Below are positions 1 through 64,000 of a stretch of 64,000 nucleotides of DNA, piece by piece. A program made the translations under genes and the position numbers. This stretch comes from a virus. Lineage: Duplodnaviria; Caudoviricetes. How positions within the stretch are numbered: the stretch's first letter is position 1; the number at the start of each line of letters is the position of its first letter. The notes under the pieces were generated by a model. That model searched no databases. It worked only from the letters and a program-made list of their open reading frames with translations, and was not told the origin of the DNA. The stretch lies in the IMG/VR virus record IMGVR_UViG_3300037851_000141, positions 224,001 through 288,000 of that record. The stretch is one strand, 5' to 3'.

Positions 1-1003
1 CCGAATATCTTGATGAATCCGCTTGTAAATTGACACGATAGATGTTACGAACCTTGACCGACATATGAGAATGGTTCTTGCCTTTACTTGAAACTGCTTT
101 TTGTACAATTCTCTTATATTCTGGATCGTTTTTATCCAGTATTTCAATTTCGGTATTCAACTCTTTATACTTAATGTCGGTGCTACTTGTATATGTTCCA
201 CCACCTACTTCCAAAGCATCTTCCATCATAGTCAACAGATCAAGTTTTTGTTGAATGATAACGTCTGTATTAATAAGATCGTTATCAGTGATTTTTCTAC
301 CTAAGTTGGCCGGAATTCTTGAATAGAACGCACCAGTAAGGGTTCTGATTTCTTGAACATCATTATCTTTTACAGCTTGGGTTAAGTTTCCAAGAATGCT
401 TTTACCGTCGCCAATTTGCTTAAAGGTTAGTACACCAAGCGGAGTTTCAAGACCGTTTGAAGTGATATTAACCGCAGAGTTATTCTTAATTGTACTTGAT
501 GATTCCCGGTATAACTGATCAACGAGTTTAGAAATTGTTGGATGAAGATTAAGTTGGATAATATTTACGTCTTTATTTTCAACCAACTTTTTCTTTTTAG
601 CTTCGGGAACTTCATCTTCCGAAACCTTATATACTTTTTGTCTGGCTTTTGGGCTTCCTACTTTAGCTTTTACGAACTGGATTTCAATATAACCCTTTGA
701 TGGGCGAACCTTTGAGTCGAATTTTGAGTTGAAAAACTTTGTCATTTCGGATTCTGTTGCTGGACCATAAACACCAACAGACCCGGTATATTCATCATCA
801 GATACTCGTCCATAATTAGTATAAACTCTGAACTTCCCGTTTGAGGAGCATTTATGTAATTCAATTGAGAAGAACTTGTTATTATTGCCGTCTGCGTTAG
901 TTTGATTGCCTATTCTATGTTCAATCACTTCATAATCAGGGAAATCTTGATTGAGAGCATCGGAGCCACATTGATGCTTCACTTCTTTCCAGTCGGCAGC
1001 CAT
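1..1003 (-). CDS. PARP-family poly/mono(ADP-ribose) polymerase, N-terminal part (WGR domain + PARP regulatory helical domain + start of catalytic domain); 3' end lies beyond the left edge
   Basis: Missing from the ORF track because there is no stop in the window. Manual translation from ATG at 1003 (MAADWKEVKHQCGSD...) gives WGR motifs NNNKFFSIELH and VYTNYGRV. Helical-domain motifs follow: LHPTISKLVDQLY, TPLGVLTFKQIGDGKSILGNL, LTGAFYSRIPANLGRK, QQKLDLLTMMED. Then KYKELNTEIEILDKNDPEYKRIV..H...VRNIYRV, matching the PARP1/2/3 segment leading into the ART fold. The catalytic triad is outside the window. Confidence 0.85.
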   Translation of the reverse strand, partial: MAADWKEVKHQCGSDALNQDFPDYEVIEHRIGNQTNADGNNNKFFSIELHKCSSNGKFRVYTNYGRVSDDEYTGSVGVYGPATESEMTKFFNSKFDSKVRPSKGYIEIQFVKAKVGSPKARQKVYKVSEDEVPEAKKKKLVENKDVNIIQLNLHPTISKLVDQLYRESSSTIKNNSAVNITSNGLETPLGVLTFKQIGDGKSILGNLTQAVKDNDVQEIRTLTGAFYSRIPANLGRKITDNDLINTDVIIQQKLDLLTMMEDALEVGGGTYTSSTDIKYKELNTEIEILDKNDPEYKRIVQKAVSSKGKNHSHMSVKVRNIYRVNLQADSSRYS

Positions 1004-1028
1004 AGGTATGTCCCCTTTTGCTGCGAGG

Positions 1029-1056
1029 ATTGTACCTTAGCTTTTCTCTTAGTCAA
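1029..1056 (-). promoter_or_regulatory. sigma70-like early promoter for the PARP gene
   Basis: TTGACT-N16-TACAAT on the minus strand, followed by an AAGGGG RBS-like element and ATG at 1003. Confidence 0.65.
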
Positions 1057-2767
1057 CCTTTTTCTTTTTTCTACCTTTACCGGCCTTTACTATTGGCGTA
1101 GCTGGTGTCTGTTCTATTTCGGCGTCTGGATTTGGTGCTGGTTCACTTTTTAGTTGTTCTTTTTCAGCATCCATTTTAGCTTTTATTTCGGCGTGTTTGC
1201 GGGCTTGTTCTTCTGCGCCAGGGTTTACCCAAGCATTATATTTTGGCAATTCTGAATCTGGAATGCCGAGTTGATTTTTATAAGCAGTAAATTTAGCGGC
1301 TATTTCTTCTTTAGTAAATTCGCCAGGGAACAGTTTATTTATTCCTTTTTGATTTGTTGCTTCTATTTGGAATTTGCCGGATGGTCGTTTATGGAGTTTG
1401 AAGTTAGCTTTACCTTGTCCTTTTAAGTCAAGTGCTATTGATGGTTCTTGTGATGTCTCGACTGGTTTAGGTGGTTCAACGATAGTATTTTCGGGACTAT
1501 CTTGTTGAGTTGGTGCTGGTGCTGTTGGTTGTATATCAATTGGATTATTATCTGTATCTTCTGGTTGAACTGGTGCTGCTGTTGGTTCAGTTTTTGGTTC
1601 TTCTGGTTTAGTAGGTTCGACTGATTTGGGTTCTAATGCTGCGGTTTCTTCAGGAGGATTAAAAACATTCCTTATTTTTTGGTCTATTGGTTTATCCATG
1701 ATTTTTGTATCAATATTAGGTTCAATTAACAATTTGGACACATCTTCTATAATTTTTGGCATTAATTCTGATTGTATATATTCTTCCAGTTTTTTAAGAT
1801 TTTCTGGAGACAGAGTTTTTATAGAAGCTTTAAGATTTGGAACAAGTTGGAATATATCATCTATTGCTGATTCGTCCATTTGAGACGTTGATAGCTTTAA
1901 TATTTGTGTTGCTATTTCTTTACGATATTTACGGATAGCCTTTTTAATTTCTTCATATTTTGGAATTTTTTGATCTTCTGGTAGATTATTCCATATTTCT
2001 TTAGCTTGTTGATTTAGGAATGGAGTTATATCTATTTGTTTTGGAGTGATTGAGAATGGTTCTTTACTTTGAGGTTCAATATTTCCCACATCTATATTTG
2101 TCATTTTTTGGAGTTTTTGTTTTATTGTTTCAGGTTTAGGTTTTTCGGTTGGAGCTACTTTAGTTGGCTCTGGTGCCGTCTTATTTATTTCATCTGGGTT
2201 TAATTCTGGAACATCGAAATCTGAAGTTGGCTCTGGTTTAGTTTCGGGTTTAGTTTCAGCTTGTTTAATATCATCAATAACAGCAGATTGAACTTTATCT
2301 ATTTGTTGTTCTACTTTATCTGCTTTTTTAGTTTCTTGATCTGGATGTACAAGTCCAACTTCGCCTTTATTTGATATGATGTTATATGATGTTTCTTTTA
2401 TTTTTTGGAAATTTTTATATGATTCTTCGTGTTCAGTTTGTGATTTTTTAGTCAGTTCTGATTTTTCTTTTAATTTCTGAACAACAGGAAGATTCTCAAA
2501 GCGAGTTTCAGCATATTTTTTTAATTCAATGTCAAGTAATTCGGATTGGAGTTGAAGTGATTTATTTTTGAGGTTGAAATATTGTTCTATATAATCGACC
2601 ATTTTTTGGAATACAGTAGCAATTTTTTCTTCAGAAACTTTATTTTTTATTTCTGGTAAAGCCATACGAACAGAATCAATAGCGCCAATAACTGATATTC
2701 CTTCATTTAATACTATATCAATGTGTTCTTCTGAGAATATTTGGTTTAGTTTATCTTTAAGATTCAT
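1049..2767 (-). CDS. Pro/Glu/Lys-rich hypothetical protein, candidate internal virion protein
   Basis: 572-aa ORF with low-complexity PEPT/KPE tracts. N-terminus LKDKLNQIFSEE resembles the leaders of 2764..3933 and 55671..56099. Second gene behind a TATAAATA box. Confidence 0.6.
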   Translation of the reverse strand: MNLKDKLNQIFSEEHIDIVLNEGISVIGAIDSVRMALPEIKNKVSEEKIATVFQKMVDYIEQYFNLKNKSLQLQSELLDIELKKYAETRFENLPVVQKLKEKSELTKKSQTEHEESYKNFQKIKETSYNIISNKGEVGLVHPDQETKKADKVEQQIDKVQSAVIDDIKQAETKPETKPEPTSDFDVPELNPDEINKTAPEPTKVAPTEKPKPETIKQKLQKMTNIDVGNIEPQSKEPFSITPKQIDITPFLNQQAKEIWNNLPEDQKIPKYEEIKKAIRKYRKEIATQILKLSTSQMDESAIDDIFQLVPNLKASIKTLSPENLKKLEEYIQSELMPKIIEDVSKLLIEPNIDTKIMDKPIDQKIRNVFNPPEETAALEPKSVEPTKPEEPKTEPTAAPVQPEDTDNNPIDIQPTAPAPTQQDSPENTIVEPPKPVETSQEPSIALDLKGQGKANFKLHKRPSGKFQIEATNQKGINKLFPGEFTKEEIAAKFTAYKNQLGIPDSELPKYNAWVNPGAEEQARKHAEIKAKMDAEKEQLKSEPAPNPDAEIEQTPATPIVKAGKGRKKKKVD

Positions 2768-3933
2768 TTCGTGTTCCCACCTACAAGATTTAGTTCCGCA
2801 TCACTATTTTGTTCTAAACTTGATAGTAATGAAGCAGCATCATCAAGATATTTATTTAATTGTTGAATTTGAGCATTAATATCCATGGCTGTTGGTGTAT
2901 CGTTTTGTATTTTAGCAAACTTCAAGGCATATTCAAGAGCATTTTTATAGGCTTGATATTGTTTTATAATAGTATCAAGATATTGGAGAGATTTACCCCG
3001 AACGCCAGCACCAGTTTTTCTACTTATGAAGTCTTTACCTTTACGAATAAAATCAAGCATACCTTCATCAAGTTCCATATTATAGTTAACTGACTCAAAT
3101 AAGGTGTTCATCAATGTCAATCCATCCTCGGTTTCATCTTCTTCTACTTGAACTTGAGTTTCTTTTTCAGTATCTTTTTTATCACTTTGAGTCCATTCTA
3201 TCTTCTTATTATCTCCACTCATCTTCCATACCCATTTATCTTCAACTTTACAGGCCGAGTATTTATTTGGTATTATTACTTCATAAGGTCCAGCATAATA
3301 AGGTGCTTTAGTTGCCAAGAAAGTTGTGTTTGTCTTACTTAGTGATTTCCCTGGAGCAGCTTCGTTGTTATATTGATCTATAAGTTGTTTTTTAGCTTTT
3401 ACAGCATTTATAACAGCATTAATGTCAAAAAGTAGCTTAGATGAATCAACATTTGTTATAACCAGTAAACCACCAATTGGATCACCTTTGGTTTGGTCAT
3501 ATGCTACGGCTATTTCTCTTGCTTTACTTCCATCAGATGTCCAAGAAATAAAAGCATCCTGTGGAGTCATATGAACTTCTGATCCTGGGTCTGGTAATGT
3601 ACTAAGTGGATCACCTTTACGTACCGGAAATCCCTTGAATAGACGATAATTGTCCTTTAACCCAATACCAACAAAGGTTCGCGCAACTATTGACCTACCA
3701 AGCACTTCTAATATTTCTGTGATTACTTGTCTCTTGGTTTTTCCAGGATGATCGTCAGTTAAGAATTCAACAACGCGAGATAAGATGATATTTATTTCAC
3801 CGGGACGCATTCCAAAATATTTCTTAAGTTGTTCATCAGATACATTCTCTTTTTTTAATTGAAGATAAGGATTCTGAGACATCTCTTGTTGCTCAAATAA
3901 AATAGCTCTTATCCGATCTTGAATAGAATACAT
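2764..3933 (-). CDS. hypothetical protein with possible degenerate ADP-ribosyltransferase (R-S-E-like) fold
   Basis: Motifs LFKG, FISWTSD..KAREIA and PYEVII are spaced like LYRG / SWT / ExEV of CT-class ARTs, but key residues deviate. Confidence 0.4.
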   Translation of the reverse strand: MYSIQDRIRAILFEQQEMSQNPYLQLKKENVSDEQLKKYFGMRPGEINIILSRVVEFLTDDHPGKTKRQVITEILEVLGRSIVARTFVGIGLKDNYRLFKGFPVRKGDPLSTLPDPGSEVHMTPQDAFISWTSDGSKAREIAVAYDQTKGDPIGGLLVITNVDSSKLLFDINAVINAVKAKKQLIDQYNNEAAPGKSLSKTNTTFLATKAPYYAGPYEVIIPNKYSACKVEDKWVWKMSGDNKKIEWTQSDKKDTEKETQVQVEEDETEDGLTLMNTLFESVNYNMELDEGMLDFIRKGKDFISRKTGAGVRGKSLQYLDTIIKQYQAYKNALEYALKFAKIQNDTPTAMDINAQIQQLNKYLDDAASLLSSLEQNSDAELNLVGGNTK

Positions 3934-3953
3934 AACTGCCCTCTTATCTATTA

Positions 3954-3961
3954 TATTTATA
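3954..3961 (-). promoter_or_regulatory. T4-type late promoter box TATAAATA
   Basis: Exact TATAAATA about 20 nt upstream of the 3933 start. Confidence 0.65.
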
Positions 3962-3965
3962 TATC

Positions 3966-3993
3966 TTGAAATCTAAAATCCCTATGATATAAT
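3966..3993 (+). promoter_or_regulatory. sigma70-like early promoter
   Basis: TTGAAA-N16-TATAAT, then AAGGA RBS and ATG 4014. Confidence 0.55.
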
Positions 3994-4013
3994 GTTTACC
4001 ACAAAGGAACAAC

Positions 4014-4385
4014 ATGACCGACACTAATCAACCAGAACAAACGATAATTCCAGAAATAGAAGAACATCTAAAGACCGCATCTAAACCAAAAGAACAAATA
4101 GTGATCACGATATCATTTGAAGAAATAAATAAAGCCATAACATTGTTCCAAAATTGTCAAAATGTCAGATTTGATCCACGTATTATGTCATATTATGTTG
4201 ATGGATCTGAAGTTCGACAACAATTCCTTGCCGAAACTATAGAAAAATTTAGTCAATATATAACTGCTGCGTCTCAATTAATGAGAAAAGTCAGAGTAAA
4301 TCCACCACAAAAAGTAAAGACTACATTACAAACATTAGATAATAAATTAAAAGATGTTACAAAAGATGCTGAAATTCAACCATAA
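4014..4385 (+). CDS. hypothetical protein
   Basis: 123-aa ORF with RBS and promoter. Confidence 0.65.
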   Translation: MTDTNQPEQTIIPEIEEHLKTASKPKEQIVITISFEEINKAITLFQNCQNVRFDPRIMSYYVDGSEVRQQFLAETIEKFSQYITAASQLMRKVRVNPPQKVKTTLQTLDNKLKDVTKDAEIQP

Positions 4386-4640
4386 ATAATAACATGAATA
4401 AAGATAAAGCAAAGAAACCAGATAAACATATTACCTGGAATTGCGTTTATTTCTATACTGATATATCTATCGTTTGGTCAATTCAAGATACTATTGATTA
4501 TTATGTTGCTGAAAAAGTGGAGCAAGAAATGATAGAAAATATGGACCTAACAATAGATTAGATTTTATTGAAAAAATTTAATTATAATATACCATCTATC
4601 ATCATGAAAATACTTGTAATGTAAAAATATGCTCATAATG

Positions 4641-5735
4641 TTAGCTCACAGATGCTATTGAATATTGTGATGATGCTAATGCTGGAGGTAAATTTCCTAA
4701 ATCATAATCTACTATATTTGTTGTTCGAGTTAAACCTCTTGATTTCATTACATATAAAGGATTTGTTGCCGTTACATCTGTAAATGCTACATCAAGAATT
4801 ACCATATTTGATAACGGTCCAGTGTAATTTATAGTTGTTGGATTTGATGTTGATGATGATCTGATTGTATATAATGGAGAGTTTGTATAAGATGTATCAT
4901 ACCCATTTACTATAAATAATGAATTTGTAATAGTTAATAATATATTTTGATTAATTGTTATATAAAGAATTTGATCAGTTGTTAATGACGCAATTCTTGT
5001 AGTAATACTTGTCATTGATATGTTTCGACTTGATGATGCTGAAAATATCATGTCTCTATTACCCTGTATGATTACATTTCCAAAATTAATATTAGCATTA
5101 CAATTAATCGTTGTGCTAGTTGCGGTCGCATTGAAATTTGATTTGGTGAATGTTATATTGCTCGTTCCAGCAAAAGAATATGTTCCAGTTGTAGTTGATT
5201 GAGCTAATGAACCGAGATATAAATTAGTATTTGCTGTAATAGTTGTATAGTTTCCAATAATAGTGGGGGCATTAATAACGTCAAAATAAAGATTTCCCGG
5301 TCCTTCAAATGTGGCGTTATATGAAGTAGTATCAATTGCTGACTGTGTTGTATTATTTACATGTACATCATCGGCAAGAGTATAAGTTGCCGCTGCTGTG
5401 GGCGAAAATTTAAAGTTAACAATTTTACCATTTGTTGTTAATGTGCCAGTTCTTGCCATTATTATAATAGCTGTGCCTGTGAGACTAAAGCTCATATTGG
5501 GTCCATACGTAATAGATCCGCTAACTGTAATATTACGGCCTGTACTCATTGTGATTGTGCCGTTATAATTGGATAAATCTAATGACAGACATGATCCGTT
5601 TACTGTTGTTAATGATATATTGCCGCTAGTTGACGTTGCTACAACATCATCAGATGAAGTTGGTACGGCATTTTCTACCCAAGTTGCAGCCGTTGACCAG
5701 ACTCCACCAGCATCAGATATTGTTCTTGTCGCCAT
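4641..5735 (-). CDS. Thr/Ser/Asn-rich beta-structured virion/tail-associated protein
   Basis: 364 aa with composition typical of beta-helical tail or adhesin proteins; stop/start overlap with the upstream gene. Confidence 0.5.
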   Translation of the reverse strand: MATRTISDAGGVWSTAATWVENAVPTSSDDVVATSTSGNISLTTVNGSCLSLDLSNYNGTITMSTGRNITVSGSITYGPNMSFSLTGTAIIIMARTGTLTTNGKIVNFKFSPTAAATYTLADDVHVNNTTQSAIDTTSYNATFEGPGNLYFDVINAPTIIGNYTTITANTNLYLGSLAQSTTTGTYSFAGTSNITFTKSNFNATATSTTINCNANINFGNVIIQGNRDMIFSASSSRNISMTSITTRIASLTTDQILYITINQNILLTITNSLFIVNGYDTSYTNSPLYTIRSSSTSNPTTINYTGPLSNMVILDVAFTDVTATNPLYVMKSRGLTRTTNIVDYDLGNLPPALASSQYSIASVS

Positions 5736-6892
5736 TAGATTCTAACTCCTTCTAATTCTATCTTCATAAAATTTGATGCTGAACAATTGGCGGTTTCGAA
5801 TTTCACGAAATCATTTTTATTTAATTGAAATAACATACTACCGCTAGATGATATGCTATTGGATATATTAAATGTTGTAAATAAATCCGCACTTGTAGGA
5901 ATGGTCGTTGATTTATAAAATTTTATATCTGATGAAATTTGTTGACCATTTCCATAAATATAATATGTATTTATGTTTAGTTTATATGGTATTCTTGTAA
6001 TTGAAGAGTTTCCATTTGAAATTGTTGATCCTGATACGAATGCTGCTCCAACGGTTCTTATATCAGGTATATTTACCCAATCTGAACCATTATATGTTAA
6101 TGTGTCTCCAGTTATAGGGAATGTTATTATTGCTGAAATTTCAGAGCCTCCACTTGAATCATTTGTATTTACCCAAGATGACCCATTATATTTTAGTGTT
6201 TGGTTGATTTGCGGGTTTACTATAATAACATCGGACAAATCATTTAACACGGATATGGAAGAGGAATTACCACCAGAAATATTATCTATTTGATATTGTA
6301 AATATGCTGATATTTCTGTAACTTCTGTTTTATAAATGTCGGCTGGGATATAATTTGTATTCGTCCATGTGTTTGTGTCATATACTAATATTTGATTATT
6401 TTGTGGTGATATTATATTGACATCATTTAATTCTGATAACAATGTCACTCCACCACTTACTGATTGTGATCCTCCAGTTATATTGAGAATTTGTGATTGA
6501 AGATTTGCTGATATTGCCGCTGTCGTAGATAAAGGCGTATATCGTTGGACATATGAAATAGTTTGATTATATGAATTAGCTGAAGCTGAAATTACATAAC
6601 TGGTAGTGGCATAACTTCCAGAAATTGATACAGAAAATATGTTTGATGGTGATTCTATAACTTGTATACCTGAACCACCAATTACATTTATAGAATTGAT
6701 TTGAGATTGTAAATTTCCGCTTACATTTGCTACTTCTGTGCTTGATACGCCATAAGATCCATTTGGAAATTGGTTTGATGTTACTTTTATATTACCATTT
6801 ACGTCAGCCGAAACAACGACTGAGTTATTATCATCTGGAGTAACAGAGACACCTTTATCTAATATCAATGCACCATTCTTAAAACCAGACAT
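5735..6892 (-). CDS. tail-fibre-like structural protein with internal repeats
   Basis: Repeats L(S/N)(E/D)L(N/S)DVxIxxPQxNQxLxYxxxxWxN (two full, one partial) and a recurring ISANLQSQI-type motif, as seen in phage fibre proteins. Confidence 0.55.
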   Translation of the reverse strand: MSGFKNGALILDKGVSVTPDDNNSVVVSADVNGNIKVTSNQFPNGSYGVSSTEVANVSGNLQSQINSINVIGGSGIQVIESPSNIFSVSISGSYATTSYVISASANSYNQTISYVQRYTPLSTTAAISANLQSQILNITGGSQSVSGGVTLLSELNDVNIISPQNNQILVYDTNTWTNTNYIPADIYKTEVTEISAYLQYQIDNISGGNSSSISVLNDLSDVIIVNPQINQTLKYNGSSWVNTNDSSGGSEISAIITFPITGDTLTYNGSDWVNIPDIRTVGAAFVSGSTISNGNSSITRIPYKLNINTYYIYGNGQQISSDIKFYKSTTIPTSADLFTTFNISNSISSSGSMLFQLNKNDFVKFETANCSASNFMKIELEGVRI

Positions 6893-6918
6893 AATATACC
6901 CCTAAATTGTTCAAATGG

Positions 6919-6926
6919 TATTTATA
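6919..6926 (-). promoter_or_regulatory. T4-type late promoter box TATAAATA
   Basis: Exact match upstream of the 6892 start. Confidence 0.65.
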
Positions 6927-6929
6927 TGT

Positions 6930-7928
6930 TTAAAAGCGAGTTTCGTGTCCACCGCTTTCAATATGTTCATTCATTTTCATTTTTTCTTTATAACATTCTT
7001 TAACATACTTCCATTCATCATTTGATGGCATTTTATCATATGTTTTTTCGAAATCTATGTAGAATTTAGTTTTTCCAGGCTTGGATCGTACTGATATTGT
7101 TGCTCCCATCATAAGGCAATAATCCATACAAGCTGATAATCCCAATCCATGTTGATGTGGTTTATCGTCTTTAGTTGTTATCCCTGGTCTAAATAGAGTG
7201 CTTTGTAATTCATCAGGAATACCTTTTCCATTATCTTGATATACTAATATTTTTTGGTCTGGTTTGCCGTATATTTTTATTTTAAGTGTATCTAACATAT
7301 GTTGATTATGGTCTATTGAGTTTTTTGCCAGATTATAGATGATTTGAGCTATATACATTGGACTATGTTTAGCTTGGAAGTTGAGAGATTCTTTATTGAT
7401 TATAATGTTATCTTCATGTATCATTTCTTTTATAACTCTGTCTAATAGCGTTACTTTAACCCAAGAATCAATTGTATTATTTAGAGGAAGAACCGTCATA
7501 GTGTGGTCTTTGAGTAGTTTTATATTAGAACTTAATGATGACATTATTTTTATTGCTTGTTCTAATGACATTAATGACTGATCTAGTTTTTGATGAACAC
7601 CGTGACATTTATCGCAATTCATAGGTAGATTATCTTTTACTCTTGATATAATATTAAGTACGTGTCCCAACCAAGGGCTGACTTCATGATTGATACCTGA
7701 TATCACATTTGAAAGGTGATTTGTATAACTTAATGTTGATTGAATTCTATTGGAAACGTCTTCTTTTGATACTTGAACTGGTATTGGAAAATCTGAGCCT
7801 GTTAATGATTCTGTATTGCTTTCATCTGCTGATCTTGATTTATTGTCAGGTTTTTCACAACCATGGCCAAACGTTGAGTCGGTATCTTCTTTTTTATCTT
7901 TATGAAATAAACTATCAAAAATACCCAT
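6930..7928 (-). CDS. histidine kinase (HisKA + HATPase_c) without sensor or TM domain
   Basis: H-box SGINHEVSPWLG; N-box QIIYNLAKNSIDH; G1/F-box DNGKGIPDELQSTLFRPGITTK; G2 HGLGLSAC. Confidence 0.85.
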   Translation of the reverse strand: MGIFDSLFHKDKKEDTDSTFGHGCEKPDNKSRSADESNTESLTGSDFPIPVQVSKEDVSNRIQSTLSYTNHLSNVISGINHEVSPWLGHVLNIISRVKDNLPMNCDKCHGVHQKLDQSLMSLEQAIKIMSSLSSNIKLLKDHTMTVLPLNNTIDSWVKVTLLDRVIKEMIHEDNIIINKESLNFQAKHSPMYIAQIIYNLAKNSIDHNQHMLDTLKIKIYGKPDQKILVYQDNGKGIPDELQSTLFRPGITTKDDKPHQHGLGLSACMDYCLMMGATISVRSKPGKTKFYIDFEKTYDKMPSNDEWKYVKECYKEKMKMNEHIESGGHETRF

Positions 7929-7931
7929 AGA

Positions 7932-8285
7932 TTATATTTTACATTCTCCTCCAGATAAGAAATGTTCAAGCTTCTTCCACACAATACCCATTTTACTAAT
8001 AGCTGACCATTTATTAACTGTTTTTATTGTGATATCATCTATACATCCAGTAATAAATAAGATTCTACCCAAATTTTCATTCCATTTTTCTGCGAAGAGT
8101 ACACCAGTTTTCCCATTTTTCAATATAACATCTAAAATAGAGACATCATAAATTTTTCCATTTTTCATGAGTCTTTCAGCATCTTCCCAACTGTCAGCAT
8201 AATCGACATCATGTTTTTGTTCTCGTAGTTGTTCGATTATTTCGCCAGCATAAAATTGGTGGTCTTCAAGGCAAAGGATTTTCAT
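7932..8285 (-). CDS. single-domain CheY-like response regulator
   Basis: KILCLEDH acidic pocket, ILDVIL phospho-acceptor Asp, FITG Thr, conserved Lys (ISK). Start moved to ATG 8285 by RBS GGGAGA. Confidence 0.85.
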   Translation of the reverse strand: MKILCLEDHQFYAGEIIEQLREQKHDVDYADSWEDAERLMKNGKIYDVSILDVILKNGKTGVLFAEKWNENLGRILFITGCIDDITIKTVNKWSAISKMGIVWKKLEHFLSGGECKI

Positions 8286-8299
8286 GTTCATTCTCCCTT

Positions 8300-8722
8300 T
8301 TAGAAAAGATTTATAATAAAGTTTAAGATTTGAGGCCAATGGATTACAATTTGTTTTCCTATTTCAGCAACAGCGGCACCAATGAGTGTTATCCATAAAG
8401 TTCTAACACTAAATAACTTAGATCGAGATTTATATATTTTAAGTTCTTTCCGAATTCGTTCTTCTTGTTCTTTACGTTCTTGTTCTTTTTGTATTTCATG
8501 TTCTCTTCTATAATCACCTAAAACATGGTCAAATATGGTATAGATTGTTTCTAATAGTTGATTATATTTTATAGTTTGTTTTTCGGAATCTGTAAATTTA
8601 TCAAGAATATTACTAAGTTGAAACCTTAATTTGGTTGATTCGACTGATGCCTGTTGCCACTTGCTAATCTCTTGTTTACAACGACTTACATCAGAACTAT
8701 AGTTATCTTGTGAACCTACCAT
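8300..8722 (-). CDS. coiled-coil protein with C-terminal hydrophobic segment (holin-like topology possible)
   Basis: Charged helical N-terminal part, then LWITLIGAAVAEIG...WPQILNFIINLF. Confidence 0.5.
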   Translation of the reverse strand: MVGSQDNYSSDVSRCKQEISKWQQASVESTKLRFQLSNILDKFTDSEKQTIKYNQLLETIYTIFDHVLGDYRREHEIQKEQERKEQEERIRKELKIYKSRSKLFSVRTLWITLIGAAVAEIGKQIVIHWPQILNFIINLF

Positions 8723-8743
8723 ATTATTTATTCCTCTTATATG

Positions 8744-8751
8744 TATTTATA
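8744..8751 (-). promoter_or_regulatory. T4-type late promoter box TATAAATA
   Basis: Exact match upstream of the 8722 start, followed by GAGGA RBS. Confidence 0.65.
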
Positions 8752-8809
8752 GTTTTTTGGTTGTTTTTAGGTAGAATAGTTTATAATATTGGTCTACCCA
8801 AGGATCTTT

Positions 8810-9295
8810 ATGTCAGATGATAATGATTCAATAGATGGCAGCATAGAGAATAACCGAATGATAATAGAGGATATTGATTATTTTTACAGATTTTCTCAAT
8901 TATATGCTATTTGTAACTATATTGTGACTATTGAAAATTATGATAAAATAGTAGATATAAGAGAAAAAGAAAAAATATTGGATGTTTTTATCGAAGAAAA
9001 TATAGAATGGTTAGAAGATCACAAGTTCTTAGATAGTAACATATCAATATCTGAGATTAAGGAAGTTTTTGAACCTTTGGTAAAACATAATATATTGGAT
9101 GATATTTATTATATAGATGTAAATGATCTTAATACCAGTATCCAAAAGATTACGATGTCAATTGTTGACTCTGTTCTTAATGATTTGGTTGATTCCGGTG
9201 ATATGAAGTTGGCTTGGAGTACTCAAGAGAATGATTTTGTTTTTATTCCGGCTATAGAAGAAGATAAGAAACAAAAAAGAAAGAAAACTAAATGA
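8810..9295 (+). CDS. acidic hypothetical protein
   Basis: ORF; ATG 8810 is preceded by AAGGA. Confidence 0.6.
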   Translation: MSDDNDSIDGSIENNRMIIEDIDYFYRFSQLYAICNYIVTIENYDKIVDIREKEKILDVFIEENIEWLEDHKFLDSNISISEIKEVFEPLVKHNILDDIYYIDVNDLNTSIQKITMSIVDSVLNDLVDSGDMKLAWSTQENDFVFIPAIEEDKKQKRKKTK

Positions 9296-9384
9296 TTTGG
9301 GTTATGTTTTTTAGATTTCTGAAACATAGAACAAGTCGGTGGATAATCAAGAGTACTTTGGGAACATAGAAAGTACTCAAAAAT

Positions 9385-9927
9385 ATGTACATAGAAGAAA
9401 CTATACTTATTCAGCAATCTTTAAGTGGTGATGTTGATGCTCTTATGTCATTATTATCTTTATATAGCGATTACATGATCAGAATTGCCTCAAGATATTT
9501 TAGAAACAACAAAGCTGATATAGATGATGTTATACAAGACGCCACCATTGCCATATGTGAATGTATATCAGAATATAAAGATTTAGGTAAAGAGTTTAGG
9601 CATTGGGTTGGGGCCGTTGTATCCAATAGTTGTAAAATGTATATAAGAAAAAATAGACGACGGAGAATGAGAGAAGCTATTGTTGGCAATGAACTTAAAG
9701 AATATTATGAAACCAAAGATTTAGATTCTTTCTTGTTTGAAGATGTAGAAAAACTATTAAAAAATATACCAGCCGAAGAAAAAGAAATAATAAGATTCCA
9801 CTATTATGAAGGACTTACATACGAACAAATATCAGAAAAAATGAACATACCTTCGGCAACCATAAGATCAAAAATAAGTAGATGTTTTATTGAACTAAGA
9901 CGACAGTTTAGCGTAATTGGTGCTTGA
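9385..9927 (+). CDS. ECF-type sigma-70 factor
   Basis: Region 2 (GDVDAL..L..Y...DDVIQD...FRHWV..VVSNSCK) and region 4 (IPAEEKEIIRFHYYEGLTYEQISEKMNIPSATIRSKISR). Confidence 0.85.
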   Translation: MYIEETILIQQSLSGDVDALMSLLSLYSDYMIRIASRYFRNNKADIDDVIQDATIAICECISEYKDLGKEFRHWVGAVVSNSCKMYIRKNRRRRMREAIVGNELKEYYETKDLDSFLFEDVEKLLKNIPAEEKEIIRFHYYEGLTYEQISEKMNIPSATIRSKISRCFIELRRQFSVIGA

Positions 9928-9957
9928 TTCTTTATAATTCTTTGTTATAATATTCAG

Positions 9958-10269
9958 ATGGCACTAAAAATGAGAATAGTTATTCGGCCAGATATATCAC
10001 CCACCGCCGCCGTTGTTGCTGCTGCTCATGCCTCTTTGGGTACTTATTTGACTTTTATAGATGACCCAATAACTCAGGAATGGAAAAATAAGTCATTTGT
10101 TAAAATCATCCATAAAGCCCTAAACATGGAACAATTTTTAGCATGTAGAACGTTTGGTCCGCATAGAGTGTTTACTGAGAGTACTTTAGGTGGAATCGAA
10201 GTTTCAGTTGGATTCAAACCTCAAGAAAAAGAACACCCATTTTTTAAGGATATACCTCTGTGGAACTAA
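9958..10269 (+). CDS. peptidyl-tRNA hydrolase 2 (PTH2)-like protein
   Basis: KMRIVIRPDI...AVVAAAHASLG...W...SFVKI matches the PTH2 pattern. Confidence 0.7.
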   Translation: MALKMRIVIRPDISPTAAVVAAAHASLGTYLTFIDDPITQEWKNKSFVKIIHKALNMEQFLACRTFGPHRVFTESTLGGIEVSVGFKPQEKEHPFFKDIPLWN

Positions 10270-10490
10270 AAACCGCCATACAAACTATAAAGAATAATGT
10301 AAAAGATTCGTATGTTCAAGAGTATATCAAAGCCATTCCTGATGTTATTGAAGAAGATGGCACTCATGGCTTATTGGTTCAACTGGAATATATTTTATCC
10401 AATCTAAGCCAATGGAAGGGTTTAGAAGCCAAAACAACTAAAGACTTTATACGAAAATGGGTCAAAACTAAACGTAAGTCGTTGAAATAA
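10260..10490 (+). CDS. hypothetical protein
   Basis: 76-aa ORF overlapping the previous stop. Confidence 0.55.
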   Translation: MELKTAIQTIKNNVKDSYVQEYIKAIPDVIEEDGTHGLLVQLEYILSNLSQWKGLEAKTTKDFIRKWVKTKRKSLK

Positions 10491-10562
10491 CTGTAGATAA
10501 AAAACATCTTGACATTTGTTGTTTCCTGGTAGAATAAACCTACCTATAAGAAAGGGTACAAC

Positions 10563-11084
10563 ATGTCAAACTCCGAAGTAGAGAATCATAAATCATACCT
10601 TCAATCCAAGTATGGCGAGAAGGCTGCTGAATTCCTAAACGACCTTGAAACCTGTCGCGGCTTTGAGGTTGTTAAAAAGTGGAATATCAGCCGCCAACTT
10701 GTATCTCTCCATAAAAAGAAGTTGGGATTCAAAGGTGAAGAATTACGAACTGAATCTATGATGGCTCGTCAGGAAGAAAAGAAAAAGCTGGCCGAGCAAA
10801 AGCGTCAAGAGATACAAGCCAAGAGAAACCTTCGCAATCTTGATATCATGACTCGTTTCAATAACAATGAGTCAGTTGAAGAGATTGCTAAGATTCACGG
10901 TATGACTCGTCCAAGTATGTATCAGCTTATTATGCGCCTCCGTGCTGTTAATAAGAGTTCTATTGGATATCGTCTCAAGCGCAAGAACTCTCCCAAGTTT
11001 AATCTAAAAGCCTATGATATCAAGAATACTCAAATCTATAAGATAGTTAAGCCTGAAGTCAAGGCAATTAAATCTACAGCATAA
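10563..11084 (+). CDS. basic HTH DNA-binding protein
   Basis: Two HTH-like segments (VVKKWNISRQLVS; VEEIAKIHGMTRPSMYQL); promoter TTGACA-N15-TAGAAT at 10509-10535. Confidence 0.55.
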   Translation: MSNSEVENHKSYLQSKYGEKAAEFLNDLETCRGFEVVKKWNISRQLVSLHKKKLGFKGEELRTESMMARQEEKKKLAEQKRQEIQAKRNLRNLDIMTRFNNNESVEEIAKIHGMTRPSMYQLIMRLRAVNKSSIGYRLKRKNSPKFNLKAYDIKNTQIYKIVKPEVKAIKSTA

Positions 11085-11111
11085 TCAAACCCCTTAACCA
11101 AGGAGGCTACC

Positions 11112-11372
11112 ATGAACAATCATTCTCTATGGACTGTTGTTGGTAATTCTCAGGTCTTCAGAGGGCGTGGATTTAAGGTGGTTTTCAATGAACATACTAA
11201 AGTTGGCCTAGAAGATCACGGTCCTGAAACGATTATTGTCAGAGAACATCCCAAACATGAATTACATTGTTTCGTTGGGGATCTAAGAAAAGAAGTTGAA
11301 ACCGCAGTCAAGCATAATATCAAATCATTCACTCGTATGTTCAAGAAACATTTGCCAAAGAAGCTGCCATGA
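11112..11372 (+). CDS. hypothetical protein
   Basis: 86-aa ORF with AGGAGG RBS. Confidence 0.65.
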   Translation: MNNHSLWTVVGNSQVFRGRGFKVVFNEHTKVGLEDHGPETIIVREHPKHELHCFVGDLRKEVETAVKHNIKSFTRMFKKHLPKKLP

Positions 11373-11794
11373 ACGTCGCATTTGACTTTGATTTTACTTT
11401 AATGTTCCCGACAGAAAAAGATTCTGTTGGTGAACCTAATGTTGAATTTGTAACCAAGTTAAAAGAACATATTGCTGCTGGTGATAATGTGTTTATTATT
11501 ACAAGTCGAAACGATACACAAGCCAGCCGCGACCAAATACGTAAGTTTTTAATCAAACATCAGATTAGACCACTTAAGGTTTTTCATACTAACGGAACAC
11601 CAAAGCTATCAACTCTATTGGATCTAAATATTGCTCTTTTCTACGACGATGACGATAAAGAATTACAGCACGCTAAATCATCAGATATAAAAGTTGTAGA
11701 TTCTTTCAATGATGATGCGAAAAAAGCATTTCAACATTTCTATGATATTGATGAGTCTTTTAAGAAATATGTTGATAGTTTAGATAAGATTTGA
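11369..11794 (+). CDS. HAD-superfamily phosphatase
   Basis: Motif I VAFDFDFTL, motif II ITSR, motif III K, motif IV FYDDDD. Confidence 0.75.
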   Translation: MNVAFDFDFTLMFPTEKDSVGEPNVEFVTKLKEHIAAGDNVFIITSRNDTQASRDQIRKFLIKHQIRPLKVFHTNGTPKLSTLLDLNIALFYDDDDKELQHAKSSDIKVVDSFNDDAKKAFQHFYDIDESFKKYVDSLDKI

Positions 11795-12304
11795 TAATTC
11801 CTGTCGCCAACCAGATGTTCTAATGTTGACGACAGGAATATTATTATCTAAAGCAATCCTCACAGCCTGCCCCGTTCCGCCAGAAACATGCCCACTTTTC
11901 TTTGGGTCAGCGCAACATACAACAAATTCAACTTTTGGATAAATATCATAGCCAAATACTTGATGATGATTTCGATTCATTAACGCTTTAGCACCGCGAG
12001 ATAATATATAATAATTCGGATGATATTTTCTTGTTGACTCCAAACCTTCTTTAGAATCACCGACAATATAATATGCTTTTGAGTTCTGTTTGTAATGATA
12101 TAAATCTAACCCAAATCCATTCCAAGGAAGAAATATAACGCAATTACCACCAGAACCTTCTTGGAACGTTACATCACTTCCAGGGGCATTACCAGAATAA
12201 ACAATGAAATCTTTTTTAGCCATTACCCCAGCAAGTTCGAGTATGGTTTCGCGTTCGGCATCGGTTATATCTCTTGAACCGATCCCAGCATAATAACGAG
12301 GCAT
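11780..12304 (-). CDS. DprA/Smf-like SLOG-family protein
   Basis: YYAGIGSR, YSGNAPGSD, GGTGQAVRIA...IPVVN. Confidence 0.75.
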   Translation of the reverse strand: MPRYYAGIGSRDITDAERETILELAGVMAKKDFIVYSGNAPGSDVTFQEGSGGNCVIFLPWNGFGLDLYHYKQNSKAYYIVGDSKEGLESTRKYHPNYYILSRGAKALMNRNHHQVFGYDIYPKVEFVVCCADPKKSGHVSGGTGQAVRIALDNNIPVVNIRTSGWRQELSNLI

Positions 12305-12305
12305 G

Positions 12306-12785
12306 TTATTCCTTAATGTATGATTCTACAGCTTTGGCAATAATAGTCGGAAGAGATTTACCGAGTATATTATCTTCAACTTCTTTATTCTCTTTTTGTA
12401 TTCGGAGTCGTTCAGTTTTTCTATATTCTTCAAGGTTTTCTTCGGAATATTCTGGGTTATATGGTATCAATTCTTCATCTTTTATCATTTTTTCAAGTTC
12501 TTCCGGTGTATCTGGCATATTCCAATTCAATATCTCTTTATTAGCACCTTCTTCGGGAATCTTATCATAATCAAGAACCGGAGCCTTAAATGCCTCAAAG
12601 AACATTACATTGTTTTCAAGCAATTCCTTAAGTGATTCCCCGTAAGCTGCTTGAGGATTTTCGGTAATTCCTATAACTTTACCGTTTTCATCATAATATG
12701 CCTCTACGAAGAAATAACCAGTTTCGATTATCTCTCCATCATTATTTTTATAGTCTCTTTTGGCTATTCTGTAATTCCAACTCAT
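12306..12785 (-). CDS. hypothetical protein
   Basis: 159-aa ORF beginning MSWNYRI. Confidence 0.6.
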   Translation of the reverse strand: MSWNYRIAKRDYKNNDGEIIETGYFFVEAYYDENGKVIGITENPQAAYGESLKELLENNVMFFEAFKAPVLDYDKIPEEGANKEILNWNMPDTPEELEKMIKDEELIPYNPEYSEENLEEYRKTERLRIQKENKEVEDNILGKSLPTIIAKAVESYIKE

Positions 12786-12909
12786 TTATTCTTCCTCTGG
12801 TCAAGCAATTCTGGATCATCGTCATATATAACAACTTCATTTTTATTGAATATGGCGGCTAATATAAAAAATAAGATAGATCCGCCAAAGAGAAGTGATA
12901 ATAACCAGA

Positions 12910-13389
12910 TCATTTAAGGCTCTTTGCTAAATCGGCGTATGTTGGTGCCGACTGCTTCATTTCTACCAACAAATCCTGCTCGGTCAAGTTATATTTTTTC
13001 ATCAAGAACTTAAATCCATCAGGTACATAAACATTCTTGAATTGGCAAATAGGACATAATGCGATAGAAACATTGTGTCTTGAACACCAATCTTCACCAT
13101 TGTCTGCCGCATACTCAGCCACTTCTTCAATAGAAACATCTTCTCCATCAAAATAATCTTTTCGGTATTCAACCAATTTATCTGGATTATTCTTAAAGTA
13201 TTCTATTGCCGCATCCAATTCTGAAAATTCTTTGACAGCATGAGATTCACAAAAATCATGACCATTTTCGCATCTAATCATTCCAGCATCTTCTAAACCA
13301 AGGTCCATGCCAGAGACACATTCACCACATACGGCACAGATGAATGAACTTGAGCTTGAGTTGGTTACAAAGTCTTTTCTGAATTTCAT
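12910..13389 (-). CDS. hypothetical Cys-rich protein with N-terminal FVTNSSSSSF motif
   Basis: MKFRKDFVTNSSSSSFIC plus CxxC, CxxxH and CxxC pairs. Confidence 0.6.
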   Translation of the reverse strand: MKFRKDFVTNSSSSSFICAVCGECVSGMDLGLEDAGMIRCENGHDFCESHAVKEFSELDAAIEYFKNNPDKLVEYRKDYFDGEDVSIEEVAEYAADNGEDWCSRHNVSIALCPICQFKNVYVPDGFKFLMKKYNLTEQDLLVEMKQSAPTYADLAKSLK

Positions 13390-13398
13390 GTGGTTCCT

Positions 13399-14334
13399 TT
13401 ATTTTGTTCCCACCATTATATCCTTTGGCGAGTAGAAATCAAGAACGAGTTTCTGTAGGGCCAATTCTTTTTCTTTAGCCTCCAGATGGATATGTACGTT
13501 CTTATCTAATATCCAATCCGGTAATGGCTGAGAATAGTAATCAGAATGCGCGGTTATAAGTTTATTTGGATTGGCTGATTCACTATAATGGACTTGGGCG
13601 CTGCGTGTACCCCAAGTTGAATATGCGGTGAGAAAATCTTGAACTATAGAATCTGCTGTATGTCTAAAATGCCAGTGGTGGATATCAAAAGTAATAGGAA
13701 TATCAATCTGAGACGTAAGATAGCAGTATAAATCATTGACTGACCAGCAAGCAGCTTTATCGTCATTTTCTACAACTAACCGAGATTGTAAAGATTTTGA
13801 TAATGACTTGAATGAGTTTATGAATCTTGAAGCAGTACCTACATAATCGCCACTGTAACAGCCGCCAACATGAATATTGATCGGCAAATGGTTGTGGTAT
13901 TCGGAACAAATGATATCAGCAACCTCATTTTCTCGTTCCAATGCCAATATACCAAGTTGTCGGACAGATTCTTTGGGTGAACCAATACAAACGAACTGGC
14001 CGGGGTGAAACGATAGATGATGATCGTGTGATTGAGCAAACCGACCTATTTGTTTAAGCGTATCAGTTATTTCTTGGCTATCTGGCAATTGATTTACTGA
14101 ATACCCAACTTCTGGATCGTTGGACCTTGGAAGTGGCTCAGAACCAATACGAAACACCCTAATGTTGTGCTGCTCGTTCCAATGGAGTATTTTGAGAATA
14201 TCTTTGACATTTTGTAAAGCAAGTTGAGATGCTTTAGCGATTGTGAAGTTTCTACGTATAAAAGTGCGAGAACTATAAATGTCTTGCTTACGTAGGGTTT
14301 GGTTGATACAGCAATAGCCTAAGTTTGGTGTCAT
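13399..14334 (-). CDS. uvsE: UV DNA damage endonuclease (UvsE/UvdE)
   Basis: LGYCCIN, IRVFRIGS, LSFHPGQF, RLVVENDDK, PITFDIHH, QVHYSES, AHSDY, LEAKEKELA. Confidence 0.92.
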   Translation of the reverse strand: MTPNLGYCCINQTLRKQDIYSSRTFIRRNFTIAKASQLALQNVKDILKILHWNEQHNIRVFRIGSEPLPRSNDPEVGYSVNQLPDSQEITDTLKQIGRFAQSHDHHLSFHPGQFVCIGSPKESVRQLGILALERENEVADIICSEYHNHLPINIHVGGCYSGDYVGTASRFINSFKSLSKSLQSRLVVENDDKAACWSVNDLYCYLTSQIDIPITFDIHHWHFRHTADSIVQDFLTAYSTWGTRSAQVHYSESANPNKLITAHSDYYSQPLPDWILDKNVHIHLEAKEKELALQKLVLDFYSPKDIMVGTK

Positions 14335-14363
14335 GCTGAGATTATATCAACTAAAAAGAAAAA

Positions 14364-15101
14364 TCAAGCAGTTTTTGTGTATGCTGACTCTATTCTGGTC
14401 TTAGCAATTTCATAATAGTTTTTATCAAGTTCAATTCCGATAAATTTTCTATTAAGAATACCGCAAGCTACACCTGTTGTTCCGCTACCCATAGTAAAAT
14501 CCAATACAACATCATTTTCGTTTGTATAAGTTTTTATTAAGTATTCCATTAAGGCAACTGGTTTTTGTGTTGGGTGAATTCTACCTACTGTACCTCGTTC
14601 ATCTGCTGGTATGCTTATAAGGTTTCTTGGGTAATATTCGCCATTATTTATCGTAACTACACCATCAGTTTGTGCGCCATAGCAAGATGATTTATTACCT
14701 TTAGAAACAGCTTTATATGGTTTTCCTGCTATCATCTGTGGATTATATGTTGGTTGATCTGAATAGAATACAACAATATCTTCGACAATTCTTAATGGTT
14801 GTTTTTTAGAATTAAGATGTCCACTTATACGATTCACTTTATCCCAAACCCAATTATACTTAAACATAGATGGATTACTCATTATAAGTGCCGAAGTAAA
14901 TGGTTGGCTTGATGTCATTACTATTGCTGTATTTGGTTTGACTACATAAGATATACATTTCCACATCTGGTCAAATGGCAATATACTATCCCATTTACAT
15001 TGTGTCGTTCCATATGGAGGATCAACTAAAATCATATCAATAGATGATTTTTCAAGTGTTGGTATGATTTCTAAACAATTGCCGTTATAGAGTTTAATCA
15101 T
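14364..15101 (-). CDS. N6-adenine/N4-cytosine DNA methyltransferase (beta class)
   Basis: DPPY motif, HPTQKPVAL, VLDFTMGSGTTG, FIGIEL. Confidence 0.92.
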   Translation of the reverse strand: MIKLYNGNCLEIIPTLEKSSIDMILVDPPYGTTQCKWDSILPFDQMWKCISYVVKPNTAIVMTSSQPFTSALIMSNPSMFKYNWVWDKVNRISGHLNSKKQPLRIVEDIVVFYSDQPTYNPQMIAGKPYKAVSKGNKSSCYGAQTDGVVTINNGEYYPRNLISIPADERGTVGRIHPTQKPVALMEYLIKTYTNENDVVLDFTMGSGTTGVACGILNRKFIGIELDKNYYEIAKTRIESAYTKTA

Positions 15102-15236
15102 CTTTATCCTAAATAAGTGATTTTACTTTATTAAATACCGTTTCCAATCCAGCATCATCACCATCAACGTCTATGTATTCTATATCCAGAAACATAATAT
15201 TGATGAAATAATGCTAAATAATTCTTCTGCCTTTCT

Positions 15237-16448
15237 TTAGGTGTGAATAAGTGAGTATATTTTACCCGACTTATTTACAATGTCAAGATTACTGTTTCTT
15301 CCATCTGACTTGTTATTGATATTGCTATCAAATTCAGAGGTCTGATGTCCACAGTCGTTGATTTCCGCCAAGCCAGCGGTATATATATTTATTGCGGCAT
15401 TATAGTCTCGATTTAGTGTAAATCCACAAATCTCGCATTTATATGTTCGTTCTTCAACTGGCATCTCGGCTTTAACATGACCACAACTTGAACATGTCTT
15501 GGTTGATGGATACCATTTGTTTACCTTATGTAAGATATTGTCGTAAATATCTTTTTTATAAGATAGCTGTCGAATAACTTTCCCTATACAAGTATCGGTA
15601 GTAGATTTACCATACTTCTTCATCCATGATTTTACAGATAAATCCTCAATTATGATAGCTTGGTTTTCGCTACATAACTGAGTTGTTAACTTATGAGTAA
15701 AATCATGTCTGATATTAGATATGCGAAGATGTAGCTTCGCTACTTTGAGTCTTTGTTTATCTCTATTTTTACTTCCTTTTTGTCTACGACTTAGTTTACG
15801 TTGATACCGTGCTAACTTCGACAAATTGGACTTGAGTGGCATTGGCGAGTGAATCTCATTACCTTGGTTGTCGGTAACGAGAGTTGTCAAACCAAAGTCA
15901 ATTCCTATTTTATTATCAGAAATACGAGGTTTTTGATAACTTCCAACATCAACTGATATTGAAGCGTACCATTTGTCTGCTTTTCTTGAAATTACACAGG
16001 AGTTGATTTTACCTTCGAATCTCAACTTCTCTGTTATTCTTATTTTACCAATAAGAGGAAGTCTGATGTGAGTATCTGATATGCTAAACTTGTCATTTGA
16101 TATATAGAATGTGTCTCGATTTCCACGTTTCTTAAATTTAGGGTAATTTGTTATCTTATTGAAGAAACTTGAGAATGCTGCACCAAGATACGCAAATGCT
16201 TGTTGATTCGCATCTTTTGGACTCTCATATATCCATGGGAATTCAGCTTCTTTTATTTTATTGAATTCTTTTTTGATTAAGTTAGCATTCGGTTTGGGTA
16301 AGTTATTATCAGATTTCCAACTTTCATACATTTTAGTCCACTTACTTAGTCCCCAATTATAAGTAAATCTGGCACAACCACATGCTTTAGCAAGTTGATT
16401 TTGCTGTTCCTTATTTGGTTGGAGTTGTATCTTGTGGCTGAGTATCAT
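15237..16448 (-). CDS. tnpB: TnpB RNA-guided endonuclease
   Basis: HTH start (ARFTYNWGL); RuvC D (IGIDFG), E (IIEDL) and D (RDYNAAINI); CxxC...CxxC zinc ribbon. Confidence 0.92.
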   Translation of the reverse strand: MILSHKIQLQPNKEQQNQLAKACGCARFTYNWGLSKWTKMYESWKSDNNLPKPNANLIKKEFNKIKEAEFPWIYESPKDANQQAFAYLGAAFSSFFNKITNYPKFKKRGNRDTFYISNDKFSISDTHIRLPLIGKIRITEKLRFEGKINSCVISRKADKWYASISVDVGSYQKPRISDNKIGIDFGLTTLVTDNQGNEIHSPMPLKSNLSKLARYQRKLSRRQKGSKNRDKQRLKVAKLHLRISNIRHDFTHKLTTQLCSENQAIIIEDLSVKSWMKKYGKSTTDTCIGKVIRQLSYKKDIYDNILHKVNKWYPSTKTCSSCGHVKAEMPVEERTYKCEICGFTLNRDYNAAINIYTAGLAEINDCGHQTSEFDSNINNKSDGRNSNLDIVNKSGKIYSLIHT

Positions 16449-16474
16449 ATGAGTTCTTGTCTTATCTCACCTTG

Positions 16475-16482
16475 TATTTATA
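16475..16482 (-). promoter_or_regulatory. TATAAATA box between tnpA and tnpB
   Basis: Exact match about 27 nt upstream of the tnpB start, in a 65-nt intergenic gap. Confidence 0.45.
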
Positions 16483-16513
16483 TCAATAGAGTCATCTTTT
16501 TATAAACTTTTTT

Positions 16514-17122
16514 TCACTGTTGTTCACTTATCATTTTCTTTAGAGATTTTCGATAATTACGAAGCCCATACAATCTGGAACTAAAGCAATGGATAATAGT
16601 CATCAAATCTTGAACCATTTCTTGTTTTGGTGATAGCGCAGTATTGTCGAGAATTTCAATTTCGCAATTGTATTTTTGACATATGTTGTTTATCATGTCA
16701 AACCCAAATCTACACAATCGGTCTTTATGAGCTACAATAAGTTTAGAAACTTTACCTAACATGATATCAGATAATATTTTGTTGAATAATTTACGATTGA
16801 AATTTAGTCCACCGCCAATTTCATTTAGAAACTCTACATTTTTATAACCTCTATTGGAACAATATTCTGATAGTATTTGGTGTTGATTGTTTAGGTCTTG
16901 TTTTTGGTTATTTGATGACACTCTACAATATGTTATTATTTTTTTATTTTCTTCTTTTGGTGCTAGTCCTTTGAACTCAAGTATTTGATTTTCGGTGTAA
17001 TATCTTCGATTTGTTTGAGTTCTATATGCTTTTAAGGTTCCGAGTCGATCCCATCTTTGTAAACATTTAACTGTTCTATTTAGGAGATTGGCTGCTTCTG
17101 TTATAGTGTATGTTGTATCCAT
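16514..17122 (-). CDS. tnpA: IS607 TnpA serine recombinase
   Basis: MerR-like HTH (EAANLLNRTVKCLQRWD), YCRVSS..QKQDL, HKDRLCRFGF, QDLMTIIHCFSSRLYG. Confidence 0.92.
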   Translation of the reverse strand: MDTTYTITEAANLLNRTVKCLQRWDRLGTLKAYRTQTNRRYYTENQILEFKGLAPKEENKKIITYCRVSSNNQKQDLNNQHQILSEYCSNRGYKNVEFLNEIGGGLNFNRKLFNKILSDIMLGKVSKLIVAHKDRLCRFGFDMINNICQKYNCEIEILDNTALSPKQEMVQDLMTIIHCFSSRLYGLRNYRKSLKKMISEQQ

Positions 17123-17167
17123 ATTTGTTTCCTTGTGTGTCCAAATATTACTCTATTATACACAAGT

Positions 17168-17683
17168 TTATATTATTTTCGGGTCTATACTATACTCCAA
17201 GTATGTTTTAAGTCGCTCAAAGTTAACTGGTGTATAATTCCAACAATCTACTCCAACGTCACAAGATTTACCATATGGAGTAAGTGTACCATGCGAATGA
17301 CCATAAAAATGATAACTTCCATGGTGAGATTTATTCCACACACGATGACCATAATGTGCCAGCCAAATATAATCTTTTTCTATTCGTATTCCTTTTACAT
17401 CAAATACATATGACCAAGTGTGTTCTTTTTTAACGTCATCGTGGTTGCCCATAACGAGGAATTTTTGGCTACCATTAAGTCTTCCAAGATAATAGTTGAC
17501 TTTACGAGCATCCAAGCTGAAATCCCCCACAACATAAACTGTATCTTTTACTCCGACAACAGAATTCCAGTTTTTGATAAGAGTTTCGTCCATTTCTTCT
17601 ACTGATTGAAATGGACGATTACAATGACTAATTATATTTCTATGGCCAAAGTGTGTATCTGCGGTAAACCATATATCAGACAT
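17168..17683 (-). CDS. calcineurin-like metallophosphoesterase
   Basis: ADTHFGH, VGDF, GNHD, HY, GHSH, DVGVD. Confidence 0.9.
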   Translation of the reverse strand: MSDIWFTADTHFGHRNIISHCNRPFQSVEEMDETLIKNWNSVVGVKDTVYVVGDFSLDARKVNYYLGRLNGSQKFLVMGNHDDVKKEHTWSYVFDVKGIRIEKDYIWLAHYGHRVWNKSHHGSYHFYGHSHGTLTPYGKSCDVGVDCWNYTPVNFERLKTYLEYSIDPKII

Positions 17684-17703
17684 ATGTTATCCGTTTAGAA
17701 AAG

Positions 17704-17758
17704 TCCCCAAGCATAGCCCTAAGAAATACAAGGAGGAGGGACGGACTATGCTTGGGGA
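17704..17758. terminator. long inverted repeat, probable terminator or RNA hairpin
   Basis: TCCCCAAGCATAG (17704-17716) pairs with CTATGCTTGGGGA (17746-17758). Confidence 0.55.
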
Positions 17759-17767
17759 TTAGATTTA

Positions 17768-18013
17768 TTAGCCGATGGTTACTTCTTTTACAAGTTTCTT
17801 ATTCTTGTAAACGCGCTTAACGAGTTGACCACCATAGGTATTACGGATGGCGCATCGGGCTTGTTCGTAGCTGAGATAGGCAACTTCATTCTTATTGCCG
17901 GTCCAAGCATACTTACGTGTGGTGCCAGTGGTATTGATTTCGCGGAACTTAAGGTATGCTCCGCTCTTAGTGCCTCCACGGACATAATAAACGGTACGAA
18001 TCTTTTTAGCCAT
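17768..18013 (-). CDS. small basic hypothetical protein
   Basis: 81 aa with RBS AAGGGG. Confidence 0.65.
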   Translation of the reverse strand: MAKKIRTVYYVRGGTKSGAYLKFREINTTGTTRKYAWTGNKNEVAYLSYEQARCAIRNTYGGQLVKRVYKNKKLVKEVTIG

Positions 18014-18070
18014 GTTATTCCCCTTTCTTGATAGGATTTTTTGGCTTTGTTGAGCTAATATTATACGGGA

Positions 18071-18361
18071 TTATTTTTTGGAATCAAGTACTTTGTTTTC
18101 TTCGTACATCTTCTTCATTTTCGTTGTTAAATCATCATAATCAACTTCTAATGATACTCCAGTAAACCGAGACATTAAATCATGACTGTAATGTTCCGTA
18201 ATGACCTTAAGCATTGATTTTACATCATATGCTTCAACAACATATTTTAGATAGATACAGCAGGCATGATAGTATTTCTCGCCTTTAGAATAAGTTGCCA
18301 GTTCAAGAATACAGTAATCTTTATTTTGATGTGGTTTTAGGTCAGCCGTTATTTTACTCAT
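18071..18361 (-). CDS. hypothetical protein
   Basis: 96 aa; TTGATT-N16-TATAAT upstream (18368-18395). Confidence 0.6.
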   Translation of the reverse strand: MSKITADLKPHQNKDYCILELATYSKGEKYYHACCIYLKYVVEAYDVKSMLKVITEHYSHDLMSRFTGVSLEVDYDDLTTKMKKMYEENKVLDSKK

Positions 18362-18413
18362 TCTGATATTATAACCGGATGATAAATAAAATCAAGAGGT
18401 TAAAATAAGATAT

Positions 18414-19124
18414 ATGTCATTCAAGAATTATTTCAACAAACATCTATTATTTGAGCATGGAATAATAGTAGAACGAGAAAATGACCAAGAGTTTAGAGTT
18501 GCTATTTATTCCGAGATTGAGAAGATAAAAGAAAAAATGAAAATAGAAAACTCTTATTCAATTGATGTTGATGATTATCGGGTTATGATTATTCTCGACC
18601 CCGATTCTCCTACTGGATTTTTTACATTTACAAGAAACAAACCAAAAATTCCTGTTGTGGTTCTAAATGTTGATGGAATCTGTGAAGACCTATATAAAAG
18701 ACAAAAATTTATAGATATTATTGACAAAATGAGCGATGTCCTATTTCACGAACTGACTCACCTAATGAACTATCGTGTTGTCGTTAAACCTGGGGAAGAA
18801 TACGATAATCTAAAAAATATAAAAGGCAAATATAACAATCGGGAAGAATTCAACGCATATTATCAACAAACAGCCTCCTTATTTGAGCGGATGCTACCAA
18901 ATCTTATAAAATCTGACAACACTTTTGAGTCAGTTTATGGCGATAATGTCCAACAGTTTATCTCAAAATTCTGGAATAAACTAAATGATATAAATAATGA
19001 AATAGTTGACTCCATAGCACAAAGTAAAGTATATAAAAGAAAATGGCTAAAAAGAATATATCAGCTTTATTATGAACTAATGGACACTTATAACCGGGCT
19101 AAAGGAATAACGGTTGACTCTTAA
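18414..19124 (+). CDS. HExxH zincin-like hypothetical protein with T4 capsid-targeting-like N-terminus
   Basis: FHELTHLM plus downstream EEFNAY; starts MSFKNYFNKHLLFE. Confidence 0.55.
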   Translation: MSFKNYFNKHLLFEHGIIVERENDQEFRVAIYSEIEKIKEKMKIENSYSIDVDDYRVMIILDPDSPTGFFTFTRNKPKIPVVVLNVDGICEDLYKRQKFIDIIDKMSDVLFHELTHLMNYRVVVKPGEEYDNLKNIKGKYNNREEFNAYYQQTASLFERMLPNLIKSDNTFESVYGDNVQQFISKFWNKLNDINNEIVDSIAQSKVYKRKWLKRIYQLYYELMDTYNRAKGITVDS

Positions 19125-19148
19125 TTTTTCTTTAGTATAATTTTGGTC

Positions 19149-19919
19149 ATGGTTAAGCATTATCACCCTACTATCAGAGACGATAAGGTTTATTCTAACT
19201 GCCGTATATTCCATCCTGACGGTACTCTTATGTGCTGTGTTGGAAGAAAAAGAATAAACTGGTATCTCAAACGTGGCCTCGCTAAATCCTTGTCTGAAAA
19301 TGATATACAACTCCTGTTTGAACCTAAAGGTAAAGGTAAACACGACATTCCATATTATTTAGAGGAACGAGTTAATAGATGTGTTGTGTGTGGATGTAAT
19401 CAAGCATTAACTAAACACCATATAGTTCCACATCAATATCGTAAAGCCTTGCCAGAACAATATAAAGACCGAAACCATTTTGATATTCTATGCGTATGTA
19501 GTTCCTGTCATGCCGCTTACGAAAAAATAGCAGATAAACTAAATAATGAACTTTGTTATGGATTACGACAACATATAAAGAAAAAAGAAAATAAATCACG
19601 TAAAGCTGCCTCTGGTCTATGGGCGCTTAAAAATAAAGAAAATATACCATCAGAATACGTAGAACAAATCCTAGCCAATATCGCTCGTTATCTGAAGGTA
19701 GAATCAATTACACTTGAAGAAGCACTAAAATTAGATATTTCAGATAATAAAGAATCTCAAGACGTAGAACATATTGGTAAAAAAGCACTTGAACGCTATT
19801 TGCTTGATAATACTGCCGAAGACTTCATTATTATGTGGCGCGAACATTTCTTAACTAATATGCTACCCAAATATATGTCCGACGAATGGGTAAGTAATTA
19901 TAAGACGAATTTTAGTTGA
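19149..19919 (+). CDS. HNH-type nuclease-like protein resembling the C-terminal domain of EXD2
   Basis: YSNCRI..PDG.LMC, WYLKRGLA, NRCVVCG, LTKHHIVP..YRK, CSSCH..YE. Confidence 0.65.
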   Translation: MVKHYHPTIRDDKVYSNCRIFHPDGTLMCCVGRKRINWYLKRGLAKSLSENDIQLLFEPKGKGKHDIPYYLEERVNRCVVCGCNQALTKHHIVPHQYRKALPEQYKDRNHFDILCVCSSCHAAYEKIADKLNNELCYGLRQHIKKKENKSRKAASGLWALKNKENIPSEYVEQILANIARYLKVESITLEEALKLDISDNKESQDVEHIGKKALERYLLDNTAEDFIIMWREHFLTNMLPKYMSDEWVSNYKTNFS

Positions 19920-19967
19920 CATTCAGTTATTCTGTGCTAAACTCTTGTCCTCCGAAAAGGAAATCAT

Positions 19968-20540
19968 ATGTCCCATCCACTCCCATCCGAAACCATGACT
20001 CTTGCTCAATTTCAGAAGAATATGGAGCAAGTTATTGAAACTGTTGAGCGGGATAAACGTACATTCTTCATCCAAACTCCAGATAATCAAAACTTTGTCC
20101 TTCGTCCTCTTACTGCTCAAGAAAAAGAGGAATACAAGGGTGTAAAGTTTAATGATGATGGTACGGTGGATGTTGAACTTGATATTGATAATGAAACCTA
20201 TTCTGCGATTGATAAAGCTTGTAAAGAGCGTGGCGTTTCGTTCAATGATTACTGTGTTGCTGCTATAAAGGACTATGTAAATAAGGCAGATACTTTTGAT
20301 AAGATGTTTAAGAGTGCTGTAAAATATATGCTTGCCGAAGGAATCACAGCAGAAACTTTAGTTGATTTTGGCGAAGCATATAAGCAAGTATCAACTGAAC
20401 GGCCTTTGTTTGATGATGCTCGTTGGCACCTTATTCAAGAAGCATTTGATGAAGACCAAGCTGAAATTGACGCAAAGTATCATGAAGAAATGATGAATAA
20501 TAGCGAAGCTGCCAATTCGTCCGAAGACCTTCCATTCTGA
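19968..20540 (+). CDS. hypothetical protein (possible Phd-like N-terminus and RHH segment)
   Basis: TLAQFQKNMEQVIETVER...; ACKERGVSFNDY; promoter at 19916-19943. Confidence 0.5.
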   Translation: MSHPLPSETMTLAQFQKNMEQVIETVERDKRTFFIQTPDNQNFVLRPLTAQEKEEYKGVKFNDDGTVDVELDIDNETYSAIDKACKERGVSFNDYCVAAIKDYVNKADTFDKMFKSAVKYMLAEGITAETLVDFGEAYKQVSTERPLFDDARWHLIQEAFDEDQAEIDAKYHEEMMNNSEAANSSEDLPF

Positions 20541-20554
20541 AACAAAGGAATATC

Positions 20555-21142
20555 ATGTCTAAACCTCTACTTATTTCACTTATCATTGGCGTATTCTGTA
20601 TTATCCTTGGCTTAACACTTATCGGATATACAGTTAGTACCTTAAATAGTGAACAAAAACTCCGTAATCTTGTCGAGGCCAAACAGGTAGATAATACCAA
20701 CGAATTCGACAACATGAAAAAGAAGTTGAATCAAATCTGTCAACTTCCAGAGGCTCAAACCCAAATGCTGATGGATATTATTGTCGGCAATGCTCAAGCA
20801 AGGGCAAGTGGACAAGGCAAGGGTTCTTTGTTTGCTATGGTTCAAGAGTCAGTTCCAAACGTGAGTACTGACATCATCAACCGTCTTGCTAATGAAATCA
20901 CAGCAAGTCGTAATGCTTGGACCATTCGACAAAAGGAATTGATTGATCTTAACCGAGCGCATACTGATATTATTACTACAATTCCATCAAGCTTTATCTG
21001 CGGCATATTTGGGCGAAACTCCAGGATTGATATTACTGTGGTGACATCAGCCAATACCAAGCAATCATTCAAGACCGGCGAAGATAATGAAACTGATCTT
21101 GGTCTTCCTAAGCGACAAACCAAGCAGAAAATTGAGCAATGA
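20555..21142 (+). CDS. LemA-like membrane-anchored coiled-coil protein
   Basis: N-terminal TM helix, helical body, C-terminal IITTIPSSFICGIFG resembling the LemA tail. Confidence 0.45.
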   Translation: MSKPLLISLIIGVFCIILGLTLIGYTVSTLNSEQKLRNLVEAKQVDNTNEFDNMKKKLNQICQLPEAQTQMLMDIIVGNAQARASGQGKGSLFAMVQESVPNVSTDIINRLANEITASRNAWTIRQKELIDLNRAHTDIITTIPSSFICGIFGRNSRIDITVVTSANTKQSFKTGEDNETDLGLPKRQTKQKIEQ

Positions 21143-22374
21143 CAACTCTTATAATTTGGCTGCTTTCACCAATTCCTTTTCTCTTAGCTGGACTCTTATG
21201 GGTCTTCTCTAAAAAAATAAATTGGATAGAATCAGCCATTTTATCTGGTTTAGGCTTTGTTATTGCTGGGTTATTCTGTGTCATTGGTACATATGGGATG
21301 ACTCACGATACCGAGATATGGTCTGGCGAATGTATAAATGCTACCCATATTCCGGCTTGGCTTGAGTATTATGAAGAAGCAATTTATCGGACTGAACATT
21401 ACACCGAAACTGAACACTATACTGACTCCAATGGACATTCTCAAACTCGAACAGTACATGAAACTCGTCAGGTATTCAGCCATTGGGAGCCTCGCACTCG
21501 TCACCATTCTGATGAGTATATTTTTCACGATACGCTTGGCAATTCTAAAAATATCGACCCAAATAGATATAACGATGTGAAGTCCAAGTTTGGTGGAGTT
21601 GAGGGCAAGCGTAAAGGCGACCGAACAACCAGTGAACACAATAGTAGAATGATTAGTGGCGATCCAAATGACTATTACACCATCAATAAAACCAATCACG
21701 TTTACCCTGTTAGTGAAATGCGATCTTGGGAGAATAAAGTAAAAGCATCACCATCAGTATTTTCTTTCAAGGAAGTACCTAAAAATATTCCGGTTTACGA
21801 ATATCCTGTTACAAAAAATCATTTCACATCAAAGCGTATTATTGGTTCAGTTCCTATTGATATCTATAAGTGGGATCAATTGTGTGCTGAATTAGGTCCA
21901 ATGAAAAAGGTAAATCTTATTATTGCCTATTTCCCAAACCATGATGAATCAATAGCAGAATGGCAAAGAGCAAAGTGGATTGGTGGTAAAAAGAATGACC
22001 TTGTGATCTGCTATGGTGGAATTACCTCAGAAATGACCGAAACAACCAAAGTTGACAATTCTAAACCAGCCTGGGTCAAAGTATTCGGGTGGACTGAACA
22101 GGAAATCGTTAAGGTGAAATTGGAAGAATTATTGCTAAAATCAACAATCAATAATGATGTCCTACCTAAAATAAAAGAAATTGTTATGGTTGACTATAAG
22201 ATAAAGGATTGGAAAAAGTTTGATTATCTATCAGTGGAATTACCAGCATCAGTAATTATCTGGTATGTTATAGTCCAGATTGTTGTGTGTGGAGTTTGGT
22301 TCTGGTTTAGTTGGGTCAATGAACACGATAAATCAAAAGAAGAACAAGACTTGATTAAGATTTCTTCGAAGTAG
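21139..22374 (+). CDS. membrane protein (two N-terminal TM, one C-terminal TM)
   Basis: Hydrophobic segments at both ends; ATGA overlap with the previous gene. Confidence 0.65.
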   Translation: MTTLIIWLLSPIPFLLAGLLWVFSKKINWIESAILSGLGFVIAGLFCVIGTYGMTHDTEIWSGECINATHIPAWLEYYEEAIYRTEHYTETEHYTDSNGHSQTRTVHETRQVFSHWEPRTRHHSDEYIFHDTLGNSKNIDPNRYNDVKSKFGGVEGKRKGDRTTSEHNSRMISGDPNDYYTINKTNHVYPVSEMRSWENKVKASPSVFSFKEVPKNIPVYEYPVTKNHFTSKRIIGSVPIDIYKWDQLCAELGPMKKVNLIIAYFPNHDESIAEWQRAKWIGGKKNDLVICYGGITSEMTETTKVDNSKPAWVKVFGWTEQEIVKVKLEELLLKSTINNDVLPKIKEIVMVDYKIKDWKKFDYLSVELPASVIIWYVIVQIVVCGVWFWFSWVNEHDKSKEEQDLIKISSK

Positions 22375-22576
22375 CAGTAATTTTCTTTGTTTCTTCTTCA
22401 TCAGTCTTTACATAGTGCGCCAAATTCCATATTTCGGGGTTTTTAGCCTTTATCATAACTTCGTATAATTGATGTTTACCCATTCTAAAACCTATCCAGA
22501 ATCCAACGAAACCTCCTGTTATAAGGGCAACAATTGCTGTAATAATATATGATAGTGGAATTTCGATCATTGTCAA
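22355..22576 (-). CDS. small single-TM protein, probably late
   Basis: TM LSYIITAIVALITGGFVGFWIG; TATAAATA at 22594-22601. Confidence 0.6.
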   Translation of the reverse strand: MTMIEIPLSYIITAIVALITGGFVGFWIGFRMGKHQLYEVMIKAKNPEIWNLAHYVKTDEEETKKITATSKKS

Positions 22577-22624
22577 CTCCTGTTATTTGCTTGTATTTAT
22601 ATTATGTTGAGATAAAATAATAAA

Positions 22625-22834
22625 ATGAAACCAAATATCAAGGAATTCTGTCAAGAACGAACTTATTTTAGATGTGAAGAAAAAATATTCCATAACCTAG
22701 ATTCTCAACTCCACGAATATTTGTTTGACCAATTTGATTGGAATGGTGTAATCAATGGAATAATTGAGAATTTAGGATATTATATTGACCATAAAATAAA
22801 TAAACAATCGGTTCTAAATAGCTTAAAAGTATAA
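22625..22834 (+). CDS. small hypothetical protein with NKxNKxxxL-type C-terminus
   Basis: Ends HKINKQSVLNSLKV; its last codons overlap the TATAAATA box at 22830-22837. Confidence 0.55.
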   Translation: MKPNIKEFCQERTYFRCEEKIFHNLDSQLHEYLFDQFDWNGVINGIIENLGYYIDHKINKQSVLNSLKV

Positions 22835-22842
22835 ATAATGTC

Positions 22843-23550
22843 ATGTATAAAGAATATGATAAACAACTCAAGCTATTGACTGAAGCCTGGAATACAATTA
22901 GTGAACGACATTTGATTGAATCTGCTGTTGTATCTGGCGAATATTGGATTATAGATGGATCTGCGGTATATGCTGATGGTGATATTGGTGATATGAACCA
23001 TGAAGCATATGTAATTGATCATCTTAATAGAATTTTCCTGGATATTTTTGATATTAATAAAGATGAACCATTGCCGTTGTCAGAATATGAGAATCAGATT
23101 GGACAGTGGTTTATGGAAAATGGTATAATTCAACCAGGAACCGAATCAGAAGAATCTTACAATAATGACCCTGCTAATTTTATGCTTAACTATTTATTGG
23201 CAAATCATTTAGATAAGTTCAATAATGATAAACAGCAATTAACTGATGCGTTCTTTTTAGCCTATGGTTCTTCTGGAAGGCAGGATGCGCGAGATTACGG
23301 AATGAGGCATCTTGGTTGGATAAGAGTAGCAGGTAATAATATACAAACCTGGACATTAACATCAAAAGATATGGATAACATAAGTCGTGGAATCAATGAT
23401 GTTCTATCTCAAGAAAATAACGAGGATGAATCAGAAATCAATGAAATGACGTTCAATGTTGAATCTATGTCAAACAGAAAATTTTACGTAGATGTTCCAT
23501 TTGAAGTTATTGATTCTGGTGACGTTACAAGATTATTACAATATCGTTGA
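22843..23550 (+). CDS. acidic hypothetical protein, candidate internal virion protein
   Basis: TATAAATA at 22830-22837; leader YDKQLKLLTEAW...LIES. Confidence 0.6.
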   Translation: MYKEYDKQLKLLTEAWNTISERHLIESAVVSGEYWIIDGSAVYADGDIGDMNHEAYVIDHLNRIFLDIFDINKDEPLPLSEYENQIGQWFMENGIIQPGTESEESYNNDPANFMLNYLLANHLDKFNNDKQQLTDAFFLAYGSSGRQDARDYGMRHLGWIRVAGNNIQTWTLTSKDMDNISRGINDVLSQENNEDESEINEMTFNVESMSNRKFYVDVPFEVIDSGDVTRLLQYR

Positions 23551-23567
23551 TTATTCGATATCAGCAC

Positions 23568-23795
23568 TCAAGTAAATTGCCTATCATATTTTGTTTCTAT
23601 TTCAAGTATTTTGGCTATACAATCTGGATAACAAAATATCGCTTCACCAACAACTTTTTGATTCTCGTCAAGGTTATTACCGATTATACCCTTATTCAAT
23701 CCACGACAAACATTACCGTAAATTGTAATAAAGGTATCCAATTTAGCATCATGTAATCGACCACATCTTTCGCATTTTACAGCTTCAATCTTCAT
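23568..23795 (-). CDS. small Zn-binding hypothetical protein
   Basis: CERC...CYPDC. Confidence 0.55.
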   Translation of the reverse strand: MKIEAVKCERCGRLHDAKLDTFITIYGNVCRGLNKGIIGNNLDENQKVVGEAIFCYPDCIAKILEIETKYDRQFT

Positions 23796-24100
23796 AGCTT
23801 AATCCTTTCATGCTTAATTTCTTCGTACCAATATCCATCTGTTTCGTTATATGTAGGGATAATGGTTAACAGTTCAATTGCGTCACACCCAACAGGTACA
23901 AGCCCACTTTCTCGTAAAAACTTTATTTCTTCTTTAGCCTTACTCTTAGACTCAAAAATAATCATATTACGACAATCTTCAATTTTACTTGACTCAATCC
24001 ATTTATTTATAGATTTATTACCAATTAGATAATAAACGGAATTGTCAGAGCAAGCAAATATAGCGTATTGTTGCTTGATGGAGTTCTTAAGAAGGTTCAT
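23792..24100 (-). CDS. hypothetical protein
   Basis: 102-aa ORF. Confidence 0.55.
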   Translation of the reverse strand: MNLLKNSIKQQYAIFACSDNSVYYLIGNKSINKWIESSKIEDCRNMIIFESKSKAKEEIKFLRESGLVPVGCDAIELLTIIPTYNETDGYWYEEIKHERIKL

Positions 24101-24147
24101 ATTCTTCCTTTTGTGAGGTTCCTATTTTATCTGTTTATCGTCAATAG

Positions 24148-24792
24148 TCAAGATTTTTTCTTATATAATGAAAGATGATCATGAATCCCATACCACTGAT
24201 CTAACCTATATTCGTCAACCATTTCATATTGTTTACTTAAGGTATCATGAAATGCGTCGTCACCAGTACATCCACCATATCCTTCACCTATATAAACCAC
24301 TTTTTCTGGCATTAATGTATTTAAGTATTCGCCAGACCAAGAATCGGAGTAACTTGGCCAGCAGTAAAAATGACACTTGAAATCTTTAGCCAAACTAATT
24401 ATATCATTAGACAACTTAACTGGATAAAAATACTTAGCTTTGTTATTGAAATATAAACAATCATGAATCGGTTGAATATCGCATGCCGTTATTTTTCCGC
24501 CAAATTCACTAATTAACCAAGACCACAATCCAGTTCCAGCCCCAATTTCAAGGATTTCATCATTCTCAGCAAAATCAACAATTCGACGTACAGCCTCTCT
24601 GGAAGGAATTGCCCAGGAAAACTGCTTTACAAATTCTTCTCGCATATGGTATCGTATCGTGAAGTTATTAAGAAATTCATCACTTATACAATCAGACATA
24701 AAGTTATTTACATAAGGATATATCTTATTTTTCAAGAATCCGTAAAACTCATCAATATTGAGAAATTCTTTAGGGAAATGGAAGTGCGACAT
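24148..24792 (-). CDS. class I SAM-dependent methyltransferase
   Basis: ILEIGAGTGLW, ITACD, CWP, VYIGEG.GGCTG. Confidence 0.75.
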   Translation of the reverse strand: MSHFHFPKEFLNIDEFYGFLKNKIYPYVNNFMSDCISDEFLNNFTIRYHMREEFVKQFSWAIPSREAVRRIVDFAENDEILEIGAGTGLWSWLISEFGGKITACDIQPIHDCLYFNNKAKYFYPVKLSNDIISLAKDFKCHFYCWPSYSDSWSGEYLNTLMPEKVVYIGEGYGGCTGDDAFHDTLSKQYEMVDEYRLDQWYGIHDHLSLYKKKS

Positions 24793-24864
24793 GGATACCC
24801 TTTATCTTTAGGAAGCATATTATAGCAACCCGTAAAAAAGGTCAAGAAAATTATAAATACAAAC

Positions 24865-25851
24865 ATGACATTCAAACTATATTACGAATCTACTTCTAAT
24901 AATGAATCTAAGTTATTATCTGCCATAGACTTACTGAAAAAAGAATATGGTCAAGATAATCTATGGGCTGGAAACTGTGGAATGTTCTCGTATGCTTTGT
25001 TTATCTATTTCAATGAGGATCTTAATATTCCACTTAACTTAGGATTCATTTATAGGGGTGATGTTGAGAATTTAACGAATATAGATGAAGCAGATATTTA
25101 TCACGTTTGGGTAGAATTAGATAACTCAAAATACGATGCGAGTGGTAAAATCAATAACGATTATCTCATTAAATTTGCTGAAGAAGAATATGGTGAGCAA
25201 GATCCAGGTTCATTTACTAATATTGATATAACTGAAAAAGAAATCATAAGAAAAATAATATATAATGAAACAAACTGGAATACCGAATGGACTACTTTCT
25301 ACAACACGTTAAAAAAGGCACAGATAACCGAAATGAAAATAGATCCACGATTCGAGAACTTTGGTGATGAAGATGAAGAAGGTTCTCAAGAAATCAAAAA
25401 ATTCCTTGAACTACGTAGATTACAAAAGGGTGGCTGGAAGAAACTTGCTGAAGAACAATATAAAGACTTTAAACTTGAATTGTATAATAAGAAAAATATG
25501 TATGAAGTCTTTGTTACTGACTCAACTGATAGAATTGTTGGACAAACCGAAGCGCAGAAACGTCCACATAAAGGCGTCGAACAGTATCCGCAAGTCCACT
25601 TTACCTTTGTATATAAACCTTTTCATGGGCGTGGAATAGGTTATCAAATGCACCGACTCTTAATTGATACCGTTGGTGGAATTACAAGCGATTTTACTCT
25701 AACTGATGGTTCATATAAACTATTTAAGAAACTAATGAACGACTACAATGTTTCAATATATGATGAAAATGGAACTTTTATCCCATTTCAATCAGATGAC
25801 CACGCTTTAGAAAATAAGAATCGGATTTTCGTCGCAACTAAACCCAATTAG
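24865..25851 (+). CDS. two-domain protein with C-terminal GNAT acetyltransferase-like domain
   Basis: VYKPFHGRGIGYQM..LI...SD..LT..S.KLFKKL; TATAAATA at 24852-24859; leader MTFKLYYES. Confidence 0.55.
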   Translation: MTFKLYYESTSNNESKLLSAIDLLKKEYGQDNLWAGNCGMFSYALFIYFNEDLNIPLNLGFIYRGDVENLTNIDEADIYHVWVELDNSKYDASGKINNDYLIKFAEEEYGEQDPGSFTNIDITEKEIIRKIIYNETNWNTEWTTFYNTLKKAQITEMKIDPRFENFGDEDEEGSQEIKKFLELRRLQKGGWKKLAEEQYKDFKLELYNKKNMYEVFVTDSTDRIVGQTEAQKRPHKGVEQYPQVHFTFVYKPFHGRGIGYQMHRLLIDTVGGITSDFTLTDGSYKLFKKLMNDYNVSIYDENGTFIPFQSDDHALENKNRIFVATKPN

Positions 25852-26617
25852 GACCAGTCGCCTTCCAAGGTTTGATATCATACTCACCACGAATGTACTT
25901 AGTATGAATGTCAATAAGGAAGTTCTCTACCTTGTGATAATCCGGTGATTCTGGCAAAGTCGAAGCTTTATACGCATCATACATTTGCCTATCAACGGAT
26001 TCCAAGATAGCCAATGCTTCCTCCTTAGAATATTTACCAGCACGCATTTCTTTAGCGATTCTTAGATCCTCACCCTCAAGCGTTGGAATGATTTGACCAG
26101 TAGACATAGCAATAGTTGCCTGTCGTCCAAGTCTATAACTATGAACTGCGAATTTTAGATCATACCCATGCGCCGCCACCATTTCAGCCCGTTTACCAGT
26201 TCGTTCCATGCTCTGTAATTTTCTGACTTGGGCGCGATGATAAGCACTATATGGAGCAAACAGTTTCTTCGTAATTGAATTCTCACGAACAAACTTTGCT
26301 ACTTCCAAACCAAGTTCAGTGGTGTGGATATAGAATTCTGGACGAACAAACGCAAACTCAAGAACAGTAGGATTACATTTCATTACACCAAGATGTAAAT
26401 ACTGGCTAATAGAATGTAATACCCCCTCTTCTTTAGTAGGTCCATCAGGTCGTCCATTTGTATATTCTTGTTGTTCAAATCTTTCTAAACCAAGTAATTG
26501 TGGAATTGTTGATAAGCAGAATCCTTTAAAGTCATAATCGGATTCTTCAGTATCAAAACCATAAAGTCTGCTACCAACTCGAACAACATAAAGAGCAAGA
26601 GTTTCGTTGTTAGTCAT
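25838..26617 (-). CDS. predicted nucleotidyltransferase (pol-beta superfamily, NrdC.11/RlaP-like)
   Basis: VGSRLYGFDTEESDYDFKG, NPTVLE, YDLKFAVHSYRL. Confidence 0.85.
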   Translation of the reverse strand: MTNNETLALYVVRVGSRLYGFDTEESDYDFKGFCLSTIPQLLGLERFEQQEYTNGRPDGPTKEEGVLHSISQYLHLGVMKCNPTVLEFAFVRPEFYIHTTELGLEVAKFVRENSITKKLFAPYSAYHRAQVRKLQSMERTGKRAEMVAAHGYDLKFAVHSYRLGRQATIAMSTGQIIPTLEGEDLRIAKEMRAGKYSKEEALAILESVDRQMYDAYKASTLPESPDYHKVENFLIDIHTKYIRGEYDIKPWKATGPNWV

Positions 26618-28249
26618 TCTTTTTCCTTTTCTTTTAGTAATTCTAGCAGCTTTTCACCAATCTCTTTACCTGTGAGTGTTACGTCTGGTGAACCTTTGAT
26701 AAGTTGATCTGCTAGAGAGTATACCCTTGAAACCTTTTTAGTCAAGACTTTTATTTGACGAGACTGTTTAATCATCGCCTCGACAGAAAACGCCACTCGG
26801 TTTATCGGTTCGTATGCCATGACCTTATTATATGGCGAATTTTAGGAAGTCAAGCCTATTTTACTTCCTTAGTTGTCCATCCGCCCATTCCACGACAACC
26901 AGTATCAGTTTTATGCTCTCTTAACATTGGCGGAAGTAAAGAATATTCCATCTGGATCTGACTGTCTTTATTTACAACAATCGTGTCTATTTTTTGGCCA
27001 CATTCAGCACAATAACAATCTAAAGTCACGTTGTTATTGATTAGGAGCATGGTTAGTCCTTTTTTGGTTGACAGATTTCGTCGGCAACCTTAAATCCTAA
27101 GAATGTATAATGTCCTTTTTCATTCTTTTGGTCGCTCCATTTACCAGCTATACGTTTAAGTCCAGCCGCAGTTAGAACTCCATTTATCACACCAAGTAAT
27201 CCAACGGTAACATATGGTTCTAAATTGGCATTAACTACGATATGAGGGTGATCAAGTAGTCCTTTATTGGCTGGAACAACATTTAACAGCAAAGCATGAA
27301 AAGCGTGTGGATCAGCATTATAAGCCGAATTTAGACAATCCAGAATTGCTTCCATTTGTTGATTTAGAATAGTTGATTCCATGATGTTCCTTCTTTTGCG
27401 CAACTCATTTCAATGTCTTTAAGGGCTGAAAAGCATTCATCTATCATTAGGTTTTCACCATAACTATATAATGCTCGGCCTGCCCTACGACGCATGCGAT
27501 CAATAGTGTCACTTAACTCTTTATTTGTACGAGTTATGATTTCTTCAAGTATTTTTTCTTTAAACTCTTTACCGCATCCGTCAGTAGTCAATAGAGAATT
27601 TTTAAGTTCTTCCATTGATGCTTTGGATATGTCGTCTTTGATAGATAGCCACTTAGTTTGGTTACTCATGCGCGTATTTTATCCTGTCTTTAAGAATGTC
27701 AAGTCAAATCTATTTTTAGTTCTTTATGGTCGCAAAGTAGGCAAGTACGTTCAAGATATTCCTCAAAATTGATATTATGACGATGTTCAATCTTTATAAT
27801 AGTCCAATCAGTAAAATCATGTTCGCAGTTTAATCTAATATCTTGTATTTTTCTCCAGGCATCCAACTTAACTTTTTCTATATCTTTATCGCGTTGGATG
27901 AGTATATTATTGATTACTTGGCGTGGGTCGTTTTCCATGATTATTTCCTTTAGAATGTTATTGGGTTGTGGTGATATTCTTCTTCGATTTTTTCGTTTGT
28001 TTCTGGTGGGGTTTCTCTGGTTTCTTTTTTATTACAAGTATAGCACCATCGCTCATATCTTGTTACATATCCAACTATCATTTCCGAATGTACTTTTTTC
28101 CATTTATAGAACGAATCGTGTGGACATTGCGCTTGTATTTCTTCTAAATCTTTACGGTATTTCTTTTTTATTTCGGCACACTCATCTTGAATTTTCCGTT
28201 CTATTTCTTTTCTCTTTTGATATATTTGTTTAAGTTCTTCTACTGACAT
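26614..28249 (-). other. cluster of six short hypothetical genes (26614-26820, 26856-27050, 27053-about 27356, 27364-27669, 27699-27938, 27950-28249)
   Basis: Tightly packed minus-strand ORFs with RBSs and promoters at 26827-26853 and 27676-27702; several carry Cys/His Zn motifs. Confidence 0.55.
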
Positions 28250-28476
28250 TTTAGCCCCTTTAATACGTGGAGTTTGTTGACTTTATCTTGATTTTCTTCG
28301 CAATAACTCTTTTCAATATTGGTTCTGAGCGTCCTCTCATCCCAAACGGAATTTACTGGAAACATGCCGTATAGCACTTTTCCTTGTATTTCGCTTTTAA
28401 TAGTCCGCCAAATAGAGTGACTGATTAATGGGCGAATTTTATAGTAAACTGTGTGAACAATATCATTTGTCAACAT
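28240..28476 (-). CDS. small hypothetical protein with NKxNKxxxL-type C-terminus
   Basis: Ends NQDKVNKLHVLKGLKCQ. Confidence 0.55.
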   Translation of the reverse strand: MLTNDIVHTVYYKIRPLISHSIWRTIKSEIQGKVLYGMFPVNSVWDERTLRTNIEKSYCEENQDKVNKLHVLKGLKCQ

Positions 28477-28967
28477 AATTCTGCTCGTACTTCCATCAAT
28501 ATTTTACCAAGCAGATTAAGACCCCATTCTGAACGAGGTCCGACATTTTCAGCACTAAATCCGATACCCCAAATACGATCACGGGGGTTTGCTTCTACGA
28601 GTTCCAAATTTTCTGTCATTTTTAGGATTTCAAGCAATTTTGGATTTTGGCCAAACTTGAGCATATTGCCGGCTTTTACTATGTTATATCTATTTTCTTC
28701 CCATATTTTTTCATCAAATCCAGCAACTTGTCGTCCTAAGTCTTTACATATACGAGCATTAGTTGTATTACCTATTTTTTCAGCAGTTTCCATATCCTTG
28801 AATAATACGGCTTTCTGTAGCATCATCCATTGTTCACAGCAAACATATCCCCGCCCTAAATTAGAGAAACGACTTGGCCACCATTGAGAAAGTGGGCCTT
28901 TAAGGAATAAAACCGTATCATCCTTAATTGTTGATACTAATATTTTTTCAAGTTGTTCTTTATTCAT
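28470..28967 (-). CDS. NADAR-family (YbiA-like) ADP-ribose/N-glycosidic hydrolase
   Basis: PLSQW, EQWMMLQKAVLFKD, KDLGRQV, KFGQNPKL, LVEANPRDRIWGIG, GLNLLGKILMEVR. Confidence 0.92.
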   Translation of the reverse strand: MNKEQLEKILVSTIKDDTVLFLKGPLSQWWPSRFSNLGRGYVCCEQWMMLQKAVLFKDMETAEKIGNTTNARICKDLGRQVAGFDEKIWEENRYNIVKAGNMLKFGQNPKLLEILKMTENLELVEANPRDRIWGIGFSAENVGPRSEWGLNLLGKILMEVRAELC

Positions 28968-30458
28968 TTGATTTCCTTTTCACTATATTTCCGCAAGTGT
29001 GGGGGTATTTTGATATTTTCTTGGTTTTAGTATTATACATCCAAACTAAAGTTTCTTTTAGGAATGCATGAAATACTAAAAGCAGCTTTATATCTGGATT
29101 TGCTTGATAGTTTTCCACCGATAGCAATTTAAGATTAGTATTGCCAGTTGTTATCTTATTGAACTGTAAAACAACTTCATTTAAGAAATCATTTTGGGCT
29201 TTTTCAAGGAAGTTATTTGCCCATTTTTCTTGAGCATCAGTCATTCTATATGTACTAGAAGCTATCATCATCACCAACTCCTGATCCTTCTTCGAGTTCT
29301 TTATATCCAATTAGCTTAAACTTATCTGTCCATGTCGTATCGCAATCCAGACAATGAACATATAGCAATACAACGTCATCTTCAATATCATAATCTTCAT
29401 CAATTATATTTTTGGTATGACAGATTGGACATTGTTTACCTTCTCTTGCGACATATTGTTTAGACGTGAGTTTCTTTTTACGGACCATTTTGTGGTAATT
29501 TCCTTTGATGGGTTATTATACAAGATCAACCATTGGATTCAAGTGGATATTTTCGATCTAATAGTTTGAGTCTTGTTTTTAGTATATTCTCAAAAAAAGT
29601 AAAATGCTTGCCGGTTAAGTATTTGTCTGCTCTTTTGATATAGTCTGTAATAACGAGTTTTCCTATATATCTTCGAAATTTTAGTTCATGTGAGGTTTTA
29701 TAAAGTTTTAACGAAACATCATAAAATTGTTTAACCTGATTATATATGTAATTTTTATGATTCTTGGGTATCGAACCATCTTCCATCAAATCAACAAAAA
29801 CTTCACAAGCTTTAGTATTTCCGAATGTTCTCTTAATTCCGTCTTTTATTTCCATGTTTCACCAACTTAACCAAAAAATGTTTTCATCAACTGGAAATTC
29901 GGCATCAATCAAAGAGAGTATTTTGTTATATTGGTCATTTCCTTCGCACTCTTTGCTTAGTTGGATTCCAGTATCATTGTGATAATCGCCATCCATCGCA
30001 TCTAATATAACCCCAGCAACGTCTTCCAATTTGTGTTTAGCTTCAATATAATAACATACATCGTAAAAATTATAACAGCCTCGACTTTTCTTAGGTGGGT
30101 CGCATAATGGACAGAAAGCCCGATAATTCATTCTCTTTTTAGTGCCGCATACCTTACAGAATGATTTACCATTTCTCGTTTGTTCTTCATCCCATTCTTT
30201 TTCAGGATCTTGACCATATATAATCTGATTAGATGACCAAGAATAAGATAATCCGCGTCTAAAATATTCTTCCAGGGTATTACACTTTGTTCGACACATT
30301 GTATGGTAATCAATTTCTTCCAGATTCTTCAAAGCATCCAATAACATTTTTTCGTCACCAACATATTTAAGACGAGGATCTACCTTAGAAAAGTAATAAC
30401 CATCTTCAGTTTTTATTACTAATGGTTTATTATCTTTGGTTGTTGCTATTATTTCCAT
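28960..30458 (-). other. four hypothetical genes (28960-29310, 29255-29488 Zn-finger, 29526-29855, 29859-30458 Zn-finger)
   Basis: Contiguous minus-strand ORFs between pncA and NADAR. Confidence 0.55.
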
Positions 30459-30461
30459 AGG

Positions 30462-31073
30462 TCAAACCTCGTCAGAGTTAATGATTTTGATTCCGGCTTT
30501 AGTCATTTCAATAATTGCTTCATTCTCACTACCTACAGGATAATTGACACCACGGCAGGCATCAACAACAACATAGGTTTCAAAATGTTTAACAGCATCA
30601 AGAGCAGTAAACTTCACACAATAATCCGTAGCAAGTCCACAGATATAAACTTTCTTGACCCCAGCATTAAGTAAGAATGTTAATAGTCCGGTGTCATTTT
30701 TGTTATGATTGTCTTGGAATCCACTATAGCTATCAACCGTTGGATCACAGCCTTTATAAAATACTACCGGCGGCGTAAGCAAGTCTGGATGTAATTCGGC
30801 TCCTGGCGTATTTTGTACACAGTGAGCGGGCCACATCATTTGAGGTTGCCCACCTAATGTACCCATAGTAAACGGTTGAGTATTATTGTTTGCCGCAAAG
30901 CTACCATGATCCGCCGGATGCCAATCTTGAGTAGCAACAACTAAGTCATTTCTATCAAAGAATTTACGCATAATCTCATTGGCAACCGGAACGATACTAT
31001 CTCCATCGTTTACTGCTAAAGCACCACCAGGGCAGAAGTCATTTTGTATATCAACCAGAATAAGAGCATTCAT
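30462..31073 (-). CDS. pncA: nicotinamidase/pyrazinamidase
   Basis: LILVDIQNDFCPGGALAV, TQDWHP, WPAHCVQ, FYKG, YSGF, CGLATDYCVKFTALDA. Confidence 0.95.
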   Translation of the reverse strand: MNALILVDIQNDFCPGGALAVNDGDSIVPVANEIMRKFFDRNDLVVATQDWHPADHGSFAANNNTQPFTMGTLGGQPQMMWPAHCVQNTPGAELHPDLLTPPVVFYKGCDPTVDSYSGFQDNHNKNDTGLLTFLLNAGVKKVYICGLATDYCVKFTALDAVKHFETYVVVDACRGVNYPVGSENEAIIEMTKAGIKIINSDEV

Positions 31074-31624
31074 GGTGTTCCTCCTTTACTTGGCAACAGT
31101 TTAACAGAATTTTGAGCTAAGTCAACATATTTTCTAATTAAAGTATCGTGAGAAAATGCGAAGTTATATTTACTTAAATCATCAGCGTAAGCCCATTTAG
31201 CGTCAGCAACTTCAATACCATCAATATGTAAATCTGGAAGCGGATTATTGCCTAAATCAATACACATCCCATATCGTAGAGTTATATTCTGTCTATTTTC
31301 TTTTGGGTCAGTGTTCACATACCAAGGCTGTTGTAAATGTGATACAAGGATTTGCTTAAAGTCATTTATATCTAATCCAATTTCTTCATAAACTTCTCGT
31401 CGTGCTGCTTCTGGTCCAGTTTCATTACGATCTATATACCCGCATGGCACACACCACCGGCCAGGATAATCAAGAGCCTTGCCCCGCTGTTCTATTGCGG
31501 TATGTAAAATTCCATCTCTAACCGCAAGTAGAACAACGACTACAGCAACGGATCTTGACAGCCAGACTTCTCGACCGTCAGGTAATATTACTCGTTCATT
31601 AGGCTTATTATTGAATGTTGGCAT
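31070..31624 (-). CDS. NUDIX hydrolase (ADP-ribose pyrophosphatase-like)
   Basis: Nudix box GYIDRNETGPEAARREVYEEIGL; terminal FAFSH. Confidence 0.85.
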   Translation of the reverse strand: MPTFNNKPNERVILPDGREVWLSRSVAVVVVLLAVRDGILHTAIEQRGKALDYPGRWCVPCGYIDRNETGPEAARREVYEEIGLDINDFKQILVSHLQQPWYVNTDPKENRQNITLRYGMCIDLGNNPLPDLHIDGIEVADAKWAYADDLSKYNFAFSHDTLIRKYVDLAQNSVKLLPSKGGTP

Positions 31625-31632
31625 GTTATTTC

Positions 31633-33294
31633 CTATTTCCTACAGATTGGGAACCTACGACCGATACCAAACGATACTGGACTGATCTTGACGATTGGAG
31701 CAGTTTGACGACGTTTATATTCAGCTATGTTAATAATCCGAATAATCCTGTTATAGTTCTGTTCGTCAATATCATCCGACTTACGGCATTTCTTGAAGGT
31801 ATCAAAGTTGTCAATCCGTTCTTCAATATATGCTTGACAGATACGATCAAGAATAGGATACGGCAACAAACTATCTTCATCAAACTGACCAGGAGCCAAT
31901 TCAGCACTTGGTTTCTTTTCAATTATCTCAGTTGGAATATGCGGTCCAAACTTTTCATTGATATGCCGGCACAAATCAAACACTTCCATCTTGTATAAAT
32001 CTCCAATCGGATTATACCCACCGCAACCGTCAGCATAAATGGTTCCGTATCCACACGATGCTTCAGTTTTGTTCATGGTCGAAAGCATCATAGCTCCCAA
32101 ACCATTACTAAACATCATAATATTGACCATGCGAAGACGGGCTTGAATATTCTCGTCAGCAACTTTATTCCACGATGGTTTATTAGGAATCGCATCATGG
32201 AAAGCTTTAGTCATCGGATCATGGTCAATCGGAATCAAATACTCATGACAACCAAGATTCTGATGAAGTTTCTTGGCATCATTTACACTTCCTACACTAC
32301 TATAACGACTTGGCATCATAATACAATGTACATTATCTCCACCAAAAGCGAGTTTAGCGAGAGTGGCAACAAGCGCACTATCAATGCCACCACTACTACC
32401 AATTACTACCGACTTGAATCCACTCTTAGTGATATAATCCTTCATACCAAGCAGAATCATTTTTAGAGTTTCTGATACAATACCAGGATAGGTTTCAGCT
32501 TTACAGTGGTAATACTTATTTTCTAGAACAAGATGATACGAAGCTTGGTAATGTTTATCATTTATATCATCTGGATTTTCTACGAAAAGTCTAGTCCCTC
32601 GCTCGCCATATTCTGCTTGACTATGCCCGTCAAATACAAGTTCATCATTACCACCAATCTGATTGACATAAAATATATTTACTCCATAATTACTCGCGGC
32701 CCGCCGAATCAACTCCCGACGATTATTAGGCTTCATTTTAACATATGGCGAACTGTTAAGACTAAACACATTTTGTACGCCAGCATCGGCCAAATCCTTA
32801 ATGGGGTTATCTTTATACAGGTTCGATGTCCAAAGATCCTCACACACAATCAACCCACAATTCTCACCATTGATCTTAAACACACACGACTCTTTACCCG
32901 ACTCAAAATACCGTTGCTCCCAAAATACGTCATACTCTGGAAGAAGCCGCTTTTGATATGTAGTAATAATCCGACCATTCTTGACAACAGCAGCCATATT
33001 CCTAAAAGGCTTCCCATGACCACTGTAATTATTATCAACATATCCAACAATGACATTAAGGTTCTGATAATGGCTCGCATACTTGACAATCATATGGAGA
33101 TAATCAAGATTCCGATCAACAAATCCATGAGTGTAAATCAGGTCTTGAATCAGATAACCTGGAATACACAACTCTGGAAATATAACAACATCAGCTTCGT
33201 GTTGAGCAGCATAATCAATTCCATCGGTAATCTTCTTGAAATTACCAGTGAAATCGTTAGGTGTAGTGTTGATTTGTCCGATGACGACTTTCAT
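31633..33294 (-). CDS. nadE: glutamine-dependent NAD+ synthetase
   Basis: Nitrilase domain (FPEL, KRLLP.Y.VF.E.RYF, VCEDLW) fused to synthetase (GSSGGIDSAL, ENIQARLRM, NKTE, KPSAELAPGQ.DED, AEYKRRQ). Confidence 0.95.
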   Translation of the reverse strand: MKVVIGQINTTPNDFTGNFKKITDGIDYAAQHEADVVIFPELCIPGYLIQDLIYTHGFVDRNLDYLHMIVKYASHYQNLNVIVGYVDNNYSGHGKPFRNMAAVVKNGRIITTYQKRLLPEYDVFWEQRYFESGKESCVFKINGENCGLIVCEDLWTSNLYKDNPIKDLADAGVQNVFSLNSSPYVKMKPNNRRELIRRAASNYGVNIFYVNQIGGNDELVFDGHSQAEYGERGTRLFVENPDDINDKHYQASYHLVLENKYYHCKAETYPGIVSETLKMILLGMKDYITKSGFKSVVIGSSGGIDSALVATLAKLAFGGDNVHCIMMPSRYSSVGSVNDAKKLHQNLGCHEYLIPIDHDPMTKAFHDAIPNKPSWNKVADENIQARLRMVNIMMFSNGLGAMMLSTMNKTEASCGYGTIYADGCGGYNPIGDLYKMEVFDLCRHINEKFGPHIPTEIIEKKPSAELAPGQFDEDSLLPYPILDRICQAYIEERIDNFDTFKKCRKSDDIDEQNYNRIIRIINIAEYKRRQTAPIVKISPVSFGIGRRFPICRK

Positions 33295-33297
33295 GGG

Positions 33298-33696
33298 TTA
33301 TACCTTTACTTCAATCCAGGGTGTGTGAACCAATATTTGCCCGTCTTCCTTCTTTGTTGTTCTCGCTATGACTTTACACTTGAAACCAAATTTACGTAGT
33401 TTCTTACAAAGTGGTTCAAGTTTCTTGGCTGCCTTTTTGTATTCATATAATTCTTTTTCCGGTGATAATTCAATTGGGTCATGATTTGGATTCTCGCACC
33501 AAGGTCGATAATTATAAGATCCAAAAGAACTCTTCCAATAGATATCAAGTTCAACACTATCATGCTGAAACTGATCATCCGAAAATTTATTAAGAATGAT
33601 TTGTAATGCGGTTCCAAGTTCAGTATCAGTAATTTTATCAATGTACTCATCTGACCATACTTTAGTTAGATTCTTTATGATTTTGGCAATGTTCAT
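33298..33696 (-). CDS. hypothetical protein inside the NAD operon
   Basis: 132-aa ORF translationally coupled to pncB; no HxGH motif. Confidence 0.65.
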   Translation of the reverse strand: MNIAKIIKNLTKVWSDEYIDKITDTELGTALQIILNKFSDDQFQHDSVELDIYWKSSFGSYNYRPWCENPNHDPIELSPEKELYEYKKAAKKLEPLCKKLRKFGFKCKVIARTTKKEDGQILVHTPWIEVKV

Positions 33697-34877
33697 AGCT
33701 GTTCTCCAAAGTGAATGTGTTTCATAATCTTAACCATAGTTTCATCACCAATGGCTTTAGTTGGCGTATCCGATAGCTTGACGACAGGAATACCATTAAC
33801 ATCCCGCAACTTGATAACCATATTCAACGGCTTGCTCTTTTCATTTACATTACTCTCTTTATTGAAATTTGATGTGAAAAAAGTACCAATTCCAAACGAA
33901 CATCCAATTTTACCACGGCAATATTCATTTATTTTTACCGCTTTTTCAACATCTAATCCATCACTGAAAATAATAGTCTTCAACTGCGGTTCAATCCGAA
34001 GACTCTTATAGTGAGCAATAATCTTATCAGTGAAAACAAAAGGATCACCCGAATCATGGCGAACCGAATCCCACAGTTTAGCCTTATCAAGCGTGAAATC
34101 TTTGAGGAACGAATCTATACCATAAGTATCCGGCAGCATCGTTCCCAAAGCACCTTGATAGACCTTAGCCCAATTTTCCATCAGATACTTATTAGGACGA
34201 TTCATGCTCTCCAATGCCGCAGTAGCTTGGATTAACTCATGGGCCAGAGTACCAATCGCCCTAACTCCATATTTCATAGCCAGATATACATTACTGGTTC
34301 CTACAAATTCGGCATATCGCTTCATTTCATGTACAACAATATCTTGAGTATCAAAGTTTCTACGACGACGAGTACCAAAATCAGCATATTTACAGCCACC
34401 ATATGCCAACTTCCTAGCATTATCCCTAGCTAAACCAATCTGATCATTCATATTCCAATCAGTATCAATCATCTTGAAATATACTTCCGAAATAATAGCC
34501 ATCAAAGGCACTTCCCATAGAATTGTATCTCGCCATTTACCAGCAATAGTCAGTTGAAGTTGGTCGTCATCATCCAACCAAACATGAACTTGCTTAGGAT
34601 TAAACCTAAATGCCGCTAAATACTGCCTAAACGTGACAGGAAGGAACGGTATAGTATTCTTGATAAAGTCATATTCGGTATCTTGAAGCCTCAGATTCTC
34701 CATCAAGTTAATCTGACGCTCAATCTCATCCCTAGCCTCTTTTGTAAACTTCATACTCTTATTGCGATTATTGAAACTATAAGTAACATTAGTTTCGGGA
34801 TACAGCGAGAGAACAAACCACATCATCGTGAATTTGTATAAGTCATTGTCCAGCAAGCTCGTAATGACCTGTTCCAT
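33693..34877 (-). CDS. pncB: nicotinate phosphoribosyltransferase
   Basis: LLDNDLYKFTM, DFGTRRR, GTSNV, GTLAHE, LPDTYG, VRHDSGDP, FSDGLD, FGIGT, VIKL, VKLSD...KA. Confidence 0.95.
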   Translation of the reverse strand: MEQVITSLLDNDLYKFTMMWFVLSLYPETNVTYSFNNRNKSMKFTKEARDEIERQINLMENLRLQDTEYDFIKNTIPFLPVTFRQYLAAFRFNPKQVHVWLDDDDQLQLTIAGKWRDTILWEVPLMAIISEVYFKMIDTDWNMNDQIGLARDNARKLAYGGCKYADFGTRRRRNFDTQDIVVHEMKRYAEFVGTSNVYLAMKYGVRAIGTLAHELIQATAALESMNRPNKYLMENWAKVYQGALGTMLPDTYGIDSFLKDFTLDKAKLWDSVRHDSGDPFVFTDKIIAHYKSLRIEPQLKTIIFSDGLDVEKAVKINEYCRGKIGCSFGIGTFFTSNFNKESNVNEKSKPLNMVIKLRDVNGIPVVKLSDTPTKAIGDETMVKIMKHIHFGEQL

Positions 34878-34912
34878 GGCGCACCACCTTTCTTACGACG
34901 ATATTATAATAA

Positions 34913-35497
34913 CTAAATGGCAAGTGTCAAGGTCGGCTTTACAACAGCATGCGGATCAATCGAAGGCACCCAGCGCAAATCACCAGTCTTTTTAAGCAAC
35001 TGTTCGCAACTAAGATCATTATTCTGGAATTGGCTGGCTGGCGTCTCGTCAACCTTTACCAGATGATAGCCAAGATCCGCCACAGCCTTTTGCGCAAGTT
35101 CTAAAGTGATAGCACCATGAGTAAAGGTATATCCGAGCTTCCAGGCATCTTCATTAGACGTATAAGCCACTTCAACACAGGGTCGGAACAGACGATTCAT
35201 AACACCAGCACGACTTGACCATGGACCGCGAAGAAGCTTAGTCGTTCCATCAACAAGAGTTATCTCAAATTCCCGACCACCAAACCCTTCACCCGGTTGA
35301 TTATAATAGAAGAAGTGACAGAATCCATCAAGTTCAGCAAAATAACGGCCAGAATTCTCCTGATAACGTAAAGCCTTATAGTTAGGTTCCTTATCAACTA
35401 AAATAAGAAGATCAGGCTCATTCATAAAGCCGTGATTCCAGTCGATCTTTGCCTTGAGGATGTTCATGATAGGTTCCTTCCTTGTTGGTTCACACAT
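34913..35497 (-). CDS. hypothetical protein, first gene of the NAD operon
   Basis: ORF, likely start near 35467; promoter TTGACA-N15-TAGAAT at 35496-35522. Confidence 0.65.
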   Translation of the reverse strand: MCEPTRKEPIMNILKAKIDWNHGFMNEPDLLILVDKEPNYKALRYQENSGRYFAELDGFCHFFYYNQPGEGFGGREFEITLVDGTTKLLRGPWSSRAGVMNRLFRPCVEVAYTSNEDAWKLGYTFTHGAITLELAQKAVADLGYHLVKVDETPASQFQNNDLSCEQLLKKTGDLRWVPSIDPHAVVKPTLTLAI

Positions 35498-35570
35498 TCT
35501 ACCGAGATTTTACCAATGTCAACAACTATTTTTCGTTTGACTTGGGCTTGACATTAGATAAGATGGTGGG

Positions 35571-35855
35571 ATGAATAAAGTCAAAGAAGTATCCGATTTA
35601 TATGGTGTTGTATTTAAGCAGTATTTCTGGACCAATGCTGATGAAGAGAATGAAGCGTTTAGTTATGTTGAAGAATACGTAGAAAGACCAGTTGAAACTC
35701 TTATATATCATTCAGATAGCCCAAACCACGATGCTGTATTTTATGTAATCTCAAATATAATTGAAACTGTTATAGGTAATCCAATTTTCTCAGATAGATA
35801 TAAACACACATATAAAACCAATAAACAACATATCCTAAAGGTCTTACATGATTGA
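35571..35855 (+). CDS. small protein, first member of the array with shared C-terminus
   Basis: Ends YKTNKQHILKVLHD. Confidence 0.6.
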   Translation: MNKVKEVSDLYGVVFKQYFWTNADEENEAFSYVEEYVERPVETLIYHSDSPNHDAVFYVISNIIETVIGNPIFSDRYKHTYKTNKQHILKVLHD

Positions 35856-36510
35856 ATTACATCAAGATTTATTAGAAGAACAAGATAAACCTACATATTA
35901 TCTCGATAAAAAATTAATAAGCGGCCAAACCTATATACAAGATAATGAGAATACTTGTGGATTTTTAGCAATTATTAACGCATTATCATATTTTAATAAA
36001 CCTATTCCCAATATTAAAAAACTAAGAAAATTAGCTAAAAAATATCAATTACAATATGGTTCATCGCCACAGGATATACAAACATTATCACATGAGTTAG
36101 GCATTCATTTATCAAAAATTAAACCCGACAAGAATCAAATAATTAATGCCGTAAATAAAGAATTTCCAGTTTTAATTAGTATGAGATTTAGCTTGAATGC
36201 TCCGCATATTCCAGAACCAAAATATGATACAAAAATAATCAATTTCAATGTAGGCATTAATAACATTATTTCGTTTTTATCTTCAGAACAAAATGAAAAA
36301 TTAAAAGAAAACTGTATTGGCGAATTCCACACAACCTTAATAATCGAATATGATAAAAATATTGATAAATTTTTATGTCTAAATATGTTTCATAATTGTT
36401 GGATGAATTATAATGAGTTTATATTTGATGTTGGACCAAATGGTGAAAAATGGGACACAACGTTTATATGTACAACAACTCCAATAAAAATAACCGGATT
36501 TCCATTATGA
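35848..36510 (+). CDS. papain-like (C39-like) peptidase
   Basis: QDNENTCGFLAIINAL (Q..C), FHTTLI (H), CLN. Confidence 0.55.
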   Translation: MIELHQDLLEEQDKPTYYLDKKLISGQTYIQDNENTCGFLAIINALSYFNKPIPNIKKLRKLAKKYQLQYGSSPQDIQTLSHELGIHLSKIKPDKNQIINAVNKEFPVLISMRFSLNAPHIPEPKYDTKIINFNVGINNIISFLSSEQNEKLKENCIGEFHTTLIIEYDKNIDKFLCLNMFHNCWMNYNEFIFDVGPNGEKWDTTFICTTTPIKITGFPL

Positions 36511-37481
36511 TTAAAGGATTTGTACCTCGTTATCCATATAAGTGTAATAGGAAGGATGATATTTTTCCTATTATTGACGTTGAACGTGTATTTGGAATGA
36601 TCTTAAAATTTCCAAAATTTAAGAACCCATTATTACATTATCATAGATTTCCAGCATTATATGGGTGCGGATTATTATCATTAGTATGTCAAAAAATAAT
36701 GGAATCTCAAAATACGGTAAATAAGAAACATATTCTAAAGGTGCTACATGATTGACGGAATCGACGGCCTAAATCATTACCAGAGACTCACTTATAATAA
36801 CACTTTACGTCAATTATGTAATCCTTTAGATGCTATAGGTGGGATAATAGGTTCACCACATGTTTTTATGATGAGTTCAAAAATTATGTATAAATTGTGG
36901 CCAACACTTTTTGTTTATGGAGTATTCGGAACAATATATGTAAACTTGGAAAAATCTCAAAATAAGGTAAATAAGAAACATATTCTAAAGGTATTGAAAA
37001 ATGATTGACGGCGTTAGATTTCGTGATCGGACATGGGTTGTTGATGATAGGTTTATTACTCTTCGTGAAGTTGATAATGTAATTGGATGGGTATGTCTGC
37101 CTCCAAAATTTAAGAACCCGCGATTTAACTTTTTCACATTCCCTCTTTTATATGGATACGGAATAACAGCAACGATATATAGCAAAATAATGGGATCTCA
37201 AAATAAGGTAAATAAGAAACATATTCTTGAGGTACTACATGATTAATCAGGCTCGGGAACTTGCGTTGCTTTCATTTGATTCTAAATGTCTTTGTTTATG
37301 TCGTGATTTAGAGCAAGTTAGAAGAATTGTTGGTTTTGTTTCTCCTTATTCAACGGCTATTGTATTTCGGATATTCCCACACTTAAGAGGATTTGGAATA
37401 GTGTTCGAAATATATAAAGTTCTTGAAAAACAACAAAATAAGGTAAATAAGAAATCCGTCCTTGACTCTCTAAAAAACTAA
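36507..37481 (+). CDS. tandem array of four paralogous 80-86-aa genes (36507-36755, 36748-37008, 37001-37246, 37239-37481)
   Basis: Each ends (S/Q)QN(K/T)VNKK(H/S)(I/V)L(K/E/D)(V/S)L. Three share FPxLxGxG. Consecutive genes overlap by 8 nt. Confidence 0.75.
36701..37460 (+). repeat. about 50-nt direct repeat at about 245-nt period (AAAATAAGGTAAATAAGAAACATATTCT(A/T)(A/G)AGGT...ATGATT)
   Basis: Copies near 36705, 36955, 37195 and 37430; partial copy near 35815. Confidence 0.75.
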
Positions 37482-37511
37482 GGTAAAATATCCGTACATA
37501 AAGGAATTCCC

Positions 37512-38626
37512 ATGAAACCATTCAAGACTATCTTATTATCAAAAGAAGATTATAACGATACATTATCACAGAGTATTTACACCTCATATAATCTTATTGG
37601 TGTGATGCTTGAAGAAGATAAAGTCCAAATTGTAAAGAATCGTTTAGGCGAATCCGCAGTTGTTACTTTAGACAGATGGTATGAACTTGTAAAAAATGGC
37701 ACAAAAGAATGGAATCTGCTTCAAAAGGGCATTAAACTTCCAGATGCCGAAGCAATGCTTATTTTCAAGAAAGGTGGTAATGCTGTTATTGTAGCTAATC
37801 AACATGAAAACCCAAACTCAAGCGATCCAACTTTATCAATATTATGCCAAGAGTGCGACTTGTGCCATTGCGAGTGTCATTCTTTATATATTGATCCTTC
37901 TCATGGTGAATATTCTGGATCAACTCTCTGTTTTACTTGCTTAAAAAATATAATAACGTTACATAAGGAAAATGTATGACAATAGAAGTAATCATCATTT
38001 CATCTATCATTATTCTTGCGGCTCTTATATACATTATCAACATGGTACTATATAAGAATCTTTACTATAAATTCTTAGAAACCCACGGTAATGATGCTTG
38101 GTTTGATTCAGAACAACGTAAAAAGATGAACGGCTTTCTTGGTGCTATTCGTTATATATTAGGTAAAAAGAAATAAATATTGACTCTCTCATAAGCTAAA
38201 ATAGAATATCAGCCCATAAAGGACGCCATCATGTCACCATTCAAAACCTTGTTGCTACCAAAAGACTTTGACTTGAAAACTTTAAGGTTTGACCAAAGTA
38301 TAAAGTCTCATCTTATTGGTTTGCTATGTGAAGAAAATAAAGTCCAAATTGTAAAATCTCGTTATAGCAATGCTTACCCATTGGTTACTTTAGATGAATG
38401 GTATAATATTGTAAAAACTGAAACAACATATTGGAATAATGCCCAAAAACGAGAAGATAAAAATATTCAACCAACGTTAACAATACGCGAAGGTCTTATT
38501 TGTGATAATTGTAAAAAACAGTGTAATAATCCTTGTATTGAATTGACTAATAATGACGGTGAAAAAACTACCCACTGTCTCGACTGCTTAACAAATATTC
38601 TCCATGTCTTTAAGAACTACAAATGA
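37512..38626 (+). other. two paralogous genes (37512-37979, 38231-38626) flanking a small TM gene (37976-38176)
   Basis: Both begin M(K/S)PFKT(I/L)LL, share LIG..(L/C)EE(D/N)KVQIVK.R and a C-terminal CxxC..C...CxxC finger, and each has its own TTGACT-N16 promoter. Confidence 0.65.
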
Positions 38627-40319
38627 CCCAAAAGACCACAACCCATATCCATTGTGATGTTTGTGAGAAAGAAATTGACAATTCACTAATGTTTGTTTCT
38701 GTTCCATTTAAGTATTATTTGGATCAAGTTGCGGCAATCAATATACAAGTCTCTGTTGATATTTTCGGACATAAAGGACATATCTGCGAATCGTGCTTCA
38801 AAGAAATTATGAGAAGGTATCTTAATGAGCCTTGACGATCTGTTTGAAACTAAAAATACAGATAATGTCGATATCGTAAGCATCAAAACTGAATATTATA
38901 AACGTGGTAAAAGATTCTACGCTTCTAAAGTCATAACCCCAATTAGTTCACTATCTAAAGGCCGAACATTAACTGACGAAGTGTCTGATTGTGGTCCTGA
39001 AGTAATTGACCAAATAACCAATCTATACGAAGTTCCAGACGGTTATTATCAAGTTGTACTCAGTAATGTGTCAAAAGATTATGAAACTGGTTATATTGAT
39101 GATTATGACTTTACCCTAATTCCATACCAAAAGGAAATAAAATGAAGCTCGACTTATCTAAACTAACTGAAGAAGATATCATTAAACTGTACGACCTATC
39201 ACGACATTTCAATGGGCCAATTTATGAAGATGCTGATCCTTGGGGTGGTTCGTGTAAATTCGATGAAGAAAAAATAATGAACTTTGTAAGAAATTCCCGT
39301 ATATTAGCTAAACATATTGAGAAACTTGTTGATAAAATTGAAAAACGAGTTGTACGTAAAGATATTATAACCGCGCAGGAAGCAAGAGAATATGGTGAAA
39401 AGAATATTGAAATTGAAATAAAATCTAATGAACTTCCTGAACAAGTTATAAAAACACTAATGAAAAGAATACAAAAGGTTATCTCATCCAAACCTCCTGA
39501 CGGTGACCAATATATATTTACGGAAGGTATTGATGATTATGGCAATGAAGTCAGAGGAATCTCGAATTATTTGTCTAAACCAGTAATAGAACAGATTATT
39601 ACTTACTTTACTGATCTTGGATATAATGTTAAACCAGCAAGAGAACATTTTCAGGATTCATTGAAAAATATATATCGCATAGATTGGATTGAACAAGATA
39701 AACCTCAATTACCCCCACCAGTTTATCAAAGAGAAGACGCACAACCAAAGGAAATAAAATAACATGCCACACTACAATCTAATAATCACATACGACAAAT
39801 CCGAAGAAAATACATACAAATCAACAATTGTCGAACCAGAATTCAGTTACAATACCACCACCAGTTTACTCAAAGACGAAATTGAACTGGTTGATAAATT
39901 GGCAGATATGGTTAGAGGTAGATGTAGATCACTCCAACGAGTATGCCCAACTTGCGGAAAAACTAAAGATGATCCGGCAGCAGCATATTGTTCAAATGGG
40001 TTCCACCTTGACGAAATGAAATATTTGTTTGGTAGGAGATATACTAAAAATGAATTATAACCCTTACAGCAGATCATCAATAGATTTAGAGAATGTCAAG
40101 ATTTTCTGCCATCATGTACTAAACTACTTTATTTGTTATTTTATTATCAAATTTTGGCCAATTGATACTGTCGCGCCTATACATACATTTGCTGATGCTG
40201 CTTGGGCTTTACTTCAGATATTGATGCTTGGTAGTTGTTTTATCTTTTATTGGGTGCTGATTTTTAGAATATTTTTTGCTAAAACGCCAACTGAAGATCG
40301 TTTCGTCCCTACTCTGTAA
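38623..40319 (+). other. five hypothetical genes (38623-38835, 38825-39145, 39142-39762, 39764-40060, about 40050-40319)
   Basis: Overlapping start/stop codons; AAGGA RBSs. Confidence 0.55.
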
Positions 40320-40373
40320 AATTGTTCTTGACTTCCTATATATCAGGCTATAATGCGACCATAAGGAAATAAA

Positions 40374-40673
40374 ATGACAAATAAGAAACAGAACCGCATC
40401 GCTGTGTTGAAGTTTACTGATTATATCGATTATACAATTCCAGATGAACATATCTCAAAATCTCTAAAAGCAGTAAACCGTCATAATCTTGGTGTTGATA
40501 GTCCAAATATTGTTGATGCTACAGGTAATCTTGTTGAAAATCCAAAAATTAAGAACCACCCAAAGCGTAAGTTCAATCTAAACGCCCATTACACGCTACG
40601 TCGTTCTTGTCAACATAAAGTTAAAGTCACACTATACAATGATGGCGACCATGATATTGAAATTTGTTCTTGA
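40374..40673 (+). CDS. hypothetical protein
   Basis: 99 aa behind the first promoter module. Confidence 0.65.
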   Translation: MTNKKQNRIAVLKFTDYIDYTIPDEHISKSLKAVNRHNLGVDSPNIVDATGNLVENPKIKNHPKRKFNLNAHYTLRRSCQHKVKVTLYNDGDHDIEICS

Positions 40674-40743
40674 CTTCCAAAATATCAGGCTATAATGCGA
40701 CTCGTCAAACAAAAGGCATAAACAACCCACAAAGGAGATAAAC

Positions 40744-40989
40744 GTGTCTGAAGAATCTTATTTCATGCTATGGGCCGATGAAGATGGTGGTCACTGTGAA
40801 AAACTCACCAGAGAACAAGTACAAAAACGAATTCAAGAAATGGCCGAAGGCGGTGGCGACAGGTCATGTATCAACGCAGTACCAAAGAATTCCGACATGA
40901 ATTATTGGGGCGAATCAGTAGTCATTATCAAGGGATCAGTCGTTGTGCCACAGAAGAAAGAAGTCGTCGTTAAGTACGAAATCGAATAA
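40744..40989 (+). CDS. hypothetical protein
   Basis: 81 aa, GTG start, AAGGAG RBS. Confidence 0.65.
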   Translation: MSEESYFMLWADEDGGHCEKLTREQVQKRIQEMAEGGGDRSCINAVPKNSDMNYWGESVVIIKGSVVVPQKKEVVVKYEIE

Positions 40990-41085
40990 CAGTTGACTCT
41001 ATAAAAAGCTTGACTTCCAAAATATCAGGCTATAATGCGCTCGTCAAACAAAGGCATACAACCCTCAACAAAGGAGAAACCCATG

Positions 41086-41388
41086 CCTGCCGAAACCATG
41101 ATCAAGATGTTCGTTCGTAACCGCCGTGGTCGTCCTTGCGGAATCCTGCTTGGAACCAAGGTCAAGGGTCGAGTACAGATTGGCTACTCTCTCTGTAATA
41201 TGACTCTGGATAAGTGGAACCCCGTTCTTGGACAATCCATTGCTGAAGCTCGTATCGGCAAGGTGAACAAGAAGAATCTCCCGCACTCCGTAGCTAAGGT
41301 GTGGAGCCACTTTGAGGATCGCTGCGCTCGCTACTTCAAGGTAGGTAAGAAGACTGCCAAGAAGCGCGCCGCAAAAATTTCTGCTTGA
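41086..41388 (+). CDS. basic hypothetical protein
   Basis: Start MPAETMIKMFVRN after AAGGAGA; motif IGYSLC...D.W....G..IA..R...RYFK. Confidence 0.65.
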   Translation, partial: PAETMIKMFVRNRRGRPCGILLGTKVKGRVQIGYSLCNMTLDKWNPVLGQSIAEARIGKVNKKNLPHSVAKVWSHFEDRCARYFKVGKKTAKKRAAKISA

Positions 41389-41444
41389 CTTTGAGTAGAA
41401 AAGATATAAAATATAGGTGTTGAACAAGTATATATCTGTGGTAA

Positions 41445-41544
41445 GTCTCGCTCAATAGAGAGTCGGCCAATGTGAATAGATTCCGCGTTGAAGTAACATT
41501 GGCGTCCTTCGAAGGGGATACGCGGAACTCTTATTGGGTGAGAC
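41445..41544 (+). ncRNA. unidentified structured RNA: long closing stem enclosing an H-type pseudoknot
   Basis: 41445-41463 pairs with 41527-41544. GCCAATGT (41466-73) pairs with ACATTGGC (41496-503). TTCCGCGT (41481-88) pairs with ACGCGGAA (41520-27). Small hairpin at 41505-41518. Lies between a promoter (41385-41412) and tRNA-Leu. Confidence 0.7.
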
Positions 41545-41550
41545 AGACAT

Positions 41551-41634
41551 GCCCGAATGGTGGAATTGGTAGACGCGAGGGACTCAAAATCCCTTGGCCG
41601 CAAGGTCGTGTGGGTTCGAGTCCCACTTCGGGTA
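41551..41634 (+). tRNA. tRNA-Leu(CAA)
   Basis: GCCCGAA/TTCGGGT acceptor, AGGGA-CTCAAAA-TCCCT anticodon arm, long variable arm, GTGGG-TTCGAGT-CCCAC T-arm, A73; followed by CTA rather than CCA. Confidence 0.95.
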
Positions 41635-41638
41635 CTAT

Positions 41639-41715
41639 GGGCCATTAGCTCAATTGGTTAGAGCATCCGACTCATAATCGGCAGGTTCTAGGTTCAAGTC
41701 CTAGATGGCCCACCA
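41639..41715 (+). tRNA. tRNA-CAU, most likely Ile2 (lysidine type)
   Basis: GGGCCAT/ATGGCCC acceptor, loop CTCATAA, CTAGG-TTCAAGT-CCTAG T-arm, ACCA end; adjacent tilS supports Ile2 over Met. Confidence 0.9.
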
Positions 41716-41717
41716 AT

Positions 41718-41752
41718 AAAAATCCTCAATCTTAACTGGTTGGGGATTTTTT
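41718..41752 (+). terminator. rho-independent terminator
   Basis: AAAAATCCTCAATC / GGTTGGGGATTTTT hairpin with T-run. Confidence 0.75.
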
Positions 41753-41803
41753 ATTTGACAAACCTCTTAAACACTATATACTCTGCCCAAGAAAGGCGCT
41801 TAT

Positions 41804-42415
41804 ATGATCCGGTTTCTTGGCAAGTTACCTCAAGGGAAGATTTATATTGCGTTATCTGGTGGTGCTGATTCAATGGCAGTATTATCATTTCTAAACAACG
41901 GTAATCGTCAAATTGAGTGTCTTTATTTCAATCATGATACTAAACACGGTCAAGATGCCGAATATTTTGTAAAAGGTTATTGTTCAACTCATAATATTGG
42001 TTTACATATTGGTCAGATTACTAAAGATAAAGAAAAAGGTCAGAGTGAGGAAGAGTATTGGCGTTTTCAGAGGTATGATTTCTTTTCTAAGTTTACTGAT
42101 GCTCCTATTGTTATGGCTCATCATTTGAACGACTGTGTTGAGACTTGGATTTTCACGGCATTACATGGTTCACCGCAATTGATTCCTTATATGAACGGCA
42201 ATGTTATTCGGCCATTCTTAATTACGCCAAAGAGTGAATTTTTACGTTGGAATGAACGGCATAATGTTCCATTTATTCAAGACGATAGTAATTTTGATAA
42301 TGTACATATGAGAAATTATATTCGTAACGTGTTGGTGCCAAATAGTTTACATGTTAATCCTGGTCTTGAAACTGTGATTAAGAAAAAGCTATTGTCTCAA
42401 GCCGTTTCTTCTTGA
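41804..42415 (+). CDS. tilS: tRNA(Ile)-lysidine synthetase, N-terminal catalytic domain only
   Basis: ALSGGADSM, FNH, RYDFF, AHHLNDCVET, IRPFL, DDSN...RNYIRN. Confidence 0.88.
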   Translation: MIRFLGKLPQGKIYIALSGGADSMAVLSFLNNGNRQIECLYFNHDTKHGQDAEYFVKGYCSTHNIGLHIGQITKDKEKGQSEEEYWRFQRYDFFSKFTDAPIVMAHHLNDCVETWIFTALHGSPQLIPYMNGNVIRPFLITPKSEFLRWNERHNVPFIQDDSNFDNVHMRNYIRNVLVPNSLHVNPGLETVIKKKLLSQAVSS

Positions 42416-42460
42416 CTCTTCCCAAAATCTCAATAAAATAAAGCCTCGAAGGAATAAACC

Positions 42461-44178
42461 ATGTCAACCCTAAATATAACTGAGTCTGGATATTATTTTT
42501 GTCTATTTCATGGTCCAAAAATGATTAAATCAATAGCTAATGGTAATTGTTATTGGGAAATTAAATACATTGAAGTTGTGGAGACTGAAAAAATCATTGG
42601 TTCACGTAAATTGAAATCTGGTATTTGGGTAAGTTCGTTTGGATCTGTAAATTGGATGAGATATGAAGCATGTTCTATTATAAGAGTCCAAAAAGTTGAT
42701 TTCCCACCACTTCCAAAGGAATGAACTATGTACGGGTTATTTATTAGTTATTCAGACACCGCACCATATTCATCTGATGACATTCTCGCAACGTTCAATA
42801 GCGAATCTGATGCTGAATTTGTTGTCGAATTACTAAACAACAAATACAAGCAGGAATTCTCAGACAATAGTAAAAGATTTTCATATGAAGAGATTCCATT
42901 TTTTGATGTAGATGAGGAACAAATTGAAAAATTTTGCGATAAGATTATAGATGACCTTAAAAAAAGGAAAAGGTAACTTATGTATTGCCCAAATTGCGGA
43001 CACTCAGTAGAACCAATGACTGGCGGCTGGGGTGATTTTTGTAATCATTGTGGTTGGCGTGGTAGTGAAGCATCAAGATCCCCACGAAGAGACACCAGAA
43101 ATGATCCAAGTCCAGTAAAACCAACAAGTAAGCAATCAAATTATTCTGATGAAGATGATTATTCTGAGCATTGGTAAAAATACTATTGACATCCCAAATA
43201 AACTTGCTAAAATCATCATAAAGGAACCAACAAATGGCCAATCCAGAAATGGACAATTACTGTCATATACCATTAACAGATCAGCAAATAGATAAGTTGA
43301 TTACTGATCTTAAGCGTCAATATGGACCAGATGAATCGTTACCTATAGGTGAGATTGAGGCATTCCTAAAAAATAAATATTGCGGTAAACAAACTAAGTA
43401 AAAAATCAAATGACCGATTCATCCAACAATATACCATTAACGCAGCAGCAGATAGACGACTTAATAGTTGATCTTAAGCGTCGTTATGGTATACAAGATG
43501 ATAAACCAACAAACATATATCGTTATGGTGATCGTTGGTATACTCAATCACCAGAACAAACTATGGCAGAACTAATACAGATGGTTGAAGATAATCAGAT
43601 AAGCAAAGTAAATGCCAGGAAACATCTGAAAAGTTTAATTGACCAAACGTATGTCATATCTGATGCTGATGTAGCCAAGATGGACATCCATAGTATTACG
43701 TTTAAGTTTTACGAGTTTCCAAAGGGGTTTAAGTTCTCCGATCCACCATTTAAGTTTGTTGACAGCAATACTATTATCTATACCATACCAGAGGAACTAA
43801 AATGAATAACGAAGAAATATTTGAGCGATTAAACTCCAAGATGAATATTATTATTGTTATCTTATTGTTCATATGTTTAATCATAACAAATAAATATAAC
43901 GAACTTGAAATTTCCAAGAAATTAGATAAAATCATACAACATCAAGAAAAGAAAGTTGAAAAATGAAAAGAGCAAAGAAAGATTATCTAAAATCATTCAA
44001 GGTTAGCGGATTTAAGTGGGATATTGATCCAGTTTCATTATATAAATCCTGCGAAGATGAAACTGGCAATATTGAAATATCTAAAAAAGACTTAAAAAAG
44101 ATATTTGATGTTGCTATATTACGAGATTGTATTTCCAAAAGAATCATTGAAGACCTTAAACGTCAGATAGGCTATTGA
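42461..44178 (+). other. cluster of short hypothetical genes (42461-42724, 42728-42976, 42980-43177, 43234-43401, 43410-43805, 43963-44178)
   Basis: RBS-led ORFs. 43234-43401 (not in the track) and 43410-43805 share IPLT(D/Q)QQID(K/D)LI(T/V)DLKR(Q/R)YG. Confidence 0.55.
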
Positions 44179-44179
44179 T

Positions 44180-44776
44180 ATGAAATTCAAGTTTTTTGCT
44201 ATTGACCAACCACTGTATGATGCTTGGCGAAAATATTTAGGAGATTTAGATTTCATTTCAGTTCATTACGAGAATATATTTAATCAACAGACGGATTGTG
44301 TAGTTTCGCCGGCCAACAGTTTTGGATATATGGATGGTGGAATAGACGCATTATATACAAGATATTTTGGTCCTAAACTCCAGCAAAGACTTCAGCAAAC
44401 AATACAATGTAGTTTTCGTGGTGAATTATTAGTTGGTCAATCGATACTTTTAGAAACTGGCCACGAAAAAATACCTTACATGATATCGTCACCAACAATG
44501 AGATTACCAACTAAATTGCCAAAAAATACTGAAAATCCTTATTTGGCTATGCGAGCAACATTAATAAAATTGCTACAGAATCCAGATAAAAATATATCAA
44601 CGGTTAGTATTCCTGGTTTTGGTACTGGTGTCGGTGGTGTTGACCCTGTATTATGCGCTGCCCAGGTTCGTAGAGCAATTGATGATATATGGTTAGATAA
44701 GTTTACGTTTCCTACGAATTTTAATGATGCTGTATTACCATTTACGAATAGAATACCGGGAGATTATAATGACTGA
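44180..44776 (+). CDS. macrodomain (ADP-ribose binding/hydrolase) protein
   Basis: DCVVSPANSFGYMDGGID, GELLVGQ, ISSPTMR, VSIPGFGTGVGG. Confidence 0.88.
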   Translation: MKFKFFAIDQPLYDAWRKYLGDLDFISVHYENIFNQQTDCVVSPANSFGYMDGGIDALYTRYFGPKLQQRLQQTIQCSFRGELLVGQSILLETGHEKIPYMISSPTMRLPTKLPKNTENPYLAMRATLIKLLQNPDKNISTVSIPGFGTGVGGVDPVLCAAQVRRAIDDIWLDKFTFPTNFNDAVLPFTNRIPGDYND

Positions 44777-47700
44777 ATATACATCATCCCCCACAGATTT
44801 AACAGTTCAAAGCACCAAACAGGTTATTATTGAGGATTATTACGGGATGTCAAATTTTCCCATTAAAGCGACGTTTGATTTTTCTCAAGTACCAAATGAA
44901 TTACACGAAGCATTTTTGAACAGAATCTTAAACGAACATAAGGATAGGACAGCACCAATAGTATCAAATCCTGGACTATTAGGAAGAATATTTGGAAGGA
45001 AGAAATCATGAGTACCTTTATTTTTGTCATTGCTTATTTCGCAGCCATAATGTCATCTCTTTTACTTATTCTTAGGATTTTAGGATTTTTGACATATAGT
45101 AAACGTGATAGGTTGTTAGATCAGATAAAAGGTATAAGATCAACATTCCCGGTATTTTGGCCGTTTGTAATATCTTTTGTTGCTTGGACTTACATCATTA
45201 TCAGATCTTATTGATTGGAGGATAACATGAAACAAATATCAGACAAACTTTACGAACAATTAGTTGATTTGTTATACAGTTTAGAGGGATGTAAAAATCG
45301 TCGTGACTTAGATTGTATTGAAGAAGCTTCGGCATATCAATATCAACAGTCTGAGTATCCCCTTTGTTTTGGTTGTAAATGTCGTTTAATGCGAGAAGAA
45401 TTACAGTTATTGAAATAAATCATATGAAAACTCGCAAGCATCATAATAATAAAGGTTTACAGCAGATTAAAACCGGAAGTGTTAAAAGAGAAATAATAAG
45501 AATTGCTAAAAAATATAAAATCCCTTATGGTCGTAGAAAAAAGTAGTTGATTGTTGTCAAACCCCGAGTATAATCATTGCCTAAGAAATAAAGGAGTAAG
45601 TTATGTTGTCGGTTAAGAATATAAAGTATGCTGACTTTTTCTTTATAGTTTGTATTTGGATTAATATAGGTGTTATGTGTTATTTAGCTTTCACAAATAC
45701 TATTAAACATAATCAAAAGAATACAAAAGAAATCAAGCCTGACCTTATAGGTAAAGAGATAACAGTTTGCGGGAAACGGGGTGTTATAACAAGTACTATG
45801 GACGATGAGGTACGCATATTTTTCATAGATACAGAAACTAAAGTATGGTTGCCATTAAAAGTATGTAAATTCCAAGATAACCAAGTAGAAAAGGATACCA
45901 AATGAACATCGAAGAAATCATCCACCAAATGTATAAAGATCACAATGAATTGATGTCTTTGGCTAAAGCTGAATTTGAGCCATTACGTAAATTTATAAAC
46001 ACTACCAAAATAACATCAGTTCGTGGTAAAGGATTGTTTGGATTTATATTCCAAGAGAAAAAAGTTGAAACAGTACCATTACAAATAGAATATTCATATC
46101 AGTTAGGTCAAGAAGATTCTTTTGTTAAAGTGCGAGTCATTATTCGAGAATCATCGGTTTGTATGTACGAGAATTGTGTCAGATTTGAGGTTTTTACTTT
46201 GAAAGATTTTACATACAACGAAAAGAACCTGAAAATGTTTGTAGAAAATATACTTAGGTTAGTTAACGAGCGAGAACTAACTGAATATGGTAAAGCTATT
46301 TTTGATAGTGCTAAATCACAACTTAAAGAAATTCCAAGAGAGGTTGAGTCGTGATTGAAACTATGTCATATTGGAATATTATGAAACGTGGCAACTTCCG
46401 ATTCTATTGGTTTCCTGGTGTGATTCCTGGCATCTATCGGGATTATTATGACGGTTGGATGTTGGCGATTAACTTTGGAATATTTAGTTTAGAATGGACC
46501 GGAGCATGAAACTATCTCTTTATGACAGATTCTTAAAGTTATTTGGAGTAAACATTACCTATGAGTGGTGTGTTGTCGGTTGCCTAATTGGTCGTCATAG
46601 TTGGGATTACCGTTTAGAAAAATGCCGGAATGGAACTCCTGTTATTTCTGGTGGATTTCTAAACGTTATAAAAGTCCAAACAGAAGAACATGCTAAAGAG
46701 ATTTATGACGAGTTTACTGAAAAGGCTGAAAAATATAACAAAGAACAAGGATATGCGCCATGAAAAATAAACAATCGCGCCTTGTTGGAAGTATTCTCTG
46801 GTCAGAAGCAAGACCGTTTTTCTATGGCATTTATACTGGAATTACGATTGACGGAGAAAAATGTAAAATTGATTATGATTATAAGGTAAAAGCGTATACT
46901 AAATCTGGTCAAATTGGTACTGATAAGATATTATGTTGGCATTTCCGAGTTAAACATTTTGAAGCCATGTATAACGAACTTGATTTACCTTCATAACAAA
47001 TAAAAAGGAAACAAAATGAGCCAAGACCTCCAAAAATTAGCCACAATCTCCTATGTCACCGACTGCGATACCGAATTATATGTTTGTGGTGAGATGACAG
47101 GTGGATTTGATGAAGAAGAACTTAAAAAATATTTAGAACGATACGAGAAGACAGGATTAGAAGATATACTATTACAACTATCCTTTATGACTCATCACGC
47201 AATAATGGCTTGGCGAAAAATACAAGACGATAAAAATATAGGAGCAACGTGTGAACAACCAACGAATTGAACTTATCATAGCCAAACTTCAACTCATGCT
47301 GACTAAACAGAATTCAACATGGGCAGATTACGATTATATTATCCAACTACTACATCAAGACCACCGAGAAACCAGCAAGGATAAGATAATTGAAAATAAT
47401 AAGTTAATTTCTGATGGACATTATACAGATTTTTGTTATCCTAAATGCGGAAGCTACATGTTTGGTTCATCATTAACTAAAGATGGTTGGATACGTCATT
47501 GTCATGGAAACGAAAAATGGAAATGTGATTACTCTGCTCCCGAATACGAAGACCACAAACACTTTAAGAAATTTGTAAAAAAAACGAAGAATTTATTGCT
47601 GATGAAATGGTGAGCGATGAGAATAATCAACAGCCGTAATCTTCCACTTAACTTCGGTAAACATCGGGACTTATCTCTAAAACAAATAGCAGATAGGTTT

Positions 47701-50577
47701 CCAGGATATTTCTGTTGGCTAAAACGAGATAAAGTTATTAAAATGCGAACCAAAAAAGATCAAAATTGGTTCAATCAAAGGGCAAATACCTTAAATAAAC
47801 GGACCACACTTATTAGAACAATCTTGTATGATGCTCAAGATGATTCAATAGCAGATTATTTACAAGAAACCGCCTACAACGAACATTGGGGATATTAAGA
47901 TGAGATTTATATACGCCCAAAATCCACTTAATACCGAAATCTATCTTGACGAAACAGATATCAAAATCGCTCGACTAAAGATAGAAATAGCCGACTTGGA
48001 AGATTCTATTTTCTCAGCACAATTTCATCTTGATCAACCACAATTCCGCGATCAAGAAAAAGCAAACTGGCATATAACACAACCAAAGTTATATACCGAA
48101 GAACGAGAAAAAATGTTAGATGATAGGACTAAAGAACACCTAAAATCTCTCATTGAACCTCATGTTGGTGATTGTATTTGTTTACCGTGTACCTGCGAAA
48201 AATGTTATATATCAGATATGCTTGACATTGACGAACTTGGATTCAAATCAAAAGGGTTTAACAAGCATATAGGTTATCTTATTCATCGAACCTTCCAAAA
48301 TGCAGCTACTTGTTCTGAGGCAATTGAATACTTAAGTAAAAATCCTCCAAATGAAAACTGGAGCAAAAACTATCATGACAATTATCAAAAAGCACTTGAC
48401 TATCTCAAAGAACATGATAAACTGTTAAGCATATGTAAAGGGGCCTAACATGAGCGACCTGGATTTAACTTGCGATGTTAGTAAATCTTCGTTTGGTACA
48501 ACTAATTTTATAAAATATGAGATTAGAACCAATTTTCATGATGCGTTCCCTGCGATTATAATTACATATAGGTCAAACCGCGATGATGCCGCTATTCCTG
48601 AACTTGATTTATCATTTAGTAGTGGTGGAATTGAAACTCCTGAAAACTTATATCAATGGTCTGAATTCACTCAACAAATGTCTGATGCTTGGTCACTCGC
48701 AACTAAAATAATAGAACACCATAAAATAAATACAAAACCATATATTGAACCAGAAGAAAAATTAGACCCAGCTATAAAAAAACTCCCGCTGAAATACAAG
48801 AAAAAGTTTAGTTTATCATATGACCATCAAGCGCGAACATTAGATCCAGTTAATGGGTATATTCGGAAAACTGGCTGGACTATTGTTGGTAAAATTCATG
48901 AAGATTACTACGAATGGATAAATGACTTTGAAGCATTCCACCCAAAATATGGAAGAGTAAAAGGAAACTTCGAATCATTAGTAGAAGCATCATCGAAGAA
49001 AGCATATGATCGGTTTGTCAAAGACCATCCATTTCACGAATGGGACTACTACGATATATGAAACATCAAAAAACTCCAAATGATACCAAGTTTCTAAAAG
49101 ATTTTGATTCTTGGATTAAAAAGAAGATGCGTAGAAACATTGATCCATATAATCTTGCTCTGGATGCCGTTTCTTGGGCTAAAAATTATCTCAATGCTGG
49201 TACGTGGATTAATGTAAAAGATGATTTGCCTAAAGTTGGAACCTGTGATGGAATATACGATCACGTTCCAGTATTTGCCTATAACGGCTCAAAAGTCATA
49301 CCTTGTTATTTTACTATTTACGACGAAGGTATTATGTTTATGACCGATGAAGGACTTAGAATAACGAACGTCACTCACTGGATGGCTGCCCCTAACTCAC
49401 CAAAGGAATAACATGAAAAAACTTAATGAAGACTGGTTTGACAATACAATGAAAGATTCTATATCACAACTATCAAAAGATGTAAAAGCAAATCTTAGTA
49501 GTCTGAAAATCTTAGAATACTACCCATACGGACCAAAAAAGACATATGCCTCTTGGTTACGTTGCTCTGAAGATTTGAGTCAAGAATATATTGTACATGA
49601 CCGATATTCTAAGATGACAGAAATGGAATTGGTTGTTGATATAATGTCTGAAGTGTCCAAAGCAATGTACTATACTATCATTGACAGACCTGGATTCAGT
49701 AAATACCAGACTATTCAAGCGTTTGGTATGAGTCAGATATTTAGTCGTGGAATAATTGATTGGAATAAAGAAATAACAAAAGGAAAAACTGAAGCCGAAA
49801 TAATTGCTTTGGAAACGAAACATGAGAAACTGTTGCGCCGAGTTCATAGTGATTATAATGAAATACAATTTAAGCGATCATTAAAGCATTATCCAGTAAA
49901 TGAAAGAAAAGCGTTAATTGAAGAACATGAGAAGGAAGAACAAAAACATAAGGAAGCCAATCGAAAAAAGTATGGGATATATGAAGTTAAAGTCCTACCT
50001 CTTATGGGTGAAACTGGTAAGCCACTCTATACGAAACAACAACTCGCGGCCATAAATTTCATCGTAGGCATGTCTTTTGAGAATATGTGCTGATATGGAC
50101 CGAGATGACCCCGAATTAGTTAAGTATGCCGTAAACTATGTGACCTCCCACTGTACTTGCGAAATTGAAGTCGGTATGGGATCACTCTGTCCATTTTGCC
50201 GCTCACAAATAAAATCAAGAGAACCCGAAGTTGAACCACCTAAAAGTAAATCAGTTCCAGCTATCCAGAATATAGAAATAGTAGAAGAAGTTATAAGCCT
50301 TGTCAATGAAGTTAAATCAGGGCAAGATGTTATTTGCTTGAATTGCCACAAAGATTCATTTAAGTTCCGAACAGGTAAATATGGTGATTTTGTATATTGT
50401 CCAACCTGTAAATGTACTATGTCAGGATCATCTGCTTTGAGAAAACTAAAAAATGATCTTTTCGGTACAACCCAACCATCAAGAATAAACTATGGTTGCG
50501 ATACTGGTGGATTCCTTACTCCAGATTTAGATGATGCTGACCCGACAGATTCTCACCATTTGATGTATGGCTCTTAA
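44724..50577 (+). other. run of about 18 short plus-strand hypothetical genes, including an exonuclease X C-terminal-like motif protein (47617-47898, FGKHR.L..I....PGYF.WL) and Zn-finger proteins
   Basis: Contiguous ORFs with RBSs and overlapping start/stop codons; no further family motif recognised. Confidence 0.55.
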
Positions 50578-50851
50578 GAAAGGAATAACATGTTTCACGA
50601 AGATTATGTAAAGAACGTTAAACATATTCTTGAACTCATGAATAAATACGAACCTTATCCAAATGACAAATCTAAAATCTTATCTCAAATAAATAGACTC
50701 GTACAAACTGAAATCCATAAAGTCCATGATGAAATAGAATCCGCTATAAAGGAATTGGAAGGCTAAACATGATTAACCTTCGCTATCTCATCAAACGCAC
50801 AAAATCAATAGAAAAAATAGCACTATATCCAGGTAGAAAAAATAGAAAAGA

Positions 50852-51505
50852 TTATAATCCAGGAGCCGCGTCTGATTTACGGTCATCATAAGGCATAGTG
50901 TAATCTGGACGACTCATTCTATCTCTTTGACCGTCTTCATCATCAGAATCATTCCAACCATTTTCATACGCCCAAGCAAGTATCGGTTCTTTTGGTTTAG
51001 GCCAAGTTTCGCTTGTTCTACGTCTTCCATCAATATAAGCTTTTATTAGTTTATATAATAGAGAATCTTCTGGTATTTTCTTTTCGAAGAAATCTCCAAG
51101 TTGATTATCAGATGGACGGAATTGTTTAGCTTGTGCGTAGAATTTCTTTTCGGTTTCAGATCCAGCACCTAATTGTGGAAGGTTGAGTGCTTCTGTCATG
51201 GCTGCTATTTCTTCTGGAGTTACATCAATCTTTTCATATGAGGCGTCAGGTAAGTTTTCGACCTTACCAAAATCATTAAGGGATTGAATGTATCCTTTAT
51301 CATACGCCATACGTTCTTTTTCATTAGCAGGAGGCATATAGTTTGGATAATCCTGTTGACCCTTTTCTTCCCAATTAGTTTTTGCTGTTGGTTGAATCTG
51401 TTTACGGTGTCTGACTGCTGCTCTTGTTAATCTTCCTTCGCCCATTATAGATTCGTTTAGTTGTTGCCAAGTCTTTTTTAGGTCTTTATATAGTTTGTCG
51501 TCCAT
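50852..51505 (-). CDS. hypothetical protein, candidate internal virion protein
   Basis: Start reassigned to ATG 51505 (AAGGA RBS); TATAAATA at 51526-51533; leader DDKLYKDLKKTWQQLNES. Confidence 0.65.
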   Translation of the reverse strand: MDDKLYKDLKKTWQQLNESIMGEGRLTRAAVRHRKQIQPTAKTNWEEKGQQDYPNYMPPANEKERMAYDKGYIQSLNDFGKVENLPDASYEKIDVTPEEIAAMTEALNLPQLGAGSETEKKFYAQAKQFRPSDNQLGDFFEKKIPEDSLLYKLIKAYIDGRRRTSETWPKPKEPILAWAYENGWNDSDDEDGQRDRMSRPDYTMPYDDRKSDAAPGL

Positions 51506-51545
51506 TTGAGTTATTCCTTTAGACATATTTATATGATTTTTGTTC

Positions 51546-51573
51546 TTGACTCTACATAAATAGCTGATAGAAT
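51546..51573 (+). promoter_or_regulatory. sigma70-like promoter of the interrupted tRNA
   Basis: TTGACT-N16-TAGAAT about 20 nt upstream of the tRNA 5' end. Confidence 0.7.
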
Positions 51574-51592
51574 ATGCGCGTTGAAAAGATAT

Positions 51593-51713
51593 ACCCGTGT
51601 AGCTCAGATGGCAGAGCGAGAGCCTTCTGCGGAGATTATAGGAATATATTGGGTTCGAATCCCAATCTCTGCTCCAAAGCTCTAGGTCGGAGGTTCAAGT
51701 CCTCTCACGGGCG
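51593..51713 (+). tRNA. tRNA-Arg(UCU) interrupted by a 48-nt insertion between anticodon-loop positions 36 and 37
   Basis: 5' part 51593-51628: ACCCGTG, TA, GCTC-AGATGGCA-GAGC, G, AGAGC, CTTCT. 3' part 51677-51713: AA, GCTCT, AGGTC, GGAGG-TTCAAGT-CCTCT, CACGGGC, G. Removing 51629-51676 gives a canonical cloverleaf with loop CU-UCU-AA (1:72 is an A-C mismatch). Confidence 0.85.
51629..51676 (+). ncRNA. nested mini-tRNA (acceptor stem + T-arm + UCCA)
   Basis: GCGGAGA (51629-35) pairs with TCTCTGC (51666-72); T-arm TTGGG-TTCGAAT-CCCAA; 13-nt linker TTATAGGAATATA replaces the D and anticodon arms; ends T-CCA at 51673-76. Confidence 0.8.
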
Positions 51714-51719
51714 CTAACA

Positions 51720-51756
51720 AATAAACCCATCAGCATAACAACTGGTGGGTTTATTT
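51720..51756 (+). terminator. rho-independent terminator
   Basis: AATAAACCCATCAG / CTGGTGGGTTTATT hairpin. Confidence 0.75.
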
Positions 51757-51782
51757 GTTATCAGAAACATATAAATATCCAT

Positions 51783-52736
51783 ATGCCACAAGATGATAAA
51801 GTTTATAATCAATTAAAAGAAACCTGGAAGAACATTATTCAAGAAATGTTTATCCACGGTGATCCAAATAATAAGAATGTTATAGCGTTTAGAGATAGTA
51901 TTTGGTTATTAGCGAATGATATTCCGGCATCACTTGCCAATGAGATATATAAAAAAGTAGGAATTGATATCAAGTATAATGAAGATGCTGATTTTTTGGA
52001 TTTAGCGAATGAAATAATGAATGAAAAGCCGGATGTACTTACAGGGTCTATTAATGATAAAACCTTATTAGTTTATAGTTCAGGATCGTTTACATTAGAT
52101 CCGAAGTCATCTATTCTTATCAAAAAAGTTGTACAGCATCTCAAACTCAAAAAAGTTGATTATCAGGAAATGGAAGATCAATTTACAGTTCCCAAGAAGA
52201 AAATAACTGGTCAAGTTCCAGACATAGCATATCATGGAACGTCTCTCAATTATCTCGATAGCATTTTGAGACACGGATTAGAACCAAGAGGAAGTCAAAG
52301 CAATTACGAACAACAAGGCATTTACCACGATGATAAGATATTTTTCTCAACTAGATTTGGAGAAGCAAGTCATCACGCAGATCATACAGCAGCATTGAAA
52401 CAATCTAAACCTGTTGTTATTGAGTTTAGAATTCCAGATAAAAATCTTATAACTCCAGATTATGACATTGATATCCAAAGTGGTGAAACGTTGTGGTCAG
52501 ATACAAGAGATAGCAAATCGAAACTTACCAATCCAAAGAGTCAAAGCGCAAGTCAAGAGTTTGGAATATACGGTTATCAAGGAAAAATAATACCCCAACA
52601 TTTTAGATATTTTTACATAAACTTAAGTGGGGATGAATATTCAACGCTTAAAAGCTATAAGAGATTTACATACAAACAATTACAAAAAATTATTAACAGA
52701 TATGGTGACTTAGAATCTTATTTGGATTATTATTGA
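51783..52736 (+). CDS. ADP-ribosyltransferase-fold protein (HGT-type), candidate internal virion protein
   Basis: AYHGTS....SILRHGLEP, IFFS, PVVIEFRIP; TATAAATA at 51770-51777; leader DDKVYNQLKETWKNIIQE. Confidence 0.55.
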   Translation: MPQDDKVYNQLKETWKNIIQEMFIHGDPNNKNVIAFRDSIWLLANDIPASLANEIYKKVGIDIKYNEDADFLDLANEIMNEKPDVLTGSINDKTLLVYSSGSFTLDPKSSILIKKVVQHLKLKKVDYQEMEDQFTVPKKKITGQVPDIAYHGTSLNYLDSILRHGLEPRGSQSNYEQQGIYHDDKIFFSTRFGEASHHADHTAALKQSKPVVIEFRIPDKNLITPDYDIDIQSGETLWSDTRDSKSKLTNPKSQSASQEFGIYGYQGKIIPQHFRYFYINLSGDEYSTLKSYKRFTYKQLQKIINRYGDLESYLDYY

Positions 52737-52797
52737 TACTTTAGTTGTTGATTTTAGATTCTGCTTGACTTTTATTTTTTGACTGTATAATGTGGTC

Positions 52798-53763
52798 ATG
52801 AACTTAGAGAATATCGGCTTTTACACTTTATCTGATGACCGGGCTAAGAACTCGTCAGATAAGACTCCATTACATCGGTGTGAACTACTGTTAACTAAAC
52901 GTTGTAATTTTAGATGTCCTTATTGTCGTGGAACTGGCCCTAAGCAAGAGGCATCATTAGAAGAAGCCCAAATGGTTGTTTCTGAGTGGGCTAAACATGG
53001 ATTGAAGAATGTTAGGTTTTCTGGTGGTGAACCTACAGTTTGGCCGCATTTGGTAGAATTGATTAAGCATACCAAGTCATTAGGTGTTGAGCGCATTGCT
53101 ATTTCTTCAAACGGTAGTGCGAGTAAGGAATTATATAAAGAGTTATGTGATTCTGGAGTAAACGATTTTTCTATTTCATTGGATGCTTGTTGTTCCTCTA
53201 CTGGTGATACTATGTCTGGTGTAAAAGGTGCTTGGAATACTGTTGTCGAGAATATTAAGTATCTTTCGACCTTGACATATGTTACAGTAGGTGTCGTTCT
53301 AACTAATAATAACATTGAAGAATTGGGTAAAATCATTGAATTTGCTCATAAACTTGGTGTTGCTGATATTAGAATCATTTCAGCGGCTCAAGTCTCAAAT
53401 GATATAATTCTGAATGTTGATGTGTCTGATGATGTAAAAATGAAGCATCCTATCTTAATGTATCGTTTGAAGAACTTATCTGTTGGAAGAAATGTTCGTG
53501 GATTAAAAGAAACTGACACCCACAAATGTCCTTTGGTATTAGACGATATGGCTGTTATGGATGGAAAACATTATCCTTGTATCATCTATATGCGTGAAGG
53601 TGGAGCCGCTATCGGTGAAGTTGGACCTAATATGCGTCAAGAGCGTTTAGATTGGTTCAATAAGACTGATACTCATAAAAATAAAATATGTAAAAATAAC
53701 TGTTTGGATGTTTGTCAAGATTTCAATAACAAGTGGGAAGAGTTTCGGAAAAATCCTGCTTGA
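52798..53763 (+). CDS. radical SAM enzyme (MoaA/PqqE-like)
   Basis: CNFRCPYC, FSGGEPT, ISSNG, SISLD; C-terminal Cys cluster. Confidence 0.88.
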   Translation: MNLENIGFYTLSDDRAKNSSDKTPLHRCELLLTKRCNFRCPYCRGTGPKQEASLEEAQMVVSEWAKHGLKNVRFSGGEPTVWPHLVELIKHTKSLGVERIAISSNGSASKELYKELCDSGVNDFSISLDACCSSTGDTMSGVKGAWNTVVENIKYLSTLTYVTVGVVLTNNNIEELGKIIEFAHKLGVADIRIISAAQVSNDIILNVDVSDDVKMKHPILMYRLKNLSVGRNVRGLKETDTHKCPLVLDDMAVMDGKHYPCIIYMREGGAAIGEVGPNMRQERLDWFNKTDTHKNKICKNNCLDVCQDFNNKWEEFRKNPA

Positions 53764-53817
53764 CATTCAGAAAATAGTCGGTAGAATAAACGCGCACAAA
53801 TAACAAAGGAATCAACC

Positions 53818-54294
53818 ATGGCTCGCATCACTCTCCGTAAGGCTCTCAATAAAAAGAACAAACTCATTGGTCGTATCAAGGAGTTGGAAACCCATATTGC
53901 TCGTAATTTCAACAAATCTATCCAATATGTTGATGGTCAGGCTCTTTCTTGCCGTCAAATGGATATAACCAAAGAATATAAGGAACTATTTGACACCAAG
54001 AATAAGCTGGTTCTTCTCAAGTCGGCGCTGGCTAAAGCTAATGTCGGTATCTATGAAAAGATTTATCGCATTGCCGAGTTAAAGGCTGATATTACTTGGT
54101 TGCGTGGACTGAACACAAATGCCGGTAAATCTGTAAACGAGTATGGTGACAAGACTTACATCACCGAAAGTACTCCATTCAAATCTGCTGAAGAAGTAAT
54201 GGCGATGATCAAATATGACGAAGGGTTGATTGAAACCTTCCAAGAGCAGATTGACGAATTCAACGGTGTGACTTTTATTGAACTTGATGACTGA
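53818..54294 (+). CDS. coiled-coil hypothetical protein (DIP1984/DUF6847-like appearance)
   Basis: TLRKALNKKNKL...LKSALAKAN...IAELK...IETFQEQIDEFN; own promoter at 53760-53787. Confidence 0.55.
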   Translation: MARITLRKALNKKNKLIGRIKELETHIARNFNKSIQYVDGQALSCRQMDITKEYKELFDTKNKLVLLKSALAKANVGIYEKIYRIAELKADITWLRGLNTNAGKSVNEYGDKTYITESTPFKSAEEVMAMIKYDEGLIETFQEQIDEFNGVTFIELDD

Positions 54295-54314
54295 TTTTTG
54301 ATTTTGGCAACTAT

Positions 54315-54546
54315 ATATCCGCCCAACTCTTTAGATTGTTAAATATCTAAGGAACAAAACTATAAGCCCCAAAAAGGCATATAGCGCATCTTTCCTTCGG
54401 GGAAGATTAACATACCTGGAACCGATAGTGGTAGAGCCTTGAGCTATTCTTGACTCTTACATTATCCGAACTCTTTAATCCGAAATCAAGCTTCCAGGCT
54501 CTTTTCGTTCCTTTATATTTAACGGTTTGATGGGTTGGGCGGATAT
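54315..54546 (+). ncRNA. unidentified about 230-nt multi-helix RNA
   Basis: 13-bp closing stem ATATCCGCCCAAC (54315-27) / GTTGGGCGGATAT (54534-46); AAGGAAC (54349-55) / GTTCCTT (54507-13); CCTGGAA (54415-21) / TTCCAGG (54492-98); UUCG-capped hairpin 54388-54407; two further hairpins; followed by a T-run. Confidence 0.7.
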
Positions 54547-54548
54547 TT

Positions 54549-55607
54549 TTATTCTATCTCTCCACCACCTAAACAAACATCATTAGCCAAGTCATAGAAT
54601 ACCGCATGTTGACCTGGAGCCGCAACTACAGGATCATCAGTTAAGACTTTTACAACAGAATCAGATTTGTATAACTTAGCCTTTGTACAGGTTCCACGAT
54701 AACGAACTTGACAAACGACTTCCATACCATCATAAAAAGGTCCAGGGAACAATTCATTTTTGATAGTAAAGTCATTAGTTGAAATCTTCTCAATAGTATC
54801 AACATATATTACATTATTATTGACATCTACCTTATCAACAAAGAGTGGAATTGGAGTACCGTGTAAGCCGATTCCTTTTCTTTGGCCTTTAGTCTTTCCC
54901 CAAACGCCATTATGTTGCCCAATTACCATATTCTTATATACAATAGGTCCACGCTTTTTCTGTAATCCACCAAAGTCAAATAGGAACTCACTAATATTGC
55001 CACCAGGGACCATACACAGATCGGTAGAGTCGGGTTTAGCGGCAACATGAATCCCGATCTTATTAGCAATCTCCCTAATCTCCATTTTAGTAGAGAATCC
55101 ACCTAAAGGGAAATGAATCTGTGGAATTATATCTTTAGGAATCCGATAGAGGAAGTAAGACTGGTCCTTTTTCAGATCCTTGGCCCTAGTGATAAAGAAC
55201 TGATCATCTATCTCTTTCGTATTAGCATAATGTCCGGTTGCTAAATGAACAGACCTATCACCATTTACAGCTTGGTAGAGGCTATTGATTTTAGTTGTGG
55301 CATTACAGAGGATACAAGGTGATGGAGTTAAGCCATTCTCGTAATCCTTTACCATTGGCTTTACAGTATGGTCCATAAAGGTCTGTTGAGCATCTATGAC
55401 CTTAAATTGGATACCTAAGTCATTGGCAATCTTTGAAGCATCTTGAGTAGCTTTAGCATTACAACAGGATGCCGAATTGATATTTTGATTACAACGCCAA
55501 AGGACAAGATTTACTCCAATGACGTTATATCCATTACTCTTTAGTAGGTGAGCAGATACAGCAGAGTCAACGCCACCAGACAGACCAACAGCCACAGTAA
55601 TAGGCAT
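54549..55607 (-). CDS. mnmA: tRNA-specific 2-thiouridylase
   Basis: AVGLSGGVDSAV, PSPCILCN..TK, LATGHYA, KDQSYFL, KPDSTDLC, TKGQRKG, CQVRYR, AAPGQHAVFY..CLGGG. Confidence 0.93.
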   Translation of the reverse strand: MPITVAVGLSGGVDSAVSAHLLKSNGYNVIGVNLVLWRCNQNINSASCCNAKATQDASKIANDLGIQFKVIDAQQTFMDHTVKPMVKDYENGLTPSPCILCNATTKINSLYQAVNGDRSVHLATGHYANTKEIDDQFFITRAKDLKKDQSYFLYRIPKDIIPQIHFPLGGFSTKMEIREIANKIGIHVAAKPDSTDLCMVPGGNISEFLFDFGGLQKKRGPIVYKNMVIGQHNGVWGKTKGQRKGIGLHGTPIPLFVDKVDVNNNVIYVDTIEKISTNDFTIKNELFPGPFYDGMEVVCQVRYRGTCTKAKLYKSDSVVKVLTDDPVVAAPGQHAVFYDLANDVCLGGGEIE

Positions 55608-55670
55608 GGTTATTCCTTATGGCGGGATTATAACATCAGCCAAAGGGAAGTCAAGAGTAAAGCAGAATGG

Positions 55671-56099
55671 TCAAATTAAGTCAAACTTGCCAATAGATAA
55701 AGTAAATTGGACATCATACATATCATTACCCAAAGGTTTGACTATTACATCGTTTACTATTATCTCTTCATTCTTTACTGGAAATTGGTGAACAGCATCT
55801 TCAAACTGTTCTGGCGTGTTTAGTAGACCAGCATCACCAGTAAACCACTCTTTTACAAACTGTTCTGGCGAGGTTGTATAATACTCATCTATCATTTTAG
55901 GTGGAATGTATAGTTGACCCCTAAAAGTCATAGAACCGGAAATAAAAGTATCCTCTCTTGTTTCACCGGGTTCTTCCTTTAGTCGGCCATTAATCCACTT
56001 TACTTTTCTTATATCTTTACTAAACCGTTGATCAGCAGCATTACTCATATCAAGGTTTTCGAAAATCATCTTTATCTTGTCTTTTAGTGATTTACTCAT
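55671..56099 (-). CDS. hypothetical protein, candidate internal virion protein
   Basis: TATAAATA at 56123-56130; leader SLKDKIKMIFE. Confidence 0.6.
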   Translation of the reverse strand: MSKSLKDKIKMIFENLDMSNAADQRFSKDIRKVKWINGRLKEEPGETREDTFISGSMTFRGQLYIPPKMIDEYYTTSPEQFVKEWFTGDAGLLNTPEQFEDAVHQFPVKNEEIIVNDVIVKPLGNDMYDVQFTLSIGKFDLI

Positions 56100-56192
56100 G
56101 GCTTTATTCCACCCTTTACTCTTATTTATATTTGTTTGCGATGAAAAATTGAAAAAATGGGGATACAGAGCGTTCTAACACACATACAACGA

Positions 56193-58206
56193 TTAAGATT
56201 CTTTTTTGAAATCGCCTGCCTCATATAGTGCCTTTTCAAGCTGATCTATATCGTCTAGCTTCCAGTAATGTTGAGCCTTCTTCAGAGCCGACTTTAGTTT
56301 GTCTATTTCAGCCTGTTGATCACGTAGAACCGGAAACAATTGTAATCTTACTTCTTGGGCGGCTCTATTGGCACGTTCATTAGCTCTTTCGACAGCAAGT
56401 CGTAATTCGTTTAGTTGTTCATCAATCATAGTAATCCTGCCTCTTCCGCTGCATTGAGGGCATCACAAATAAACCTCTGCTTTTCTGATGACGTACAAGC
56501 ACAAAGCCATTGATCGGGACGAGGTTCACCATTGAAATCACCACAGGTTTTGGAATCAACAATTGGATAGATAGCGTCAACTTTAGGGCATTCACTATTA
56601 CCGCCATTAAAGATATCGAATATCCAATCCGAATATTCTTTAGTAACAATTCCACACCACATGTTAAATCGTTGAGCCATTCCACCATCCTATTGAACAA
56701 GTGATGCAGCAGAGCCACAATAACCCTGCTGCACCCTTGTTTTGTCTTTATTACTTGACTCAGGCTTGAGCAGCAGCAGGCGCAGAGTCAGTGGTAGCAG
56801 TAGCCTCAGTGTTCTTGGCTGGACGACCGCGCTTCTTCTTTTCTCCCTGGACCTTTACGATACCAGTACGAGGCTTAGGAGCGCGAACACCAGGGATCAG
56901 AGCAACATCATAACGAACACCATCAATCTCAGCGTATGGGAATTGGCCGGATGGGTGGGTTAGCTTGATCTTACTATCCTTGGCGAATGAGCTATTACCA
57001 GCATCGACAACCGTAAACATATGATCTACGGGGGTGTCTCCGATCTTAGTAATATTCTCAGCCTCACCATAATGACGAGCCGGGAAGACGGTCAGACGAG
57101 CAGTTTCCTGTCCATCCTTCGTTCCGACAAGGTGATAGGGCTTAGACATGATACGGACAGCAGGCATGGGTTCTCCTTTATGAGTAAGTAGCCTGTTTGT
57201 GAGCGAGTAGTTTACCGAAATAATTCCTAAAGTCAAGAGTTATTTTTAGGCCAGTCAGACATAAGAGAATTTGTTGAAGTTCCTTTTGAGAACATATTAT
57301 CGTTGGTTCGTAGCACAGCACCATCTTCAGTAAAATATTCAATATGGTGTGGCTTTATAATATCAACAGCAATCGTTAAAATCTTTACTTTATTAGTAAT
57401 TTGGTCATTCCACTTAGTAAGAGTTCCAATTGTTTCCTCAACATGTTTCATTTCACTTAATATTTCGTTATGGACATCTTTTTTATGTTGTTTAATAACT
57501 TGAGTGAGATTTTCTATAGCTTCCATAATCTGTTTTTGTTGATTTTCAATATTTTGGAGTCGTTCATTGAAATCATTATCATCAAGTCCGGTTGTCATTT
57601 GGTTATTCCTTATTGGATTTGTGTAGTGCGACCATCAATAAGATATCACTCTGTCCAATATTGTTTTGTCATGTTTATTTCTCAGGATTGATATCAGAAA
57701 TTTGTGCTTGGTGGATGTCAATATCAAACTCTGGATGTCTTGGCCGAATAAAGTTGACAACACACTTAAGGATAGTAAACAGTTTAGAAATGTTGAAATC
57801 TCTCTTTACATTATGTTCTTGAGAGAGTCTAACCAGATGAGCCATTCGTTCCATATCTTTGACGAGCATATTCATATTGTCGGTTAGAATATTATTTTGA
57901 GTCTCTACCTTTTGAAGCCTACGATCCATTTCATCTTGGGTATACATGGGAGACTCCTTACTGCTGTTGTGCCTGGATTATACCTTGAGATTTCCAGTTG
58001 TCAAGCAGAGATTTAGCCTCTTTGTAAGTGATGTATTTGCCAGTATATGGAAGGAGTCGAGGGTTTATATGGCAACCACGAATACGATCAGCCTGCTTTA
58101 ATGAACCCCAACCAGATAGTTTAGACCAGAATTTGGGTTCCTGATCATCACTAAGGCGAGTTTCAAGTTGGCTAAATACGACATATACAGCCGGCTTATG
58201 CGACAT
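56193..58206 (-). other. six hypothetical genes (56193-56429, 56426-56680, 56760-57167, 57233-57598, 57675-57947, 57958-58206)
   Basis: Minus-strand ORFs with RBSs; promoters at 57209-57236 and 58233-58259; hairpin near 56700-56735. Confidence 0.55.
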
Positions 58207-58316
58207 GGTATAATCCTTAATTTGATGCCGCTATTATAATCGGGTTTTTAGGAAGTCAAGAAAAATAATAATCCCCCACCAGTTGACCGATGAGGGATTA
58301 TCTTCTATTATCTTAA

Positions 58317-59303
58317 TCAGGCTTTAGGAAGGAATCGACCAAACTTATCTCTCTTTGGTGGATTCTTATTAGAGGTCTTACCAATGAATCGACCAAACTT
58401 ATCCCGACTTGGAAGATCAGGCATTGATGGAACAAGCGGAATCTTATTTTCGTCATCCTCAATATACTGTTCAACCAAGTCATCCTCATCATATTCTTCA
58501 TCTGAATCATCTTCAACATGATCAAGATAGTCATCCTCTTTACTAACCTTAACAAGAGGCTCAGAAATCAGTTTAGCAGTAGTAGGATCTTCAGAATTGA
58601 TTGCTAATACCTCAAACTGGCAGCAGCGAAGTTTAGCATTGTTGTAATCGGTAGGAATAGCAACAACATCCTTGGGGTTAATCTTGACATTGAGCAGAAT
58701 ACGAGAGAAATTCTTAGCGTATTCAAACCCAGCAGCATGTAGACCACTGGAACAGGTATTGTTAGGATTACTATCACAATTTTCCCGTGGCATGCTGACG
58801 ATACAACCAACATTATTAACCATTTGACCAGTACGAGCATCAACCAAATCTCCATTTTCATTGCGTTGTACTGCACGATACGCAACAAAGCAACCATCAT
58901 CAGTAATAGGAAGGTTGTTTTTCTCCAAGAATGCGTAAAGATCAGTTTGGGTACGAGGATCGGGGTTAGCCTTACAGTTATTCCAGAACAAAATTAGCGA
59001 CTTGGCTTGTGGGAGAAAACCAGTTTCAGCAAAATCAAACAAACGAGAGCCAAGACAAGCCGGCAACTTATCTGATCCAACAAACACTTCGCCATTATCA
59101 GAAATGTTGAACAGATTAGAAACGTGCTTGCGAATATTCATAAGAGGATCAATAATAGACAAGAAAGTATCGGGATTTGACTCATCTTGTTTAATCAATT
59201 CAACCGCCTTTTCATAAGCAGGAGTGCCAGATAGAACCGTGCGAGGATTCTTACCTGGAAACAAGAGAGTAAGAGAGGTAGCGGACTTGATGAAAGGGAC
59301 CAT
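58317..59303 (-). CDS. rIIB: rIIB-like protein
   Basis: LYAFLEKNNLPITDDGCFVAYRAV, VSMPRE.CD.NP.NTCSSGLH, VKINPKDVVAIPTDYNNAKLRCC. Confidence 0.9.
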   Translation of the reverse strand: MVPFIKSATSLTLLFPGKNPRTVLSGTPAYEKAVELIKQDESNPDTFLSIIDPLMNIRKHVSNLFNISDNGEVFVGSDKLPACLGSRLFDFAETGFLPQAKSLILFWNNCKANPDPRTQTDLYAFLEKNNLPITDDGCFVAYRAVQRNENGDLVDARTGQMVNNVGCIVSMPRENCDSNPNNTCSSGLHAAGFEYAKNFSRILLNVKINPKDVVAIPTDYNNAKLRCCQFEVLAINSEDPTTAKLISEPLVKVSKEDDYLDHVEDDSDEEYDEDDLVEQYIEDDENKIPLVPSMPDLPSRDKFGRFIGKTSNKNPPKRDKFGRFLPKA

Positions 59304-59354
59304 GGGATTATTCCTTTTGTTTAGGCTATAAGTATAACGTGGGTTTAGAGGAAG

Positions 59355-59567
59355 TCAACCAAAAGTTAATTCGGCTTTCGTATGATGTCCAATTTCAACC
59401 CATTCGCAGACGACAACTCGACTTAGATAGACAATAATAGGCTTTTGACAAAATTTACATAGCATCTTATAACTACCACCACCATAGGATTCAGCATTCC
59501 AGGTAGCAACTTCAGCAAAGCAGTCTTTTTTACCGCAATGAGGGCAGCAGGATTTAGGTTTGCTCAT
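59355..59567 (-). CDS. small Zn-ribbon protein
   Basis: CPHC...CKFC. Confidence 0.55.
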   Translation of the reverse strand: MSKPKSCCPHCGKKDCFAEVATWNAESYGGGSYKMLCKFCQKPIIVYLSRVVVCEWVEIGHHTKAELTFG

Positions 59568-59571
59568 AGTT

Positions 59572-60579
59572 TCAGAAGTTCTTATCTAGGATGTTTACGA
59601 AGTTCTTGCGAATAAGAGTTTGTGCTTGTTCTCCGATTCGACTCTTAATGGCTTTTTGTTCATCCTTTTCAAGAGTCTCAAAGCCGGGATTCTCTTTGAG
59701 GAAGTCTTTATGAGCATCCTGCATGAGTCCACCAAGCAACTTACCGAAATCCTTACCAGTAATATCACCAATTTTACTGATGACATTCTTGAGACGATTT
59801 TCGGTAATGAATTGTGAGAATGAATCAAGGAGAGCAATAGCACCTTCAGACAACTTAAGTTCCTCTTTAGGTGGCCGAGGATGCTTACTCTCTTTACTCT
59901 TTTCACTCCACTTATCATTCTTATTCTTGAGGATAACACGACTGCCACAACCAAAGAAAAGAGGCTTGACGGGACGAAGTACAACACCCTCGCAGATATT
60001 TGGAGAGATTGGAGGTAAACCCAATTGCTCTGGAACCTTAGAATCGAACTCATTGGGGTACTTCATGGCGTCTTCAAATGAGCCACAGAATAAGGTCTTA
60101 GCATGAAGGAATCCGAATTGAGCGTACAACTTCTCAACAGTCAAGGCATCTAACCATTGACCATCAGCAACGATATCAAATCCATAGAAATAGTTATTTG
60201 GTCCATAGAATACACCCTTTTGTACTTTGGTTACTCCAGGGACTTTAGCGACATTAGGATGATCGTAGGAACCACCGCAAATCTCACCGTAAAGAGTCAT
60301 TTCCTGGCAACCAAGATGCTTATAAAGTGATTCAATCTTATCTTTATGTGATTCAGCAACACGATTTAGACCATTGAAATTCTCGCCAGGAGCTAAGAAA
60401 CAACTCCGCTTTCCAAGAATGATTTGACCATCTGGAAGCCGTTTGATTTGAGCCGAACTGCCATGTACTTTTTCCCCAACAACCCACTGTCCAGCAGAAA
60501 AGCCTAATTGGACAATCTTGTTAATGGTTTCGGTACGGTAAGCGTTTTCAATGTCAGGGAATGAGACGAAGGTAGGCAT
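59572..60579 (-). CDS. RNA ligase, Rnl2 family
   Basis: Motif I EKVHG, motif III YGEICGG, IIIa FYGFDI, IV CEGVVLRP, V ILKNKN..WSE; C-terminal ITENRLKNVISKIG. Confidence 0.9.
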   Translation of the reverse strand: MPTFVSFPDIENAYRTETINKIVQLGFSAGQWVVGEKVHGSSAQIKRLPDGQIILGKRSCFLAPGENFNGLNRVAESHKDKIESLYKHLGCQEMTLYGEICGGSYDHPNVAKVPGVTKVQKGVFYGPNNYFYGFDIVADGQWLDALTVEKLYAQFGFLHAKTLFCGSFEDAMKYPNEFDSKVPEQLGLPPISPNICEGVVLRPVKPLFFGCGSRVILKNKNDKWSEKSKESKHPRPPKEELKLSEGAIALLDSFSQFITENRLKNVISKIGDITGKDFGKLLGGLMQDAHKDFLKENPGFETLEKDEQKAIKSRIGEQAQTLIRKNFVNILDKNF

Positions 60580-60629
60580 AGTTGTTTCCTTTATTGTTCG
60601 CCAGCAATTATATCGTCAAAAATCCAAAG

Positions 60630-61925
60630 TCAAGATGTTTTTGGTTTCCGCAGTTTCTCAAGTTCAATTATTCTCTTTTCAGCATCTTTGACGGCATTTT
60701 CAATTATATATTTTTGATGTTTAATTTTTTGCTCAATAAGATCGTCAGGCAAATAATCAACCTTTTCATATTTTATTGAATAAGTTTCGGCAGAATTGAC
60801 CCAAGCGAACTGCCAACATTCTTCCACGATATAATTTCGCATTTCATAATCTTCACGGAAATCTGGCAATTCAAGATATTCTGGTTCACTTGGTCCAGCA
60901 GAAACGATAACCCAAACTTTGTACCAAGTCATTTTTTTCCTTTGTATATCTTCCAGCAAGTAGCCATATCTTTACGCATCTTACAATCAGTTATCAGACC
61001 AAAACTAAGATGCTTATTGCAGCGAGTCTTATACAAGTTATTTACATCTTTACTTTGAAGACCTTGACAAGTATGTTGATATGGACAATGTAATTCTTCA
61101 ATTGGAGCCGGGGTTTTGCCTTCGCGCCATTCTTTGTAATCGGCACCAAACCTGGAGAAATGTAGAGTTTGTCCTTCTTTAGTGGTTACATCTTTAGCAG
61201 AAATACAGTATCCAGCAGCAGTTTCATATACACGTTCAACACCTTTACGAACTTTACGATTCTTGAATTTCTTAAAGGTCCGCTTAAACTCTACTTTACC
61301 AGTTCCATTACAATTCGTACAGACAACAGCAGCACCACTTCTTTCAGCCATACCAACATAAAGTCCAGTTCCGTCGCAAGAATCACAAGCAACTTCTCCA
61401 GTTAGGGTATAGGTGGTTTCGGTTTCGGTGAGGTTCATTTGTTTCCTTTATTCTGGTGAGAGTTTATCAACGGTTATTATAAAGTCAAGCACAAACTGTA
61501 TGACAAGAGATGTCGCAACTAACAAACTCGTCAAAATAACCAAGCCAATTAGGGTAAAATCTATTGGGCAAACCACTTATAAAAGAACGATCACCTTTAT
61601 CTGTGTGGTCTATAATCTTTTTTAATCTGTTTGCGTTATCTTCTGAATCAAATATTGCGACAAATTGAACACAGCCTAATTCACGACCAAAGGTAGAACC
61701 AGTATTATAGGTGACTGAAACAAGGTAAACATTATCGCCAACTTTAGGAACGAAATCGACTTGGATATGTTCTCTATAAGAAAATAGACTTTCATCCGAT
61801 AATTTGATACCATTGACTCTTATTTCGTGTACCAAATCCGAGTGGCTACTATATATGTTATTAGGATTATCCGGTTCGCCACCAGTTGAAGTTTTGTTAT
61901 AGTCAATCCAAAGATAGTTTTCCAT
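60630..61925 (-). other. three hypothetical genes (60630-about 60930, 60929-61438 with DnaJ-like CxxCxGxG fingers, 61485-61925)
   Basis: CDSCDGTG...CTNCNGTG in 60929-61438. Confidence 0.55.
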
Positions 61926-61928
61926 GGT

Positions 61929-64000
61929 TTACATCCTGTTAATATAGTTTATGATATGGTTATTATGTTGAGTCTGTTTATCTGATGGGTAAGTAAAGTA
62001 ATCCATATCAGCCTCAAAAATAAAATGATACCTGGATTTCGCACTACTCCAAAGTTTATTAATAGTTTGGAGTTTCTGACTTACACAATTAGCTGGGGGT
62101 TGAATCTTATCTTTAGTGATTAGAGCCGCGATCCTATAGAATTCGTTATAATCAATATGCTTGACATTCGTATTATCACGTAAATCAAGAAGTTCCATAA
62201 GCTTATACATATCGGTATTTTGGTCAATCTTATCTTTACAGTCTTTCCTTGACCAGATATTGTTGCGGAATTCGATTACTGCGGTTTTCCAAGCAATCTG
62301 TTCACTCTTATTTACAAAGTCAGAATCTTCATAGTCAATCTTATACAACTTATCTACTTCTACAGAGAGCCGGTCGATAAAAGCGTCAAGTTTCTCAAAT
62401 GACTTGACTTTATTGAGAAAGCTGGTTGGAACACCGATAAACTTAGGCGTCTTGAATGATGGATTTTGTGATTGAACATGTTTGACCATGTTATATATAT
62501 TTGCCATTTGCTGATCAGAGATATTACGAGCATTCTTTCGGAGCATTTCAACAATTACAACATCTTCTTTATTGAATGTTGAGAAGTCAAAGTTTCCACC
62601 AAGCCAATAGATTCGCATGAATTCATAACCATCGACTTTAGCTTGACGTTCGTATTCTCTCTTTACTTTAGGAACATCAAGTTTACAAAGATCCACAGCA
62701 TCCAAGACAGGCAGCATATCAATTACAGGAGAGTTACATTTTTTCTCAGCGAGTTCCTTAAGTGTATATGACAGGACTTGGATTGAATCAAGGTGCGGAT
62801 TTTGTTGGAGCAGATAGTCAACTTTTCTCTTAGGAATGGAATCGCCGTCAGAGCAATAAGCCAACAACGTCTTTTCATGAACATGTATATCACCGGATCG
62901 CTTATACTTAGAACTATTATATTTAGGATAAACCCGAATAAAATCACCATAATTTGTGTTAATCTCTCGACCATTTACTTGATATGCGGTATTGGTATTT
63001 TTATCAGTCCACACAACATGAGATATAACTTTAGCAAACTCAGTCAGATTACAGACTTTTCGCCAGTGAACATTTGCCTTCCACAGAGATTCACATTCAG
63101 CTACTACATCTGATACGTCCTTTTTTACAATATCACAAATCTCAAACAGCCTATCAAGTATGGCTTTTTGAGTCTTTTCATCATATTGGAGATTTTCACG
63201 ACTAAGAGCAACTGACAACTCACCAATGCCAAACTCCATAATGATATTAGCAGCAAACATATTACGAAGATTGGCTGGGAAGTTATTTAGCGAGTTGAGA
63301 TTCACAATATAAGGAATCTGACCAACAAGAGCCACAACCTTATTTTGGTCATATATTACTGACTTCTTGAGGATTTGCCAATTAGTTCCCTCAAAGATAA
63401 CATCATTTGTGGCATAGTCGATTGCGGAATTCTTGAGGTCAGGTCGAACATTCCAATATTGAGAGACTTCCACAGTATATTGATTGAAGTAATGGATATC
63501 TTCAATTTTAACAGGAACCGTGATAGTTGTGCCAGTTGATTCATTAGCTTCGCAAACCCTACGAGAACCATCAAACTCCATCAACTTATTACGACGATCT
63601 TCACCAATAATAGCAATATAGGTACGTTCAACAATCTCATTACCTTCTTGAGCCTTGGTAATGATGGTAAATGAATCAGTATATGCCCAGGGACTCTTGC
63701 TACCAATTCCAAATCCGCCAATCAGTTGCGAACCATCATCCGTGGCATGTTGACCTACTCCACGCTTAGTTGAAACTCCAAACTGAATAAAAACTTCCTT
63801 CATACGAGTAGGACTAATACCTGGACCATAATCCGTGACAGACCAATTAAGATTGAAGCGAGTAGGAATATTTACAACGATTGGCGTATTCTCTTTGCCA
63901 ACTTCTTTATGAGCATCCTTGGCATTGGACATCAACTCTTGAACCAGTACACGCTTAGGATTGCTATAAACGCTCTTACGCAGATATTCAAGAATGAGTC
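61929..64000 (-). CDS. rIIA: rIIA-like protein (GHKL/HSP90-like ATPase N-domain); 5' end beyond the right edge
   Basis: Frame is open to the window end (LILEYLRKSVYSNPKRVLVQELMSNAKDAH); then DYGPGIS, STKR, IGGFGIGSKSPWAYTDSFTI, TGTTITVPV. Confidence 0.9.
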   Translation of the reverse strand, partial: LILEYLRKSVYSNPKRVLVQELMSNAKDAHKEVGKENTPIVVNIPTRFNLNWSVTDYGPGISPTRMKEVFIQFGVSTKRGVGQHATDDGSQLIGGFGIGSKSPWAYTDSFTIITKAQEGNEIVERTYIAIIGEDRRNKLMEFDGSRRVCEANESTGTTITVPVKIEDIHYFNQYTVEVSQYWNVRPDLKNSAIDYATNDVIFEGTNWQILKKSVIYDQNKVVALVGQIPYIVNLNSLNNFPANLRNMFAANIIMEFGIGELSVALSRENLQYDEKTQKAILDRLFEICDIVKKDVSDVVAECESLWKANVHWRKVCNLTEFAKVISHVVWTDKNTNTAYQVNGREINTNYGDFIRVYPKYNSSKYKRSGDIHVHEKTLLAYCSDGDSIPKRKVDYLLQQNPHLDSIQVLSYTLKELAEKKCNSPVIDMLPVLDAVDLCKLDVPKVKREYERQAKVDGYEFMRIYWLGGNFDFSTFNKEDVVIVEMLRKNARNISDQQMANIYNMVKHVQSQNPSFKTPKFIGVPTSFLNKVKSFEKLDAFIDRLSVEVDKLYKIDYEDSDFVNKSEQIAWKTAVIEFRNNIWSRKDCKDKIDQNTDMYKLMELLDLRDNTNVKHIDYNEFYRIAALITKDKIQPPANCVSQKLQTINKLWSSAKSRYHFIFEADMDYFTYPSDKQTQHNNHIINYINRM

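Follow-up and report, generated by a model that had tools for sequence, protein, structure and literature searches.

A putative break-sensing PARP in a T4-like jumbo phage and its genomically coupled downstream partner gene

To our knowledge, two bacterial PARPs make PAR in vitro, and neither has a known target or physiological role. HaPARP and CdPARP are bacterial WGR-HD-ART proteins that make PAR when given activated DNA, and the substitution of Tyr for Trp at the first WGR position that they carry is the norm among bacterial PARPs, including those that are DNA-dependent in vitro (PMC5966428). Two reports on bacterial PARPs (PMC5966428; 10.64898/2026.10.17.759577) make no mention of a winged-helix partner protein. 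Phage PARPs of the WGR/HD/ART kind were noted by Perina (2014; PMC4245714), and jumbo-phage PARPs were discussed by Iyer et al. (2021; PMC7824862); our literature search found no biochemical or expression study of any phage PARP.

Here we describe a PARP locus of this kind in a phage genome. The preliminary description of the locus had presented the architecture as unusual for a phage; the WGR-HD-ART arrangement is real, but its novelty was overstated, since such phage PARPs have already been annotated and discussed. One more intact phage PARP is ordinary. The architecture is already known in phages, and what is new is a coupled partner gene, which ties the PARP to one small protein.

The phage PARP and its promoter

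The window, that is, the whole stretch of DNA analysed, is 64,000 nucleotides long and corresponds to positions 224,001-288,000 of a 331,849-bp IMG/VR virus record from a freshwater metagenome; the source genome is that of a T4-like jumbo phage. The features considered here are the following, in window coordinates.

1-1003, minus strand: PARP gene, first 334 of 470 codons (ORF listing, translation, Pfam)
1-121, minus strand: start of the ART domain, aa 295-334 of 295-468 (PF00644, 7.9e-27, 94.5 bits, cut-off 26.7)
218-547, minus strand: helical regulatory domain (HD/PARP_reg), aa 153-262 (PF02877, 8.1e-13, 49.1 bits, cut-off 26.8)
680-907, minus strand: WGR domain, putative DNA-break sensor, aa 33-108 (Pfam PF05406, 1.8e-8, 34.8 bits, cut-off 22)
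1011-1017, minus strand: Shine-Dalgarno-like AAGGGGA, 7 nt ahead of the ATG (read directly)
1029-1056, minus strand: sigma-70-type promoter TTGACT-N16-TACAAT (consensus scan, 10 of 12 positions)
44180-44776: MacroD/Poa1-like macrodomain, the only macrodomain in the phage genome, resembling Poa1p/YmdB

The PARP gene is cut by the window edge. As the preliminary description had it, an ORF from the ATG at 1003 runs off the left edge on the minus strand, with 334 codons open to the edge; the window part alone matches Pfam WGR (1.4e-8) and PARP_reg (4e-13), and the HD motifs quoted at the time are present as TPLGVL..KQI..SIL (aa 187-204) and FYSRIP..LGRK (aa 226-237). The full gene occupies positions 223591-225003 of the genome, and the 410 bases beyond the window edge contain no stop and no frameshift; the continuation supplies the ART domain in an unbroken frame, PARP_reg is supported, and in the full 470-aa protein WGR, PARP_reg and PARP all score above their Pfam cut-offs. 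The triad positions H346, Y380 and E451 lie just beyond the window edge; all three are intact and, together with Y391, invariant in 37 relatives of 26-63% identity. The sequence thus confirms a PARP with the complete WGR-HD-ART series and an undamaged H-Y-E triad.

The regulatory parts of the protein are conserved along with the catalytic ones. In the WGR domain, the same 37 relatives keep N42, K43, Y64, G65 and R66 in at least 90% of cases and show no variation at K98 and Y105, while the HD leucines L189, L204 and L257 are also conserved at 90% or more. The phage WGR domain can be aligned to those of PARP2 and PARP3, with PARP3 as its best PDB match. In human PARP2, mutation of N127, W151, R153, K179, K183 or Y201 abolishes DNA-break binding (PMC6294510); pairwise alignment places N40, Y64, R66, K94 and K98 of the phage protein opposite the first five, and the counterpart of Y201 is probably the invariant Y105, an assignment made by position, outside the alignments. 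The HD motifs TPLGvL and kSIL align with mPLGkL and ySIL of PARP1, and the catalytic motifs LFHGS, GIYAAS and NNEFIF with its LWHGS, GIYFAD and YNEYIV.

The predicted fold agrees with this assignment. The AlphaFold model (pLDDT 90.5, pTM 0.87) has HD helices at residues 155-176, 194-212, 216-229 and 247-266, and its top Foldseek matches, which span the full length, are two structures bound to DNA breaks: that of PARP2 with HPF1 at a double-strand break (6x0l_P, E 7.6e-28) and that of PARP1 WGR-CAT (4dqy_C, TM score 0.68-0.70 across about 494 columns). The solved structures most closely related to the phage PARP are the PARP1 catalytic fragment (1.4e-30) and, over residues 32-400, PARP2 WGR-CAT.

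The promoter ahead of the PARP has its hexamers at 1056-1051 (TTGACT) and 1034-1029 (TACAAT), separated by a 16-nt spacer; it lies 26 nt ahead of the start codon, and its -35 hexamer and the stop codon of the preceding gene overlap. Genome-wide, the strict pattern TTGAC[AT]-N16-18-TANAAT has 35 sites, where a Markov-1 model predicts 5.2; 22 of the 35 fall no more than 150 nt upstream of an ORF, and for the class as a whole the distance to the ORF start is mostly 20-30 nt. The partner gene described below is preceded by a promoter of the same class, and both promoters end in GGTACAAT. The PARP had been credited with an early-type promoter of its own: the promoter stands as a matter of sequence (10 of 12 positions, a genome-wide class), and the early timing is what we infer from it, the promoter being of a host (sigma-70-like) type that makes early expression of the PARP probable.

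It is most improbable that the gene is bacterial contamination or a product of mis-assembly. The nearest named cellular relatives of the PARP are bacterial, and IMG/VR classes the record as linear, without terminal repeats; yet the PARP is encoded by a single ORF, on a contig of 332 kb with a CheckV completeness of 92% that also carries a T4 Gp23 capsid protein match (E 7.5e-98) and a T4-type terminase, and its promoter belongs to a class common to the rest of the genome. Homologues are present on more than 40 further viral contigs of 100-540 kb, and relatives matched by capsid (capsid proteins 81-87% identical) likewise encode a PARP. The sequencing runs that contain the gene are DNA runs only, the sole full holder being a freshwater metagenome.

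A coupled partner gene and other neighbours

Directly downstream of the PARP, outside the window at positions 222846-223517 of the genome, lies a 223-aa gene with a conserved, predicted winged-helix N-domain and a basic, putatively AbrB/MraZ-like C-domain. This conserved gene was absent from the preliminary description.

A strict association between the two genes is evident from their genomic distribution. Homologues of the partner lie downstream of the PARP, on the same strand, at 30 of 42 viral PARP loci in IMG/VR; conversely, a PARP is upstream in 26 of 27 loci found by the partner alone, and as the 27th is cut by the contig end, this amounts to 26 of the 26 that can be tested. The arrangement is shared by bacteria, where the partner comes right after the PARP in 13 of 14 loci (Armatimonadota chromosomes and one Chloroflexota MAG). 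In four bacterial genomes searched whole, partner copies occur only beside the PARP: three Armatimonadota genomes have one copy apiece, and the Chloroflexota MAG has a tandem pair. Of 201 Armatimonadota genomes, six contain the partner, and all six are among the 13 that bear a PARP. Taken together, the genomic coupling of the partner to this PARP family extends over more than 50 viral contigs and to genomes of Armatimonadota and Chloroflexota. A partner profile gave no match at E ≤10 around the PARP genes of the cultured phages XacN1, Klebsiella 05F01 and Stenotrophomonas CM1, and the partner is therefore specific to this PARP family. Upstream of the PARP, synteny with the nearest relative is weak (E 4e-6 between a 572-aa ORF and one of 547 aa), and a 389-aa ORF has no match in that relative.

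The partner model (pLDDT 86) has a winged-helix topology followed by two beta-beta-alpha-beta-beta repeats, with structural matches to MraZ (E 0.01, probability 1.00), AbrB/SpoVT, HARE-HTH and MarR, and to AbrB/SpoVT clusters of AFDB at E 4e-4 to 5e-3. PF04014 is matched in six of 30 members of the partner family (best 1.5e-5); the copy of the phage studied here has no Pfam match. The conserved N-domain is mostly acidic or neutral (pI ~5-6) and for that reason may not bind DNA itself. A predicted complex of the PARP with this N-domain (residues 1-118) scored 0.18, the mark being 0.32, a score that speaks neither for nor against binding. The extreme C-termini of about 25 related viral partners share the pattern W..LF..QPSLFP.K, in agreement with Q1, L4 and F5 of the bacterial beta-clamp-binding consensus Q-L-x-L-F, a motif that is usually C-terminal (PMC4549789); this C-terminal motif is absent from the phage's own partner.

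Two further genes lie close by. Three genes downstream of the PARP is a match to Acb1, a possible sign of a counter-defence island, in a protein that also matches a 2',3'-cyclic phosphodiesterase model, and a GMP reductase gene lies a few kb downstream of the PARP both here and in XacN1.

The window also contains a Preiss-Handler salvage operon, 30 kb from the PARP. Of 23 huge-phage records, all of them PARP-bearing, 15 contain a NAPRTase-family gene, which lies within 26 kb of the PARP in 11 of the 15; the capsid relatives gathered for comparison were nearly all short fragments. In one distant relative such a gene is 2 kb from the PARP, and NAD+ salvage genes cluster near the PARP in several clades. 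The earlier proposal that NAD+ consumption by the PARP may explain the NAD operon thus holds as a correlation only. That these genes recur so close to the PARP suggests that huge phages set NAD+ aside for ADP-ribosylation of their own, in addition to countering NAD+-depleting defences; the PARP may use NAD+ made by the phage.

For enzymes that would reverse the modification, PF10021 (PARG) and PF03747 (ARH) gave no match in the phage genome, while their controls were matched in Deinococcus and in seven genomes, respectively; PF05028 (PARG) also gave none, but its control was matched nowhere, which makes that search uninformative. The macrodomain may serve RNA repair instead of ADP-ribose erasure. 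We considered it as a regular companion of the PARP and rejected it, since it is found in only six of the 23 huge-phage records and above the cut-off in only two.

Proposed mechanism and alternatives

We put at roughly 65% the probability that the phage protein is a catalytically competent, break-activated transferase of the PARP1/2/3 type that is probably made early and works with the downstream partner. The WGR domain would bind a DNA break through the conserved 5'-phosphate and ribose-stacking contacts; binding would unfold the autoinhibitory HD and open the H-Y-E site to NAD+, and the activated PARP would ADP-ribosylate itself and nearby proteins, probably with chains, by analogy with the bacterial PARPs. 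Transcription from the host-type, sigma-70-like promoter would probably place these events early. The 223-aa partner with which the PARP is expected to act is most likely a dedicated DNA-bound substrate, or an adaptor that places the PARP on DNA or at the replisome. The purposes suggested in the preliminary description, repair of nuclease damage or modification of defence proteins, are at this stage conjecture. The pair offers a concrete two-protein system for reconstitution, names a candidate substrate or adaptor, and makes it possible to ask directly whether the WGR-HD break switch is older than eukaryotes.

A bolder proposal, which we regard as doubtful, is that the PARP and its partner form a two-protein DNA-damage switch in bacteria and huge phages. 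The AbrB/MraZ-like domain would tether the partner to DNA, and in other lineages the C-terminal QPSLF would tether it to the sliding clamp; the break-activated PARP would modify the partner, thereby releasing or re-programming it, and transcription or replication would respond. If true, this would be RecA-LexA-like logic written in ADP-ribose and could represent a prokaryotic forerunner of PARP-chromatin signalling, and its role in the phage would be to signal that nucleases are attacking phage DNA or that host DNA is being broken down.

The H-Y-E triad is necessary but not sufficient for the synthesis of chains, as PARP3 and PARP4 are mono-transferases. It is quite possible, though on balance we do not favour it, that the phage enzyme is a PARP3-like, DNA-break-activated mono-ADP-ribosyltransferase that places a single ADP-ribose on its targets or on DNA ends. 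Consistent with this, PARP3 is the best PDB match for the WGR domain, the catalytic domain falls short of the Pfam model in length (174 residues on model positions 3-197 of 199), an Asn next to the catalytic Glu occupies the position of the PARP1 acceptor-site tyrosine, and the genome yielded no PARG but only a macrodomain of the mono-ADP-ribose or ADPr-1''-phosphate type. The architecture, without zinc fingers or BRCT, is identical to that of PARP3 and HaPARP (10.64898/2026.10.17.759577), which also fits. Against it, both tested bacterial enzymes of this architecture make PAR (PMC5966428); the full conservation of H-Y-E likewise speaks for chains.

The remaining alternatives concern the target. 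A role in host takeover like that of T4 Alt, ModA and ModB, in which RNA polymerase or translation factors of the host would be modified early and DNA breaks would have no part, has been proposed for jumbo-phage PARPs by Iyer et al. (PMC7824862) and would suit a T4-like phage with an early-looking sigma-70-type promoter. We consider it unlikely here: the triad is H-Y-E and not the R-S-E of Alt and Mod, the same two-gene module occurs in bacterial chromosomes, where takeover is needless, and relatives as distant as 26% identity keep the DNA-contacting residues of the WGR domain and the core leucines of the HD, a pattern in favour of a switch for sensing breaks that has been retained. Also unlikely, in our estimate, is a PARP whose main substrate is nucleic acid, modified, as by PARP2 and PARP3, on terminal phosphates at breaks so as to cap phage DNA ends against host exonucleases or to mark broken host DNA. 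Besides proteins, DNA is a reported target of PARP2 (PMC8190142), and the residues that contact the 5'-phosphate are conserved; sequence cannot separate DNA from protein targets, however, and the strict coupling of the PARP to a protein partner points to a function at the protein level. The break-activated, partner-coupled PARP remains our preferred reading.

Comparison with known PARPs and phage ADP-ribosyltransferases

The annotated phage PARPs of Xanthomonas phages XacN1 (BBA65562.1) and Xoo-sp13, Klebsiella phages 05F01 and FBKp34 and Cellulophaga phages phi4:1 and phi17:2 share the WGR/HD/ART architecture with the PARP described here, which is matched by PHROG 23333 at 4.8e-34; they are less than 30% identical to it, and the partner is undetectable beside those of XacN1 and 05F01. 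In a midpoint-rooted tree of 71 sequences, all of them viral, metagenomic or bacterial, the bacterial and viral PARPs interleave, with at least three label changes needed.

The bacterial enzymes HaPARP (Herpetosiphon aurantiacus) and CdPARP (Clostridioides difficile CD160) have the same WGR-PARP_reg-PARP_cat order, a similar size (47-52 kDa), the H-Y-E triad and, like the phage PARP, Tyr for Trp in the WGR motif. Identity to named bacterial sequences is nevertheless only ~26-33%, and HaPARP and CdPARP come with a PARG-type eraser, whereas none was found in the phage genome.

With human PARP2, PARP3 and the WGR-CAT part of PARP1, the phage protein has in common the domain order, fold, triad, WGR contacts and HD core leucines, at 21-28% identity to PARP1/2/3 and with a shorter catalytic domain. 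It is without the disordered N-terminal tail, zinc fingers and BRCT seen in human PARPs, and in place of HPF1 it has an unrelated syntenic partner. T4 Alt, ModA and ModB resemble the phage PARP in being phage-encoded, NAD+-consuming and, as predicted for the phage PARP, early in a T4-type phage; they are R-S-E mono-transferases that lack WGR and HD, whereas the phage PARP carries the H-Y-E triad together with what we read as a regulatory switch.

The complete PARP gene and its predicted switch

The window spans bases 224001-288000 of a single IMG/VR virus record of 331,849 bp (CheckV completeness 92%, G+C content 34.9%, 92% coding). A large terminase and a major capsid protein of T4 type (Pfam Gp23, E 7.5e-98) mark the record as a T4-like jumbo phage; the complete PARP gene was found in one sequencing run only, a freshwater metagenome. 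The preliminary description had reported an ORF running off the left edge with WGR and regulatory (HD) motifs leading into a catalytic fold. In the full record this frame continues without stop or frameshift, and all three Pfam domains exceed their curated cut-offs; with the ART domain, PARP_reg, an open frame and a full-length structural match all found, the WGR-HD-ART PARP is confirmed. Its features are as follows.

window, from ATG 1003, open at the left edge after 334 codons; minus strand; PARP ORF in the ORF listing
genome 223591-225003 (1091-2503 of L001, a stretch of the same record); minus; full PARP gene, 470 codons
aa 33-108; minus; WGR, 34.8 bits
aa 153-262; minus; PARP_reg (HD), 49.1 bits
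aa 295-468; minus; PARP catalytic domain, 94.5 bits
window 1056-1051 and 1034-1029; minus; promoter TTGACT-N16-TACAAT, 26 nt ahead of the ATG

The top sequence matches among solved structures are PARP1 catalytic fragments (1.4e-30), and PARP2 WGR-CAT, also among the best, covers residues 32-400. Phage LFHGS, GIYAAS, SLNYS and NNEFIF align to PARP1 LWHGS, GIYFAD, SANYC and YNEYIV, respectively, and the H-Y-E triad is therefore H346, Y380 and E451; across 37 aligned relatives, some as low as 26% identity, none of the three varies, nor do Y391, G347, N352 and P231. The AlphaFold model built from this alignment (mean pLDDT 90.5, pTM 0.87) matches over its whole length, by Foldseek, the structure of PARP2 and HPF1 bound to a double-strand break (6x0l_P, E 7.6e-28), as well as PARP1 WGR-CAT on a break (4dqy_C, TM 0.68-0.70). 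Compared with the Pfam model the phage catalytic domain is short, and an Asn aligns with the tyrosine that precedes the catalytic Glu of PARP1; chain and single-unit products cannot be told apart from the sequence.

Human PARP2 no longer binds a 5'-phosphorylated break stably when it carries N127A, W151A, R153A, K179A, K183A or Y201F (PMC6294510). Pairwise WGR alignment places N127, W151, R153, K179 and K183 opposite phage N40, Y64, R66, K94 and K98, of which K98 is invariant in the family, with Y64, G65 and R66 conserved at ≥90%; invariant Y105 lies where PARP2 Y201 is expected, a pairing by position only. Tyr is the commonest state of the first WGR position in bacterial PARPs, two of which, HaPARP (Herpetosiphon aurantiacus) and CdPARP (Clostridioides difficile CD160), automodify with PAR when given activated DNA (PMC5966428). 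In the HD, phage TPLGvL and kSIL align to PARP1 mPLGkL and ySIL, and L189, L204 and L257, conserved at ≥90% in the 37-relative alignment, are core-leucine positions tied to HD stability in CdPARP (PMC5966428). Because both the DNA-contact residues and the core leucines are conserved, activation by DNA breaks through HD unfolding is a well-founded inference, though still an inference.

The PARP was also said to have its own early-type promoter. A loose consensus scan of 3 kb gave 12 sites against 10.4 expected, so a consensus match alone says little; the strict class TTGAC[AT]-N16-18-TANAAT, in contrast, occurs at 35 genome sites against 5.2 in Markov-1 simulations, which bears out the promoter itself. 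Of these, 22 lie ≤150 nt upstream of a same-strand ORF, mostly 20-30 nt ahead of the start, and the class is densest at genome 162-198 kb and 223-321 kb; pattern search places examples in the window at 1029-1056(-), 19114-19141(+), 34903-34930(-), 37462-37489(+) and 38180-38207(+). The class probably marks an early or host-RNA-polymerase regulon, early timing being what host-type promoters in such a T4-like phage would be expected to give. The -35 hexamer of the PARP promoter overlaps the stop codon of the upstream gene. Just upstream of the PARP sits a 572-aa ORF (window 1049-2767, minus) with long Pro/Glu/Lys/Thr-rich low-complexity stretches; family searches with it gave no match, and it weakly resembles (E 4e-6) a 547-aa ORF three genes upstream of the PARP in the nearest relative.

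A partner gene behind the PARP

Directly downstream of the PARP, beyond the window's left edge, lies a further gene, here called the partner (L004 is another stretch of the same record).

genome 222846-223517 (L004:14846-15517); minus; partner ORF, 223 aa
genome 223558-223585; strict-class promoter of the partner, beginning 5 nt past the PARP stop codon

The PARP and partner promoter copies share the end GGTACAAT. Pfam and NCBIfam searches with the partner protein gave no match. Metagenomic contigs with PARPs of only 30-55% identity also have homologues behind the PARP, and a partner profile matches 30 of the 42 IMG/VR loci fetched with the PARP alignment, in every case on the PARP strand, downstream of a PARP and 0 to about 6 kb past its stop codon. 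In the reverse test, in which IMG/VR loci were retrieved by the partner alignment only, 26 of 27 have a PARP upstream on the same strand; the remaining locus, cut by its contig end, has just 657 bases ahead of the partner. Among 14 bacterial loci (12 Armatimonadota, some on complete chromosomes where SecA and pilin-like genes lie nearby; one Chloroflexota MAG; one Syntrophomonas) the partner follows the PARP immediately in 13. Whole-genome searches of four bacteria found no partner copy away from the PARP: three Armatimonadota genomes have one copy each, next to the PARP, and the Chloroflexota MAG has two tandem copies, both also next to it. In the phage genome the partner is single-copy. Of 201 Armatimonadota genomes sampled, 13 have the PARP and 6 the partner; all 6 partner-bearing genomes also have the PARP, where chance would predict about 0.4. 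Subunits or enzyme-substrate pairs show genomic coupling of this kind.

The conserved core of the partner is its N-terminal ~105 residues (consensus LFTxLDVSNxVK..RHRxVRDxVR..GY..T.I.V..G...A.LYHP....Y..R). In the model (pLDDT 86) the N-half has a winged-helix topology (helix, short strand, helix, helix, beta-hairpin), followed by a disordered linker and two beta-beta-alpha-beta-beta repeats. Structure searches gave weak to moderate matches, to HARE-HTH, MarR, PadR and TFIIE winged helices for the N-half or whole protein and to MraZ and AbrB/SpoVT proteins for the C-terminal half; six family members reach PF04014 (MazE/AbrB model). The N-domain is mostly acidic or neutral (pI about 5-6) and the AbrB-like half basic (pI 9-10.4). 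A large viral clade has a Pro/Ala-rich linker instead of the AbrB half, and its extreme C-terminus, W..LF..QPSLFP.K, fits Q1, L4 and F5 of the beta-clamp-binding consensus Q-L-x-L-F, which is usually C-terminal (PMC4549789); this resemblance is a lead, making the tail a candidate clamp motif only. Either the AbrB-like half or the clamp-like tail would put the conserved N-domain on DNA or at the replisome. Taken together, the most likely reading, to which we give a probability of roughly 0.65, is a predicted active, break-gated PARP that is expressed early and acts with a winged-helix/AbrB partner.

Related loci show further arrangements. The Chloroflexota tandem partners (L089:7361-8186, in the MAG locus) measure 135 and 153 aa; both lack the AbrB half and consist of a winged-helix domain and a Lys-rich tail. 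Two viral contigs, IMGVR_UViG_3300033402_000292 (L022/L029) and 3300034091_000148 (L023/L028), each carry two PARP genes ~11 kb apart, from different PARP clades, with a single partner gene between. The huge-phage contig L009 encodes a free-standing 160-aa WGR-only protein (L009:20800-21282) and a prokaryotic YEATS-domain protein (L009:17911-18624) ≤10 kb from its PARP.

NAD+ salvage and other ADP-ribose genes

A nicotinamide-to-NAD+ gene set of Preiss-Handler type lies 30 kb from the PARP (window 30462-35497, minus).

window 30462-31073; minus; isochorismatase/PncA-like
window 31070-31624; minus; Nudix
window 31633-33294; minus; glutamine-dependent NadE
listed between NadE and PncB; minus; 132-aa ORF, no assigned family
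window 33693-34877; minus; PncB
window 34913-35497; minus; 194-aa ORF with a TTGAC[AT]-N16 class promoter ahead, which may be the missing NaMN adenylyltransferase

Every ADP-ribosyl transfer releases nicotinamide, so the pathway would recycle exactly this by-product of the PARP. A NAPRTase-family gene occurs in 15 of 23 PARP-bearing huge-phage records, in 11 of the 15 at ≤26 kb from the PARP by reported coordinates and across at least four PARP clades; one 398-kb contig has NadE and PncB 2 kb downstream of the PARP, and another an NMNAT-like gene and a faint isochorismatase at 3-5 kb. In INPHARED, 13 records have a PncB homologue and 16 a PARP, and 2 have both. Since all 23 records are PARP-bearing and phylogenetically related, the association is suggestive, not proof. 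The earlier proposal that NAD+ use by the PARP may explain the operon has this correlation in its favour; replenishing NAD+ against host NADase defences is an equally good reason for it. The interpretation in the preliminary description is, overall, partly supported. Between the operon and the macrodomain gene, among small early-looking genes, stand a peptidase C39-like protein (window 35848-36510, plus) and a TilS/QueC-like PP-loop ATPase (41804-42415, plus).

Searches of the phage genome for PARG and ARH found none. Other genes of ADP-ribose, RNA or nucleotide type are these.

window 44180-44776; plus; macrodomain protein, 198 aa, the only one in the genome
window 51783-52736; plus; second ADP-ribosyltransferase-fold protein, 317 aa, motif YHGT
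L004:12563-13147 (genome 220563-221147); minus; 2H-phosphoesterase, three genes downstream of the PARP
L004:11175-12134 (genome 219175-220134); minus; GMP reductase/IMPDH-family gene, after the 2H-phosphoesterase

The macrodomain protein, not PARG-like, is closest to T. thermophilus TTHA0132, E. coli YmdB and yeast Poa1p (PDB entry 1njr), an ADP-ribose 1''-phosphate phosphatase. With no PARG or ARH found and a macrodomain in only 6 of the 23 related records, a dedicated eraser is not part of the conserved module. The 317-aa protein scores below threshold against the PARP catalytic model (5e-4) as well as Tpt1/KptA RNA 2'-phosphotransferase (8e-4); its gene adjoins the insert-bearing tRNA flagged earlier (51546-51756) and is followed by a radical-SAM gene (window 52792-53763). 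The 2H-phosphoesterase matches Acb1 (anti-CBASS) at 3.5e-9; its match to a 2',3'-cyclic phosphodiesterase model is weak. Together with the 317-aa protein and the Poa1-like macrodomain it could serve yeast-type 2'-phosphate removal in tRNA splicing or repair.

Relatives and previously known phage PARPs

A search of the protein database gave 109 PARP relatives at E up to 1e-5; nearly all have the same three domains in 430-490 aa, and contigs of 100-420 kb carry many of them. A midpoint-rooted maximum-likelihood tree of 71 viral, metagenomic and bacterial sequences places the phage PARP inside a tight viral and metagenomic clade, and the Armatimonadota, Chloroflexota and Syntrophomonas PARPs at three separate places among viral clades, requiring at least 3 changes of label. 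To judge from these placements, the PARP-partner module has passed between huge phages and bacteria on at least two occasions, in a direction that such a tree cannot give. Relatives matched by capsid (81-83% capsid identity) have PARPs only 49-54% and partners only 34-40% identical, so the module evolves much faster than the capsid gene.

The enzyme class itself is already known from phages: PARPs of Aeromonas phage Aeh1 and Cellulophaga phi4:1 were listed by Perina et al. 2014 (PMC4245714), and Iyer et al. 2021 noted PARPs in a few jumbo phages, citing BBA65562.1 (PMC7824862), which is the XacN1 gene. GenBank annotates PARPs in XacN1, Xoo-sp13, a Klebsiella phage and Cellulophaga phages, and PHROG 23333 matches the phage PARP at 4.8e-34; our literature search found no experimental test of a phage PARP. 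What the analysis adds is the strictly coupled partner, of which we found no description in the literature searched, and which offers a direct way to probe by experiment what prokaryotic and viral PARPs do. In XacN1 a GMP reductase lies about 5 kb downstream of the PARP, and the phage studied here likewise has its GMP reductase/IMPDH-family gene downstream.

Follow-up and report, generated by a model that had tools for sequence, protein, structure and literature searches.

The locus described here lies in a window of 64,000 nucleotides (the whole stretch of DNA that was analyzed) from the 332 kb genome of a T4-like freshwater phage. It comprises a cassette of three genes, all on the minus strand, with one copy of the octamer TATAAATA before the first gene and another after the last one:

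8744-8751, minus strand: T4-type late promoter TATAAATA, exact match, 22 nt ahead of the start codon (ATG, 8722)
8722-8300, minus strand: first gene, small helical protein with a predicted C-terminal hydrophobic anchor, 140 aa
8285-7932, minus strand: second gene, stand-alone CheY-like receiver without output domain, 117 aa
7928-6930, minus strand: third gene, class I histidine kinase (by profile and fold) without input domain, 332 aa
6919-6926, minus strand: second copy of TATAAATA, which bounds the cassette on its downstream side and lies 27 nt ahead of the fibre-like gene at 6892-5735

The intergenic gaps within the cassette measure 14 nt (small gene to receiver) and 3 nt (receiver to kinase), no frame disruptions were seen in the cassette genes, and TATAAATA was not found internally. 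A site search revealed no terminator-like site inside the cassette or between the end of the kinase gene and the second TATAAATA, so that read-through into the fibre genes would be possible. Genome-wide searches identified the cassette kinase and the cassette receiver as the sole histidine kinase and the sole receiver of this phage.

By number alone, the window contains no excess of TATAAATA (13 copies observed vs. 10 +/- 3.4 expected). Its placement, on the other hand, is strongly non-random; 57 of the 80 copies in the genome are located no more than 60 nt upstream of a start codon in the sense orientation, as compared to 10 in antisense. As in T4 late units, where the promoter octamer is identical, the motif precedes structural-gene homologues (i.e., those of T4 gp13, gp18, gp19, gp20, gp21 and gp25), and the genome encodes a homologue of the late sigma factor gp55 (phrog_234, E=2e-25); no homologue was found in the genome when T4 gp45 was used as query. 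Among relatives, TATAAATA is present upstream of the orthologous small gene in 11 of the 12 places with DNA, and in seven relatives a hairpin with a T-run terminator, followed by TATAAATA, is located immediately 5' of the small gene. Judged by motif and context, TATAAATA thus serves this phage as a genuine late promoter of the T4 type, and the comparison supports the cassette as one late-promoter transcription unit. The earlier note on this DNA had proposed a late-promoter operon of three genes, which agrees with the exact octamer, the tight gaps and the retention of the motif in relatives. Unlike this phage, T4 itself does not carry two-component genes. In public sequencing runs, no RNA run with the cassette was listed, and the only full match was a freshwater metagenome.

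The kinase matched the Pfam family HATPase_c with 59.7 bits (cut-off 26.4), whereas Pfam HisKA (PF00512) gave no match in the window kinase or among the precomputed domains of 49 relatives; NCBIfam yielded only generic matches, far under the cut-offs. The dimerization part was recognized by other means, as the family profile aligned to HK853 over both DHp and CA (E ~1e-13; PDB), and the AF2 model, which divides the protein into a disordered segment (residues 1-48), a DHp hairpin with H81 (51-140) and a CA domain (145-292), had the cytoplasmic domains of ZraS, HK853 and CckA as its nearest folds by Foldseek. H81 sits in helix 51-100 of the modelled hairpin and aligns with the H-box His of HK853. 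An alignment of 49 sequences shows no variation at the key residues of the H, N, G1, F and G2 boxes (H81, E82, P85, N199, N203, D232, G234, G236, F246, G261 and G263). By family profile and modelled fold, the protein is a class I histidine kinase with intact catalytic residues and predicted activity. The previous description of a "complete HisKA/HATPase" kinase therefore stands for the HATPase_c part and, through profile and fold, for HisKA, but not for the Pfam HisKA model, and the H-box (HEVSP) is unusual.

The H-box reads H81-E-V-S-P85, and its invariant Pro aligns gap-free with a Thr in HK853, so that the kinase departs from the HisKA phosphatase motif H-E/D-x-x-T/N. HisKA kinases reportedly need a Thr or Asn at position H+4 for phosphatase activity, a requirement ascribed to Willett and Kirby in 2012. 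With a Pro at H+4, the balance of kinase and phosphatase activities may be atypical; phosphatase activity may be weak or may depend on other residues.

No recognizable sensor module (periplasmic, PAS, GAF or HAMP) was found in the kinase (Pfam) or in any of its relatives, which have either 30-83 residues or 1-3 transmembrane (TM) helices before the H-box. Residues 1-48 of the window kinase show pLDDT values below 50 and appear unstructured, and the DHp helix begins at residue 51; a disordered N-terminus without input domain had been noted before and is seen here as well, but over residues 1-48 rather than the approx. 65 residues suggested. This extension is not conserved, close relatives included. 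N-terminal TM helices (1-3) are carried by 16 of the 50 kinases, and these kinases branch deeply in the family tree, which indicates that membrane anchoring is ancestral and that the soluble form in the window is derived. A further proposal, that the membrane protein of the cassette is a separated sensor or anchor, fits these TM helices of the deep-branching kinases, which were lost in the window clade.

The receiver scored 26.3 bits against Pfam Response_reg, i.e., under the gathering cut-off of 30.2, and many members of its family have a precomputed PF00072 match. NCBIfam gave generic matches far under the cut-offs, the best named one being the PRK13435 subfamily (26 bits). The family profile matched solved receivers, including NtrC1 (E=2e-6). 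Among 47 sequences, residues D8, D52, T79 and K98 never vary and E7 hardly does, and all five align to the corresponding residues of the NtrC1 receiver; in this alignment all five catalytic positions of the receiver are intact, as the first reading of the sequence had claimed. Two observations back the ATG start: homologues begin with MKIL, and the databases contain an identical protein of 117 aa. All members of the receiver family (108/108) have lengths of 97-147 aa, which leaves the family with no output domain.

The small protein had no match in Pfam, PHROG or NCBIfam, and Foldseek searches of its model against PDB and BFVD found no fold match. In the AF2 model (mean pLDDT 82.7), a helix (residues 21-41) and a turn are followed by a single long helix (51-139), and the C-terminal ~30 residues form a hydrophobic stretch. 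In the window copy this tail is borderline, with one E and one K within it and a best 19-residue Kyte-Doolittle (KD19) window of 1.61; among the family, the C-terminal KD19 is at least 1.6 in 26 of 29 members. The family includes 46 representatives of 98-205 aa, with the exception of one weak match in a 1,089-aa protein, and can be divided into a conserved N-terminal hairpin (~18-75), a variable charged stalk and a C-terminal hydrophobic helix. Six residues (W22, A25, S26, L40, F43 and Y53) are invariant among 29 sequences. The small protein is thus predicted to be tail-anchored and of a helical-hairpin type; it had been recognized previously as a coiled-coil/TM gene.

Downstream of the cassette, the fibre-like gene 6892-5735 showed a weak match to a tail-fibre PHROG (E=5e-8), and gene 5735-4641 had no match in the same search. 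The adjacency of fibre-like genes reported in the earlier note is specific to the window genome and is not seen in the relatives' loci. One could hypothesize a virion-linked role, in which the cassette proteins help to assemble or modify the fibre-like proteins encoded next to them, or enter the capsid and reach the next host by injection, like T4 Alt; such a role would fit the late promoter and the continuation of the cassette, without terminator, into two fibre-like genes in the window genome. We regard it as highly improbable, since this adjacency is unique, since the TM helices of 16/50 kinases and the anchors of 26/29 small proteins are incompatible with capsid packaging, and since the N-terminal extension of the window kinase is unconserved in close relatives. 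The idea of a packaged effector was dropped because the relatives are membrane proteins.

All 13 independent metagenomic places examined, including those of the most distant small-protein relatives, have the small gene first, then the receiver gene and then the kinase gene, and co-conservation of the three genes, named as a check when the locus was first described, is thus seen throughout. The sizes of contigs with small-protein matches agree with those of contigs with kinase matches. The usual setting in relatives is an HNH-like gene followed by Metallophos, Thy1 and DHFR genes; in the window genome the trio is kept together although separated from the HNH and DHFR genes that usually neighbour it. 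These comparisons demonstrate, for the loci sampled, a strict linkage of the three genes together with conservation of the late promoter. Scans of the upstream neighbours kept in relatives (PHROG) and of the neighbours in the window (Pfam) yielded nothing informative, and across loci no neighbour with a role in lysis, in assembly or in another function that would hint at the output is conserved. An ECF sigma gene (9385-9927) is located divergent from the cassette in the window. A PhyR/NepR-like partner switch with this gene was considered and dropped, as none of the relatives carries a sigma gene close to its cassette.

Approximately 49 kinase relatives were found at E <=4e-49, followed by a gap, with generic cellular kinases appearing only at E >=5e-9; a long branch parts the family from cellular kinases in the tree. 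Searches with the three genes against 50,697 GenBank phage records (blastn, tblastn) found no family member and one weak match to the CA domain, and among 185,579 species genomes no relative of the kinase was found, only generic haloarchaeal and clostridial kinases with 23-32% identity. A scan of viral contigs with a single protein query returned nothing, whereas an alignment-based query returned three loci. Overall, these searches establish the three families as phage-only within the collections covered, and the trio as conserved in many uncultured large phages.

The kinase and receiver sequences have diverged to 35-65% identity, yet their catalytic residues are invariant among 47-49 sequences, a pattern that demonstrates, at the level of the alignments, purifying selection on these residues. 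This pattern bears directly on the reading that the cassette consists of decaying or functionless acquired genes (i.e., a moron without a role), which could draw on the lack of a known function and on a receiver that falls under its Pfam cut-off. Together with the conserved gene order and promoter and the intact reading frames, the conservation pattern already contradicts such decay, and we find this explanation scarcely credible.

We consider it probable that the cassette encodes a self-contained, phage-owned two-component phosphorelay that acts late in infection at the inner membrane. The gp55 homologue would transcribe a single unit from TATAAATA, yielding the small membrane protein, the receiver and the kinase. 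The kinase would dimerize through its DHp hairpin and autophosphorylate on H81, and the phosphate would then move to D52 of the stand-alone receiver. As the kinase has no input domain, its activity would be set either by late synthesis alone or by the small protein, whose cytoplasmic helical hairpin would be kept at the inner membrane by the C-terminal anchor and would most likely dock on either the kinase or the phosphorylated receiver. As the receiver has no output domain, it would act through protein contact at the membrane. Our leading guess for the output, which we hold weakly, is that the relay times lysis or some other membrane event late in infection. In a more specific version, which we consider rather unlikely, the cassette could represent a late checkpoint of a lineage of uncultured T4-like jumbo phages, in which the tethered hairpin protein feeds the condition of the host membrane, or superinfection, to the otherwise input-less kinase, and the phosphorylated receiver times lysis or another late membrane event; if true, viral two-component proteins alone would be making a signal-gated decision.

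We also considered a lysis-timing switch in which the small protein represents a holin-, antiholin- or XhlA-like factor gated by the phosphorylated receiver, so that lysis would be tied to a phosphorylation signal. The late promoter and the membrane anchoring are consistent with this idea, no T4-type holin T (Phage_holin_T) is detectable in the genome, and the protein atlas pointed to the XhlA family and similar tail-anchored phage proteins at noise level (0.77). The best atlas scores for the small protein were 0.77-0.81, however, and scores <0.9 represent chance level by the tool's calibration, so that XhlA and DUF1515 are leads only. Moreover, an endolysin, spanin or holin gene was found beside the cassette in none of the 13 places, the small protein has no holin family match (Pfam, PHROG), and it has only one hydrophobic segment, at its very C-terminal end, together with a long cytoplasmic domain, a layout unlike that of class I-III holins or T4 T. 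This switch appears unlikely, and the "holin-like" label given to the protein in the earlier note is not retained.

Bacteria signal mainly through two-component systems; to our knowledge, those of phages are known almost only as annotation lines. A full-text literature search on phage-encoded histidine kinases found no paper, and no study of the cassette's family was found. Two-component systems have been listed among the auxiliary genes of Alteromonas phage V22 (PMC7289586). The cassette combines a complete kinase-receiver pair, far diverged from all cellular kinases, with an obligate new membrane partner. The conserved pair, its late promoter and its divergence point to a late viral regulatory decision; we know of no description of such a decision for T4 or any model phage. 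With a small, soluble kinase, a receiver of 117 residues and a third protein of 140, the system is amenable to in vitro and surrogate-host work, and it offers a minimal sensor-less kinase scaffold with a separate protein as regulator.

Among known systems, HK853-RR468 of Thermotoga maritima (PDB 2C2A, 3DGE) represents the closest counterpart of the proposed phosphorelay for the kinase, HK853 being its best sequence-profile match in PDB and among its top fold matches. Both systems have a DHp four-helix-bundle hairpin and a CA domain, with the phospho-accepting His in helix 1, and a single-domain receiver encoded by the adjacent gene. HK853 has TM and periplasmic sensor parts, whereas the phage kinase has none, and the H-boxes differ (HEVSPWL in the phage kinase vs. 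HELRTPL in HK853). The phage system differs further in that Pfam HisKA misses its DHp, in the obligatorily linked membrane protein, and in being phage-encoded under a late promoter.

In LiaF-LiaS-LiaR, and in BceS with BceAB, intramembrane-sensing kinases depend on a separate membrane protein. BceS (8G3A) is among the profile and fold matches of the phage kinase, and kinases of this type likewise have no input domain of their own; the deep-branching relatives of the phage kinase carry 1-3 TM helices joined by short loops, and by analogy the co-encoded membrane protein is likely a regulator. On the other hand, the accessory proteins LiaF and BceAB are unrelated to the phage small protein in sequence and topology, and the Lia and Bce regulators bind DNA, whereas the phage receiver has no output domain and the window kinase is soluble. 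CheY, DivK, Spo0F and CpdR, like the phage receiver, consist of a receiver only, carry the five catalytic positions and act by contact or phosphotransfer; the phage receiver shows no specific similarity to any of these, and its Lys lacks the usual following Pro.

A sensor-less kinase and an output-less receiver are also what a device for injecting or draining signals would need. We thus considered host cross-talk, in which the kinase phosphorylates or dephosphorylates host regulators, or the receiver acts as a decoy that drains phosphate from host kinases. A stand-alone receiver serves as phosphate buffer in Detocs (bioRxiv 10.1101/2023.01.24.525353), which also shares with the cassette an operon of kinase and stand-alone receiver (DtcA kinase, DtcB buffer receiver, DtcC receiver-effector) and a setting of phage-host conflict. 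Detocs, however, defends bacteria and includes a regulator that bears an effector, whereas the phage cassette is phage-side and has no effector domain, and neither its kinase nor its receiver resembles Detocs or another PADLOC component (nothing significant for the cassette; the best matches, with E=0.001 and 0.01, cover partial stretches). In relative L005, a flagellin gene is located 4.5 kb from the cassette, which speaks for this reading. Cross-talk appears quite unlikely to us, as the kinase and receiver are adjacent and co-inherited at all loci, like a cognate insulated pair, as late timing is ill-suited to counter-defence, and as the obligate third protein would be left unexplained; the long branch leading to the family also makes it less likely that a particular host partner is mimicked. 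We attach the same low likelihood, jointly, to the targets that can be suggested, i.e., motility (with a CheY mimic acting on the flagellar switch), relays for envelope stress and a Detocs-like two-component defence.

For the preferred reading of a phage-owned phosphorelay with the small protein as a possible regulator, a further comparison comes from KinB, as its entry 3D36 is among the profile matches of the kinase. We take this entry to contain Sda, a kinase regulator of helical-hairpin type that presumably binds the DHp of KinA and KinB. Sda is a soluble 46-residue protein without anchor, and it shares neither sequence nor detectable fold similarity with the phage small protein; the likeness, a lead only, lies in the conserved antiparallel helical hairpin (~55 residues) of the latter, the modelled shape of which would suit docking on a DHp.

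The promoter motif TATAAATA (T4-type, late; 8744-8751) and the three genes of the cassette (8722-6930) were found on the minus strand, where the earlier note had placed them.

Cassette features and the adjoining gene (window coordinates)
8744-8751, minus strand: TATAAATA, upstream of the 140-aa gene
8722-8300, minus strand: small membrane protein gene, 140 aa, first of the cassette
8285-7932, minus strand: receiver gene, 117 aa, 14 nt beyond the small gene, with GGGAG as ribosome site in the gap
7928-6930, minus strand: histidine kinase gene, 332 aa, preceded by a 3-nt gap
6919-6926, minus strand: second TATAAATA, within the 37 nt between the kinase gene and the fibre-like gene
6892-5735, minus strand: fibre-like gene, 37 nt past the kinase gene

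Pattern scans revealed neither terminator-like sites within or after the cassette on the minus strand nor an excess of sigma-70-like sites. The receiver and the kinase are the only ones in the whole genome (331,849 bp, judged 92% complete, with the window as its bases 224001-288000; G+C content 35%). As tblastn searches found homologues of T4 gp4, gp6, gp13, gp15, gp17, gp18, gp19, gp20, gp21, gp23 and gp25, as well as of gp44, gp46 and, weakly, gp55, the phage is a distant T4-like jumbo phage. Among public runs, only a freshwater metagenome held its sequence in full.

By number, TATAAATA is not above chance in the window (13 observed versus 10 +/- 3.4 expected). Its position relative to genes is clearly non-random; genome-wide, 57 of 80 copies are followed within 60 nt by a called start codon in the same orientation, as compared to only 10 copies in the antisense control, in a genome with a non-coding share of just 8.4%. 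The motif immediately precedes the homologues of gp13, gp18, gp19, gp20, gp21 and gp25, and is absent directly before the uvsW and rnlB homologues. Given this placement and the presence of a gp55 candidate (G000:C1:122439-123083 in whole-genome coordinates, minus strand; PHROG 234 "late sigma transcription factor", E=2e-25), we infer on good grounds that TATAAATA is a late promoter, as the earlier note had proposed. The gp55 homologue is itself preceded by TATAAATA, 24 nt before its start, which suggests positive autoregulation of late transcription; T4 gene 55 is not known to have such autoregulation. Spacings between TATAAATA and the start codon form two groups genome-wide, with 10 genes at 1-7 nt (e.g., 22830, 24852 and 51770 on the plus strand of the window) and the others at 16-59 nt. 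In T4, transcription starts a few bases beyond the late motif; if the same applied here, the first group would yield leaderless or nearly leaderless late mRNAs. A transposase gene (15237-16448, minus strand; phrog_506, E=2e-110) directly behind TATAAATA at 16475-16482 looks like a mobile element driven by a phage late promoter.

The order small protein, receiver, kinase was kept without exception in all 13 independent places with readable context, on contigs of up to 386 kb. These places are the window, stretches of metagenomic contigs carrying relatives (L005/L018, L006/L007, L008, L009/L010, L011, L012, L013, L017, L019, L020, cut off in the receiver by the contig end, and L021/L022, cut off likewise in the kinase) and one contig represented by its gene table only. 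The trio is thus co-conserved, and with gaps of 14 and 3 nt and no internal terminator-like site, the single operon described previously holds. An exact TATAAATA precedes the start of the small gene by 5-52 nt in 11 of the 12 places with DNA, and a hairpin with a T-run terminator lies just upstream of it in 7 of those 11; this arrangement indicates that the cassette is probably an insulated late unit.

In seven relatives there is a fourth gene, lying after the kinase gene or overlapping it, that encodes an HNH-type protein of approx. 100 aa (Pfam HNH).

HNH-type genes in the relatives (coordinates of each stretch)
L005:8656-9135
L008:6879-7178
L009:6998-7321
L012:6026-6280
L013:5873-6175
L017:6344-6637
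L019:6403-6747

The copies are mutually orthologous (36-67% identity), and farther along, the opposite strand carries Metallophos, Thy1 and DHFR genes. This HNH-type gene may have been the fourth gene of the ancestral operon, or else a neighbour of long standing. In the phage studied here, the HNH homologue (G000:C1:170269-170598, outside the window) has its own TATAAATA and sits beside a DHFR homologue approx. 60 kb from the cassette, indicating that a rearrangement cut the cassette off from the genes it normally adjoins and set it before fibre-like genes while the trio stayed joined. That the trio survived intact argues that it is the functional unit and that its adjacency to fibre-like genes, to which the earlier note had drawn attention, is incidental.

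The kinase scored 59.7 bits for Pfam HATPase_c and had no match to Pfam HisKA. Protein searches returned approx. 49 relatives (39-65% identity, E<=4e-49, all 261-432 aa), followed by a sharp break, beyond which come common cellular kinases carrying HAMP, PAS or CBS domains (E>=5e-9). The family profile aligns to HK853 across both kinase domains, DHp and CA (E ~1e-13), and the AF2 model (pLDDT 80) shows disordered residues 1-48, a helical hairpin (51-100/106-140) bearing H81 and an alpha/beta CA domain, with the cytoplasmic regions of ZraS, HK853 and CckA as closest solved folds. An alignment of 49 sequences shows no variation at H81, E82, P85, N199, N203, D232, G234, G236, F246, G261 or G263. 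In the H-box, HEVSP, the alignment to HK853 puts an invariant Pro at the position of the HisKA Thr/Asn, which is reportedly needed for phosphatase activity; the enzyme may thus be kinase-biased. A CxxC-H motif (N-C-D-K-C-H-G; residues 104-110, window 7598-7618, minus strand) in the DHp hairpin loop recurs in the two closest relatives only, whereas every family member has C267 of the CA domain; both could be redox or metal sites.

No family member has an input domain; 34 of 50 kinases have merely 30-103 residues ahead of the H-box, and TM helices, 1-3 per protein, are predicted in the other 16. A maximum-likelihood tree, for which four cellular kinases served as outgroup, places the family in one clade on a long branch, with TM-bearing kinases on deep branches and TM-less ones in nested clades, including that of the window's protein. 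Two near-base rows scored as TM-less are probably truncated calls, since two TM helices appear once the L006 reading frame is taken in full. By this branching, the soluble "sensor-less" form arose from a membrane-anchored kinase of intramembrane type.

The receiver falls under the Pfam threshold for Response_reg (26.3 versus 30.2 bits), and its family profile matches solved receivers (NtrC1, E=2e-6). E7, D8, D52, T79 and K98 correspond to the canonical receiver residues (acidic pair, acceptor Asp, Thr and Lys) and are invariant or nearly so across 47 receivers; with the 49 kinases, this conservation upholds the intact phosphorelay predicted earlier. As all 108 members of the receiver family have 97-147 aa, an output domain is absent throughout.

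Searches of Pfam, PHROGs, NCBIfam, PADLOC, PDB and BFVD gave no match to the small protein, and its family profile, run exhaustively against 1.84 billion representatives, found only 46 family members (98-205 aa, bar one weak match inside a 1,089-aa protein). Its AF2 model (pLDDT 83) has a helix at 21-41, a turn and a single long helix at 51-139. Four parts can be told apart when 29 members are aligned.

Parts of the small protein, from the N-terminus
Tail, variable
Hairpin of approx. 55 residues, conserved, with W22, A25, S26, L40, F43 and Y53 invariant
Stalk, 0-45 residues
Hydrophobic helix at the extreme C-terminus

The best 19-residue Kyte-Doolittle window (KD19) of the C-terminal helix reached at least 1.6 in 26 of 29 members, with a median of 14 residues beyond it; the window's own protein is borderline (1.61). 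The layout is that of a tail-anchored protein, with the conserved domain facing the cytoplasm.

Overall, these data support a cognate and presumably functional phosphorelay, made late and at the inner membrane. The small protein is kept where the kinase has its own TM helices, which argues that it is more than a passive anchor. We favor a reading in which its hairpin would dock on the DHp of the kinase or on the phospho-receiver, by analogy with the accessory membrane proteins of intramembrane-sensing kinases and with Sda, a helical-hairpin inhibitor that docks on KinA. Control of lysis timing, suggested in the earlier note through a holin-like membrane protein, is attractive for a late, membrane-bound trio in a genome where a T holin is not recognisable; however, the small protein has no family match and no holin features, and no locus joins the cassette to lysis genes. 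Cross-talk with the host, including a CheY mimic or an anti-defence sink, is disfavoured by the strict pairing of kinase and receiver, the divergence of the kinase family from cellular kinases, the absence of PADLOC similarity and the late timing.

A search of 50,697 GenBank phage records found no homologues of the trio, the sole match being a weak one to the CA domain, and 185,579 species genomes scanned by pattern plus tblastn yielded generic kinases only; by these searches, the module is confined to uncultured phages. It is a new, phage-specific two-component variant with an obligate novel membrane partner.

Divergent from the cassette, on the plus strand of the window, are genes for an acidic 168-aa protein (8789-9295; family unassigned) and an ECF-type sigma-70 factor (9385-9927; Sigma70_r2 and r4); this adjacency is not kept in the relatives. 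Approx. 4.5 kb downstream of the cassette in L005, a flagellin gene fragment (13291-13845, minus strand; Pfam Flagellin_C, E=6e-16) adjoins an EF-hand protein gene (12396-12677) at the end of a 68-kb contig classed as viral. The fragment may be phage-borne, or the contig may be chimeric or host-flanked; such a gene may point to motility.

Follow-up and report, generated by a model that had tools for sequence, protein, structure and literature searches.

That phage tRNA clusters harbour additional stable RNAs of unsolved function is an old observation, and species 1 and 2 of T4 are the classic case. These two RNAs (rnaC and rnaD, 119–139 nt) are structured, are not tRNAs, lie inside the phage tRNA unit, and are matured by the tRNA-processing machinery. 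HDV-like 'theta' ribozymes are also found flanking phage tRNAs. Among regulatory RNAs, the SAM-I aptamer (P2 loop with J3/4) and the THF-I aptamer (L3 with the junction) are built as multi-helix junctions: a long stem closes the junction, and a hairpin loop locks it by pairing with one of its strands. Y RNAs (YrlA/YrlB, Yrn1, and Yrl1/2 of phage phiLo) often carry tRNA-like parts and are sometimes processed by RNase P. They are about 100 nt in length (80–130 nt) and have a long 5′–3′ stem around an internal domain (PMC4201824, PMC12135203). Those reported lie within 4 kb of a Ro60 gene on the same strand, and the YrlA of M. smegmatis is cleaved by RNase P (PMC4201824). The features by which the Y-like RNAs of phiLo were recognised are the 5′–3′ stem and, enclosed by it, a bulge carrying CGAA (PMC12135203).

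The RNA described here is a 100-nt module in an uncultured phage of about 33% GC that has no near relative in GenBank, the identity of its rIIA being at most 35%. Besides rIIA, the phage encodes an RNA ligase, a QueC-like gene, a CCA-adding-type enzyme, Ro60, and about 26 tRNA genes spread over many clusters, intron-bearing tRNAs among them. The analysis concerns a window of 64,000 nt, the whole stretch of DNA that was presented, which corresponds to positions 224001–288000 of the 331,849-bp IMG/VR record. The module is best filed as another of the extra structured RNAs that are co-transcribed with phage tRNAs. With another case at the head of a tRNA-Leu/tRNA-Ile2 unit, unrelated to that of T4 and more elaborate in its fold, passenger RNAs of this sort would appear to be a recurrent element of phage RNA biology.

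Layout of the tRNA-Leu/tRNA-Ile2 unit

The features of the locus are collected in Table 1. The module occupies 41445–41544 (265445–265544 in genome coordinates), between a sigma70-like promoter and tRNA-Leu(CAA), and the GC content at the RNA locus is 0.43–0.53 compared with about 0.33 in the surroundings, as the first-pass annotation had noted in calling it a GC-richer island. Transcription probably starts near 41419, at GTTGAAC. The resulting unit is a predicted transcript of about 335 nt with three folded modules, namely the leader module and two cloverleaves. The same annotation had the RNA leading the tRNA operon. It does lie directly 5′ of tRNA-Leu, but the phrase is an overstatement, since the two tRNAs here form one unit among the many clusters that hold the roughly 26 tRNA genes.

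Table 1. Features of the module, of its transcription unit, and of the Ro60 gene. Coordinates are those of the window except where marked.
Feature	Coordinates	Strand	Basis or remark
ORF101, 101 aa, basic, 50% GC	41083–41388	+	strong AAGGAG ribosome-binding site
sigma70-like promoter, TTGACT-16-TAAAAT	41385–41412	+	-35 hexamer overlaps the ORF101 stop codon
Mostly unpaired 5′ segment, 26 nt	41419–41444	+	contains the 13-mer ACAAGTATATATC at 41424–41436
P0 5′ arm (bulged A41457)	41445–41462	+	pair probabilities, sequence
H1 5′ strand, GCCAAUGU	41466–41473	+	H1 pair probability ~0.8
L1, GAAUAGA, unpaired	41474–41480	+	nested ensemble
H2 5′ strand, UUCCGCGU, pseudoknot strand inside the 22-nt H1 loop	41481–41488	+	mostly unpaired in the nested ensemble
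L2, UGAAGUA, unpaired, 7 nt	41489–41495	+	nested ensemble
H1 3′ strand, ACAUUGGC	41496–41503	+	H1 pair probability ~0.8
P4 hairpin	41504–41519	+	pair probability ~0.9
H2 3′ strand	41520–41527	+	abuts the P0 3′ arm directly
P0 3′ arm	41528–41544	+	pair probabilities, sequence
Linker, AGACAU, 6 nt	41545–41550	+	between the P0 3′ arm and tRNA-Leu
tRNA-Leu(CAA)	41551–41635	+	ARAGORN, Rfam
tRNA(CAU), probably tRNA-Ile2 (lysidine substrate)	41639–41715	+	ARAGORN, Rfam; TilS-like gene next
Terminator-like 14-bp hairpin and U run, end of the unit	41718–41756	+	whole-transcript folding
TilS-like PP-loop ATPase gene	41804–42415	+	own near-consensus promoter at 41755–41782
Ro60 homologue	~189058–190696 of the genome (G000:C1; L017 5058–6696), outside the window	+	own sigma70-like promoter and terminator

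The tRNA(CAU) is paired with a TilS-like gene, so that tRNA-Ile2 and its lysidine synthetase are probably both provided by the phage. This PP-loop gene is short (203 aa). The same tRNA(CAU)/TilS pairing, with the order reversed and a TilS that is 50% identical, is present in IMGVR_UViG_3300030060_008361 (L006 3001–3702).

Upstream of the unit, the stop codon of ORF101 overlaps the -35 hexamer of the promoter. ORF101 belongs to a family of 317 small basic proteins that share the conserved pattern G..S.C..D..IA..R...P.S...R..Y and match neither Pfam nor PHROG. The AF2 model of ORF101 (pLDDT 88.6) has a beta3-alpha2 fold, and a search of the PDB with this predicted fold gave no match. Nine copies of the ORF101 domain make up part of another protein, P0003, of 1542 aa. 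The one close homologue of ORF101, P0001, is 89% identical and is encoded on a 1568-nt JGI contig, which very probably holds the region corresponding to this locus.

Fold of the module

The core of the fold consists of two perfect Watson-Crick 8-mer helices, H1 (41466–73, GCCAATGT, with 41496–503, ACATTGGC) and H2 (41481–88, TTCCGCGT, with 41520–27, ACGCGGAA). The two are interleaved in the order 1-2-1′-2′, exactly where the first-pass annotation had placed them, and with the hairpin P4 included the order becomes H1, H2, H1′, P4, H2′. The closing stem of an 18-bp scale and the small hairpin that it had described were recovered as the 17-bp stem P0 and as P4 at 41504–19. P0 has a single bulged A (41457) and encloses 65 nt. 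Three of its pairs are G.U (G41450-U41539, U41452-G41537, and G41458-U41532), and 15 of the 17 pairs have probabilities of 0.9–1.0, the exceptions being G41458-U41532 (0.38) and A41459-U41531 (0.70). The register of P4 is ambiguous, as the hairpin can be drawn with 6 bp in the stem and CGAA in the loop, or with 3 bp in the stem and UUCGAAG as a T-loop-like loop.

One strand of H2 lies in the middle of the H1 loop and the other between P4 and the P0 3′ arm. Because the H1 loop is thus paired with a junction strand, the predicted fold is a three-way junction (P0, H1, P4) locked by a loop-to-junction pseudoknot. The H2 3′ strand directly abuts the P0 3′ arm, so that H2 could stack on P0. Both strands of H2 are mostly unpaired in the nested ensemble, which leaves them free to pair with each other, and it is plausible in the modelled structure that H1 and H2 form simultaneously. 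The nested folds are close in energy (-40.3 and -37.3 kcal/mol), and H1 and H2 could also be alternatives. When the full 338-nt transcript is folded, the module folds on its own beside both cloverleaves, and the z-score of the whole unit is -4.6. The loops of the module hold AUA and UUG, the codons of the two downstream tRNAs, which is probably a coincidence.

The nested minimum free energy of the 108-nt core is -39.2 kcal/mol, as against -26.3 +/- 3.2 kcal/mol in shuffled sequences (z -4.0). By a crude additive estimate, the energy with one level of pseudoknot is -47.9, as against -27.0 +/- 3.4 in dinucleotide shuffles (z -6.2), and none of 400 shuffles reached it. When the 101 nt were shuffled 20000 times with dinucleotides preserved, 4 of the shuffles contained two interleaved perfect 8-bp helices. 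The fold is also specific to one strand, with -40.3 kcal/mol on the + strand and -28.7 kcal/mol on the - strand, an asymmetry of 11.6 kcal/mol. Every mismatch in P0 is a G.U pair on the + strand and would read C.A on the other strand. Imperfections confined in this way to G.U pairs of the transcribed strand point to selection on the RNA and not on a DNA inverted repeat. After correction for how many 100-nt windows fit into 64 kb, these signals still stand.

It may be argued that the fold arose by chance and that the structure was never selected. The prediction comes from one sequence, for which the searches retrieved no homologue, and the spot was picked as the most structured of the 64-kb window. 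Interleaved 8-bp helices are not rare per se genome-wide, with 16 interleaved pairs across the 332 kb. The other 15, however, are AT-rich and of low complexity (GC at most 0.34), so that the present case (GC 0.50) is the only GC-rich one in the genome, and each 8-mer of H2 is unique in the 332 kb with the two sitting 39 nt apart. The z-scores of -4.0 to -6.2, the G.U imperfections with the strand asymmetry, and a location exactly between a promoter and a tRNA also count against chance, which we consider improbable. The fold is thus very probably real by these model-based measures, and the module is, for now, best regarded as a well-supported structural prediction from one sequence rather than as a discovery.

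Searches for known families and homologues

Scanning the window with Rfam 15 at the gathering thresholds gave three tRNAs only. A further scan of 41300–41800 (a 501-nt query) at E<=10 placed no match, whether to a small ribozyme or to any other family, within 41415–41550, in line with the earlier remark that hammerhead, twister, and pistol core motifs are absent. Relaxed runs of ARAGORN (-ps80, -ps70, introns allowed) found no tRNA or tmRNA on the + strand in 41380–41550, which bears out the claim that it is not a tRNA. The candidates that were set aside are the following. A tRNA or tmRNA identity is dismissed as no cloverleaf is seen by ARAGORN or RF00005. Hammerhead, twister, pistol, hatchet, and preQ1-III have no Rfam match at E<=10, and reading of the sequence agrees. 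Tandem repeats or CRISPR-like units are not present in the sequence, and a DNA-level inverted repeat is ruled out by the G.U asymmetry.

Homologues were sought at several levels. Blastn with 41030–41550 and with 41437–41550 retrieved none from 50,697 GenBank phage records. No copy of the module came from scans of IMG/VR with a 24-mer of the core, a 26-mer of tRNA-Leu, and an R/Y-degenerate helix pattern, nor from IMG/VR scans with ORF101, with P0002 (its 43%-identical relative), and with rIIA, nor from metagenome scans with ORF101 and with H2′ plus the 5′ end of tRNA-Leu. Scanning GTDB genomes with the 5′ half of tRNA-Leu returned two ordinary bacterial tRNA-Leu genes with no leader module. 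A covariance model, R1, was built from a single sequence, the module itself. It matched only itself in the window and in its own genome, and gave nothing in the record of the TilS relative, in the 595-kb phage LR756511, or in 28 IMG/VR records (~3.6 Mb) with a near-identical tRNA-Ile2 core; the search space of R1 outside its own genome came to about 4.6 Mb of phage records. Judged by these searches, the module is an orphan outside all described RNA families. Several of the large IMG/VR phage contigs that share the tRNA-Ile2 core (L021, L030, L033, L043, and L047) encode a tmRNA, with tags ending in ALAA.

The module as a probable addition to a standard tRNA leader

The other tRNA operons of this phage have the same type of promoter and a common start region, GYGTTGAAMA. 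The 13-mer ACAAGTATATATC of the leader occurs four times in the 332 kb, where about 0.05 copies are expected; besides the one in the window at 41424–41436, copies are found in the genome (G000:C1) at 175782, 198335, and 8111 (-). Three of them lie directly 5′ of tRNA genes, 4–114 nt upstream. The 13-mer is neither a -10 nor a -35 element, and may mark tRNA precursors for processing or recognition.

Two flanking motifs, ACAAGTATATATCTG.GG.AA on the 5′ side and TGAGA-N6 next to the tRNA, are common to other leaders of the phage, which do not have the core of about 93 nt. For instance, the leaders of tRNA-Ser and tRNA-Pro read ...ATATCTG(C)GGCAACTGAGAGTT(CAT), and the tRNA follows directly. In the tRNA-Leu(CAA) leader, ATATCTGTGGTAA is followed by the module and then by ...GTGAGACAGACAT. 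Because both flanks resemble the short standard leader, the core of about 93 nt looks like an addition. Similarly, a tRNA-Leu(UAA)/tRNA-Ile2 operon of IMGVR_UViG_3300044621_001012 (L041 7886–8110, -), with the promoter TTGACA...TATAAT, has a 19-nt leader ending in GTTGAACAAA, with the tRNA directly after it and no structured module. GTTGAACAAA is the same start motif as that of the tRNA promoters in the 332-kb phage. As the Leu(UAA)-Ile2 operon of another phage does without the module, it is optional for this type of operon. On comparison of these leaders, the module appears to be an optional, lineage-specific addition to an otherwise short standard tRNA leader.

An addition of this kind could be a selfish or neutral one, inserted into or grown within the standard leader, with no function and tolerated since RNase P removes it. 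The leader-like flanks, the operon of the same type without the module, the acquired-looking GC-rich island in which it sits, and the fact that no homologue was found anywhere searched would all fit. Nevertheless, the genome has no second copy and the ends of the module do not show the DNA-level features of known mobile elements, while the mismatches of the long stem, all G.U on the transcribed strand, suggest selection at the RNA level, and so low a folding energy is unusual for neutral sequence. A functionless insert is therefore regarded as unlikely.

Proposed making and role of the leader

RNase P makes the 5′ ends of tRNAs, and a cut is thus expected at 41550/41551. Transcription from the promoter at 41385–41412 would make the module the 5′ leader of the tRNA-Leu(CAA)/tRNA-Ile2 precursor of about 335 nt, from which cleavage by RNase P would release a leader RNA of about 130 nt. 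There is no terminator between ORF101 and the RNA, so that the module may also end transcripts that read through from ORF101. In transcripts from the ORF101 promoter, the module would, after the RNase P cut, be left as a fold at the 3′ end of the ORF101 mRNA. A role in cis is the most likely, as a compact end-structure locked by the pseudoknot. Such a structure would make the fragments left by processing resistant to exonucleases and to Rho, and would also isolate the tRNA precursor from upstream sequence that could interfere with the folding of tRNA-Leu. We give this cis reading, which includes a real processed leader, a probability of about 0.5. A simple hairpin would suffice for end protection, however, and a role in cis therefore leaves the elaborate fold unexplained. 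Of the proposals made in the first-pass annotation, an unannotated, pseudoknot-capable leader RNA that is not a tRNA and lies behind a promoter is what stands, and the interpretation is to that extent partly supported; no function is supported, and nothing points to the ribozyme, the nuclease-resistant RNA, or the decoy that it had suggested.

The T4 analogy drawn there is a loose parallel. The rnaC and rnaD RNAs lie 3′ of tRNA-Arg whereas the module lies 5′ of the first tRNA, and they are unrelated to it in sequence and structure. rnaC has a canonical T-arm, an acceptor-like stem, and, unlike the module, no predicted helix between loop and junction. In the T4 tRNA cluster, nothing scored better than E 0.39 with R1.

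Alternatively, the leader could act in cis on transcription, either as an antitermination leader of the put or boxA kind, which would let RNA polymerase read past the terminator at 41718–41756 and on into the TilS-like gene, or as a ligand switch between H1 and H2. The module is promoter-proximal, with a terminator and then a functionally linked gene downstream, the 5′ arm of P0 contains the boxA-like CGCUCAAUA, and the nested folds with H1 only and H2 only are near in energy. The boxA sequence itself is CGCUCUUA. The match to it is, however, weak and located in a stem, the TilS-like gene has its own near-consensus promoter, and no riboswitch family matches. P0 is followed by AGACAU and the tRNA, and the only terminator-like hairpin comes after the second tRNA, so that the module is not a riboswitch or attenuator of the terminator type; with no terminator or U-run directly after the module, there is no expression platform. 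The SAM-I and THF-I riboswitches are alike in architecture, yet the module has no similarity to them in sequence or by model and precedes tRNAs instead of a regulated coding gene. Control of transcription is accordingly very unlikely. Still more improbable is a reading as a self-cleaving ribozyme, HDV-like for instance, whose class would be new or divergent. With the HDV-like ribozymes, 'theta' included, the module shares interleaved helices, a setting next to tRNAs, and a hairpin between two 3′ strands, the arrangement of H1 and H2 with P4 between H1′ and H2′ recalling the order P1/P2/P4. Against this, no Rfam ribozyme model matches at E<=10; the 7 nt (41489–41495, UGAAGUA) between the H2 5′ and H1 3′ strands are too few for P3 and for an L3 that could form P1.1 with J1/4; no CNRA catalytic strand, the single-stranded J4/2 that carries the catalytic C, precedes the H2 3′ strand, which U41519 alone separates from P4; and at its base H1 has G41466-C41503 in place of the G.U of a cleavage site. 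The module is also on the wrong side of the tRNA for processing of a 3′ trailer, and since HDV-like ribozymes cut at their own 5′ end, cleavage would not help in maturing the downstream tRNA.

A role in trans has to be weighed as well. Here the module would be a stable, protein-binding RNA: most concretely a divergent Y-like RNA that RNase P makes from the tRNA precursor and that pairs up with the phage Ro60, or else a decoy for a host tRNA-directed enzyme or a partner of the basic ORF101 protein. The phage encodes a Ro60/Rsr homologue, a 581-aa ORF with TROVE (31–40 bits) and vWA_Ro60 (45.7 bits) domains, and nothing that looked like a Y RNA was seen within about 4 kb of its gene. With its length of about 100 nt, the long end-to-end stem (the 17-bp P0), and the internal domain, the module has the gross shape of a Y RNA, and the CGAA exposed in the P4 loop (UUCGAAG, which is also T-loop-like), the tRNAs next to it, and the cleavage of M. 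smegmatis YrlA by RNase P (PMC4201824) are in agreement with such a partner. On the other hand, the module lies about 75 kb from the Ro60 gene, in contrast to the Y RNAs within about 4 kb on the same strand. Matches of the YrlA model RF02553 in this genome fall on true tRNAs and never on the module, so that YrlA itself is rejected. The motif GNCGAAN0-1G is incomplete, with just UUCGAAG, which sits in the P4 loop and away from the 5′ end; 100 nt would contain CGAA about 0.4 times by chance; and there is no D-arm-like element. For ORF101, the distant homologue in LR756511 has no such RNA alongside. A trans-acting RNA, Y-like or other, is unlikely. Less likely again is the more specific idea that the module is the first of an undescribed class of compact pseudoknotted RNAs, by-products of tRNA processing in jumbo phages that act in trans, most concretely with the divergent phage Ro60. 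If the module does bind this Ro60, the definition of Y RNAs would widen and a new way of making them would be added.

Other observations in the genome

Near the Ro60 gene lie a gene of the CCA-adding/poly(A)-polymerase type (L017 8640–9980) and a radical-SAM gene. Within the window, a 403-aa ORF at 15237–16448 (-) strongly matches the transposase PHROG phrog_506 (E 8.5e-110); it looks to be of the TnpB/IS200-IS605 type, and a guide-RNA region may sit at its 3′ end. Upstream of the tRNA-Ser cluster, at 175640–175814 of the genome (G000:C1), there is another GC-rich leader, with -53 kcal/mol for 175 nt and three mutually competing G/C helices (CCCCAGG, CCCTGGGG, and CTCCAGGG). As these helices compete and a terminator-like hairpin lies just before the tRNAs, that leader may be an attenuator.

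Follow-up and report, generated by a model that had tools for sequence, protein, structure and literature searches.

The window that we analyzed, a 64,000-nt stretch of a 332-kb freshwater jumbo phage genome, carries an outer tRNA-Arg(UCU) gene at positions 51593-51713, in which a 48-nt insert at 51629-51676 splits U36 from A37. In and around this gene, we located the following features.

51546-51573, + strand: candidate sigma-70-like promoter motif, TTGACT-16-TAGAAT with a TG before the -10 (10/12 matches)
51593-51628, + strand: 5' exon of tRNA-Arg(UCU), with the acceptor 5' strand, D arm, anticodon stem 5' strand and loop nucleotides C32-U36
51629-51635, + strand: 5' strand of the acceptor-like stem of the insert, GCGGAGA, seen in the sequence, grammar scan, fold and family covariation; proposed RNase P site at 51628/51629
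51636-51648, + strand: 13-nt linker of the insert, UUAUAGGAAUAUA, holding the family-conserved UAUAGGAA motif
51649-51665, + strand: T arm of the insert, UUGGG (51649-51653), UUCGAAU (51654-51660) and CCCAA (51661-51665)
51666-51672, + strand: 3' strand of the acceptor-like stem of the insert, UCUCUGC, seen in the sequence, grammar scan and family covariation
51673-51676, + strand: single-stranded U73-CCA tail of the insert (UCCA); proposed 3' cut at 51676/51677
51677-51713, + strand: 3' exon of tRNA-Arg(UCU), with A37, A38, anticodon stem 3' strand, variable loop, T arm, acceptor 3' strand and G73
51715-51760, + strand: 19-bp hairpin with a U-rich 3' arm (-26.4 kcal/mol, z = -9.0), on which a consensus terminator scan made no call

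The split of a tRNA-Arg(UCU) gene after U36, claimed in an initial annotation made from the letters alone, was confirmed by the sequence, by Rfam and by ARAGORN after excision. An Rfam search matched RF00005 across 51593-51713 at 48.8 bits (threshold 29) with an anticodon-loop insertion of ~51 nt. ARAGORN did not call the gene when run without its intron option, while upon in silico deletion of the insert, which restores the loop CU-UCU-AA, it reported a canonical tRNA-Arg(tct). In the outer tRNA, A1.C72 is a mismatch and CCA is not encoded; a gene for a CCA-adding enzyme is present in the phage genome. Exon pattern scans yielded no close homologue of the Arg gene, with or without the intron, and a blastn search of the unit against 50,697 GenBank phages returned no match. 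Ten IMG/VR matches to an exon-junction pattern were dismissed as chance, all of them lying in one protein-coding gene family, and two more exon patterns retrieved either nothing or unrelated tRNAs with a common T arm. No usable global alignment was obtained between the Arg gene and two divergent uninterrupted Arg(UCU) genes, because the T arm of the insert confuses the alignment. Among sequencing runs, the DNA was traced to a freshwater metagenome and to no RNA run, and contigs from three runs did not cover the tRNA.

The minimum free energy (MFE) fold of the insert is a minihelix, consisting of a 7-bp acceptor stem, the 13-nt linker, a 5-bp T arm and the UCCA tail, in line with the anatomy that had been read from the sequence. 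The UAUA-GGAA-UAUA hairpin that had been suggested for the linker did not hold up: the MFE fold does not contain it, and relatives do not keep the flanking UAUA. What is kept is the linker motif TATAGGAA, near-invariant across 14 family members, whose GG probably mimics G18 G19 of a D loop and contacts the T loop in the same way. As both the D arm and the anticodon arm are absent, the insert corresponds to the top half of a tRNA and is tRNA-like, not a tRNA. It combines several sequence features of an RNase P substrate, namely a 12-bp coaxial acceptor/T stack, a T loop, a 3' NCCA and a U at -1. The G3.U70 pair is the AlaRS determinant. The Gly/Ala identity elements that had been pointed out (G1-C72, C2-G71, U73 and G3.U70) are all present in this copy, but the family does not keep them: of 13 members, only 2 have G.U at 3:70, and pairs 1:72 and 2:71 vary freely, a variation that rules out a conserved tRNA-Gly or tRNA-Ala acceptor identity of the minihelix. 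That the insert might instead be a small self-cleaving or self-splicing ribozyme appears extremely improbable. Ribozymes of 40-70 nt are common in phages near tRNAs, theta ribozymes being one example (PMC10879173), but a permissive Rfam search of 51500-51800 matched the tRNA model only. The insert folds into a simple coaxial helix bearing a T loop and looks entirely different from a true group I intron of ~220 nt that interrupts tRNA-Lys(UUU) of the same genome (Rfam match of 49.1 bits).

A stand-alone transcription unit had been described for the locus. While the promoter motif is present, with 10 of 12 positions matching and the additional upstream TG, the AT-rich region has no more of such matches than chance would give (2 found versus 1.9 expected from shuffles). 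The hairpin at 51715-51760 is strong and is likely a transcription terminator, but it fails the T-tail and loop rule of the scanner. We rejected the neighboring gene at 51783-52736 as a Tpt1 splicing 2'-phosphotransferase, given its weak similarity to the ADP-ribosyltransferase fold (Pfam E ~1e-3, PDB 0.1). A search for relatives of the protein encoded downstream found none, and the one relative found via a Thg1-like protein carries six tRNAs, all uninterrupted.

The Arg insert has three counterparts in the same genome; the four lie in tRNA-Gln (position 34/35), tRNA-Thr (35/36), tRNA-Gly (36/37) and tRNA-Arg (36/37), with sizes of 35-48 nt (Thr 45, Gly 35, Arg 48). Upon scanning both strands with a strict minihelix grammar (7/7 and 5/5 pairs, T loop TTCRANT), we obtained only three matches in the 332-kb genome, all in tRNA anticodon loops, compared to ~0.1 in shuffled genomes. 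A covariance model, R1, that was built without the Arg insert nevertheless recovered 51629-51676 at 23.6 bits (E ~1e-3), and its matches in the genome likewise numbered only three, all of them anticodon-loop inserts. The Arg insert shares with the family the stacked 7-bp and 5-bp stems, the UAUAGGAA linker, the nesting in an anticodon loop and boundaries at +1 and the 3' tail. Two of the other inserts depart from this design, as the Thr insert ends in AA and not in NCCA, and the Gly insert lacks a T loop. The four interrupted genes supply the Gln, Thr and Gly tRNAs and the AGA reader, all of which are absent from the uninterrupted tRNA set, and AGA makes up 42% of the Arg codons and CAA 81% of the Gln codons. 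TnpB genes adjoin the Gln and Gly introns; we discarded TnpB as a mobility agent of the inserts, given their much too small size and the absence of IS200/605 ends.

Homologues of the inserts were also seen in other phage contigs of IMG/VR, both nested (in Gln, Asn and Leu tRNAs) and free-standing. The initial annotation had proposed to look in related phage genomes for such nested inserts and for decay of their pairing; relatives were found, and the pairing is kept. Across the stems, 96.8% of cells pair, as opposed to 58.7% in shuffled and 33-49% in slid alignments, and 11 of the 12 stem pairs show changes on both sides in the family alignment. These data make it very improbable that we are looking at a dead gene, whether from a single insertion event, a scar of recombination or a chimeric assembly. 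The A1.C72 mismatch, the unencoded CCA and the lack of a close homologue of the Arg gene would fit such a loss of function, but the genome holds four inserts of the same design, homologues with compensatory changes occur in independent assemblies, excision restores the loop exactly, and the codons concerned are heavily used. The gene further has a promoter-like motif and a strong hairpin of its own, and a CCA-adding enzyme is encoded. Taken together, the sequence evidence supports the insert as a real, structured intron with the boundaries of a tRNA-like module.

Comparisons between phages located these boundaries more closely. The intron-less tRNA-Thr(UGU) and tRNA-Gly(UCC) of phage G003 align to the interrupted genes with single gaps that equal the 45- and 35-nt inserts, and because of these matching gaps, the Thr and Gly insert boundaries are fixed exactly. 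In the Gln gene, the intron of G003/G004 lies one nucleotide further 3' than in this genome (CUUU|..GCCA|GGA versus CUU|..ACCA|UGGA), in each form the intron spans the minihelix from +1 to CCA, and its removal restores CUUUGGA. As the one-nucleotide shift keeps the spliced loop, it points to selection on the spliced tRNA. The rule that an insert runs from +1 to CCA, inferred at first from the Arg copy, thus holds in part: boundaries track +1, and NCCA stands at the 3' junction in 5/7 nested relatives, whereas the Thr insert lacks CCA, and in the Leu intron of G002 another 30 nt precede the minihelix on its 5' side. An Arg intron in G002, of 82 nt, is not minihelix-like.

Free-standing minihelices with the UAUAGGAA linker were seen in other phage contigs, metagenomes and a small number of bacterial genomes, and part of them form tandem repeat units within tRNA clusters. 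In a pattern scan, 5/120 metagenome loci and 3/120 bacterial genome loci were of this kind, all free-standing minis. One could argue from such homologues that the mini-tRNA is itself the selected product (for example a CCA-ended decoy, a chargeable minihelix or a processing signal), with the tRNA gene as its carrier or landing site and tRNA restoration secondary or absent. The tandem free-standing copies, the G3.U70 of the Arg copy and the stronger conservation of the Gln intron (76% between two phages) than of the Gln exons (55-59%) speak for this notion. We nonetheless consider it quite unlikely: the free-standing copies mostly lack CCA (their ends include CACC, CGCC, ACAC, AAAU and UCUA), G3.U70 is not conserved, the Gln intron shift preserves the spliced loop, and excision leaves perfect cloverleaves with exact 7-nt loops in what are the sole sources of four heavily used decoders.

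The enzymes encoded by the phage are of interest for how such an intron might be removed. Two RNA ligases were predicted.

59572-60579, - strand: Rnl2-family RNA ligase (PF09414 RNA_ligase 1.3e-20, PF18043 T4_Rnl2_C 3.9e-20, phrog_548 4.6e-69)
genome 301931-303142, outside the window, - strand: Rnl1-type RNA ligase, a second candidate sealing enzyme

The first of these had been named before as an Rnl2 and as the enzyme that joins the exons. Its predicted identity is upheld by the combination of the Pfam RNA_ligase and T4_Rnl2_C domains, but in view of the Rnl1-type enzyme it is not the sole candidate for sealing. RNA ligase genes occur in every record with nested copies (Rnl1 and Rnl2 in G000 and in G003/G004, a PHA02142/RNA_ligase-like ORF in G002), and none was found in the two records that have free-standing copies only. 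Searches of six phage records for a splicing endonuclease (EndA, PF01974), an RNase Z-like metallo-beta-lactamase or RtcB found none, and this lack of a phage-encoded splicing nuclease points to host nucleases.

We hypothesize that the insert is a protein-dependent, minihelix-class tRNA intron in a functional tRNA-Arg(UCU) gene, cut by tRNA end-processing enzymes and sealed by a phage ligase, and we rate the chances of this reading as about even. RNase P reportedly cleaves acceptor/T-arm minihelices with a 3' NCCA (McClain, Guerrier-Takada and Altman, 1987), and 3'-OH/5'-P breaks are sealed by T4 Rnl1 and Rnl2. In the proposed route, the tRNA end-processing enzymes of the host cell would read the intron as a tRNA. 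RNase P would cut 5' of G+1, at 51628/51629, leaving U36 with a 3'-OH, and an RNase Z/BN-type or RNase E-type endonuclease would cut after CCA, at 51676/51677, leaving A37 with a 5'-phosphate. The tRNA body would keep the two halves together, and the nick in the anticodon loop would then be sealed by a phage ligase, either the Rnl1-type enzyme outside the window or the Rnl2-type enzyme at 59572-60579. Such a combination of end-processing cuts with a 3'-OH/5'-P ligase is chemically coherent and, as judged from the genomes compared, is supported by its fit to the family, the covariation, the boundaries that track +1 and NCCA, and the co-occurrence with ligases.

The 3' cut deserves particular attention. 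In many bacteria, RNase Z is blocked by a CCA and the 3' end is matured by exonucleases, which in this gene would degrade the downstream exon. Cleavage by an endonuclease directly behind CCA is on record for RNase Z of T. maritima and for RNase E of E. coli (PMC7479834). Since the Thr insert lacks NCCA, the 3' cut cannot strictly need CCA, and given the Leu and Arg introns of G002, RNase P at the minihelix +1 cannot set every 5' junction in related phages. We also weighed an intron that is cut by a dedicated, unrecognized endonuclease of phage or host, which would read the junction of helix and tail and leave cyclic-phosphate and 5'-OH ends for kinase/phosphatase healing and Rnl1-type sealing, as T4 does with Pnkp and Rnl1. 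The Rnl1-type ligase and an AAA_33 P-loop kinase encoded in the same genome are what a cyclic-phosphate pathway would be expected to use, so a 2',3'-cyclic-phosphate route is a possible one. The Thr insert without CCA, the Gly insert without a T loop and the extra 5' sequence in G002 strain a rule based on RNase P and RNase Z, and many ORFs near the Arg gene have no assigned function. A dedicated enzyme would, however, leave unexplained the near-invariant T loop, GG linker and NCCA tail, which are recognition elements of RNase P and RNase Z; EndA, RtcB and an RNase Z-like fold were not found in the six records, and no phosphatase domain was seen beside the kinase. On balance, we regard this alternative as unlikely.

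Extending the route by end-processing enzymes and phage ligases to the whole family, one arrives at a further mechanistic class of tRNA introns, in which universal tRNA end-processing enzymes, RNase P and a CCA-end endonuclease, would excise a mini-tRNA and viral ligases would join the exons, so that maturation of the decoders that the phage uses most would become ligase-dependent and each splice would release a CCA-ended mini-tRNA. Free-standing homologues in phages and bacteria suggest a function of its own for this mini-tRNA. We view this generalization as possible, with a probability somewhat short of even. Functions as a timed switch for AGA decoding, as protection against nucleases or as a decoy are pure conjecture. 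Bacterial and phage tRNA introns are, in the textbook view, self-splicing group I introns, and protein-dependent tRNA splicing is seen as an archaeal and eukaryal trait. If the exons are indeed joined through RNase P, a 3'-end endonuclease and a phage Rnl1 or Rnl2, this would be a new splicing pathway all of whose enzymes are known; phage RNA ligases would then serve in housekeeping as well as in mending anticodon-nuclease damage, and the 'enigmatic' introns of Lak megaphages would have an explanation. As ARAGORN and bacterial-mode scans miss or mislabel such genes, phage tRNA repertoires and codon-supply analyses are now biased, and standard tRNA finders would need changing if the proposal is true. 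For reconstitution in vitro, the minimal 35-48-nt form offers a convenient substrate.

The inserts differ from the better-known tRNA introns. Like group I introns, the Arg insert sits in the anticodon loop of a bacterial-type tRNA, but those introns are ~200 nt or longer and self-splice through a P1-P9 core, with a U.G in P1 at the 5' splice site and a terminal G, whereas the insert has 48 nt and no such core, and the Rfam search of 51500-51800 showed no Intron_gpI match with the E cutoff relaxed to 10. Archaeal and eukaryal bulge-helix-bulge introns resemble the insert in being short and located in the anticodon loop, and they are spliced by proteins: the tRNA body keeps the halves together until an RNA ligase joins them. 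The insert lacks their geometry of two 3-nt bulges around a 4-bp helix, the target of EndA-family endonucleases, as its 5' junction is flush with the base of the 7-bp helix and its 3' junction follows a 4-nt single strand; the expected ends also differ (3'-OH/5'-P here versus cyclic phosphate/5'-OH). No bulge-helix-bulge was found in the folds of the inserts, and PF01974 had no match in the six phage records. The earlier statement that the insert fits neither type is thus correct, as its size, the missing Intron_gpI match and the folds all agree with it.

RNase P minihelix substrates, plant mitochondrial t-elements and mascRNA are all handled like tRNAs by RNase P and RNase Z, with 3'-OH and 5'-P ends as the result. 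They share with the insert an acceptor stem stacked on a T arm and a 3' NCCA or discriminator. These tRNA-like elements punctuate mRNAs or lncRNAs whose flanks are not rejoined, while the flanks here are tRNA halves that need ligation. For that last step, T4 tRNA repair offers a parallel, in which, after PrrC has cut, Pnkp and Rnl1 act and a phage ligase reseals a break in the anticodon loop; this genome encodes Rnl1- and Rnl2-type ligases together with a P-loop kinase. T4, however, mends damage by a host defense nuclease, whereas here the break would be a programmed maturation step of the phage's own tRNAs.

The initial annotation had considered the element to be without precedent, a view contradicted by the four copies in this genome, the relatives elsewhere and the Lak megaphage introns published in 2019. 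The latter are the closest published case: Devoto et al. (Nat Microbiol 2019, PMC6784885) described 'enigmatic' tRNA introns in the anticodon loop, including those of Thr(TGT) and Gly(TCC), and noted that one intron 'itself may encode a tRNA', leaving the mechanism unexplained. The Lak Tyr intron (Table S6, PMC6784885) has a TTGGTTCGAATCCAA T arm beside acceptor-like pairing at its 3' end. The two sets, which we liken by architecture only, have in common an anticodon-loop intron with a tRNA-like fold. The Lak introns shown are 76-93 nt long with extra sequence 5' of the tRNA-like part, and the megaphages that carry them infect Prevotella in the gut and use an alternative genetic code; in the freshwater 332-kb phage studied here, by contrast, the inserts have a minimal form of 35-48 nt at positions that vary from 34/35 to 36/37, and the Arg insert consists of the minihelix alone, from +1 to NCCA.

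Re-reading the window, we found the split tRNA-Arg(UCU) gene to match the sequence and coordinates of the initial annotation exactly. The Rfam tRNA model recovers the outer tRNA-Arg over its full length (window 51593-51713, 48.8 bits), with ~51 nt of extra sequence within the anticodon loop, and ARAGORN in its default mode leaves the gene uncalled. The insert is built as follows.

Parts of the Arg insert
51629-51676 (window): whole insert, 48 nt
GCGGAGA: acceptor-like 5' strand
UUAUAGGAAUAUA: linker
UUGGG-UUCGAAU-CCCAA: T arm
UCUCUGC: acceptor-like 3' strand
UCCA: tail

The minimum-energy fold of the isolated insert is a minihelix, and in the fold of the whole gene this inner minihelix coexists with the outer cloverleaf; a hairpin proposed within the linker was not supported. 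As had been claimed, deletion of 51629-51676 restores the loop CU-UCU-AA, upon which ARAGORN reports a canonical tRNA-Arg(tct); in the outer tRNA, whose CCA is not encoded, the first acceptor pair is an A1.C72 mismatch. Of the transcription signals assigned to the gene, the promoter hexamers are present (10/12 matches plus TG), at the density expected by chance in so AT-rich a stretch, and the terminator corresponds to a 19-bp downstream hairpin (z = -9.0) that a consensus terminator scan does not call. Directly downstream of the tRNA unit, window 51783-52736 (+) encodes an ADP-ribosyltransferase-fold protein with weak PARP, Tpt1/KptA and DarT-like matches (Pfam E ~1e-3; PDB Tpt1 E = 0.1, over the H-G-T motif), a similarity too weak to make it a splicing 2'-phosphotransferase. 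Elsewhere in the window, tRNA-Leu(CAA) and tRNA-Met(CAU) stand 4 nt apart at 41551-41715 (+), both uninterrupted, the latter encoding CCA.

The source record, a 331,849-bp IMG/VR phage from a freshwater metagenome (92% complete, 35% G+C), contains 25 Rfam tRNA matches, 4 of which are over-long, every one with an anticodon-loop insert.

Interrupted tRNA genes of this phage
Genome 183007-183123: tRNA-Gln(UUG), 46-nt insert at position 34/35, 3' tail ACCA
Genome 197791-197907: tRNA-Thr(UGU), 45-nt insert at position 35/36, 3' tail AA
Genome 198848-198953: tRNA-Gly(UCC), 35-nt insert at position 36/37, 3' tail ACCA
Window 51593-51713: tRNA-Arg(UCU), 48-nt insert at position 36/37, 3' tail UCCA

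In silico excision yielded a canonical tRNA from all four genes. Because the uninterrupted set contains no Gln, Thr, Gly, Lys, Asp or Arg(UCU) tRNA, the interrupted genes are the phage's only source of Gln, Thr, Gly and Arg(UCU) decoders; in long ORFs, AGA makes up 42% of Arg codons and CAA 81% of Gln codons. Only roughly one in three of the phage's tRNA genes encodes CCA. A strict minihelix grammar (all 7 acceptor pairs and all 5 T-stem pairs formed, a linker of 6-15 nt, the T loop TTCRANT; both strands searched) matched the genome three times, each time inside a tRNA anticodon loop, and 20 shuffled genomes gave two matches in all. The Gly insert is a hairpin of 6 bp plus 5 bp without a T loop. 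An internal contrast to these minihelix inserts is provided by tRNA-Lys(UUU), outside the window (genome 316550-316852 (-), L038:10550-10852), whose 227-nt intron after 36/37 matches the full Rfam Intron_gpI model (49.1 bits, gathering 50; E = 1.5e-11) and is thus of the classical group I type.

Several further loci of this genome (stretches L036 and L037, and the window) concern tRNAs or their neighbors. Two TnpB-like ORFs (Cas12f1-like TNB, OrfB_IS605), at L036:11346-12956 (+) and L037:13027-14343 (-), have their 3' ends 50 nt from the split tRNA-Gln and 73 nt from the split tRNA-Gly, respectively, either by coincidence or as IS200/605 elements that target the tRNA cluster. A tRNA-like gene at L036:13910-13990 (genome 183910-183990; 34.7 bits, Rfam) encodes ACCA and has a 13-nt anticodon loop, UUUUCUUAGAAUU. 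An extensive tRNA/RNA toolkit occupies L036:6296-7102, L037:2950-4695, L037:6639-7979, window 54549-55607(-) and window 52792-53763; its listed products are a Thg1-like 3'-5' polymerase, whose gene sits within a tRNA cluster, Ro60 (TROVE + vWA), a CCA-adding/poly(A) polymerase-family enzyme, an MnmA-like tRNA 2-thiouridylase and radical SAM enzymes.

Comparison with another IMG/VR phage record, G003, defined the insert borders. Its uninterrupted tRNA-Thr(UGU) and tRNA-Gly(UCC) are the nearest relatives of the interrupted Thr and Gly genes, and each pairwise alignment contained one gap, of exactly 45 nt and 35 nt; as these are the insert lengths, both boundaries are fixed empirically. The Gln gene is interrupted in both phages, reading CUU/GAUCGCU...AGUGAUC-ACCA/UGGA here and CUUU/GAUUGUU...AACAGUC-GCCA/GGA in G003 (slashes mark the junctions). 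The two introns are homologous, with 76% identity and compensatory stem changes (exons, 55-59%), and their insertion points differ by 1 nt, yet both span the minihelix from +1 to CCA and excision gives CUUUGGA in both. Hence, it is the ends of the intron itself, not a fixed site in the tRNA, that determine the junctions, and selection acts on the spliced loop. The initial annotation had looked to decaying pairing or imprecise borders in homologs as evidence against an intron; the Gln pair displays the opposite, and its compensatory stems and restored loop contradict a decaying pseudogene. Over all nested cases, NCCA lies exactly at the 3' junction in 5 of 7.

The three T-arm inserts (Gln, Thr, Arg) share the linker word UAUAGGAA, and the pattern of this word plus the T loop occurs at 50 IMG/VR loci, 11 of which have perfect or nearly perfect acceptor and T stems directly flanking it. 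Nested relatives lie in tRNA-Gln(UUG) of G003 and G004 (near-identical contigs) and in tRNA-Leu(UAA) of G002 (a 344-kb contig; L127:628-790), where the 80-nt insert has 30 nt of other sequence 5' of the family minihelix, which ends near CCA. Scanning the G002-G004 records for over-long tRNAs added tRNA-Asn(GUU) of G003, CUGU/A-AUGGGC...GCUCAU-C-ACCA/UAA. The same scan revealed, in the tRNA-Arg(UCU) of G002 (L127:15251-15405, G002 250751-250905), an anticodon-loop insert of 82 nt that does not resemble a minihelix; the tRNA-Arg(UCU) of G005 (L117:1701-1773 (-)) is uninterrupted, with the anticodon loop CCUCUAA, in which C replaces the universal U33.

The other IMG/VR pattern loci are free-standing and intergenic, several in tandem within tRNA clusters and mostly missing CCA, and metagenome and bacterial genome collections yielded free-standing copies only. 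Pairs of free-standing mini-tRNAs ~300 nt apart (L093:1475-1521(-) and 1784-1830(-); L089:6628-6674(-) and 6968-7014(-)) lie in similar repeat units within phage tRNA clusters, have the linker UAUAGG[ACU]AAAUCAG and end in CACC or CGCC, not CCA. The same design recurs in free-standing minihelices from metagenome contigs and Flavobacteriaceae genomes (L321:6299-6341 (+), L371, L162, L182, L269:3591-3632); these are preceded by GTTCTTAAAAA, and one, from an uncultured bacterium, ends in ACCA.

A covariance model of six family members, with the Arg insert left out, recovered 51629-51676 (23.6 bits, E ~1e-3) and, over the whole 332-kb genome, exactly three matches, the T-arm inserts. The initial annotation had proposed looking in related phages for inserts at 36/37; those of this family sit at 34/35 and 35/36 as well. 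Among 13 distinct members, in an alignment fitted to the model, which favors structure, standard pairs filled 96.8% of cells (58.7% shuffled; 33-49% with partners slid), both sides changed in 11/12 pairs, and the covariation score was 1.09 vs 0.28; the margin is nonetheless wide, and the control with slid partners is clean. The Gly/Ala identity elements noted earlier proved peculiar to the Arg copy, as 3:70 G.U occurs in 2/13 members and 1:72 and 2:71 vary freely, so a conserved charging function is not supported. The free-standing relatives keep alive the idea that the mini-tRNA may have a role of its own. The suggested roles in timing and against anticodon nucleases are conjectural.

We consider it highly probable that the Arg insert is a real intron, removed to yield a working tRNA-Arg. 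Conserved in the family are a canonical T loop, a 12-bp acceptor/T stack flush with the 5' junction, a linker GG so positioned that it may mimic D-loop G18 G19, and a single-stranded NCCA. Bacterial RNase P recognizes its substrates by these elements, as do tRNA 3'-end enzymes. Bacterial RNase P cuts such minihelices at +1, leaving 3'-OH and 5'-P, and would here cut at the 5' junction. A CCA-end endonuclease, RNase Z- or RNase E-like, would then cut after CCA; cleavage by RNase Z or RNase E leaves a 5'-phosphate downstream. T. maritima RNase Z and, in some tRNAs, E. coli RNase E are documented to cut endonucleolytically at exactly this point, behind a CCA that the gene encodes (PMC7479834). 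The product, a tRNA with a nick in its anticodon loop, would carry the 3'-OH and 5'-P ends on which T4-type RNA ligases act, and a phage Rnl1-type or Rnl2-type ligase would seal it. Both types are encoded, Rnl2 at window 59572-60579, where the earlier assignment is sound, and Rnl1 at genome 301931-303142; by analogy with T4, the Rnl1-type is the stronger candidate to seal a break in the anticodon loop.

RNA ligases in six phage records (a tiny sample; G003 and G004 are not independent)
G000 (this phage): minihelix nested; Rnl1-type and Rnl2-type
G003, G004: minihelix nested; Rnl1-type and Rnl2-type
G002: minihelix nested; PHA02142-OB and a sub-threshold RNA_ligase ORF
G005, G006: minihelix free-standing only; no RNA ligase, records incomplete

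As neither RtcB, an EndA-type splicing endonuclease nor an RNase Z-like metallo-beta-lactamase was found among these six records, the excising nucleases would be the host's. For the full pathway of RNase P, CCA-end endonuclease and phage ligase, we regard the case as evenly balanced. Its least secure step is the 3' cut, which cannot strictly need CCA since the Thr insert ends in AA; RNase Z is, moreover, inhibited by CCA in many bacteria. A uniform RNase P/NCCA rule is also opposed by the Gly insert, lacking a T loop, by the 30 nt preceding the G002 Leu minihelix and by the different kind of insert in G002 Arg. Alternatively, a nuclease of another kind may leave cyclic-phosphate ends that are healed and then ligated, and a P-loop kinase is also encoded in the phage genome.

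A permissive Rfam search found no ribozyme or other Rfam family in the Arg insert, and the view that it is neither a group I nor a bulge-helix-bulge (BHB) intron holds, as the defining features of both are missing. Whereas BHB and group I introns occupy fixed positions, the insertion point of the minihelix introns varies. Overall, the initial observation is confirmed and extended, and its interpretation partly supported; the statement that no such element had been described gives way to the tRNA introns of Lak megaphages, the closest published case (PMC6784885). That report described highly conserved, "enigmatic" introns in phage tRNAs and remarked that one of them, in tRNA-Thr(TGT), "itself may encode a tRNA" (PMC6784885); neither it nor the later full-text literature searched offers a mechanism. 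The Lak Tyr intron (Table S6 of PMC6784885) has a T arm and acceptor-like pairing at its 3' end, an architecture like that of the minihelix inserts, and the Arg insert is the minimal form of a class of phage tRNA introns that has hardly been described and whose mechanism is unexplained.
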